A stretch of 35,131 bases of DNA from a virus (Duplodnaviria > Caudoviricetes), in IMG/VR virus record IMGVR_UViG_3300020044_009476, positions 1 to 35,131 of that record; one strand, written 5' to 3'. Shown here in pieces: positions 1 to 35,131 of the stretch (the first letter of the stretch is position 1; each line of letters opens with the position of its first letter). A program made the translations under genes and the position numbers. The notes under the pieces are model-generated. The model was not told where the DNA came from. It worked only from the letters and a program-made list of their open reading frames with translations, and ran no database searches.

Positions 1-389
1 TCGCGTATCTCCACCACGCGTCTGCAGTCTGCGGGGAGGTCTTCCCGTGCAAGAAGTTTAGTTCGGTGTTCTTCATCGACTGAAGGTGTGTTTATTCCGC
101 GAGTCGCTAGCCAAACCCATATATTCGCGTCTTTGGACAACTGCATTGATATCGTTGAACAGGCGGTGGTGAAGTACACCGAAGAACTGCGCGGAATCTG
201 TGGCGGGTATTACGACGAGAAAGGCGAGTGGAATTGGAACGTATCAAAAGCATCTGAGGACGCGAATATACGGGTTTGGCTAGCGACTCGCGGAATAAAC
301 ACACCTTCAGTCGATGAAGAACACCGAACTAAACTTCTTGCACGGGAAGACCTCCCCGCAGACTGCAGACGCGTGGTGGAGATACGCGA
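1..389. repeat. 131-bp inverted duplication (1-131 = reverse complement of 259-389, one mismatch); likely fold-back chimera at the contig end
   Basis: Direct comparison: the reverse complement of 1-131 is gacgcgaatata(t/c)gggtttggc...gagatacgcga, matching 259-389. Confidence 0.95.
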
Positions 390-1689
390 TTCGTTAGGTG
401 CCGCCAGTGTTAAGAAATTATTTGCGTTGTTCTTCCACCTTTGCCCAGACAATCGGGTTCGGGGGTTGTTTGCGTACTGTGGGGCTGACCGAACTGGACG
501 GTTCGCTGGCCGAGGACCACAGCCGCAAAACATGCCCTCCGGTGGCCCAAAGTTGCTTCGATGCGACAAGATAAGTGGTTGCGGGCACTTTTACCAAAAG
601 AAATTAACCTCTTGCCCGTGGTGCGGAGTAGATGCGGCATTTAGTAACCCAGAAGAGTGGGGTCCGGAAGCCGTAGACCAAGCACTGGTAGTTATCGCGC
701 AGCGTAATTTAAGTTACGTTGAACACTATTTTGGTGATGCACTAGGGGTCATATCAGGGTGCTTACGCGGGCTATTCACCGCCGCTCCTGGCAAAGACTT
801 CATAAGTTCAGACTTCTCCGCAATCGAAGCCGTGGTGTTGGCCGCACTTGCCGGTGAAGAGTGGCGAATGGAGGTTTTTCGCACGCATGGAAAAATTTAC
901 GAGATGGGGGCTTCGCTAATATCAGGTGTCCCATTTGAAGAAATAATGCAGCACAAAAAGGATACCGGAGAACACCACCCATTGAGAAAAACTATCGGTA
1001 AAGTTTCAGAATTAGCCTCAGGCTATAATGGTTGGATAGGTGCGTGGAAAAATTTTGGTGCTGATAAGTTCATGACGGACGACGAAATTAAAAAGGCAAT
1101 TCTTGCTTGGCGCGAAGCGTCCCCTGCGATAGTAGAGCTTTGGGGAGGCCAGTGGAGAAAGCACCCTAAGAAATGGCAGTTCTCACCCGAGTTCTATGGA
1201 CTGGAAGGCGCAGTCGTGCAAGCTATTATGAATCCCGGACAAGCGTACAGTTACCGCATGTTGACGTACCAGGTGCACCAAGATGTTCTTTATTGTCGGC
1301 TTCCTTCGGGGCGGCTTCTCTGTTACCACAGTCCTCGCCTTATGCAATCTACCGCACCACATGGTAATCCAGTGTGGCAGATAACTTACATGGGGCAGGA
1401 CTCAAAAACAGGGCAGTGGGTCCGCGACAGCACGTATTCTGGGAAATTGTGTGAAAATGTGTGCCAGAGCGTGGCGCGCGACATCCTCACCTACTCGATG
1501 AAGAACTTGGAGAAAGCCGGGTACCCAATCGTGCTCCACGTCCACGATGAAATTGTCGCGGAGGTGAACAAAGGTGAGGGCAGCATTGAAGAGTTTGAGC
1601 GAATCATGGCAATTATGCCACCGTGGGCATCCGACTGGCCAATACGTGCGGCGGGTGGCTGGCGTGGCTTACGGTATCGGAAGGGGTAG
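88..1689 (+). CDS. Phage family A DNA polymerase, C-terminal polymerase domain; 5'-truncated, and the first ~14 codons come from the inverted duplication
   Basis: RTGRFAGRGPQPQN; motif A SSDFSAIEAVVLA; motif B RKTIGKVSELASGY; ENVCQSVARD; motif C VLHVHDEIV. Confidence 0.95.
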   Translation: MFIPRVASQTHIFASLDNCIDIVEQAVVKYTEELRGICGGYYDEKGEWNWNVSKASEDANIRVWLATRGINTPSVDEEHRTKLLAREDLPADCRRVVEIRDSLGAASVKKLFALFFHLCPDNRVRGLFAYCGADRTGRFAGRGPQPQNMPSGGPKLLRCDKISGCGHFYQKKLTSCPWCGVDAAFSNPEEWGPEAVDQALVVIAQRNLSYVEHYFGDALGVISGCLRGLFTAAPGKDFISSDFSAIEAVVLAALAGEEWRMEVFRTHGKIYEMGASLISGVPFEEIMQHKKDTGEHHPLRKTIGKVSELASGYNGWIGAWKNFGADKFMTDDEIKKAILAWREASPAIVELWGGQWRKHPKKWQFSPEFYGLEGAVVQAIMNPGQAYSYRMLTYQVHQDVLYCRLPSGRLLCYHSPRLMQSTAPHGNPVWQITYMGQDSKTGQWVRDSTYSGKLCENVCQSVARDILTYSMKNLEKAGYPIVLHVHDEIVAEVNKGEGSIEEFERIMAIMPPWASDWPIRAAGGWRGLRYRKG

Positions 1690-1695
1690 TAAACT

Positions 1696-1977
1696 ATGGG
1701 CTTAAACATCTGTCTACATAAACAGGACGGTACCGACCATCCGCATTGGGACGATGGGAGGTTTGGCAGCGACAGGCAGTTTCCGGCACTAATAAATTGG
1801 GAAAAGACGGAACGCCTGACGAACCGCTACCAAGAAGAGTACGGTTTTAGACCGACTAACATCCCTGAACTACGACTTACCCTTGAAGAGCTGGATTGGG
1901 ATGATAAAGACCGGTACTTGCACTTGCTCGATTTGCTTGAACAAGACCCCACAAGTTATTTGTATTTCAGCTACTGA
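1696..1977 (+). CDS. Hypothetical phage protein (93 aa)
   Basis: ORF directly after pol with a GGGG RBS-like element. Confidence 0.75.
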   Translation: MGLNICLHKQDGTDHPHWDDGRFGSDRQFPALINWEKTERLTNRYQEEYGFRPTNIPELRLTLEELDWDDKDRYLHLLDLLEQDPTSYLYFSY

Positions 1978-1986
1978 GGTGTCCAC

Positions 1987-2154
1987 ATGTTGCGTAGAGC
2001 CTACCTTTGGTTACGCTTCGGCACCATCCGTTCAGTCGTTAAGTCGGTAGATGGCGGTGTGGCCTCCGAGATTGAGTACTTCGGGCGCTTTAATAAGTCA
2101 ATTGGCTACTGGGCGTACGGTTCGTTCGACCCAAGTGGCCCGTATCGGGGGTAA
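1987..2154 (+). CDS. Small hypothetical protein, 55 aa (MLRRAYLWLRFG...GYWAYGSFDPSGPYRG); below the ORF-track cut-off
   Basis: GAGGTG RBS before ATG at 1987, TAA at 2152-2154, fills the operon gap. Confidence 0.7.
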   Translation: MLRRAYLWLRFGTIRSVVKSVDGGVASEIEYFGRFNKSIGYWAYGSFDPSGPYRG

Positions 2155-2160
2155 TAAATA

Positions 2161-2328
2161 ATGCAAGGCGACTTCCATGAAAGGCACGAGGCGCACATGC
2201 GCCGTACACCCCTCCCCCGCTTAGAGGGGGACAGCCCGAAGCCGGTTGTAGGGTACATTTTCACATGTGGCGTATGCTTCGGTGTGGTCGTAATGGCTGC
2301 GCTGTTCATGGCCTTTCATCAATGTTAA
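2161..2328 (+). CDS. Small membrane protein, 55 aa, with one C-terminal hydrophobic helix
   Basis: ATG at 2161 after GGGGG; C-terminus VVGYIFTCGVCFGVVVMAALFMAF. Confidence 0.6.
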   Translation: MQGDFHERHEAHMRRTPLPRLEGDSPKPVVGYIFTCGVCFGVVVMAALFMAFHQC

Positions 2329-2342
2329 GAGGAACCAAAGCA

Positions 2343-2687
2343 ATGACAACATTCACGATTAAACCCGCCCCACGTAACGGTGAAGGCGTGCAGTTATCCA
2401 GGGGCACCGAAGTTATTTCCGACGACGGCGTGAAACTCACCGGGGTTAGTAAAGTTACGCTAACCGCCGAGGTTGGGCGAGACGTATGGCACGCCCAAGT
2501 GGAGGCCACGCACCTGCTCATGCCACCCGAAGGTATCCGTGCAGAGTGCGAAGTGGTGCATAACTTCCCGCACGCCGAGCAACTTATCGCTTCCATCTTC
2601 CGCCAGATAATCGAATACAAACCAACCGGCTTGACGGTCGAGTACGATGAAAGTGGTGAAGTGCTGTTGGGTGTTAAAATCATTTAG
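2343..2687 (+). CDS. Hypothetical phage protein (start re-assigned to MTTFTIK)
   Basis: AGAGGA RBS before ATG at 2343; followed by a terminator. Confidence 0.7.
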   Translation: MTTFTIKPAPRNGEGVQLSRGTEVISDDGVKLTGVSKVTLTAEVGRDVWHAQVEATHLLMPPEGIRAECEVVHNFPHAEQLIASIFRQIIEYKPTGLTVEYDESGEVLLGVKII

Positions 2688-2691
2688 CGTA

Positions 2692-2716
2692 AGGCCCCGT
2701 AACAGGGGCTTTTTTA
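2692..2716 (+). terminator. Rho-independent terminator
   Basis: aggcccc-gtaaca-ggggctt hairpin followed by a T run. Confidence 0.85.
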
Positions 2717-2726
2717 TATAAACCAT

Positions 2727-2755
2727 TTGACAGTGTTGTCAGTAGTGATTAAGAT
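2727..2755 (+). promoter_or_regulatory. sigma70 promoter with an overlapping palindromic operator
   Basis: TTGACA (2727-2732), 17 bp, TAAGAT (2750-2755); TGACAgtgtTGTCA palindrome over the -35. Confidence 0.85.
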
Positions 2756-2789
2756 GGGTGCTACTGACAACTAACTTAGGTGTACGAAG

Positions 2790-3155
2790 ATGTTGGAACC
2801 CGAAGATACAATGACATACCACGTCTCAAAGGCGGACTACGTGCCCCTTGTTTTCTCCTGTGTGGCTGCTTACAACCTGTACCAAGACGAGTACCGTGCG
2901 CTGGTTATTAGGCACTACCGTGAAGAACGTAAAAGAAGGGGGCTTCACCACATAACGGCTTCCGACGAAGACCTGTTCAGGGTCCTCCGGGAGCTAGCCG
3001 CACGTAAAGAAAAACCATTTAAACCCGTAAACGCCGAACGGGGGCTGGAGGTAACCAAAGCGATAAGCCATTACTTGTCGCAGGGGAAGCCAGTGCCCTA
3101 CGCACTCATTGCAGAGCTGCGAGAGGTCAGTCAAGTAAGTGGGGCGGCAACGTGA
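2790..3155 (+). CDS. Hypothetical phage protein
   Basis: First ORF after the promoter; AGGTG RBS. Confidence 0.7.
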   Translation: MLEPEDTMTYHVSKADYVPLVFSCVAAYNLYQDEYRALVIRHYREERKRRGLHHITASDEDLFRVLRELAARKEKPFKPVNAERGLEVTKAISHYLSQGKPVPYALIAELREVSQVSGAAT

Positions 3156-3210
3156 AGTTGGCAAGTCGATCAAAACTGATTTTCATACCATTACGCGACT
3201 GGAGTAACCC

Positions 3211-3636
3211 ATGTTAGAAATAATTTACGACGCAGACCTCGTACAACTGCCGATTCACGAAGACTTCACGTTCTTTGGTGTTCCGCGCGGTGACAACTGC
3301 GAGGTTATTATTGAAGACTTCAGCGTCACCCACCACTTGGCCAGCGGTGACGTGGTTGTCAAGGGGCCACGTATTGGGAACTTCCGACAACATGATCGGT
3401 ACGGGAGATTCACGCCCCGTTCTCAAGGACGCATTGAGTTCATCGTGGCTGTCACACCTGAAAGCACACCGTACATTACGGCACTTCTGGGCTGCGACGG
3501 GCTTTGGGTGTGCGACAAGTTATTCGAGACCCGAGTTTCGCAATTTTTACAACCGCGTCAATCAAAGGGGAACTTTCATAGGGTCCCCGGCTACTACAAC
3601 TTTTACTTTTTAGGAGAACACACCAATGTGGTTTAA
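3211..3636 (+). CDS. Hypothetical phage protein
   Basis: GGAG RBS; overlaps the start of rdgC. Confidence 0.65.
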   Translation: MLEIIYDADLVQLPIHEDFTFFGVPRGDNCEVIIEDFSVTHHLASGDVVVKGPRIGNFRQHDRYGRFTPRSQGRIEFIVAVTPESTPYITALLGCDGLWVCDKLFETRVSQFLQPRQSKGNFHRVPGYYNFYFLGEHTNVV

Positions 3637-4504
3637 CAACCTTCGTATTTACACACTCGCCGAAGCGATCCAAGGCGACGTAGCCGCCAAGCTCGCAGAG
3701 CACCCGTTCACCCCGTGCGCAAGTCTCGATCCGGTTAAGTACGGCTTTGTGCCGCCAGTGCCGAACGGTACCGACTATATCCACGTAGTCAACGGCTGCG
3801 CTTTGATCTGCGCGAAACGTCAGGAGAAGCTTTTGCCTGGCAGCGTGATCAAAGAAATACTGGACGCCAAAGTCGCGGAGCTGGGTCGTCCGGTAGGTCG
3901 TAAAGAACGTAGCACTCTGAAGGATGAAATCATCTTCTCGTTGTTGCCCAAGGCGATGACCCGTTCGTCACTGACCTACGCCTACATCGACACTACCAAT
4001 GGCCGCATTATCGTCAATTCGCCCAATGCCAAACGCGCGGAAGACCTGCTCAGCAAGTTCCGTGAAGCGCTTGGTTCTCTCAAGTGCGTACCTTGGGGCG
4101 TTTCGGAAATGCAAGGCGTTTACGCTTCGGGGGTTGACGCCACTCGGCACCTTACCGGTTGGGTACGTGAGTCGCAGGCGCCGCACCAGTTCAAGTTTGG
4201 TGAAGAAATTGAGCTTCAGTCACCTAAAGACGGGCGCGTCGTACGCTGCAAACGCCAGGACTTGACCGCATCCGAGGTACTTAACCACATTGAATCGGGC
4301 ATGTACGTAAGCAAGCTGGCACTGGTGTGGAAGGAGGCTATCCCATTCGTTGTAGACGGTTCAATGGCTATCAAGTCGGTTCGCTACGCTGACTCCTTGG
4401 GGGACAAGTCAGAGGGTGACGCTTTTGACCAAGATTTCGCGGTGATGTCTTTAGAGTTGCGCAACATGCTGGACGCACTTACGAGGGTAATGCCGTGCCA
4501 ATGA
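3626..4504 (+). CDS. rdgC: Recombination-associated protein RdgC
   Basis: MWFNNLRIY N-terminus, GFVPP, EKLLPGSV, LLPKA, KRAEDLLSKFREALGSL, typical length; AGGAG RBS. Confidence 0.92.
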   Translation: MWFNNLRIYTLAEAIQGDVAAKLAEHPFTPCASLDPVKYGFVPPVPNGTDYIHVVNGCALICAKRQEKLLPGSVIKEILDAKVAELGRPVGRKERSTLKDEIIFSLLPKAMTRSSLTYAYIDTTNGRIIVNSPNAKRAEDLLSKFREALGSLKCVPWGVSEMQGVYASGVDATRHLTGWVRESQAPHQFKFGEEIELQSPKDGRVVRCKRQDLTASEVLNHIESGMYVSKLALVWKEAIPFVVDGSMAIKSVRYADSLGDKSEGDAFDQDFAVMSLELRNMLDALTRVMPCQ

Positions 4505-4884
4505 ACATAAACTGCAAGCATAATGACTCGTGCAATGGTTGCACAAACCGCGCGGTACCCCGAACCATGTTAGGTCTTGGGCCGCGTGTTTGCGTTGAAT
4601 TTGTAACGTGGGGTCGTGAAACTTGCCCTGTTAGAGAGCCGCTTCACCGTCCTTGTCCTTCGCCACCCCCGGGGCCGGACGGAACCCTCACAAACATCGA
4701 CGTATCGACCGCCCCACAACGAATCAACAACATCCTACGTGACTTGGAAGTATCCACGGGTTCGGTGGTGGAAAGTATTGAGTTGCGTGACCTTGACGTG
4801 ACGACGGTGGAATGCCGAGAGCAACAACTCGTGCGCAGCGTTGCGATTGAAATGAAACGCTTGCCCGGTACAAAATGGAGTTGA
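4501..4884 (+). CDS. Hypothetical protein with a Cys-rich N-terminus
   Basis: ATGA overlap with the rdgC stop. Confidence 0.6.
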   Translation: MNINCKHNDSCNGCTNRAVPRTMLGLGPRVCVEFVTWGRETCPVREPLHRPCPSPPPGPDGTLTNIDVSTAPQRINNILRDLEVSTGSVVESIELRDLDVTTVECREQQLVRSVAIEMKRLPGTKWS

Positions 4885-4909
4885 CAACACTGTCAGCAAT
4901 AGATAGTAT
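4881..4909 (+). promoter_or_regulatory. sigma70 promoter with the same palindromic operator as 2727
   Basis: TTGACA (4881-4886), 17 bp, TAGTAT (4904-4909); TGACAacacTGTCA. Confidence 0.8.
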
Positions 4910-4920
4910 GTAATCTCTCA

Positions 4921-4966
4921 GTCACGCACCGTAACACACCGTAACACACCGTAACACACCGTAACA
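4921..4966 (+). repeat. Tandem decamer array (GTAACACACC), about 4.6 copies, first copy degenerate
   Basis: gtcacgcacc gtaacacacc gtaacacacc gtaacacacc gtaaca. Confidence 0.97.
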
Positions 4967-5012
4967 AGAGGGTTTGCAGCCATGTGAACTTACACGGATT
5001 CTCGACACTACT

Positions 5013-5038
5013 AAAAGCCCCCGCAGTGGGGGCTTTCT
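5013..5038 (+). terminator. Rho-independent terminator, possibly bidirectional or leaky
   Basis: aaagccccc-gcagt-gggggcttt; short U tract. Confidence 0.75.
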
Positions 5039-5061
5039 CAAATTACCCTGGAGCACCACCG

Positions 5062-5538
5062 ATGGCCAAACGATTTGGACGTAACCAAAAGCGCGCGATG
5101 CGTCAGCAAATAGCTGACCTTGAGCGCCAAGTTGAGCAGCACTGCGGGTCCTACCAGTACTACAAGTCTGCGGTTGAGTACGCAGAAGAAGTATTGGGAC
5201 GCTACACCGCTGCGTTGCCCCCAAAAGATATCGAACACCGTGTAGACCAAGGACGTTCTATCGATATGCCGTTTGGGGCTCTACGCGAATTTAACTTGGA
5301 TCAAGCAGCGGTTGTTACGAAGGCAGTTCAACGTATAGAAATGGGCATTTACCGCACAGACGTTCAATTCGACGGGTTGCGCAACGAAATGCACGCGGTA
5401 GTAAGAATGCCGTCAGGGCGTGCCTACGCGGCGACCATGATGCTTAAGTTCAAGGTACCGCCTAAAGTCATCGCGCAGCAGCTGGCCTCGGCGCTGGAAC
5501 CGGGCGTGTCGAAAGAACTGAGAGGTGCGCATGTCTAA
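5062..5538 (+). CDS. Hypothetical phage protein (MAKRFGRNQKR...)
   Basis: GGAG RBS 8 nt before ATG at 5062. Confidence 0.75.
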   Translation: MAKRFGRNQKRAMRQQIADLERQVEQHCGSYQYYKSAVEYAEEVLGRYTAALPPKDIEHRVDQGRSIDMPFGALREFNLDQAAVVTKAVQRIEMGIYRTDVQFDGLRNEMHAVVRMPSGRAYAATMMLKFKVPPKVIAQQLASALEPGVSKELRGAHV

Positions 5539-5758
5539 CTACCAACGTGCGTTTAATTTGCTCGTCGCTGTGGTCTTGACCGTACTTCTCAATATTTTAG
5601 ATGGCATCCAAAAAGACGTACCCGAAGCCGTTGCAAAACTCGTGGACGACGACACGGTGCTATCCGCCATGCGCAACGCCAAGTTTGACTGCGAGAAGGT
5701 AATCCCGCGCACCCAAGAGTGCATCTTGGTGTACGACTACGTGGCGGTGAGCAAATGA
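5531..5758 (+). CDS. Small protein with an N-terminal membrane anchor
   Basis: GAGGTG RBS; hydrophobic LLVAVVLTVLLNIL. Confidence 0.7.
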   Translation: MSNYQRAFNLLVAVVLTVLLNILDGIQKDVPEAVAKLVDDDTVLSAMRNAKFDCEKVIPRTQECILVYDYVAVSK

Positions 5759-6282
5759 GCTGCTTTGATACGGTCGTGGCGTTGTGCCCTGTGTGCAAAG
5801 GGCCGGTAAATTTCCAGTCAAAGGCCGATAAGTGCGACCTTAAAAATTACGATATCAACTGCGTTCCCGTAAAAATAGCGCTGGATATCCAAGGTGAGTT
5901 AGGTACGTGCGGCAATTGCGACCGGGAGTATACAATTCACCCTATGGTGCATGTGGCCACAATGCCAATGTACCTGACGCCGCACACCGAAGAGTATTCG
6001 CAAGTAAACCATGAAGACCACTGGTCTGCTGCTGGTAAAACAGTGCCCCCTAAACCAAAAACATGGGACTTGTGGATCGAAGGTTACCAAGCTACAGGTG
6101 GAAGCGGTACGGCGCGGTGTTACGCACGTAACTTACCAGGTGACTCGTTCAAAGACGCCGTTACTAAATTTGCCGCAACTCCGCAGGCCAAAGGCCTTGG
6201 GCTGTTCGACGAAGAACGGTTGAGTTTTTGGGGCTGCCGGGCATTCGACAATGAAGAAGACGCGCGGAGGAACCACGGATGA
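5755..6282 (+). CDS. Hypothetical protein with a zinc-ribbon-like N-terminal domain
   Basis: ATGA coupling; CPVC...CGNC. Confidence 0.7.
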   Translation: MSCFDTVVALCPVCKGPVNFQSKADKCDLKNYDINCVPVKIALDIQGELGTCGNCDREYTIHPMVHVATMPMYLTPHTEEYSQVNHEDHWSAAGKTVPPKPKTWDLWIEGYQATGGSGTARCYARNLPGDSFKDAVTKFAATPQAKGLGLFDEERLSFWGCRAFDNEEDARRNHG

Positions 6283-6530
6283 AGCGCCACACGCACCTTA
6301 GCGTAACCGTTGGCTTCCTTAAGCTGCACTGCGCGGTGAAAGACGGGACGCCGATGCGGTACTGGTACTACATCAAACTCGGTTCGCGTTGGTACCCCTT
6401 TGACGTACGGGCGGTGGCTAAGGCAGCAGGGCACGATTTGCCAGCACTTGACCACGCTGACGCGCAAGAGAACCTTTACAACGTGGCGAAATGGTGCCAA
6501 GGCATCAACGCACAGGATTACATCAAATGA
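6279..6530 (+). CDS. Hypothetical phage protein
   Basis: GGAGG RBS; ATGA overlaps at both ends. Confidence 0.75.
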   Translation: MKRHTHLSVTVGFLKLHCAVKDGTPMRYWYYIKLGSRWYPFDVRAVAKAAGHDLPALDHADAQENLYNVAKWCQGINAQDYIK

Positions 6531-6997
6531 TCAAGATACTTCTAATCTACACGCTTTACTGCATCTGGGTGGTGTGCAACATTTCGGACCTGGTGCTTAA
6601 CCTCGCGGCGTGCGTTACGGTATTCACGATGTGCTTGTTGATATGGGTCGGGCTTCGCAGCAAACCTAAGCTGCGCGTGGTGATTCGCGGCTTTGTCAAG
6701 GGTGGCTTTCAGATAGCGCCGGAAGATGAGTCTGACGAACAGATGTGCCAAGACTTTGCTGAACAGTGCTGCGGGTTTGATAGCTTTGAAGAGGCTCAGG
6801 CTTTTGCTGAGGGGGCAGGTTGGATAGTCGTTAATTATGCACCGTTGCCAAAGAACACGTGCCCCGAGTGTCTGGCGCCACTGCACCCAATCCGCAGTCA
6901 ATTCATCAAGATGTGCGGCTCGTGCGACTACCAAGAGCCTTGGGAGTTGAAGCATGGGCAGAAACCGCTCGTAACTAATAATCGGCAGAAGGGGTGA
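6527..6997 (+). CDS. Membrane protein (two N-terminal helices) with a C-terminal zinc ribbon
   Basis: ATGA coupling; hydrophobic N-terminus; CPEC...CGSC. Confidence 0.65.
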   Translation: MIKILLIYTLYCIWVVCNISDLVLNLAACVTVFTMCLLIWVGLRSKPKLRVVIRGFVKGGFQIAPEDESDEQMCQDFAEQCCGFDSFEEAQAFAEGAGWIVVNYAPLPKNTCPECLAPLHPIRSQFIKMCGSCDYQEPWELKHGQKPLVTNNRQKG

Positions 6998-7000
6998 GCT

Positions 7001-7333
7001 ATGAAACAACTTTACCGCTACTATGAAGTGTCTTACGAAGGTTGCGTATCTATCGTGCTTGAGACATTCCGCGTGGTTAAAGAAACCGATGCGTCGTACT
7101 GGTACGTGCCCAAGCATGGCCCAGACAAGCCACGGATTGTGCGCAAGGGCGCAACGCGCAGCAAGTGTTACGACACGCGTGAGGCAGCTTGGGCGTCGTT
7201 CAGGCTTCGTAAGCGTGCGCAGATCGCGCACATGCGTAGTAAAATCGGCACCCTACAATGGCTGCTGCCGCAGTTGAACGACGAGGCCCTGGCCACTACT
7301 AAAGACTTTTACTACTCAGGGGATGTAAATTGA
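7001..7333 (+). CDS. Hypothetical phage protein
   Basis: GGGGTG RBS; overlaps the thyA start. Confidence 0.7.
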   Translation: MKQLYRYYEVSYEGCVSIVLETFRVVKETDASYWYVPKHGPDKPRIVRKGATRSKCYDTREAAWASFRLRKRAQIAHMRSKIGTLQWLLPQLNDEALATTKDFYYSGDVN

Positions 7334-8181
7334 AGCAATACCTTGACCTATGCAACCGCGTGATCAACGAAGGCGTTTGGGTTACCAACGAACGTACCGG
7401 CAAGCGCTGTCTCACCGTTATCAACGCGGACTTTGAGTACGACCTGCGTGACGGGAAGTTCCCTGTGTTGACCACAAAGAAAGTAGCGTGGCGTCCGGCA
7501 ATTGCCGAAATGCTAGGCTACCTGCGTGGCTACACGTCCGCCGCGCAATTCCGCGCTATCGGGTGCAACACCTGGAACGCCAATGCGAATGAAAACAAAG
7601 CGTGGTTGGCCAACCCTTTCCGTGAAGGAATCGACCACCTCGGGAGGTGCTATGGCGCCCAAGGCCGTGACTGGAAGAACCCCGAAGGCAAGAGCATCGA
7701 CCAGTTGCGTGACGTGTACGAAGATTTGCGCAGGGGTATCGACAACCGCAGCGAGATCATGACGTTTATGAATCCTGGCGAGCGTGACCGTGCGTGCCTT
7801 AACGCTTGTATGCACACCCACACCTTCAGCATTCTCGACGGTTATCTGTACCTTACGTCCTACCAACGCTCGGATGACTTGCCACTTGGCCACGCATTCA
7901 ATCAGGTGCAGGTCGCATGGCTGCTTCTCGTTATGGCAAAAATTACCGGTCTCAAGCCGGGCATCGCGTACCATAAGATCGTGAACGCCCATATCTACGA
8001 AGACCAGTTAGAAACACTGCGTGATGTTCAGTTGGTGCGTGAGCCGCGCAAGTTGCCCACAATGGTGGTACCTGCGGGGCTAAAGACACTGGAAGACCTT
8101 GAGACTTGGGTGCTTCCGGAGCACTTCGAGCTTGTCGGGTACGAACCGCACGATGCAATTAAATACGAGTTCAGCGTATGA
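7330..8181 (+). CDS. thyA: Thymidylate synthase (Vibrio/Shewanella/Pasteurella-type ThyA)
   Basis: MKQYLDL..RTGKRCLTVINAD; catalytic Cys in CLNACMHTH; YQRSxD; FNQ; NAHIYE; ends YEFSV; TTG start. Confidence 0.95.
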   Translation: MKQYLDLCNRVINEGVWVTNERTGKRCLTVINADFEYDLRDGKFPVLTTKKVAWRPAIAEMLGYLRGYTSAAQFRAIGCNTWNANANENKAWLANPFREGIDHLGRCYGAQGRDWKNPEGKSIDQLRDVYEDLRRGIDNRSEIMTFMNPGERDRACLNACMHTHTFSILDGYLYLTSYQRSDDLPLGHAFNQVQVAWLLLVMAKITGLKPGIAYHKIVNAHIYEDQLETLRDVQLVREPRKLPTMVVPAGLKTLEDLETWVLPEHFELVGYEPHDAIKYEFSV

Positions 8182-8549
8182 CCACACTGACTAAAGCTGA
8201 GCGCACCGCTCAATTCCTACGTGCGGTAGAGAACGCCAAAGCGACCCTAGTACCTGGCGACGTGCTAATGGTAAAGCGTTGCGGCGGGTTGAAGGTACGG
8301 TACGTGTTTAAGAGCTGGGACGGGAATTGGGCGACATCGATCATGCGTAACGACATCGCCGCCACGGGATTTACAAGGTCAACGGTAGGTTGGTTGACTT
8401 CACTTCACATACGGTGCTATCAAATCCTGCAGCGTCTCAAGTCTAGCTTTACAAATATGGTACTTGTGGTAGTTCGACGTGGTTACATCCAGTGCATCCG
8501 CGTCGTCTACCCCACTTTGTCCAGATCCGGCAGGCGTTCCATCAATTGA
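8178..8549 (+). CDS. Hypothetical protein; possible frameshift near 8365, in which case the true end may be 8446
   Basis: ATGA coupling with thyA; as read, it overlaps the convergent Rz gene by 150 nt. Confidence 0.5.
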   Translation: MTTLTKAERTAQFLRAVENAKATLVPGDVLMVKRCGGLKVRYVFKSWDGNWATSIMRNDIAATGFTRSTVGWLTSLHIRCYQILQRLKSSFTNMVLVVVRRGYIQCIRVVYPTLSRSGRRSIN

Positions 8550-8885
8550 GACGGCACCTGGATCTTCGGGCAATCCCGCAGCGGCTCGGTTGTGGATGCG
8601 CACCCACTCAGAATTAAGCTCGCAGCGATTAACAACACGCTCACGATACTTGACGACTTCTTTAGTAACGATTTTATCAACATAAACTATTTTCTCCACG
8701 GTTTGTATATGCGCGTCAGTAATAGTGGCAACGCGCGTGTCTTCTTTTTCAGCCGCTTGTACTGCACTCTCCGCTTTCTCCGCACGTAACTTAAAATCGT
8801 CACGCTCGTCAATCACAGTGGAGTAATGCCACCCAATACCTGCGGTGGCGGCCAGTACGGCAAGTCCTAAATATAAACGTATCAT
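8400..8885 (-). CDS. Rz-like inner-membrane spanin (i-spanin)
   Basis: N-terminal TM helix, coiled coil, periplasmic Cys residues; embedded out-of-frame lipoprotein gene. Confidence 0.85.
   Translation of the reverse strand: MIRLYLGLAVLAATAGIGWHYSTVIDERDDFKLRAEKAESAVQAAEKEDTRVATITDAHIQTVEKIVYVDKIVTKEVVKYRERVVNRCELNSEWVRIHNRAAAGLPEDPGAVSIDGTPAGSGQSGVDDADALDVTTSNYHKYHICKARLETLQDLIAPYVK
8507..8683 (-). CDS. Rz1-like outer-membrane spanin (o-spanin), 58 aa, fully embedded in Rz in the +1 frame
   Basis: GGAG RBS; MLIKSLLKKSSSIVSVLLIAASLILSG|CASTTEPLRDCPKIQVPSQLMERLPDLDKVG; lipobox LSGC; Pro-rich mature part. Confidence 0.88.
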   Translation of the reverse strand: MLIKSLLKKSSSIVSVLLIAASLILSGCASTTEPLRDCPKIQVPSQLMERLPDLDKVG

Positions 8886-10588
8886 ATTCCACCCATTTTT
8901 AATGTTTCCATCCGGATGACCTGCATTGTCGGTTCGGACACAGATCCGGTGCCGATTGAGCCTGCACCCGAAGTGGTTTCGATGTCGAACGCGGTCGCCA
9001 AGCCGGTAACCGCGTCAACCAGGAAGAGCTCTTGGTTGCCGACGTTATTGGTGACCACACCGGCATCGCTAACCGTCGTCGTCTTTCCGATCACAGGTGC
9101 GTTAGGTGACAGGATGAAGTCCCCTGTAGCCCATCCTGCTGGCAGGTAGCCGGAGGACACGCCGTTGATAGCTTGGGTGAAGCCCCCGGTAACTATGTAA
9201 CTTGACCAACCCAGCGGAGGGTTAACAAGCACATCCGTGGCGCCGGTGCCCGTACCGCCGGTAAGTTCCAGCTCGCGTGTACCTGGACGAGGTACTGTGA
9301 CCCCATCTGCTAATGCAGCCACGGTAATACTCGTGTCGCTCGCAGAAGGTAGTGCCACACCGTCCAAAGTGCCCGCATCGACCGCCGCCGGGAACCCCGC
9401 TACCGTAACGTCTGTTGTCCCCCCTATGCGTACGGTTCCGACGCTTGTTATCTGGCCGATTACAGCCACACTTTCTTCATCAATGGTGAGCGTGTGTGAG
9501 TACATGCTGCCATCGGCGCCGCGCCTTATCCACAGAGTCGTAGTATACGGCAGTGATGGCACCGGGTTTGTGGCGTGGTCAGTACCGTTTAATTCGACTT
9601 TGCCGTCTTGGGAGATTTTGAGGCCAAACGCGGGATTAACGTAGGACCGGTCCGCAGTTGTCAGAGGGTTCCCCGCCGCTGCAAAAGCTTGCCCAAGGTA
9701 CTTATCGTCACCCAGTACAAGGCCTGAAAAGTTTGCCGGTACACCGCTTCCATCGCGCAACTCTTGCAGCCCGGTAGGCACACTAATTGGCCGGGTGATG
9801 CTTGCCGTGTTTGCGCCTTGGGTAAATGTGCCAGACACCGCAGCGGCCGGCAATAAAGGACATAGGCCCCCCTCTGCGAAGTTGCTTAACGTCCCTGTGA
9901 TGTTTACGCCAGATACTGTGCCAGCAATTGTCAAGCCGCCGAAATTTGCGGTGATTGCGCCATCGCTAAAGCCTGTTTGCGTGCCAGTCACCGCAGCGCC
10001 GGGCACTAAAGGATCGGTCAGTGTGTCGATAGAAAATGCGCTTTCGTACTGCGACGTCATGCTGCGGATGCGCCCGCCACGGCTTAGCGTTGCTGCATAA
10101 GTTGGCGTGTACGTAGTGTCGCTAAAATTTGTACCAATCTGGGTAGAGCCGTTCCATAGACTAATTGTGCCACCAGTAGCCCAGCGTATTTCGCGCACTT
10201 GATTGTCTGCGTGTGTCTGTGTAACCGAAGCGCCAACTTGCGCACCCAACTGACTAGCTACAACTCTAAAAAGCCGTGTATTGCCAGTGCCGCTGCTCGT
10301 TAATGCAACATACCCGTTGTTGGAGGAATCTAAAAGAGCGGGGCCGCACGAATTTGTGTTATCAACCCCGAGAGTTACAAATGCTGACCGAGTAATGCCG
10401 GTCAGCACAGTGTCATCTCGCCATATGCTATTGCTAGACGAAGACACCCCTGCAAAATAATTGACTCCGGAGAGATTTACTATGTTGACGTTTGCCGACC
10501 CGACTGTCTGTGTGTACCCAGACGGGGGAGATGCCGGAGATGCCGCAGCAAGCGTGCTGTAGCTTAGCGTTTTTGTTATTAACGGCAT
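8882..10588 (-). CDS. Large Gly/Thr/Ser-rich, beta-rich protein; putative virion appendage or adhesin
   Basis: 568-aa ORF, GAGGA RBS, composition typical of fibre, Ig-like or lectin domains; family not recognised. Confidence 0.6.
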   Translation of the reverse strand: MPLITKTLSYSTLAAASPASPPSGYTQTVGSANVNIVNLSGVNYFAGVSSSSNSIWRDDTVLTGITRSAFVTLGVDNTNSCGPALLDSSNNGYVALTSSGTGNTRLFRVVASQLGAQVGASVTQTHADNQVREIRWATGGTISLWNGSTQIGTNFSDTTYTPTYAATLSRGGRIRSMTSQYESAFSIDTLTDPLVPGAAVTGTQTGFSDGAITANFGGLTIAGTVSGVNITGTLSNFAEGGLCPLLPAAAVSGTFTQGANTASITRPISVPTGLQELRDGSGVPANFSGLVLGDDKYLGQAFAAAGNPLTTADRSYVNPAFGLKISQDGKVELNGTDHATNPVPSLPYTTTLWIRRGADGSMYSHTLTIDEESVAVIGQITSVGTVRIGGTTDVTVAGFPAAVDAGTLDGVALPSASDTSITVAALADGVTVPRPGTRELELTGGTGTGATDVLVNPPLGWSSYIVTGGFTQAINGVSSGYLPAGWATGDFILSPNAPVIGKTTTVSDAGVVTNNVGNQELFLVDAVTGLATAFDIETTSGAGSIGTGSVSEPTMQVIRMETLKMGGI

Positions 10589-10589
10589 T

Positions 10590-12089
10590 TTAAATCCTCA
10601 TTATATGACCGTAAAGACCAACGTCAGCAGCGGCCAACAGCCGCCCGCTAGCATCTACAAGCCCCGATGTTGATGCGCGCAAATTTGTAACTGTTGCGCC
10701 GTTGCCATCAACATCCGACACCCCTGATGCGGAATTAACAAAAACATTACGATCAAAATATGTCATGTTAACCCCATTGTAATTTCGCACAGTTACAGCG
10801 CCTATGGCTGTGCAATGATCAATCCACGTCTCTCTGCTGTCCGCTGCCGCAGATGAATTTGTTGTTATAGCTGTCCCGTTGGACGGACATTTAACGTAAC
10901 AAAAACGAGCGTGCCCACTGGGCGCGGAATACTCAGCGTTATTCATTATGTGCAAAACGCCAAAAACCGTCCCAGCAATAGTCGCGTTATTGTCGTAAAC
11001 AAGATGTCTCAGGTCAACTTTTGAGCCAGCCTTAGAGTGCCAAACCGCTTCATGCAGTGTTGTTTTGTTTGTAGTCCAGACCTGCCGCTCAGCAAGCCCG
11101 AGAACCTCATACCAGACAAAACCCGAAACATAATCACAGTTTACGTACTCGATTTCGCTGAAAAAAAAGTGCGGCCTTTTTGTGCCGTTTGCGCGATCAA
11201 CAAACCAGGCTGCCTCGTTGACCGTTTGATCAGTTATGCCGTAGAGATCAACAAATTTGCAACGCCAAACGGCCTGCCTCGAATAAAATGTTTGATCCGT
11301 GCGAAATACAGCAACATTGCCCCAGCCAGTGAATGTAATACCCTTAACAAACGTATCATTTGTTTTTAGCCTGAATTGCGCCCCTACCGTTGCGTTTGTT
11401 ATGTTTGGGGTCTCGTTTCTGTAATTGACAATCGCAAGCGCCTTATCTGCGTTAATAACAAAATCGCCAACCCACGAATAGTCTCCGCCACGCAAAAATA
11501 AAATTTTATTTTTTGATGGAGAGAGGGTGTCCGCAGACTGGTGAGCATTTATCAGAGACATACAGTTGTTCGCATCACTACCACTGCCATTACCAGTCGC
11601 GGTAGGTGCTGCATAAAATCCGTTATTTCCGACGCTAATATTAATTACATTTAAGATAAAAACACCAGCCGCGTCCCAAATTCCAACGCGTATAGAGTGA
11701 GTGCCTGCGACTAGTGATGGATTGGAAAGTGTGCCGTAGTTTGGATTTAAAACTAAATCCCCGTTTGCGTCAGTAATTAAAAATTCCCCGAGGCTCCAGC
11801 CGCTTTGATTTGATGACAAAATACGATAGCTGTAGGGATAAGCCCCAAACATTGGCCGCACAGGAATATCCATTGGCTCGCCCGTTTGCCAAATGCGATG
11901 GTAGGCATACGGCGAGGTTTCGGAATCTGGCCTCGGGTAGCACATCTCCATTGCGTAGCGGGCAGGACTATAGCGCCCCGCGCTTAAAAGATATGAGGCG
12001 CCTGGCTCTGCATAATCGCTAGCGAGGACTTTATCGGTAGGTCTTTTCGGAATACTTAGCGATATTGCTTGAGGGTTTTGACTGCCCAT
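10590..12089 (-). CDS. Putative right-handed beta-helix (pectin-lyase-like) protein; possible depolymerase
   Basis: YAAPTATGNGSGS...LFLRGGDY capping motif typical of parallel beta-helix proteins, followed by Asn/Cys-laddered strands; GAGGG RBS. Confidence 0.6.
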   Translation of the reverse strand: MGSQNPQAISLSIPKRPTDKVLASDYAEPGASYLLSAGRYSPARYAMEMCYPRPDSETSPYAYHRIWQTGEPMDIPVRPMFGAYPYSYRILSSNQSGWSLGEFLITDANGDLVLNPNYGTLSNPSLVAGTHSIRVGIWDAAGVFILNVINISVGNNGFYAAPTATGNGSGSDANNCMSLINAHQSADTLSPSKNKILFLRGGDYSWVGDFVINADKALAIVNYRNETPNITNATVGAQFRLKTNDTFVKGITFTGWGNVAVFRTDQTFYSRQAVWRCKFVDLYGITDQTVNEAAWFVDRANGTKRPHFFFSEIEYVNCDYVSGFVWYEVLGLAERQVWTTNKTTLHEAVWHSKAGSKVDLRHLVYDNNATIAGTVFGVLHIMNNAEYSAPSGHARFCYVKCPSNGTAITTNSSAAADSRETWIDHCTAIGAVTVRNYNGVNMTYFDRNVFVNSASGVSDVDGNGATVTNLRASTSGLVDASGRLLAAADVGLYGHIMRI

Positions 12090-12091
12090 GA

Positions 12092-12742
12092 TTAACCCTC
12101 TATCACTGATAATGCGCGGGCAAGGCGGGCTTCACGATCTTTCATCCCGTTTGGCATTTTTTCTGAATGCTCATTGCCCAGATTGATAATGCGCGACTGA
12201 CCCAAAAATGTTTTTGCTTGTCCGCATTTATTTTTAGACCAGAACCACACAGCCACGCGCGCGGCGCACTCTATCCCGGTGAGCATATCGGGGTGCTCCA
12301 CACATTTAATGCCTAAATCATTTTGCGCTGCAATGTAATTGTTTTTGCCGGTCAACTGGATAATTCCGCGCCCGCGATACTTAAACCCGTCGCCAGTTTC
12401 TGGGGCGCCGTTACCCATGCGGTTACCATATACGTGATTTCCGACCAGCTCGGGATTGCGCTCTATTTTTTTTGCAAGATCGTTAGGTGCGCCATCAGGC
12501 AGAGCAAATTTTTTCCAATTTTTAACTAGGGCGATAGCGCTATAATTGAGGTTCTCAGACAGCCGACGAAAACCGCCGGACTCATGCGCGCACTGAGCAC
12601 AAAATTGGGCAATCTCTTTTAATTCTGTGATTCCGTTTTGCGGCAGAAATTTCGATAGGGGCAAATAGATAGCTTCAGCCCCGGCGATTGATTCCGACGG
12701 ATCCAAAACTGCGTAGAGTATTTTTTTAAGCATCGCTGTCAT
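12092..12742 (-). CDS. Endolysin, glycoside hydrolase family 19
   Basis: AQCAHESGGF..LSENLNYS, YGNRMGNG, GDGFKYRGRGIIQLTGKNNY. Confidence 0.95.
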   Translation of the reverse strand: MTAMLKKILYAVLDPSESIAGAEAIYLPLSKFLPQNGITELKEIAQFCAQCAHESGGFRRLSENLNYSAIALVKNWKKFALPDGAPNDLAKKIERNPELVGNHVYGNRMGNGAPETGDGFKYRGRGIIQLTGKNNYIAAQNDLGIKCVEHPDMLTGIECAARVAVWFWSKNKCGQAKTFLGQSRIINLGNEHSEKMPNGMKDREARLARALSVIEG

Positions 12743-12963
12743 TTTTCGCCCCTGTTACGCTGCATCGAATTATAAATTTGCGCGATCAGTCCGGCCAGCG
12801 CACCCATGTAGACGAAAATTGCCCCGACGTGCCACTCCGGCAATTCACACGCTGCGGATTTGTAATACTGTGTAATATCAATCAGCGCCCACACGATAAC
12901 GCCAGCGAAAAATAGCGGTGCCGCATTCCAGCGAATCAAGACAAGCCTAATTTTTTCGATCAC
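12739..12963 (-). CDS. Holin-like membrane protein with two helices
   Basis: Two hydrophobic segments, basic C-terminus, coupled to the endolysin gene. Confidence 0.6.
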   Translation of the reverse strand: MIEKIRLVLIRWNAAPLFFAGVIVWALIDITQYYKSAACELPEWHVGAIFVYMGALAGLIAQIYNSMQRNRGEK

Positions 12964-13228
12964 GGAATTTCTCCCATAGCCATTTTATAAATCTAAAGAG
13001 GCCCGCAAAATTTAAAAACTGAACGATTATCCAAGCGCTCGCGATTAGCATGGTCCACGCTAAGGCCGATAGATCATGCTGAAATATTTCAGTAAGCGGT
13101 ATTTCGTTCAAGGACTTAACAGAGGAGGACTGCCCTACCGCGAGAGTGCCCGCAGCAACAAACATGGTAGTCGCTTTATGGTTTATCAATTGGGTCGTTG
13201 CGTCTATTATTTCTGCGGCGAATTTCAC
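12947..13228 (-). CDS. Holin-like membrane protein
   Basis: Hydrophobic helices; basic tail EKFRDRKN; located in the lysis region. Confidence 0.6.
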   Translation of the reverse strand: MKFAAEIIDATTQLINHKATTMFVAAGTLAVGQSSSVKSLNEIPLTEIFQHDLSALAWTMLIASAWIIVQFLNFAGLFRFIKWLWEKFRDRKN

Positions 13229-13641
13229 TGCGCAACCCCCCGGCCACGACTATCACTGCGCGCACGATTATAAAAACCACCCACGCTATTGAGATAAAAA
13301 TGTATGCGGCCATTGCGGTTACGTCCAATTCCTGCCCCCGCGCTAAAGGCGATTATGAGTAACTCAATTATAAACGCAGTTAGCATAATATGCTCCTGAA
13401 AAGGCTCTTTGTGCAATTTTAACACAAATAATGTCGCATTAATGATCATGCAACCTGTCTCTATCGCCGCAATTGCTAGTGACCAGCGCTCGCGTGTCAA
13501 GCTAATGCACGACTCCACAAGCATTAGCTGCAGGGTCGAAACTGTAACGATCCAGCTAAATGGCCCAAACCAAAGCGGCCACGGCCAAAACCAGCACAAC
13601 AACACCAGCGCGGCAACAAAAAACTGTTTTTGAATTTTCAT
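13225..13641 (-). CDS. Multi-pass membrane protein in the lysis region (start uncertain)
   Basis: 3-4 hydrophobic segments; GTGA coupling with the next gene. Confidence 0.6.
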   Translation of the reverse strand: MKIQKQFFVAALVLLCWFWPWPLWFGPFSWIVTVSTLQLMLVESCISLTRERWSLAIAAIETGCMIINATLFVLKLHKEPFQEHIMLTAFIIELLIIAFSAGAGIGRNRNGRIHFYLNSVGGFYNRARSDSRGRGVAQ

Positions 13642-13702
13642 CGGCTGTAGGCTCAATAAATGCAACTTGCTTTAAAAGTTTTGGAACGTGGCCGTTTGGC
13701 AT
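13556..13702 (-). CDS. Small 48-aa protein with a C-terminal TM helix, overlapping the next gene out of frame
   Basis: AGGAG RBS; MPNGHVPKLL...GVVVLVLAVAALVWAI. Confidence 0.55.
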   Translation of the reverse strand: MPNGHVPKLLKQVAFIEPTADENSKTVFCCRAGVVVLVLAVAALVWAI

Positions 13703-13727
13703 TTTAAGCTCCTATAAAAAAAATTAC

Positions 13728-13755
13728 TTGATAAATGTGTCAACTCCGCTAGGAT
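13728..13755 (+). promoter_or_regulatory. Probable sigma70 promoter for the lipoprotein gene, with an operator-like palindrome
   Basis: TTGATA, 16 bp, TAGGAT; TTGATAaatgTGTCAA. Confidence 0.55.
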
Positions 13756-13791
13756 TATATTAAACCAAAACAACCCCTGGAGATTGACAAA

Positions 13792-13962
13792 ATGAAAAAA
13801 ATTACCTTTATTGCCCTTACCCTGCTTTTTTCTGGCTGCTCATCAGTGCAGTACGCCGAACAGCCTAGCCACATCAAAGAATCTTATAACGAAAACGGCG
13901 AGCTTATTCAAGAGTACGTAGTCGGATACAGCATAGAGGATTTCCTTCGCGAGTTCTACTAG
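13792..13962 (+). CDS. 56-aa outer-membrane lipoprotein; candidate receptor-blocking or superinfection-exclusion protein
   Basis: GGAG RBS; MKKITFIALTLLFSG|CSSVQY...FLREFY; lipobox; Ser at +2. Confidence 0.8.
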   Translation: MKKITFIALTLLFSGCSSVQYAEQPSHIKESYNENGELIQEYVVGYSIEDFLREFY

Positions 13963-14891
13963 CCCGAGGTCATTACGCGGTCGCCGGTGCCGGAGTACGC
14001 CACCGCAACAAATAGCCCAGCGCCGTAAGTGACGGAATTCCAATTGTTATCCGCAGCGGATGCCCTTATGGTCCAGTTAATACCGTCTGGCGAGGTCATT
14101 ACGTGGTTGCCGGTGCCGGTGAACGCAACGGCAACAAATAGCCCAGCGCCGTAGGTTACAGACTGCCAATCGCTATCCGCCGCCGAGGTACGGATAGTCC
14201 AGTTAATTCCGTCAGGAGAGGTCATCACGCGGTTGCCTGTTCCGCCGCCACCTATTGCTACAAATAGACCTGCACCGTAGGTTACTGAGCGCCAGATATT
14301 GTCCGCAGCTGAAGCGCGGATAGTCCAGTTAATTCCGTCAGGAGAGGTCATCACGCGGTTGCCCGACCCTGTTGAAGAAACCGCAACAAATAATCCTGCA
14401 CCGTACGTAACTGAAAGCCAATTATTGTCCGCAGCTGAAGCGCGGATAGTCCAGTTAATTCCGTCAGGAGAGGTCATCACGCGGTTGCCTGTTCCGCTGG
14501 CAGAAGTCGCAACAAATAATCCTGCACCGTACGTAACTGAAAGCCAATCGTTGCCCGCAGCTGAAGCGCGGATAGTCCAGTTAATTCCGTCAGGAGAGGT
14601 CATCACGCGGTTGCCCGACCCTGTTTGAGCGACACACACAAATAGACCCGCACCGTAGGCTACCCCCTGCCAGCTATTGTCCGCGGCTGAAGCGCGAATA
14701 GTCCAGTTAATTCCGTCAGGAGAGGTCATCACGCGATTTCCGGTACCACTATCGCCTACTGCTACAAATAATCCTGCACCGTACGTAACTGAGCGCCAAT
14801 CATTATCCGCAGCTGAAGCGCGGATAGTCCAGTTAATACCCGCCTGCACTGTGGCTGAGTATACGCGTGATGCAAGAATGCCCATCATCAT
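13959..14891 (-). CDS. Seven-bladed Asp-box (BNR-like) beta-propeller; putative receptor-binding protein
   Basis: Seven 42-aa repeats GINWTIRASAADNxWxSVTYGAGLFVAxxxxGTGNRVMTSPD with the SPDGxNW Asp-box; last gene of the tail module. Confidence 0.8.
   Translation of the reverse strand: MMMGILASRVYSATVQAGINWTIRASAADNDWRSVTYGAGLFVAVGDSGTGNRVMTSPDGINWTIRASAADNSWQGVAYGAGLFVCVAQTGSGNRVMTSPDGINWTIRASAAGNDWLSVTYGAGLFVATSASGTGNRVMTSPDGINWTIRASAADNNWLSVTYGAGLFVAVSSTGSGNRVMTSPDGINWTIRASAADNIWRSVTYGAGLFVAIGGGGTGNRVMTSPDGINWTIRTSAADSDWQSVTYGAGLFVAVAFTGTGNHVMTSPDGINWTIRASAADNNWNSVTYGAGLFVAVAYSGTGDRVMTSG
13962..14840 (-). repeat. 126-bp tandem repeat, 7 copies, encoding the propeller blades
   Basis: Recurring block atagtccagttaattccgtcaggagaggtcatcacgcg at 126-bp spacing. 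Confidence 0.95.
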
Positions 14892-15502
14892 GCTGCGTTT
14901 ACCTGCCCTATCAGATGAAAATTATTTACACCTACACGCTTTAGTGTAACTGTGCCGTTCGGGGGGACTACTCTAGTGCCCCCCGCTGGCGGGGTAATAG
15001 TGACACCCGGCCCAGGAGGGGTTATAGTTAAATTTGAGGCTGCTGCATTCCTGATATGCAGCTCGTAATTGTCAGGGAGTGCGTGCGCGCTGTTAAGACG
15101 CACATTAACAGTTTTTTCTGAAGTGCTAGTAAAATATAAGTACTTACCCAAATCCGCCGCATTAACATTGTAAGTAGCATCCGTGATCTCGGTACTTTCT
15201 GGGGTCACGCCAATCAGCCCCCGCAAGGTGGCGTAGGGCAAAACTGCGATGTTGCCGAAGCTATCAAATGCAACCACAGTGCTTTGCCTTCCCGATGCCG
15301 GCGGCATGGACGCTACACCGTCCGGCACCCTAAGAAAGTTGTCCGCCTCTAAGTCGGTGTCTATGTAATCTACGAGCGCGGTCAACTGCGTGACGAACGG
15401 TGCGAACCACGCCACGAACGGGAACGCCTTAGCATCAAAGACAGGCTTGGCGTCCGTGGGGGAAGGGGCGGCTGGTGGCGGCGTAAATGTCGGCAGGGAC
15501 AT
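14888..15502 (-). CDS. Tail fibre or adaptor protein
   Basis: Pro-rich N-terminal anchor; C-terminal small beta domain typical of fibre ends; position after the distal tail gene. Confidence 0.65.
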   Translation of the reverse strand: MSLPTFTPPPAAPSPTDAKPVFDAKAFPFVAWFAPFVTQLTALVDYIDTDLEADNFLRVPDGVASMPPASGRQSTVVAFDSFGNIAVLPYATLRGLIGVTPESTEITDATYNVNAADLGKYLYFTSTSEKTVNVRLNSAHALPDNYELHIRNAAASNLTITPPGPGVTITPPAGGTRVVPPNGTVTLKRVGVNNFHLIGQVNAA

Positions 15503-15505
15503 AGA

Positions 15506-17128
15506 TCAAATACCTTCGGTTTGAAGTGAGCAGGCGGACTTCTTTGGCCCTTGCAACACGATACTAAAATCCCGATAGAAGCCAAAAACTACCGTTACTA
15601 AGTTGTTCTCGCTGCCGATATACACCGCTGGTACAGCGCGGAGACTGGCAAGCTTACGTTTTATCGGGTATGCGTTTTCAGTGTCGATCATAATATCATA
15701 ATCACATTTATCAATATAGCGCCGCTCAACGATAATATTGTTCCCAAAAGCGTCCCGCTCCTTCCGCGAGAAGTCAATGATCCCCGCAGATGTGCCAAAT
15801 CGCGCGCAACCAAGGTCAAAGGACGACCCGACTATTAGCTTCCCGAGCATCGCGGGTGCATCGCCCCCCTCAACGGTCACTGAAACTGTGCCCCCTGCGG
15901 GCAAGCTAAAGTCAGTGTAAATTACTATATCGTTATAACTACGATCTCCAAAAAAGAACTCCCACCACCCAACCCCTGGTGGTAGCCCCAGAAGGTACTC
16001 GTCATACTCTGCCACAATGGCACCATTTGTGTCTCTTACCGTTATTATGACTCTGCCACCTGTGACATTCAGTAATACCACGGAGTTTGTACCGGCAGGT
16101 ACGGACAGCTCGGTTACAATGGTGTTGGCCCCCGCAGTAGAGACCGTCTGGGACTCCGCACCTGTGGTCATGTCAAACATTCGCCACGGGTTAGTATTGC
16201 CGTTGTCGATCCATGTGGCGGGGGTGTTTGTAGGGGGGAAGAGCCCAGTATTATTTACCGCCGCCGTATACAAACGGTGGTACGCGCCCAAGACTTGCAC
16301 CTGATCCCCTGCGAGGTACGCCGTTCCCGCTGCCCATGTGGGGGCTTCGTCTTCGTCCACATTGGAAGATACCACCGATGGGGTTGCACTGACCTGAACG
16401 TCCGCTGCACGGGTTGCGGGTGCCCCGTCAGTGTAAATGAAACTCGTAGGTACCGCACCCTCTTCAAGCTGCGCGCCCCAAAGATAGTGGAACCCTTTAC
16501 CGTCGCTGCCTCCTGCCGGGGCGCCCCCGTAGATGTTCAAACGTCGAGATTCCCCGTCAAAAGGTAGGTTTACGGTTATGGAGAGTCTTAGCCACCCGTT
16601 GTTTATCTGTTGGATACTGTTAGATATGACCCTGTTGGCAGCAAGCACAGCGGGTGCGGCAGCGTTTATGTTGAACCTAGTGAACCCTAAAAAGGTTCCC
16701 CCCGACACAGATATTGTGACTTCTGACAGCGTACCCGCTTGGGGGGTCTTTACTTTCGTGAAAATAGAGAAAGTGTACAGCCCACTTAAAGCCCCTACGC
16801 TCTGGTATACCTGCCACGCGCTAGTACCGAGGGACTCCATAAATTGCACCGGAAGGCTAGCGTCCGGATTTACCGGTGGTGTTTCAACCCCTATCCCCGT
16901 GGCTGAATTAAAGGGTGTCCACTCTGAGAAATCGTTGGAGTAGGGGACCAAGTTAGTCGCGGCGTTCTCAAATATGGGGCCTTCGTACGCCAGGGTGTTC
17001 GGGTTGTAAGACTCACGTAAAACGTCAACCGCTGCGACGGACAGTACCCCCACCGAGTTATAATACGTCGCGGAACTCGCACGCTCAAATTCAAAGTTAC
17101 TAAAAGTTAAAGGCTTTATTACCTTCAT
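15506..17128 (-). CDS. Distal tail protein with an inserted carbohydrate-binding-like domain
   Basis: Follows the TMP gene; C-terminal GIIDFSRKERDAFGN..VFGFYRDF; internal RASSATY..TNL..WGAQLEEG..TSFI.T..TRAAD module. Confidence 0.7.
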   Translation of the reverse strand: MKVIKPLTFSNFEFERASSATYYNSVGVLSVAAVDVLRESYNPNTLAYEGPIFENAATNLVPYSNDFSEWTPFNSATGIGVETPPVNPDASLPVQFMESLGTSAWQVYQSVGALSGLYTFSIFTKVKTPQAGTLSEVTISVSGGTFLGFTRFNINAAAPAVLAANRVISNSIQQINNGWLRLSITVNLPFDGESRRLNIYGGAPAGGSDGKGFHYLWGAQLEEGAVPTSFIYTDGAPATRAADVQVSATPSVVSSNVDEDEAPTWAAGTAYLAGDQVQVLGAYHRLYTAAVNNTGLFPPTNTPATWIDNGNTNPWRMFDMTTGAESQTVSTAGANTIVTELSVPAGTNSVVLLNVTGGRVIITVRDTNGAIVAEYDEYLLGLPPGVGWWEFFFGDRSYNDIVIYTDFSLPAGGTVSVTVEGGDAPAMLGKLIVGSSFDLGCARFGTSAGIIDFSRKERDAFGNNIIVERRYIDKCDYDIMIDTENAYPIKRKLASLRAVPAVYIGSENNLVTVVFGFYRDFSIVLQGPKKSACSLQTEGI

Positions 17129-20100
17129 AGTTCTGCTCTCTCTGGGGGCAAGCCGTCAACTTCCCAACGCTGTAACAAATTATTGGATTGCTGCGTATTT
17201 TTAGCGATTGCGTATTGTGACGTAAATAAATCCTGGCGCAAACCACGGAGTTCGAGTAAGAAGTCTGAGAAAGACTGATTAGCAACCGGCGCCGTGGCCA
17301 CGGTGCCTGCGTAGGGCCTGTCCACAATGGTAGGTTGCGCGGTAACACTTGGTGCGGCCATTGATATGAGTGGGGTGCCCACGTCCACCCCTGCCAAAGC
17401 GAAGGCTTCAGCCAATTTACTTACGGCCTGCGCAACAGATATAACGCTGTTGTCCACCCCTTCCAGTGCGTCCAACTGGCGCTGATAGTAACTAAGCACC
17501 TCGTCAAGGCGTTTCATTTCCTCGTCGAAATAGTCTTCCTGATTTTTGAGCATCTGTTCATCCACAGATACCTGTTCGCCCGCAGACGCTTCAAGTTCCT
17601 TTAGCGCATTTTGCGTTTGGTAGAAGTCAAGGGCGTAATCCTGGAAATTAGAGAACATGTCCACGCTGGGGCGAGACAGTGCCTCAAGGGCCGGTGCCAA
17701 CTTGTCTAAATCCGGCAAAGGTCCGCCCGCACGGCGGATGGCGTTCGCGGCGATTATGTCGGCCTGAGCTTGGCGGCGGGTTTGCGCTTCGTACTTCTCA
17801 GACTGTAGCGTCATCGAATCAAGTGTGCTGGATAGTGCGCTCGCTAACGCCTGGTGCTTGGACAAGGACTTAGTTATTGCGTCAATTGAGACTTGGTTGG
17901 CTTTTTCAATCGCCTCTCTCTCCGCCGCAACCGCGCGTTCGAGGGTGGAAAACGCCGATTTAATACCGGTTATGTAGTCTTCTGCTGCTTCGGAGTCTTC
18001 TACCAAGTCGGCAAATGCCCCTGACAAACCGATCAGTGCCGCAAACATTTCTTGTTCTGCAGCCACAGTTAAGTCAAGGCCCTCTATCAAGTCCCGGAAC
18101 GCCTCGCGGGTGGTCGGCACTTGCGTAACCCCGAGCTTAGCTAGCGCTTCGGTTAACTGTTCCATCTGTTTGGCCGCACGTTCTTCCTCTGTAAAGAAAT
18201 TCTGATAGTAGCTGCTAAGGGACGACGCGAGCTTATCAAATCCGCCTGCGGCGTCCGAGATAGCCTGGGTAGCGTCAACCGCCGCAAACCCTACGGCATT
18301 GAAGTTGAGGTCAAGTAGGTCTGCGTACTGGCTAAAAGTGTTAAGTTCGCCTGCTAGACGTATGATCGTTTCAAATGCGCCCTCGCCCACTTGCTGGAAC
18401 TTTTCAAGCACGCCGGACCCATCCGTTAGTACGCCTGCCCAGTTATCAAGTGTGGCACTGAAAAACGATTCAATTTCCTTGGTCAGGTCTTCCCCCTCAA
18501 GGTCTTTAAGCGACAACTTCTGGGGGTCAATTACCAGCTTGTCCACATAGCTCTGGAAGTCCAGACCGAACGCTTTTGCAGCTTCACCAAGGGCGGCACC
18601 CCCTGACTCAAAAACAAGAGAGAATTGACTGAGTAGCGCGTCGTCGAGCGCTGCAGTCTGATCGCTTACTTTATTGCTGGTGGTAACACCGAGTATTTTT
18701 TTCTTCGTTTGCACTGAAGCGTAGCTGAATGCTTCGACCGTGCCGCTAGCCATAATATCGGCCAGGGTTTCGCCCACAAAACCTATGCCCGAGTCGATTA
18801 CTTTTTTGCTTTTTGAATACAATGCTTTTGATACACCACCAATTACTCCGTCAATAAACGCGCTCAGTTGACCCCCGACGAGTTCAGACACGCCATACCC
18901 CACCCCAAAGAGGCCGACCCCGACGATGTCGGAGTTGAGGGTGGTCGTGCCCAAACCCGACACGTTCGGCCCCGCCACCCCTGTTCTACCGAAGATGGCC
19001 GAAGCCTGCCCTATGCCGTTTTTGATATCGGTGAGTGCGCTAAGCATCGCAGCGTTGACGTTAAGTGTATCTCCTGCGATGCCTTCCAGATTGGACATTG
19101 CGTTTGAGATAGAATCCGATTTCTCGTTGGCCATGCCGAGCAGTGTTCCGGTTGACTGGACCCCTTGCCGGTATGCGGCGGTCAGCTTCTCAAATTTTTC
19201 ATCCTGCTTCTTGTTCCAAGAATTTATAGCCGACACCGCCACTATCGCCCCTGCAGCATACACGCCACCCATGCCAACACCGGATAAAAGGCCTTGCCCA
19301 GCGCTTGCACCTCCGCCCGACACCGCCTGTTGGATGTTAAGCATGATAGGCTTGGTGACCGCCTGGTGGGCCATGTCCGCCAGCATCGACGTGAACATGT
19401 CTTTTATGGAATCAAACACACTGCGGGTACCGTTAAGCATGTCCGTCCAAATGCTCGCGCCGATCTCATCGAGGCGCTTGAACATTTCCTCTAAATTCTT
19501 GGCGTTGCTGGCCGCTTCCCGATTACCCTGTGCAAGACTTACGGCATATTTAACCTGCGCGTCAGTAGCCCCGTTAGCACGAAGCTGCATCTCAAGATAC
19601 GCGTCTGCGTTGAGCCCTAACTCGGCGCGTTCTTTTTCCAAACCTTTAATAATTTTATCAACCGCGGCAACTTTATCGTTCTCACCTTTGACCCAATCCT
19701 TCATCTTGGCCACATAGTCATCTTGGGCTGCTTTTTGGGCGTCAAGTGCGTCAAGGGTGTCGGACGCTTGGAGTAAGCGGCGGCCTTCAACACCCTCCAA
19801 GCCCCCTTTCACTTTGAGGAGGTTGTTAAGGATGTCGTACTCCATCTGCGCGGCTTTACTGGTTACGCCGTACAGCGCCGCTTCACGTTCCATACCGGCA
19901 ATAGTTTTGGCGATGGAGTCGGCGCGCGACTTCTCGTCCTCGGCGGCTTTTTTAGCGGCGTCTTTGCGGGTCTTCTCAGCGTCTTCGTCGGCTTTTACAC
20001 GCGCTTCCTTCTCTTCTTTGACCATTTTAGCGTAGACAAACTCTTCAGCAAGCAGATCGACGTATCCCTGCTGGGCAGCCTGCTTAGCGTACAGCGCAGG

Positions 20101-21789
20101 ACCCGCGAGCCCGATCAGTTCAATCTCTTCCCACATGGTGTCAAGATTTTCACGGAGTTTTGCAGGGTCGCGCAAACCCGCCAACTCCCGTTCCAACGAC
20201 ACAAGGTTAGCTTGGGCTTCTTCTAGCTTACGATTGGCATCGACAAGCCGCTCAGTGTTATCAACCGTTCCTTCCGCAACAAGACGAGATACGCCCCCAC
20301 CGTCAGAGACGGTACGGTACGCGGTTTTACCTTGTTGGGCGTTTAATTTATCCACTTCTGCGCGCTGCGCTTCTATGGACTTGGTTAATTCGTCGTACTC
20401 TTTTACTTTATCCTGGATACGATAGTCGTTCGCCGTTTGAACAACACGCCGTTGGGCATCGTTCAGCTTGTCCATTTCGGACACGAGGGAGGATATCTTG
20501 TCGGAGACTTCTTCCGATGCCTCCCCCGTCTTAAATAGGCTTGGCAATAGCGCGCCCGCTATGGCACCACCAATGGCAATTACCGCACCCGCCACGGCCC
20601 CGGTCGGACCGAACAAAGACGCGATCTGCGAGCCTTGTTGGGCAAAGACCATTAGTGGGTTGGTGCCCATCTGGAGCTGCACCGCAATATCCTGCATTTG
20701 GTAGCCGATGCCTGTGGCCACACCACGGATACCGCGCATTGAACCCATGGCGGCTTTATCGAGATTATCCAGTTGCTCGGCGAGTTGGAGGTTGGAAGAT
20801 TTTCTAGCAGCGTCTAGCGATTTTAAATCCCCGTGCTCCATACGGTACCTAAGCTGGGCCGCGCGTGAGACTTGACCGTACGTGGAAAGCTGCACGAGCA
20901 TTGACTCGGTGAGTTGGTCACTCTGCGCCTCAAGTTGTTTAGTGGCAGCGGCGAGCTGTTTCGCTTTGGCAGCTTCGGCGTCCTTTAAATCTAACGCTCT
21001 CGCACTAGCAAGTAAATCTGCTTGCTTAGCAGAACTCAACTTTGAGAGAGCCCCTAGCTCTATATCATACCTTAACTTAGCTTCACGGGAGGTTTCACCG
21101 TAAAGCGCCAACTCCTTACGCATATTGTCTTGGAGACTTACGTACTGGGAGTTCAGTTGCTGAATTGCGGCTTCTTGCTTTTTGGTAGCCGAAACCTCTG
21201 CGTCCATAGCATCCAGTGCCCTTGCGTCCAGCAACAGCTTGAATTGTTTATCTTTAGTGGCGGTTACTAAAGCGCCGTGTTCTATCTCATACCGTATTTT
21301 AGCTTCACGCGAGGTTTCGCCGTACAGCGCAATTTCGCGCTTCATAGCTTGTTCGTGTTGCAAGTACAAACCGTTGACTTTCGCCATCTCGGCGGCTTGC
21401 TCACGAAATGCGGCGTTGGCGGAGTCCATGGCGTCCAAACGGCGCATATCTTCCAAATACGCAGCTTTTTTAACTGCGTCGAGTTTTACGAGTTCAGTGT
21501 GTTCTAAATCATAACGGGCTTTGGCCACACGAGAAGTTTCGCCGTACAGCGCGAGCTCACGGTCAACATTCTGCGCCATACGGGCAAATTGTTCGTCTAG
21601 TTGCTTAGTGGCCTGTGCAGCTTGCTTCATCGCTTTGTCGGTGTAATTACCGAACTCATCGACGGCCATGCCCATTTCTTTCATTTGCTTCTTGGTGATA
21701 CGGGCGGCTTGATCCAGGGGGCCGGTGAAAGCCCCCACGTTAGCCACGACATCGAGAGTTAGCGTCCCCAAACTGTTTGATACGGCCAC
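17125..21789 (-). CDS. Tail tape measure protein
   Basis: 1554 aa, Ala-rich helical; SLGTLTLDVVA N-terminus; lambda-type GYQMQDIAVQLQMGTNPLMVFAQQGSQI motif. Confidence 0.95.
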   Translation of the reverse strand: MAVSNSLGTLTLDVVANVGAFTGPLDQAARITKKQMKEMGMAVDEFGNYTDKAMKQAAQATKQLDEQFARMAQNVDRELALYGETSRVAKARYDLEHTELVKLDAVKKAAYLEDMRRLDAMDSANAAFREQAAEMAKVNGLYLQHEQAMKREIALYGETSREAKIRYEIEHGALVTATKDKQFKLLLDARALDAMDAEVSATKKQEAAIQQLNSQYVSLQDNMRKELALYGETSREAKLRYDIELGALSKLSSAKQADLLASARALDLKDAEAAKAKQLAAATKQLEAQSDQLTESMLVQLSTYGQVSRAAQLRYRMEHGDLKSLDAARKSSNLQLAEQLDNLDKAAMGSMRGIRGVATGIGYQMQDIAVQLQMGTNPLMVFAQQGSQIASLFGPTGAVAGAVIAIGGAIAGALLPSLFKTGEASEEVSDKISSLVSEMDKLNDAQRRVVQTANDYRIQDKVKEYDELTKSIEAQRAEVDKLNAQQGKTAYRTVSDGGGVSRLVAEGTVDNTERLVDANRKLEEAQANLVSLERELAGLRDPAKLRENLDTMWEEIELIGLAGPALYAKQAAQQGYVDLLAEEFVYAKMVKEEKEARVKADEDAEKTRKDAAKKAAEDEKSRADSIAKTIAGMEREAALYGVTSKAAQMEYDILNNLLKVKGGLEGVEGRRLLQASDTLDALDAQKAAQDDYVAKMKDWVKGENDKVAAVDKIIKGLEKERAELGLNADAYLEMQLRANGATDAQVKYAVSLAQGNREAASNAKNLEEMFKRLDEIGASIWTDMLNGTRSVFDSIKDMFTSMLADMAHQAVTKPIMLNIQQAVSGGGASAGQGLLSGVGMGGVYAAGAIVAVSAINSWNKKQDEKFEKLTAAYRQGVQSTGTLLGMANEKSDSISNAMSNLEGIAGDTLNVNAAMLSALTDIKNGIGQASAIFGRTGVAGPNVSGLGTTTLNSDIVGVGLFGVGYGVSELVGGQLSAFIDGVIGGVSKALYSKSKKVIDSGIGFVGETLADIMASGTVEAFSYASVQTKKKILGVTTSNKVSDQTAALDDALLSQFSLVFESGGAALGEAAKAFGLDFQSYVDKLVIDPQKLSLKDLEGEDLTKEIESFFSATLDNWAGVLTDGSGVLEKFQQVGEGAFETIIRLAGELNTFSQYADLLDLNFNAVGFAAVDATQAISDAAGGFDKLASSLSSYYQNFFTEEERAAKQMEQLTEALAKLGVTQVPTTREAFRDLIEGLDLTVAAEQEMFAALIGLSGAFADLVEDSEAAEDYITGIKSAFSTLERAVAAEREAIEKANQVSIDAITKSLSKHQALASALSSTLDSMTLQSEKYEAQTRRQAQADIIAANAIRRAGGPLPDLDKLAPALEALSRPSVDMFSNFQDYALDFYQTQNALKELEASAGEQVSVDEQMLKNQEDYFDEEMKRLDEVLSYYQRQLDALEGVDNSVISVAQAVSKLAEAFALAGVDVGTPLISMAAPSVTAQPTIVDRPYAGTVATAPVANQSFSDFLLELRGLRQDLFTSQYAIAKNTQQSNNLLQRWEVDGLPPERAEL

Positions 21790-22124
21790 TATATCAACCC
21801 TTTCTCTATTGCTTCATCAAGTGTTATTTCGCGTTTTAGTTCCGCGAACCCGTCTTCGTGTGGCATAAAGTCCGCAACAGTGAAAGGCATATTAAGGTCG
21901 GAGTCTTTTTTTAGTCCCGCAGCATTGCAGATTAGCTCGCAGATCCTCGCCAGCGCCTGCTCAACTCTGCGTGGCGTGGAGAGCGTACCGCGAACGTTGC
22001 GGTACCTCACCCAATCCACGTACTCGGTGAGAAGCATATTTTCTTTGGCTTCGGAGATGGTTCTACCCCCGATGCCATTGAGAACAAGTTCGTGCCAGAT
22101 TTCGTCCTCTGGCTTTAAACCTTT
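21789..22124 (-). CDS. Tail assembly chaperone, T moiety (expressed as a G-T fusion by -1 frameshift)
   Basis: The -1 frame reads KGLKPEDEIWHELVLNGIGGRTISEAKENM...DFMPHE, typical of HK97-like T moieties. Confidence 0.85.
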   Translation of the reverse strand, partial: KGLKPEDEIWHELVLNGIGGRTISEAKENMLLTEYVDWVRYRNVRGTLSTPRRVEQALARICELICNAAGLKKDSDLNMPFTVADFMPHEDGFAELKREITLDEAIEKGLI

Positions 22125-22477
22125 GCTTCTTCCTTTACCTCTTCCTTCGGTTTGCGGGATTCATCAAACTCGTACACCGCTGTAACCAACGCCCAGCCAA
22201 GTGACGGGTGCAGGTTTGCGGCATCTTCAAAGGACATCTTCTCTCCGCCAAAACGTACACGCTCGACGATATTACGCGCCAAACGCTCCGTGTCGCGGGT
22301 TTTTGCAGAACCAATGGTGATACGCTCAGACGCCGCAAAGCTGATGTTAGCCACAATGCCGATAGTGGCTGTGTACTCAACCTCATCTTGCGCCCACTTG
22401 ATTTCTTTTTCCACCAGTTCGTTGGAATTGGCCACAGTAGCTGCAGCCAAGATATCTTTCAGATTTGTTAGTTGCAT
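22115..22477 (-). CDS. Tail assembly chaperone G
   Basis: Lies between the tail tube and TMP genes; ends GCA AAG GTT TAA over an open -1 frame. Confidence 0.85.
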   Translation of the reverse strand: MQLTNLKDILAAATVANSNELVEKEIKWAQDEVEYTATIGIVANISFAASERITIGSAKTRDTERLARNIVERVRFGGEKMSFEDAANLHPSLGWALVTAVYEFDESRKPKEEVKEEAKV

Positions 22478-22492
22478 ATTTAACCTATAAGA

Positions 22493-22969
22493 TTAAGCTT
22501 TTGGGATAATCTCACGACGGCCGGACTGCTGGACGGTAAAGTTCGATTGAACGGTAGAGTTGATGGCGAAATCCAAAGGCAGATCAGCCACGTACCCTGT
22601 GAAAACAATCCAGGTGCGGGTGGTCGGGAGGACGAAGTCACCTTGAGAGTCCACACCGGTAGGAGCCACGGTACCGTTAGACAAGCCGATGGCGAATTGA
22701 GCAACGACTTGGTTTTTATTCAAGTCCTCAATGAGCATGTGGCTTTCTTTGGCAGTGTCGAAGTCAAGACCGATGGTGGCAGCGCCAGGAGATGGCATAC
22801 CGGGTACGAATTCCATCGCCGTAGAGTCAAGACACGTAGTGTCGATCTGCGGGGTAGACAGGCTCAAACCGGAAATGCTTTTAGGGCAGTCCAGCTTGGT
22901 AATTACGTCACCGAATGGCGTGCTTCGTGGGTCAAGGATGTAGAGCTGGGTACCCTTAGTTAAAATCAT
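22493..22969 (-). CDS. Major tail (tube) protein
   Basis: GGAGA RBS; TKGTQLY, QIDTTCL, GLSNGT.APT, RTW..FTGYV..P.D. Confidence 0.9.
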   Translation of the reverse strand: MILTKGTQLYILDPRSTPFGDVITKLDCPKSISGLSLSTPQIDTTCLDSTAMEFVPGMPSPGAATIGLDFDTAKESHMLIEDLNKNQVVAQFAIGLSNGTVAPTGVDSQGDFVLPTTRTWIVFTGYVADLPLDFAINSTVQSNFTVQQSGRREIIPKA

Positions 22970-23069
22970 TGTAAATCTCCCGTAGGGATTGTGCCGCCTC
23001 ACGGCGGGAAGTTAAAAATGCGCCCTACATCACGTTTCACAACGTTACTTCAGGCGACTTGTCTTACCC

Positions 23070-23078
23070 ATAATACCA
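23070..23078 (-). promoter_or_regulatory. Possible extended -10 promoter upstream of the tail tube gene
   Basis: TGgTATTAT on the minus strand in a 113-nt intergenic gap. Confidence 0.35.
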
Positions 23079-23082
23079 CACT

Positions 23083-23445
23083 TTAGCGATTTACAAACCA
23101 GTCTACGCTAAAGGTTATGCGGTAATCACTTGTAGGGGCTTCACGCCCCTCGCCGTCCCAACTCGTTATGTGCGTCACCTGTTCGATTGCATCGCGAAGG
23201 GCGATTTTTACCGCTTCGGCAGACTGCGGCGTGGTGGCGTAAATATCAATTTGGGTGGCGTTCTCGTCGTTCTCTGGACGCTCCGACAAGTTGTTGTTCG
23301 GAAAGCCGGTGGTCAATTGCCACGTAACGTAAGGGCGCAACACGTTAGCAGGCGCTTGGCCGAAAGCATAAACCCGTAAATTTGGGTGCGCTCCAAGCAG
23401 CGAAGTGACTGCGGGGGCTGCGCGTAATACATCATATACCGGCAT
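23083..23445 (-). CDS. Tail completion/terminator protein (DUF3168-like)
   Basis: RVYAFGQAP..PYVTWQ, QIDIYA, FSVDW; syntenic position. Confidence 0.85.
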   Translation of the reverse strand: MPVYDVLRAAPAVTSLLGAHPNLRVYAFGQAPANVLRPYVTWQLTTGFPNNNLSERPENDENATQIDIYATTPQSAEAVKIALRDAIEQVTHITSWDGEGREAPTSDYRITFSVDWFVNR

Positions 23446-23447
23446 AT

Positions 23448-23927
23448 TTATTTACCCGCCTTACGGATGGCGCGCGTGAGTGCTGCGCCGAACTCGTCCA
23501 CAAAGGTTTTAGTTAGTGGGCCTATATTCTCCGCCAGCGACCGGCGCATAAAGGGCTGGGCGCGAGTCTTTTGTGTACCGAACTCCAAGTGCCGCCAGTA
23601 CCGGGTGTCTTTGCCTGGGTTTCCGGCAAGGGCTTCGGAGGGTTTGTTGCCCCCTGCACCGCCACGGATACCGACACGGAACCCGACTCGTCCTGTCGCC
23701 TCGAACTGCTTACGGTTGAAGCGCAGGGTCACGTTGGCCGGAATTGATCGGTCTGTGCTAGGGTCATCCACACGTTCAGCATTGGCCTTTACGATTGCAG
23801 CCAATTGGACGGCAGCTTTACGCAGGGCGAATCTTCCCCCCCTGTAGCGAACGTCGTCATTCACAGCCTTTATCTTGAGCTGCAAGCCTTCAAGTCCGAG
23901 AATACTAAACTGTACGGTTTCCGACAT
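23448..23927 (-). CDS. HK97 gp10-like neck/tail morphogenesis protein
   Basis: ALRKAA, YWRHLEFGTQKTRAQPFMR. Confidence 0.9.
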   Translation of the reverse strand: MSETVQFSILGLEGLQLKIKAVNDDVRYRGGRFALRKAAVQLAAIVKANAERVDDPSTDRSIPANVTLRFNRKQFEATGRVGFRVGIRGGAGGNKPSEALAGNPGKDTRYWRHLEFGTQKTRAQPFMRRSLAENIGPLTKTFVDEFGAALTRAIRKAGK

Positions 23928-24723
23928 CTTTCATCTCCAGTAGCGCGGTGAGTGCCGCCCCACTTGATATTTCGTCGAGTTGCCATTGTTTCCACGCGAG
24001 GTTGCACATCCACTCCGTCCGGTCAGGGGCCGTAAAGTCACCGACCACGTGCCCTGCCACAGGCCACGCCATCGAACCCGGATCTGCAGCAACCGCAGGC
24101 ACACCCGCGATAACGGCGTCAACAGCGGAATTGCTATTGTACGTTAAAACAACGTGGGCTTTCTCTAAATCGTGCGCCAACTCATGCGACGACCGTTCAG
24201 TCTGCGGTACGCTTTGGCGGAAACCTTTACGCTCAGCAAGGGGGTGGGGACGGAAGACAACGGGGAGGCCATACGCCTTGGACGCTTGCTGGGCCGTCTC
24301 TTCGTACCACGGCATGAGATTGCGACCCTGCAGGCTGGCGTCGCCCGGTACCTGCCCCATTAACAAGACGTACTCCCCTCCTGTTTTACGCCACGGTTTA
24401 AAACTGTGGTGCATACAGAACCGGTCACCGTTATCATTTGGTTGGACGGGGAACTCGCCTCGACCGTTCAGGCCATTCCAACACAGTGACGTCCATTCAA
24501 ACCTATTTCCTAGGTACCCCCTCTCCATGACGAGTACAGTGTGGCCTTGTTCACGCAATGCTTTGCCAAGTCGCCAACCCCAACACGCAACGAACTCGGT
24601 ACGAGAGCTGCAAGCCGTGGTGAGCACCGGCTCAATGCCATGCGCACGAAGACCTTCTGCCATCGCTTCTTGATGCTGCAGTTGGTGTGCTGCGCGGGGG
24701 CTGGAGACTACCGTAAATTGCAT
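23905..24723 (-). CDS. KpsS/KpsC-like (capsule synthesis, GT-B fold) glycosyltransferase
   Basis: MERGY, LLMGQVPGDASL (QxxxD), VVFRPHP (HP), TYNSNSAVDAVIAGVP. Confidence 0.7.
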   Translation of the reverse strand: MQFTVVSSPRAAHQLQHQEAMAEGLRAHGIEPVLTTACSSRTEFVACWGWRLGKALREQGHTVLVMERGYLGNRFEWTSLCWNGLNGRGEFPVQPNDNGDRFCMHHSFKPWRKTGGEYVLLMGQVPGDASLQGRNLMPWYEETAQQASKAYGLPVVFRPHPLAERKGFRQSVPQTERSSHELAHDLEKAHVVLTYNSNSAVDAVIAGVPAVAADPGSMAWPVAGHVVGDFTAPDRTEWMCNLAWKQWQLDEISSGAALTALLEMKDVGNRTV

Positions 24724-25286
24724 AAACCGATGCCCATAATTGACCCTTCGTCAACAAACTCGACGGTGTTCTCGTGCTTACTGCGGATCTCTTTCCACAG
24801 TCTGGGGACTTCCACTGGGGTGTGGAATACCTTCTCGCGCTGGCCGGTACCCACAATATCGTGGAACGCGATCAAAGGCGCCGCACTACGGTAGTTTTCC
24901 CAGTCTGTCTTGACGCCTTTGTATGTATGGTCACCGTCAATCAAAGCGGCATCAAAAGGCCCCTTTGACTTCACACGCTCGACGATTTTAGCGGCGGTGC
25001 TGTCCCCTATAATCACATCAATGAGGTATCCGCGCGTACGCAGGTCGGACGCCGCGTTCTGGAGGTAGTCCCCGCTTGACTTCCTGCCCCATAGGGCGCC
25101 TGGAAGATCAACCGCCAAACCGTAGCTGCCCTCCGGCAAGCTAAGCATGATCTCGTGAAAGGTGTCCCCGTGACGAGAACCGATCTCAAGGTATTTTCTA
25201 ACTCCGCAGTCTTGCAGGTACTTTATGAAGCTGCGCAACTCGAATTCGTTTTGGGAAGGTTTTCTTCCGGAAAAGGTGTTAAGCAC
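24708..25286 (-). CDS. Class I SAM-dependent methyltransferase (Methyltransf_24-like)
   Basis: YLEIGSRHGDT, IIGDS, FDAALIDGDHTYKGV, IAFHDI; GAGG RBS before GTG at 25286. Confidence 0.9.
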   Translation of the reverse strand: MLNTFSGRKPSQNEFELRSFIKYLQDCGVRKYLEIGSRHGDTFHEIMLSLPEGSYGLAVDLPGALWGRKSSGDYLQNAASDLRTRGYLIDVIIGDSTAAKIVERVKSKGPFDAALIDGDHTYKGVKTDWENYRSAAPLIAFHDIVGTGQREKVFHTPVEVPRLWKEIRSKHENTVEFVDEGSIMGIGLCNLR

Positions 25287-25819
25287 AGTATTTCCTCTAA
25301 TTCTGCACGCGGGAAGCACTTTAGCGCGGTTTGGCGCGAGCAGTTAATGATTTCAATTTTAGTTCGTCTGGCCAGTTGGTCGAATTGCCCGCACCAACTT
25401 TCGCATACACTTTGGGTCGGGTTCTGCGTCTTGGGGTGGTCTCCGTGCCAGTGCGCGCCTTTTCGAACGCTGCAATCATACCCTAAAAGAACAATTCTGT
25501 CAGCCCCTTCGGCTTCAGCGAGTTCTATCGCACACAGACCGCTATTCCAGTGTCGCCGAGGATTCTTTAACAGCCCTAGGCCGTACTTCATACTCGCGGA
25601 CATGCTACACGTCCAAAGTTGCGCGGGTATATCAATCTCGCTTTTGTAGGCGTCCCACCATGCTTGGTCGCCGCCAAAAATTACCGCTGCTGACCGTACC
25701 GCTTTCCATGAGCTATTGACCGCTACAATCGGGTGTCCGGACGCTTCTACCGCCGCACAGTCGTCGCGGGTCAGTGACGGTCCGCTGCCAACACAGAACA
25801 CGGTTTTGCCTTGGAACAC
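25223..25819 (-). CDS. Maf/DUF115-like (sialyltransferase-fold) transferase
   Basis: VGSGPSL, IVAVN, NSGLCAIELA, GADRIVLLGYDC, IINCS; GTG start overlaps the upstream TAG. Confidence 0.7.
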   Translation of the reverse strand: MFQGKTVFCVGSGPSLTRDDCAAVEASGHPIVAVNSSWKAVRSAAVIFGGDQAWWDAYKSEIDIPAQLWTCSMSASMKYGLGLLKNPRRHWNSGLCAIELAEAEGADRIVLLGYDCSVRKGAHWHGDHPKTQNPTQSVCESWCGQFDQLARRTKIEIINCSRQTALKCFPRAELEEILCLTPFPEENLPKTNSSCAAS

Positions 25820-26163
25820 TAGAAGCCCCCGAGATTTACGCCTTGCCCGTACGGCGCGGTAACGTACTCTTGGCCACTCTCCGGATCGGGGAGCCAACCT
25901 TTGATGTCGTAAATTTTTCCCTTGTAGATAACACGCTGGTTATCTTCAAGATACGGGCGGGCGCGGATTACGAAGCGCCCCCTTATCTCTGACTGCTGAG
26001 AAGACGCAGACATAAAGTCACGCACACTGAGTGGTTTTAGCGCCGCCGGGACATTAACATACAAGTCTTCCCAATCCTGAATGTCATTGCCGTGCGAGTC
26101 TTTTGTCATCACGGGGGACTGGATAGTGATTTGGTGGTAGCGTAGGTCGCCTGATTTAAGCAT
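25819..26163 (-). CDS. Head closure protein / head-tail adaptor
   Basis: KSGDLR..ITIQ, IYDIKG.LPD..SGQEYVT..GVNLG. Confidence 0.9.
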   Translation of the reverse strand: MLKSGDLRYHQITIQSPVMTKDSHGNDIQDWEDLYVNVPAALKPLSVRDFMSASSQQSEIRGRFVIRARPYLEDNQRVIYKGKIYDIKGWLPDPESGQEYVTAPYGQGVNLGGF

Positions 26164-26170
26164 AATCCCC

Positions 26171-26548
26171 TCACGCTATCGCAGGGTCGCGCAACGGATA
26201 AAGAATTGCGGTTACCGGGGCGGGCAGAAAACCCGGCGCCCAGTCCTTCGCTTCCACACCGTCACGATCACGGAAGAACATACCCACGAGTATCAGCACA
26301 GCGTGTTTCACCTCGTCACGGATAATGCGGGCGCCTTGGCTATCCAATTCGTAGATTACCCCGCCCTGGCTATCTAATAGCGGCACGCCATCGTCGTCAA
26401 CGAGAAGCACGTACAAGTTTCGGCGGCTTTTGAGATAGTTGAGCACCATTCCGCTGGCGGAACTTATTTTCAAAGTGATGTCCGTGTCATAGGTGTTAAA
26501 GTCTATGAGAAGGTTGTCTTTCGCTTGTTGAAGCGTTACGAGCATCAT
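26171..26548 (-). CDS. Head-tail connector (HK97 gp6-like)
   Basis: LVTLQQAK..L, AS..VLNYL, AVLILVG.FF..R, V.AIL.PLR. Confidence 0.9.
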   Translation of the reverse strand: MMLVTLQQAKDNLLIDFNTYDTDITLKISSASGMVLNYLKSRRNLYVLLVDDDGVPLLDSQGGVIYELDSQGARIIRDEVKHAVLILVGMFFRDRDGVEAKDWAPGFLPAPVTAILYPLRDPAIA

Positions 26549-27864
26549 AGCTTGCGCACCACTGTGTTATTGGCGTCACGCCCAGCCTTGACGGCCAGCT
26601 TCCAATCCTGATTGTTCTCACCTGGCTTGGCTTTAGTAGCGGCGACTTGGCAATGCCAGACGCTGCCCGCCCATGTGGCCATATCGCCACGAGTGTACGG
26701 CTTCTCGGACTTAACATCGAATACGCCACGGTACACCGCAGTTGGTGTTACCATCGTCTTCTTGGTCAATTTTCCACTCGCCAAGGACACGATAATATCT
26801 ACGGTGCGTTCGTCAATTTGTTCAACTTCTACAGATTTAACGCCATCTACCACACATTCCCAGCCACGCCCCCCTTCGGTGGTGGCATGGGCGCGCCACA
26901 ACCCGCCATTGTGCGTAGCGTAGGTGTCGCGCAGATACGACTTGGTGAAGTCGATGCCTGGCAAGATATTGATGTCGAGTGCATCACGGCCGTCTTTAGG
27001 AGTTGGGAGTTCAGCCACCAATTCTTTGGCAATTTCCAGCACTACCGGACGTAGATCCTCAAGAGTGACGCTATCGCCCTTCTCACCTTTTTCTGGTGCA
27101 GGGATAGACTTGGCCAACTCATCAATCAGCGGCTTAACGTCCTCGATAGTCACACTGGCGCCGTCACGGCCGTCTTTAGGAGTTGGGAGTTCAGCCACCA
27201 ATTCTTTGGCAATTTCCAGCACTACCGGACGTAGATCCTCAAGAGTGACGCTATCGCCCTTCTCACCTTTTTCTGGTGCCGGGATAGACTTGGCCAACTC
27301 ATCAATCAGCGGTTTAACGTCCTCGATAGTCACACTGGTGCCGTCACGGCCATCTTTAGGAGTTGGGAGTTCAGCCACCAATTCTTTGGCGACTTCGACC
27401 ACTACCGGACGTAGATCCTCAACGGTTACGCTGGTGCCGTCTTTACCATCTTTAGGCGCTGGAAGTGACTTAGCTACTTCCTCAACCATTGAACGTACTT
27501 GCTCAACGTCCACACTGGTGCCGTCACGGCCATCTTTAGGAGTTGGAAGTTCAGCCACCAATTCTTTGGCAATTTCCAGCACTACCGGACGTAGCTCCTC
27601 AACGGTTACGCTATCGCCCTTCTCACCTTTTTCTGGTGCAGGGATAGACTTGGCCAACTCATCAATCAGCGGCTTAACGTCCTCGATAGTCACACTGGTG
27701 CCGTCACGGCCATCTTTCGGAGTTGGCAAAGCCTTCAACTGCGCTTCAAGTTCCTCTACACGATCCGCCAGACGCTTCGTGTCCGCAAGGACAGGCTTGA
27801 GCAGTACTGCGATGGTGCCGCCCAACTGCTTTGCGATCATTTCTAATTCACTTGGAGAGAGCAA
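26545..27864 (-). CDS. Repeat-rich virion protein following the portal gene (possible head or neck fibre)
   Basis: AGGAGGT RBS before TTG at 27864; PKDGRDG and EKGEKG repeats; C-terminal YRGVF..GD..TWAGSVW..WKLAVKAGRD. Confidence 0.8.
   Translation of the reverse strand: MLSPSELEMIAKQLGGTIAVLLKPVLADTKRLADRVEELEAQLKALPTPKDGRDGTSVTIEDVKPLIDELAKSIPAPEKGEKGDSVTVEELRPVVLEIAKELVAELPTPKDGRDGTSVDVEQVRSMVEEVAKSLPAPKDGKDGTSVTVEDLRPVVVEVAKELVAELPTPKDGRDGTSVTIEDVKPLIDELAKSIPAPEKGEKGDSVTLEDLRPVVLEIAKELVAELPTPKDGRDGASVTIEDVKPLIDELAKSIPAPEKGEKGDSVTLEDLRPVVLEIAKELVAELPTPKDGRDALDINILPGIDFTKSYLRDTYATHNGGLWRAHATTEGGRGWECVVDGVKSVEVEQIDERTVDIIVSLASGKLTKKTMVTPTAVYRGVFDVKSEKPYTRGDMATWAGSVWHCQVAATKAKPGENNQDWKLAVKAGRDANNTVVRKL
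26983..27727 (-). repeat. 180-bp tandem repeat, 4 copies (60 aa = 28+32 aa sub-units)
   Basis: Near-identical blocks starting at 27001, 27181 and 27541, plus a variant block at 27361. Confidence 0.95.
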
Positions 27865-29206
27865 GTCCCACCTCCTTCTCAATCATCATGGCAAGGACGC
27901 GACCTTGGGCTGCTTTTTCTTCTTCGTTATCTTCCGGCGCGGCGGGCGTTGTACCTTTGGCAAATGGGTCTTCTCGCGCATCCCGTTTGCTCAGTGCCGA
28001 AAGGCTGTAATTCTGCTGTTGCGAGTATATCGTATCTCCCCCTTCAACAGGGGGCAAGTTCACTCTTGATCGAGCGTAGTTTGGAGTATATATCATGCCT
28101 TTCACGCCTTCCGATAAGGTGCGGATAAGCGTGGCGCTATCCATACGTAAAAGGGCGTCAAGGTCCAAGTGGACACGGTGGTCTTCGGGCAAATCAAGAC
28201 CCTCTCCAATGCAGAGTTCGAACTGTTCGATCAGTATCTGCAAGCACTGGCCGTAATACTCAATAGTCAACACTTCGGCGTTGTTATTTGGCGGTATGGG
28301 GCCAACTCCAACCTTGTACGCGGGGACATGAAACGCTGAACATACCACCTCTGCAGTCCATCGCAACTGCTCAATTAGTTGGGCGTCAGCGGAAGTCATG
28401 CGCAACGAGGTGTACTTCAGGTCATCGCCAAGGACCGCTACTTTACCGGAGTTCATGCCCGTGTAATTTTGGTCCCAGTGCGTTTTAAGACGTGCAGCGG
28501 TTTCGTCTGAGATGGCGCCGGGGGCAGTTAGAATGCCGCCTGGGCGCGCCCCGTTACCGAAAAACTTAGCAGAGTCGTTCTGTATTTTAAGGCCCTGGTG
28601 CGCGGCGAGACCAGAGGCATACAAAGGGCTCACACCGACCAACGGATGGAACATGCAGTTCATCCTGTCGTGGATAATCTCGGAGGCAGGCACTGTTATA
28701 CTGGCCGCTTGTAGGCCACTTAGATTGTCCGTACTAAGTTGGTAGTACACTGACCCATCAGGGGCTACGAGTATCGTTACCAGATCAGGATCTAAAATAA
28801 ACAGTCTTTCGACTTCGTTATTTCTCCCACGGTATTTTAAAGCGTAGGCGTTCCCGTGGAGCAGGATGGACGTAAACCACCACTGCTTAAACTGAATGTG
28901 ATTTTGGTATGTGTTAAACTTTTTCAGTACCCTGCGTGCGCTGCTGACCTTCACGGGGTTGCCGCTAGCAGGAGTTGGCACCCACGTGCCATCTTGGTCC
29001 TTGCGTTGCACCTCGACCGGCATTTTGGCGATATCCGAAGCGATCAGCGTTACGCAGGCATAAACAGCGTGGTTAGCCGTTACGTCGTCAAACTTCCACT
29101 CTTCGTTTCGCTGCCATGCGCCCGCAGATGACTCCCGTATCCACGGAAACCAGCCACGGTTATCAACCTGCGATAACATCTGTTTTACGCGCGCAAAAAT
29201 CCCCAT
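27848..29206 (-). CDS. Portal protein, HK97 family
   Basis: VYACVTLIASDIAKMP, LLHGNAY, GVSPL, FFGNGARPGGIL, AFHVP, PPVEGGD. Confidence 0.95.
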   Translation of the reverse strand: MGIFARVKQMLSQVDNRGWFPWIRESSAGAWQRNEEWKFDDVTANHAVYACVTLIASDIAKMPVEVQRKDQDGTWVPTPASGNPVKVSSARRVLKKFNTYQNHIQFKQWWFTSILLHGNAYALKYRGRNNEVERLFILDPDLVTILVAPDGSVYYQLSTDNLSGLQAASITVPASEIIHDRMNCMFHPLVGVSPLYASGLAAHQGLKIQNDSAKFFGNGARPGGILTAPGAISDETAARLKTHWDQNYTGMNSGKVAVLGDDLKYTSLRMTSADAQLIEQLRWTAEVVCSAFHVPAYKVGVGPIPPNNNAEVLTIEYYGQCLQILIEQFELCIGEGLDLPEDHRVHLDLDALLRMDSATLIRTLSEGVKGMIYTPNYARSRVNLPPVEGGDTIYSQQQNYSLSALSKRDAREDPFAKGTTPAAPEDNEEEKAAQGRVLAMMIEKEVGLALSK

Positions 29207-29490
29207 TACTCTTGGTCTTCTTTTGACGACTTACGAGAGAAAGTACGTTTTGGCACTGGTGGAAGTGTGGCCACAGGTGCAGGAGCAACGTCAGGTGCAG
29301 GAGCAACGTCAGGTGCAGGAGCAACGTCAGGTGCCACGGACTTGATGACCGGTTGCGAAGTCATGGCTTTGTTGGCGTATCTCGCCTTGCCGATAGCCAC
29401 CAGTGCACGGGCGATGTGCTTGGGTTCTCTAAAAGTAGCACCTGGTGCGTTCGGGCCGCATTTTTTAACCGCGATAAGTTCGACGCTCAT
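29206..29490 (-). CDS. Small head-associated protein with an (APDVAP)n linker
   Basis: ARALVAIGKA motif; basic tail; located between the capsid and portal genes. Confidence 0.75.
   Translation of the reverse strand: MSVELIAVKKCGPNAPGATFREPKHIARALVAIGKARYANKAMTSQPVIKSVAPDVAPAPDVAPAPDVAPAPVATLPPVPKRTFSRKSSKEDQE
29274..29334. repeat. 18-bp perfect tandem repeat, about 3.4 copies
   Basis: caggtgcaggagcaacgt x3 followed by caggtgc. Confidence 0.97.
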
Positions 29491-29500
29491 AATGGTACCT

Positions 29501-29791
29501 TTACTGGATAATGGTTAGCGCATAGTCACCGGGATCAAGGCCGTCAATTTTGATGCCTTTGAAAGCAAACCCGACGCGACCAACAATGGCGTGCTTAATG
29601 CCAGTTTCGCCATCCGGTGGGGGGACAACGGACTCAACGTCCATCGCAGACACCATCGTTATCGTGGCGTCCTCAATATTAAAGCCTTCTGCGACAATTT
29701 GCACCCCATTACGGTTAGCTTCCTGCAAAACACAGGTAACTTCGGTGTTGCCGTCAAAATTACAACGCTTTCCTACTCTCGCTACGGTCAT
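29501..29791 (-). CDS. Hypothetical protein (possible head decoration)
   Basis: GAGGA RBS; all-beta-like composition. Confidence 0.65.
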   Translation of the reverse strand: MTVARVGKRCNFDGNTEVTCVLQEANRNGVQIVAEGFNIEDATITMVSAMDVESVVPPPDGETGIKHAIVGRVGFAFKGIKIDGLDPGDYALTIIQ

Positions 29792-29810
29792 TTGGCAATC
29801 CTCGAATGTG

Positions 29811-29839
29811 GAAAAGCGCCCCGGTTAGGGGGCGCCTTC
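29811..29839 (-). terminator. Terminator after the major capsid gene
   Basis: Minus strand aggcgcccc-ctaacc-ggggcgct followed by TTT. Confidence 0.65.
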
Positions 29840-29853
29840 AAAGTGGCGGAAGA

Positions 29854-31836
29854 TTATGCTGACTCTTCGCCCCAGTTCACGCCGGAGATCACCGCAACTG
29901 CAGCCAAACGACGACGCTGCCAGTTGATCCAACGTTCAGCACGAATAGCCACACTGTTGGTTTGGAACATGGATACCATGCTGGTGGCAGTGCCGGTTGA
30001 GCTGTTGTTAGTTGGGTTGTCCAGCATTTGGAGTGACGCTTCACGGGACACGTCAACCACGACATTGCCATCATCCGCCAGCCAGATATCCGAAGCGTTA
30101 GCCAAGATAACGTAGCTGCCATTTGAATCGCTTGGCACGTACTCAGACACGATAACTGGCAAACCGTGGAAACGGCCACCGGTCATTTCGATATCCGGGA
30201 ACTCACGCTGGCCCAATGCGTTATACATCAGCGACAAGGCCAGCGCGGTAGTGGCCGACATGATCCACACGCCGGTAGTCGGGGTGATGTTGGCAGTAAT
30301 GAACTGCGACATTACAGAGCGGATGTCCGCGCGCACTGAAGTGGCATCGTTACCTGAAGAAACTACGGGGGTAACGCCGTTAGTGATTGACGCAGGGGAC
30401 ACGTTTGATACCGCAGCCTTGGAAGGGTCAATGAAGTCGGTGTCCAAACGCTCGATCAAAGCGGACGCCAACGAGTCACGAACCAACAACTCCGCACTTG
30501 GGTTGGAGAAACGCACTAACTCCTCGGTCAGAACAGCGATGTTCGCTACTTTTGAATAGCCGAGGTAAACGTCGTTGAAGTCCATTTTGGTCAAAGGCTT
30601 TGGAGCACCTTGGCCTACCCAGTACCCCGCACCGCCTGAAGTCTGGCCACGGATATGGATGTTGAACGGTACGTTGCGCAACGCAGGAATTCCACCTTGG
30701 CCAAATTGGCCGAGAATGGTGCGAGGACGCAGGTAGTCCACGAAATCACCGGCAAACTGGTTGTACTCAACCAAAGGAAGCGCCCAAGCCGCATCGGTAG
30801 TGGTGCCAGCGGCAACAGCGGCCTTCAAAGTGTTGTGGATACGCTCAGAAGTGGGGAAACGGCTCTCTGCGATAGACTTCGCAGTGTGCAGGTCGCCTTT
30901 TGCAGCCCCCAAACACATTACATACTGGGCAAATTCTTGACCCGGTGCGAGTTTGTTGGCGGCTTTGGCAACGGCAGGCAACGCGCCGCTACGGTTAGCT
31001 GCAACAGCTTTGGCGTTGGGGCTATTGTCCACAGGAACAGCTTTCGCAACGTTCATGGTGAGCATTTTTTCCAAGCGTCCGATGTGGGTCTTGGTAGCTT
31101 CGATTTCTTGCTCCAATGTGTCGTACTCTTCAGCTTCAGCAGCATCCAGGGTGCGGCCATCGGTGGCAGATTTGGTCATGATCGCTTGCAGTGCTTGCGA
31201 TTTTTGTTCAAGGGTAGCTTTGTAGCCATCCAATTGTTCTTGAATGTTCATATTACGGCCCTCCGGGGGCTTAGTGGTTAGGGTTTTTGATACCGAAGCG
31301 CCGGTAGACTTACTCATGGTTACTACCCTTGCAGCTTTATTGCCTAACGCGGCTTGCTGCTCGGAAAGTGATTTGATTGCGGTGATATTCGCGTCAGCGT
31401 TACATGGGATAGTAACTGTTGACAATTCGTTCCAGCCCCATTTTCTGTAGTGAACACCGCCGTTGTCCATGTACGAATACTCCATAGGGTTAAACCCAAT
31501 GGAAAGCCCTCGAACAAGGCCGGTGATTATGCTTTGCCAAGCTTCTTCAAGCCGCGCGGCGAGTTGACTGGGTGACGCTACTGAAACGAGTTCAGCAACG
31601 ATTTCGATGCCTTTTTTGGTTATTTTAGCTTCGGTCACAAAGCCAATTGGGGAGTTGTGCTGGTGCTGCCACAGTAAAGGGATAGGCAACTTAAACACCG
31701 CGCCTTCGGGGTCAACAATATCGCCTACACGATCTGTCCCAGGGGTACTTGCCACCCCGCGTATAATGCGTTTTTCGTTGTCTACGGCCTTTATCTCAAA
31801 CTGGCTATACGCCTTGTCTGTTTGCTTTGGGTCCAC
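29854..31836 (-). CDS. Prohead protease-major capsid protein fusion (HK97 fold)
   Basis: Protease motifs GVAST..DRVGD, PLLWQH, GLSIGF, ELSTVTIPCN; coiled-coil delta domain; capsid WVGQG..KP, FQTNSVAIRAERWINW. Confidence 0.95.
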   Translation of the reverse strand: MDPKQTDKAYSQFEIKAVDNEKRIIRGVASTPGTDRVGDIVDPEGAVFKLPIPLLWQHQHNSPIGFVTEAKITKKGIEIVAELVSVASPSQLAARLEEAWQSIITGLVRGLSIGFNPMEYSYMDNGGVHYRKWGWNELSTVTIPCNADANITAIKSLSEQQAALGNKAARVVTMSKSTGASVSKTLTTKPPEGRNMNIQEQLDGYKATLEQKSQALQAIMTKSATDGRTLDAAEAEEYDTLEQEIEATKTHIGRLEKMLTMNVAKAVPVDNSPNAKAVAANRSGALPAVAKAANKLAPGQEFAQYVMCLGAAKGDLHTAKSIAESRFPTSERIHNTLKAAVAAGTTTDAAWALPLVEYNQFAGDFVDYLRPRTILGQFGQGGIPALRNVPFNIHIRGQTSGGAGYWVGQGAPKPLTKMDFNDVYLGYSKVANIAVLTEELVRFSNPSAELLVRDSLASALIERLDTDFIDPSKAAVSNVSPASITNGVTPVVSSGNDATSVRADIRSVMSQFITANITPTTGVWIMSATTALALSLMYNALGQREFPDIEMTGGRFHGLPVIVSEYVPSDSNGSYVILANASDIWLADDGNVVVDVSREASLQMLDNPTNNSSTGTATSMVSMFQTNSVAIRAERWINWQRRRLAAVAVISGVNWGEESA

Positions 31837-31893
31837 GGCTCGTCTCCCGACGTTAACCTAAAAATAATTTATATATTAGCACGTTAGTGCGGG

Positions 31894-34005
31894 CTAACCA
31901 AGTATCAGCATCTGGAACTTTTTAGTTTGCGCTGGCGGGTTTAACGACAGCAACGTGATTGCGTTGAACAGCGCCATCAACGGGTCAATCTTGGCGGAAC
32001 CACTCGCCTGCTTCGTGATTAAAATCGAATTAGCACGCGGCTCGACCCTGGCGTTACCCACACACCAGTTCATAAGCTGCTGTTCAGCGTGTGTGAGTAA
32101 CCCTTCAGCGAGCTTTCGTTCGGTGGTTTTTATCGCGCCACCCAATTTCCAGCCCTGCGACACACCAATAATTTTTTCCTCGGGCACTTCCGCTTCCAAC
32201 AGTGCGTCCAGTACAGAACCGATGCCCGCAGGGTCGAGACCTACTTGGAAAAGCAAGTCGGCGTGCTGAATTTGCGCAACGTAAGACGCGATGTCTTCTA
32301 CGTCCTGCCCCATGCGTTCAACTATCGTAAGGTCGCCTTGATCTCGAAAATCAAGCAGTGCTGGCGACTCCGCTTTGCGACGTTCGAGGACGCTGGTGTG
32401 CGCCCAGGCGTGTGACCACGACACCCAGCCTTTACCGTCCTTCAACCTGCCCGCAACGGCGAAACCCAGCAAGTCGTCCAAGCCCCCGCCGTCGATTCCG
32501 ACGCAAATAACCTCACAAATCTCAAGCAACCGGTTGAATGTGATGCTTTTATCGTTCGATGAGAGCCAAAAGTCAGCGCCTGCCCACCGGTCGGAGCGTA
32601 GCGCAAGGCCAATCTCGACGTTGAGGTGCTTGGCGAGGAAGGTCAGTAACTTCTCTTGTCCCTCCTGCTTGGCTTGCGCCAGGCCACGCTCCATAAACAT
32701 CTCATCTACTGACGCACCGTAGTTCGGGTTGGTCATGTAGAAATTTTCAGGCAGCAGGTGCCCTTTCGCTTCGAGGACCGCTGCGGGGTGCTCGTACAGC
32801 ACTGGGAGGAACGCAGGGTCATTGATCACGCCGTCACGTACGTTGCGCGCGTACTGCAATTTTGCACGGAATACGCCTGCGGGAGGCTTATCGGACTGCG
32901 TGGTCAAGTAAATTATGAAGCCTTCCGGACGTGACGCGAGGCCCCCGGTAGCTTCCATTAGCATATTGTCGGCGTGGGCGTTCTTGCCAAATAACCACAG
33001 TTCATCCACAAGAATGCCGATGGCTTTCTTACCACTCACCGTGGCGCTATCCGCCGCTACGACTTTGAGGGTGGCCCCGGTTATACGGTGGGTCACGGTG
33101 CGGTAGTGGTCCTGTACCTGAAATATTTCCTGCAACTCTTCATCACGGCGGATCATGTCACGGATGGGGTTGTAGGCGTTTTGCGCTACCTCTACGGTGG
33201 GGGCGAGGATTAGGAACTCGCCAGACTCGCGCCAATTGAGCACGAGTGCGGTGAGCATGATGCCTCCGGCGATTGAGCTATTGTGCGTGGGGAGCATTGT
33301 CTCGCCAAATAGGAACTGGTGGTCTGGCGAATCAACTGAAATGCACTTTACTGGTACCGGGGGTACCCTCTTCCAGCCCATGAACCCCACGTGCGCGCCC
33401 ACCCTCTCCAAGTCATGGATTGGCGACATGCGCATGCGGTGTGATTGACGGAACGTACGGATAACGTGTCGGGTTGTTTTAACTGACTCTTCGCTTTCCC
33501 ACCGGGCTTGGGTAACCCACTTGTGCCCTGCGTCCGCTACGACTTTTTGCCCGTTACTGAACGTGAGCTCATAGCAGTCGTGGTCCGTAAATACTTCGGA
33601 AGTGTTGATCACATTGCACGGCTTGCCATCAAAACCGAAAACTTGGTCACCGACTTCCAGTTCACCCATGGTTTTCCAACCTGTTGGGGTCGGGATTGGG
33701 GTAGAGAGCGCCAGTGCCTTACCGTTCTTCTTGCTGATCAACAAAAAGAATTCTTTTATGAGTCGTCGCCCGGTGTCCGGGTCGTACGCGCCAAATATCG
33801 CAGACGCGAAGTCGAAGACCCAATCCCTGCAGCACTCGCCAATCGTGGGGCTGCCGGGCACGTCAACAAGGCGCAACGCCTTCATAACGTCGAGCGCCTG
33901 CTGGGCCTGCTCAGGGAACAATGGGCCAAACGGTATAAGGGTTTGTTTATCGACGATGCGTGATTCCCAGTCGGGGCACGCGGTTGTCCACACTGGTAAG
34001 GTCAT
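31894..34005 (-). CDS. terL: Terminase large subunit with an intein
   Basis: Walker A SKKNGK^S interrupted by the intein; Walker B ILVDELW; nuclease motifs GIDGGGLDD and KIDPLMA. Confidence 0.95.
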   Translation of the reverse strand: MTLPVWTTACPDWESRIVDKQTLIPFGPLFPEQAQQALDVMKALRLVDVPGSPTIGECCRDWVFDFASAIFGAYDPDTGRRLIKEFFLLISKKNGKALALSTPIPTPTGWKTMGELEVGDQVFGFDGKPCNVINTSEVFTDHDCYELTFSNGQKVVADAGHKWVTQARWESEESVKTTRHVIRTFRQSHRMRMSPIHDLERVGAHVGFMGWKRVPPVPVKCISVDSPDHQFLFGETMLPTHNSSIAGGIMLTALVLNWRESGEFLILAPTVEVAQNAYNPIRDMIRRDEELQEIFQVQDHYRTVTHRITGATLKVVAADSATVSGKKAIGILVDELWLFGKNAHADNMLMEATGGLASRPEGFIIYLTTQSDKPPAGVFRAKLQYARNVRDGVINDPAFLPVLYEHPAAVLEAKGHLLPENFYMTNPNYGASVDEMFMERGLAQAKQEGQEKLLTFLAKHLNVEIGLALRSDRWAGADFWLSSNDKSITFNRLLEICEVICVGIDGGGLDDLLGFAVAGRLKDGKGWVSWSHAWAHTSVLERRKAESPALLDFRDQGDLTIVERMGQDVEDIASYVAQIQHADLLFQVGLDPAGIGSVLDALLEAEVPEEKIIGVSQGWKLGGAIKTTERKLAEGLLTHAEQQLMNWCVGNARVEPRANSILITKQASGSAKIDPLMALFNAITLLSLNPPAQTKKFQMLILG
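33280..33717 (-). mobile_element. 146-aa mini-intein (Ala-start, class 3-like) in the TerL P-loop
   Basis: Starts ALALSTPIPTPTGW; block B ADAGHKW; block F VKCISVD; ends PTHN followed by Ser; no homing endonuclease. Confidence 0.92.
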
Positions 34006-34442
34006 TTAACTGGCCTTAGGTGCGGCGGGGCTTTACCCGGTGCGAATCTGTTTCCGCCAGCGCCGGCTTTCTCGGCATTTCGCTGCTTGTTTTCCTTCTT
34101 CCCAGTCTCACCCAGCTTGGCGTACTTGAACGGCATAAGCGTCTTGGCAGCCTCCATCCGCTTCGCCAGATCGACGTTGGTATTGTTCATCACACTTTCC
34201 AGCATCCGCATTGGGTCGCCTTCGGGCGAAGGTAGCGGGGCTGGCAGTCCAGACGGGATTTCTATCTCGGCGGGTTTGTGGTTGGCGAGCATCCGCAGGA
34301 CTTCAGGATCGCCCATCAATTGCATCCCCGCCAATGCGGCGGATTGTTGAGGGTACCCGGCATCAAGTGCGGCTTCCTCGGGAGTCTTACCCTGGAGTCG
34401 GGCTTCGACAAATAGCTTGCGTTTATCCAATTCGAGTTTCAT
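34002..34442 (-). CDS. terS: Terminase small subunit
   Basis: HTH motif EEAALDAGY; RMEAAKTLMPF; GKKE; coupled to terL. Confidence 0.9.
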   Translation of the reverse strand: MKLELDKRKLFVEARLQGKTPEEAALDAGYPQQSAALAGMQLMGDPEVLRMLANHKPAEIEIPSGLPAPLPSPEGDPMRMLESVMNNTNVDLAKRMEAAKTLMPFKYAKLGETGKKENKQRNAEKAGAGGNRFAPGKAPPHLRPVK

Positions 34443-34765
34443 AAGTTGCCGAACCCATTGTCTTCAGTTGCGGTTTTACGGCTGTGGCAAGGTTTGCATA
34501 GCCCTTGCCAGTTAGTTTCGTCCCAAAATAGTACCATGTCGCCACGGTGGGGGATAATGTGGTCCACTTCGTTCGCTGGAGTTATCTTGCCCGCGTCCCG
34601 ACAATGTACACAAAGCGGGTTACGCAGAAGGAATGATGCGCGCAGCTTTCGCCAGCGGACACCGTACAAAGCAGAGGAACTTTTTGCTCCACCCCAAGAT
34701 GTTGTGGGCTGCAGCTTCGGCGTGGAGGTTGCCAAGCGCGGTTTTAGCATTTGTAGCTTAGCCAT
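34439..34765 (-). CDS. Terminase-associated HNH endonuclease (HK97 gp74-like)
   Basis: PLCVHC, EVDHIIPHRGD, NWQGLCKPCHSRKT. Confidence 0.92.
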   Translation of the reverse strand: MAKLQMLKPRLATSTPKLQPTTSWGGAKSSSALYGVRWRKLRASFLLRNPLCVHCRDAGKITPANEVDHIIPHRGDMVLFWDETNWQGLCKPCHSRKTATEDNGFGNL

Positions 34766-35042
34766 CAAGACTTTTGCCCATCTGCGACGCTGGTTCGCCA
34801 CCGTCAAGGTCGATCATGTAGGCGAGCAACGCTTGGTTTACCTCGACAAGGCCTTCGATTGCGGTGCAGAGACGGTCTAAGTTACTGTGGTGCAGCTTAG
34901 CTTCAAACGACGGGTCGGTGATAAGTAACTCACAGTTCGTCGCTTCCAACATCGGCTTTAGCATTTCGCGTATCCGCGCCCCCGCTTCCAGTGTTACTGG
35001 CCTCGGGCTTCTTAACTCCAAAAGATTTTTTGATTCGCTCAC
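34758..35042 (-). CDS. Hypothetical protein upstream of the HNH gene
   Basis: AGGA RBS before GTG at 35042; overlaps the HNH start. Confidence 0.6.
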   Translation of the reverse strand: MSESKNLLELRSPRPVTLEAGARIREMLKPMLEATNCELLITDPSFEAKLHHSNLDRLCTAIEGLVEVNQALLAYMIDLDGGEPASQMGKSLDG

Positions 35043-35100
35043 TGGCCATCCTCGCGTATTTTTCAATCGTCTTGCGACGCTGTTCACAACCACAACTCAT
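34930..35100 (-). CDS. Small 56-aa protein MSCGCEQRRK..., overlapping the next gene out of frame
   Basis: GGGA element before ATG at 35100; TGA at 34930-34932. Confidence 0.5.
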   Translation of the reverse strand: MSCGCEQRRKTIEKYARMASERIKKSFGVKKPEASNTGSGGADTRNAKADVGSDEL

Positions 35101-35131
35101 GATATTAATTCCCGTTCGTGGCGTCTTGGGA

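Follow-up and report, generated by a model that had tools for sequence, protein, structure and literature searches.

The window analyzed here, the whole stretch of 35,131 nucleotides (35 kb), comes from an uncultured tailed phage and carries on its + strand the genes for a DNA polymerase, an RdgC-like exonuclease and a thymidylate synthase, and on its − strand the lysis, tail, portal, capsid and terminase genes. The RdgC protein is at most 39.5% identical and the capsid protein approximately 53% identical to proteins of cultured phages, and a search by protein for close relatives of the window in viral contigs returned distant ones only. The element under study occupies the gap between an open reading frame (ORF) at 4495-4884 and the gene at 5062. 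This first downstream gene (5062..5538, + strand) has its own GGAG, codes for a 158-aa protein of PHROG 20923, to which no function is assigned, and opens a + strand gene run that reaches 8549 and includes the thymidylate synthase gene. Elsewhere in the window, tandem arrays (126, 180, and 18 bp) lie at 13966-14837, 26984-27726, and 29274-29334 in the tail/portal region, the first 2 inside long ORFs, and an ORF among the head-tail connector genes (25223-25897, − strand) matches a PHROG annotated as alpha-2,3-sialyltransferase (E 2e-54).

The consensus promoter named by an earlier sequence-only reading of this gap is indeed present. It is a σ70-type site (4881..4909, + strand; TTGACA-17 nt-TAGTAT) that agrees with the consensus at 10 of 12 positions and is among the 3 best of 15 sites in positions 1-12000; from the usual promoter spacing, transcription is predicted to start near 4915-4917. 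The palindrome TGACA-N4-TGTCA (4882..4895) lies over its −35 box, and an exact copy is found at the 2728 promoter (2728-2741), again over the −35 box, so that both strong + strand promoters carry it. The pattern has 4 matches in the window at up to 1 mismatch versus 0.96 expected. This suggests that one repressor co-regulates both promoters, with the palindrome as a possible operator. Unrelated viral promoters often show this shape too, and as a means of finding relatives it was discarded: the 120 loci that it retrieved are generic promoters, and by BLAST only one of the phages is related.

Downstream of the promoter are four perfect 10-bp C/A-rich repeats (4927..4966, + strand; TRF score 80). 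They produce a self-match run of 30 bases, compared to 13 or fewer in 100 Markov simulations of the window. The array, earlier counted as about 4.6 copies, is real, and consists of 4.0 perfect copies of the 10-mer preceded by one degenerate copy. Next is a 20-base core (4968..4987, + strand) formed by GAGG (4968-4971), a 10-nt spacer ending in GCAGCC, ATG (4982-4984), and TGA (4985-4987), that is, a Shine-Dalgarno (SD) sequence, a start codon, and an immediate stop. The element had been described as having no complete ORF, which is incorrect: it contains this SD-led ATG-TGA (4982-4987), and a GTG at 4984 opens an ORF that runs to 5538. A GC-rich terminator-like hairpin (5014..5036, + strand; −16.5 kcal/mol, z −3.85) is located 26 nt past the stop. 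The terminator proposed earlier is thus borne out as a strong hairpin but not as a strong U-tract, because the tail that follows is weak (UUU, then CUC) and the hairpin was missing from the output of the terminator scan. The bulged stem-loop drawn for the middle region did not hold: 4965-5012 folds at −7.8 kcal/mol with a z score of −0.10, which is chance level, and the minimum-free-energy pairings differ from those drawn.

We looked for the core in other sequences. The sequencing runs listed for the region comprise eight DNA runs with small shares and no RNA run, and contigs from four of them were compared with it. A public 249-nt contig matches 4963-4994 at 31 of 32 bases between unrelated flanks, and a 17-mer from this stretch was matched in 8 viral contigs, 6 of which continue with ATG-TAA or ATG-TGA and lie in non-coding gaps. 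When 2 spacer positions were freed, at least 119 stretches were found (approximately 160 estimated), the chance expectation being approximately 3 on an assumed collection size. Among the matches listed, 98 of 108 distinct core loci (a set that includes one chance genome row) have a terminator-like hairpin within 150 nt. As a control, the 17-mer matches 79 places in 596 Gb of bacterial genomes, where approximately 69 are expected by chance, and such a hairpin accompanies none of these 79 chance matches (123-nt test span). In 201 Pseudomonas genomes we found 8 exact and 3 one-mismatch copies of the core (11/201, approximately 5%), and 2 matches to a reversed control pattern with 2 mismatches allowed. 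In 201 Enterobacterales-order genomes the core is no commoner than the control (2 matches versus 2), its exact form is absent from 401 class-wide genomes, and a BLAST search of 50,697 phage records with the whole element gave terminator-sized chance matches only. Matches in E. coli phage fHy-Eco03 and Erwinia phage SOI901 carry ATA in place of ATG and were left out of the counts.

The core loci are mostly found in early operons of Pseudomonas prophages. In 3 annotated loci a CI-like repressor gene on the strand of the core precedes it by 1.3 to 2 kb, which puts the core in the place of a lambda-like early left operon, and the cultured carriers are Pseudomonas phages SC_8_H2H8_2017, Turba, Meadow, and Lodos. 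Further settings are provided by the loci L502, L236, L336, and L125, of which L236 shares one gene with the window. In L502, the core follows a promoter and a terminator whose loop has a second GCAGCCATG; this terminator-like hairpin is approximately 60 nt upstream of the core at 2001, and its loop presents the sequence as though the 9-mer were on display for recognition. In another locus, L127, promoter, core, and terminator are present but the stop is lacking. A model (R1) built from 47 members, none of them with a window-type core, matched the window at 4956-5038 (24.1 bits, E 7.7e-5), and 2 loci judged to be chance scored 24.2 and 17.9 bits. R1 scores are dominated by the core, so that the match in the window adds little to the pattern searches. 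Because the core recurs in about a hundred other, mostly Pseudomonas-type, phage sequences, the unit of the window likely makes a short RNA. The comparison supports selection on a promoter-to-terminator RNA unit; the discrete unit claimed earlier thus gains support from conservation, although the conserved part is the core, which that claim did not single out.

To define what is conserved after the start codon, we left the codon following ATG free, which gave 114 distinct loci. An immediate stop is present at 92 of them (TAA 61, TGA 25, TAG 6), and CAA, CGA, and TGG never occur there (0/114), though each is a single transition away and would keep the weak hairpin of the core. Of the 22 loci without an immediate stop, 14 stop after 1 to 2 codons, compared to 3 of 44 control frames; 2 more have longer frames and 6 resemble chance matches. 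The rare sense codons after ATG vary (His, Gln, Gly, Lys, Tyr). One otherwise near-identical locus has TAA in Turba and TAG in Meadow and Lodos. Most homologues come from related Pseudomonas prophages and the short-ORF cases from approximately 4 lineages, and therefore these counts overstate independence. The aligned loci indicate that what is maintained after ATG is a stop, whichever of the 3 kinds it may be, and not a particular set of letters. A small protein read on the reverse strand from the CAT of the core (the palindromic CATG) was rejected, because its downstream lengths and residues are random.

The repeats behave differently. No tandem array was found upstream of the core at any of 142 homologous loci, AACACA or GTAACAC is present in only 1 of the 142, and the closest contig, that of 249 nt, has unrelated sequence where the window has repeats. 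A search of viral contigs with a repeat 20-mer returned one unrelated locus (L002:1081-1107): this phage, which is unrelated to that of the window, has 2.7 copies of the 10-mer in a gap that follows a terminase-like gene. In the window itself, the 8-mer CCGTAACA of the repeat lies across the loop of the terminator at 2691-2712, before the 2727 promoter, which could be chance since 1.5 copies are expected in the window. The multivalent C/A-rich 5′ region proposed earlier is therefore private as far as its repeats are concerned, while C/A-rich single-stranded flanks are common to the family: the flanks of the core are 68% to 71% C+A, and their predicted unpaired fraction is 0.6 to 0.7 versus 0.4 to 0.5 for shuffled flanks (99 loci). 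We read the repeats as a local expansion of such a flank. They likely act as a single-stranded stretch for ribosome standby or enhancement, the enhancer role being suggested by the C/A-rich target sites of GcvB, which work as enhancers according to PMC4474525. That the locus has no function, being a slippage array in a promoter-terminator gap beside a chance start-stop, would agree with the look of the repeats, which are perfect and private as after recent slippage and recur as the same 10-mer in L002. It fits the repeats only; the conservation of the core and the constraint on the stop exclude it there, and we give it next to no weight.

The sequence-only reading had offered as possible roles of the RNA a sponge for a G/U-rich host sRNA seed such as R1 of GcvB, a decoy for a protein or mimic of a type III antitoxin, or a put-like antitermination leader for the genes starting at 5062. 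Type III antitoxins are made of tandem pseudoknot units of approximately 35 nt or more that precede a ToxN, AbiQ, TenpN, or CptN gene, and the put RNA of HK022 forms 2 stable stem-loops right after the early promoter. Here the repeat unit is 10 nt, the next gene belongs only to a function-unassigned PHROG, and 4916-5012 folds at z +0.69 without stable 5′ stems. An Rfam search, one of the checks proposed at the time, gave no match on the element: with Rfam 15 at gathering score, none was found on it in 2400-5600 of the window or in 13 homologous or related loci. Thus, the antitoxin and put features are missing, and the ideas of a decoy and of a leader survive in the changed forms discussed below. 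In favor of a sponge, the repeats are real and C/A-rich, and AgvB mimics a C/A-rich target of GcvB R1 according to PMC4474525. However, GcvB was over the Rfam cut-off in none of the 4 core-bearing Pseudomonas genomes analyzed, a result that concerns hosts of the family and not necessarily that of the window, while the E. coli control and an enterobacterial genome both matched. Together with the absence of the repeats from the homologous loci and the control-level occurrence of the core in Enterobacterales-order genomes, this speaks against the GcvB sponge, and as the function of the family the repeat-based readings are largely refuted; for the window we consider them very unlikely. A sponge of the CsrB/RsmZ type, with many GGA motifs in loops, was discarded as well, because the predicted RNA has one GGA (4996-4998); the second loop of the homologues varies as GGNGG.

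We then asked which letters of the core are kept. With the spacer freed, all 11 prophage-type rows from 401 Pseudomonas genomes read GAGG-N4-GC(A/G)GCC-ATG with 10-nt spacing; these rows were chosen by their downstream sequence, and the others are host coding sequence or unrelated gaps. One recurring host row was rejected as the reverse strand of a transporter gene start. Before 1070 host ATG starts, GCAGCC occurs once and GCGGCC 3 times. A 10-nt spacing was observed for 21 of 208 host GAGG occurrences, which is on the long side (mode 7), and GAGG-N10-ATG-stop is found once in 1.6 Mb of host DNA. This indicates that the GC(A/G)GCC letters are not a general ribosome preference of the host and points to a partner that reads them. 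In Pseudomonas members, another SD-like hexaloop is present in addition (L230-L344, alignment A1 columns 96-110); its closing pair covaries (37/37 paired; GC 17, CG 16, UA 4), it reads GGAGG(U/C) with no start codon in register, and the window lacks it. Altogether, the alignments show a cassette under selection across many phages, with spacer length and GC(A/G)GCC kept and C/A-rich flanks.

A partner that pairs with these letters was sought in host genomes. No near-complement or same-sense copy of the core common to host genomes was found, no shared host target or look-alike start among the 150 matches listed of 279, and no common host target among 112 seed matches in 1.6 Mb; the energy-based target scan covered 1.6 of 6.7 Mb of one host. 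In 24 of 26 Pseudomonas genomes, the groEL start is exactly complementary to the invariant 9-mer (the coding part of this complement is common to 26/26), and the complement of the 9-mer occurs in 2 of 1237 gene starts. The element could accordingly be read as an Hfq-type sRNA like LPR1/PreS of lambda, in which GCAGCCAUG would be a seed pairing with mRNA starts such as that of groEL and the stop would only neutralize the AUG of the seed. Its position before the terminator of the early left operon, like that of LPR1 at tL2a in the preprint describing this RNA (bioRxiv 10.1101/2024.10.31.621285), agrees with such a role, as do the many A/G substitutions. Yet the match of groEL to the seed is 9 to 12 bp and ranks 23 to 49 of 1237 start regions for the 6 common cores and 220 for the core of the window, and groEL had been picked after the motif was known, so that the choice is post hoc. 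As a two-site target groEL was rejected, since the second motif ranks at a median of 988 of 1237. Moreover, the invariant GAGG at fixed spacing has no partner at groEL. A pairing seed explains the letters and not the SD sequence; we therefore rank it below the decoy and the cis leader described next, and regard it as unlikely.

Pairing of the core with 16S rRNA helix 34 and the anti-SD, by which it would clamp or modulate 30S subunits, appears more improbable than any of the foregoing readings save that of no function. This is the best site in a 5.4-kb stretch of rRNA operon for the 2 commonest cores, which 3 and 2 of 60 shuffles match, although a coarser step was used for scanning the shuffles. 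For the core of the window, which 13 of 60 shuffles equal, helix 34 is not the best site, and it was likewise chosen post hoc. Helix 34 is paired in the mature subunit.

The ATG-TGA of the window reads AUGUGA, and the overlapping GUG (4984..5061, + strand) begins 26 open codons that run through the hairpin in frame with the 5062 gene. The element could thus be a leader acting in cis, in which start-stop loading would protect an untranslated leader and set the expression of the early genes downstream, termination at UGA and re-initiation at GUG favoring read-through in this phage. Several observations agree with this: the U tail is weak, there is no strong promoter between 4909 and the downstream genes, and RF2-dependent termination-reinitiation at AUGUGA is documented for E. 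coli systems in section 18 of PMC9841429. A relative, P0008, has the same 26-residue extension, which is 84% identical over residues 1-45, compared to 46% for the main protein. This implies that the unit is conserved in P0008, whether as RNA or as codons. In L236 (2501-2900), an HNH endonuclease gene begins 5 nt past the stop and the GUG of the core is in frame with it, a candidate for a natural termination-reinitiation start. On the other hand, among 62 relatives of the downstream protein nearly all have alignments that begin at residue 27, approximately two thirds of the family members have TAA and no GUG, and a GUG read-through frame is not conserved across the family, being short in the 33 TGA members (median 15 codons). 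Antiterminator pairing was not seen in the consensus fold, and the fixed letters of the spacer are left unexplained. We consider the cis leader possible but doubtful.

The reading we favor, tentatively and short of even confidence, is that the unit makes an RNA of approximately 120 nt that would act as a decoy mRNA start. Transcription, ribosome loading, and decoy action are all inferred here from the arrangement of the sequence. The promoter would produce a short RNA that carries the SD/start/stop cassette and ends at the terminator. Ribosomes would load at the SD-AUG and be released at once at the stop, which would clear those that any mimic of a start site draws. A factor whose normal targets are mRNA start sites would recognize the fixed spacer and AUG, and the RNA would soak it up early in infection; this factor could belong to the host or the phage and be an sRNA, an RNA-binding repressor, or a ribosome-linked nuclease. 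In the lineage of the window, the repeats would do no more than extend the open, C/A-rich stretch for landing, and some transcripts would continue past the weak terminator into the genes from 5062. We favor the decoy because it accounts jointly for the SD sequence, the spacing, the letters, the AUG, the stop, the open flanks, and the varied settings. The cassette has its own promoter in the window and lies behind genes in lambda-like early operons, settings that suit an RNA independent of context. Against the decoy, the cassette of L236 leads straight into the HNH gene, a cis arrangement; the partner searches were negative; the SD strength of the window (−6.3 kcal/mol) is average among the genes of the window; the core itself is predicted to be approximately 60% paired and no more open than with shuffled flanks; the window has no second hexaloop; and L127, with promoter and terminator, lacks the stop. 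A more specific form, which we propose with considerable doubt, is that the family is an undescribed class of phage small RNAs, made early by phages of Pseudomonas and other proteobacteria as translation-start decoys that would divert a host factor or a defence nuclease directed against mRNA starts or initiating ribosomes.

The element belongs to none of the named RNA families tested, and it shares one trait with each of the systems closest to it. The Start-Stop sites of E. coli (Meydan et al., bioRxiv 10.1101/520783) are likewise an SD-led start with an immediate stop, and they bind ribosomes; as presented in that preprint, they are 14 sites inside host genes, whereas the phage element is intergenic, forms a promoter/terminator unit, and is conserved letter by letter. 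The bar minigenes of lambda, in the account given in PMC8012679, are phage micro-ORFs that end almost at once, as here; bar is AUG-AUA-UAA and traps tRNA as peptidyl-tRNA, whereas 92 of the 114 start-stop loci have no sense codon and the rare sense codons vary, so that no tRNA is singled out. LPR1/PreS of lambda is also a short RNA at the early-left-operon terminator with a conserved single-stranded stretch; as its preprint describes it, it activates dnaN through Hfq with an 11-nt target motif, while no such target passed our tests for the core, and the description includes no start-stop, a distinction that rests on this description and not on sequence comparison. With the AUGUGA reinitiation sites treated in PMC9841429 the window shares AUGUGA and a GUG in frame with the next gene, but most family members have UAA without a usable GUG, and in the window a terminator hairpin lies inside the GUG frame. 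The anti-GcvB sRNA AgvB, as portrayed in PMC4474525, is likewise of prophage origin, C/A-rich, and a target-site mimic; here conservation does not extend to the C/A-rich repeats, and GcvB is below cut-off in the family hosts tested.

In the literature searched, we found no published description of the element. The phage sRNA review PMC12197685, PMC13285730, and PMC8545117 do not describe it in the sections consulted, and the core 10-mer was unmatched in the supplements of a viral structured-RNA screen (PMC10690425), of which 3 further files may hold the motif. The loci compared here represent a real, conserved, and apparently undescribed start-stop RNA element of phages. Bacterial start-stops have so far been regarded as sites scattered inside genes, of unclear purpose; here about a hundred phage loci keep a start-stop letter by letter while its stop codons interchange. 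Its carriage by cultured phages and approximately 5% of Pseudomonas genomes makes the purpose of a start-stop testable by point mutation in a lysogen, and a phage tactic against translation initiation may thereby be exposed. Such elements are missed both by gene callers and by structure-based RNA screens. One viral contig with the core also has a 6S RNA match over the gathering score (L128:14-123, 57.2 bits), at the edge of the contig and 1.4 kb from the core.
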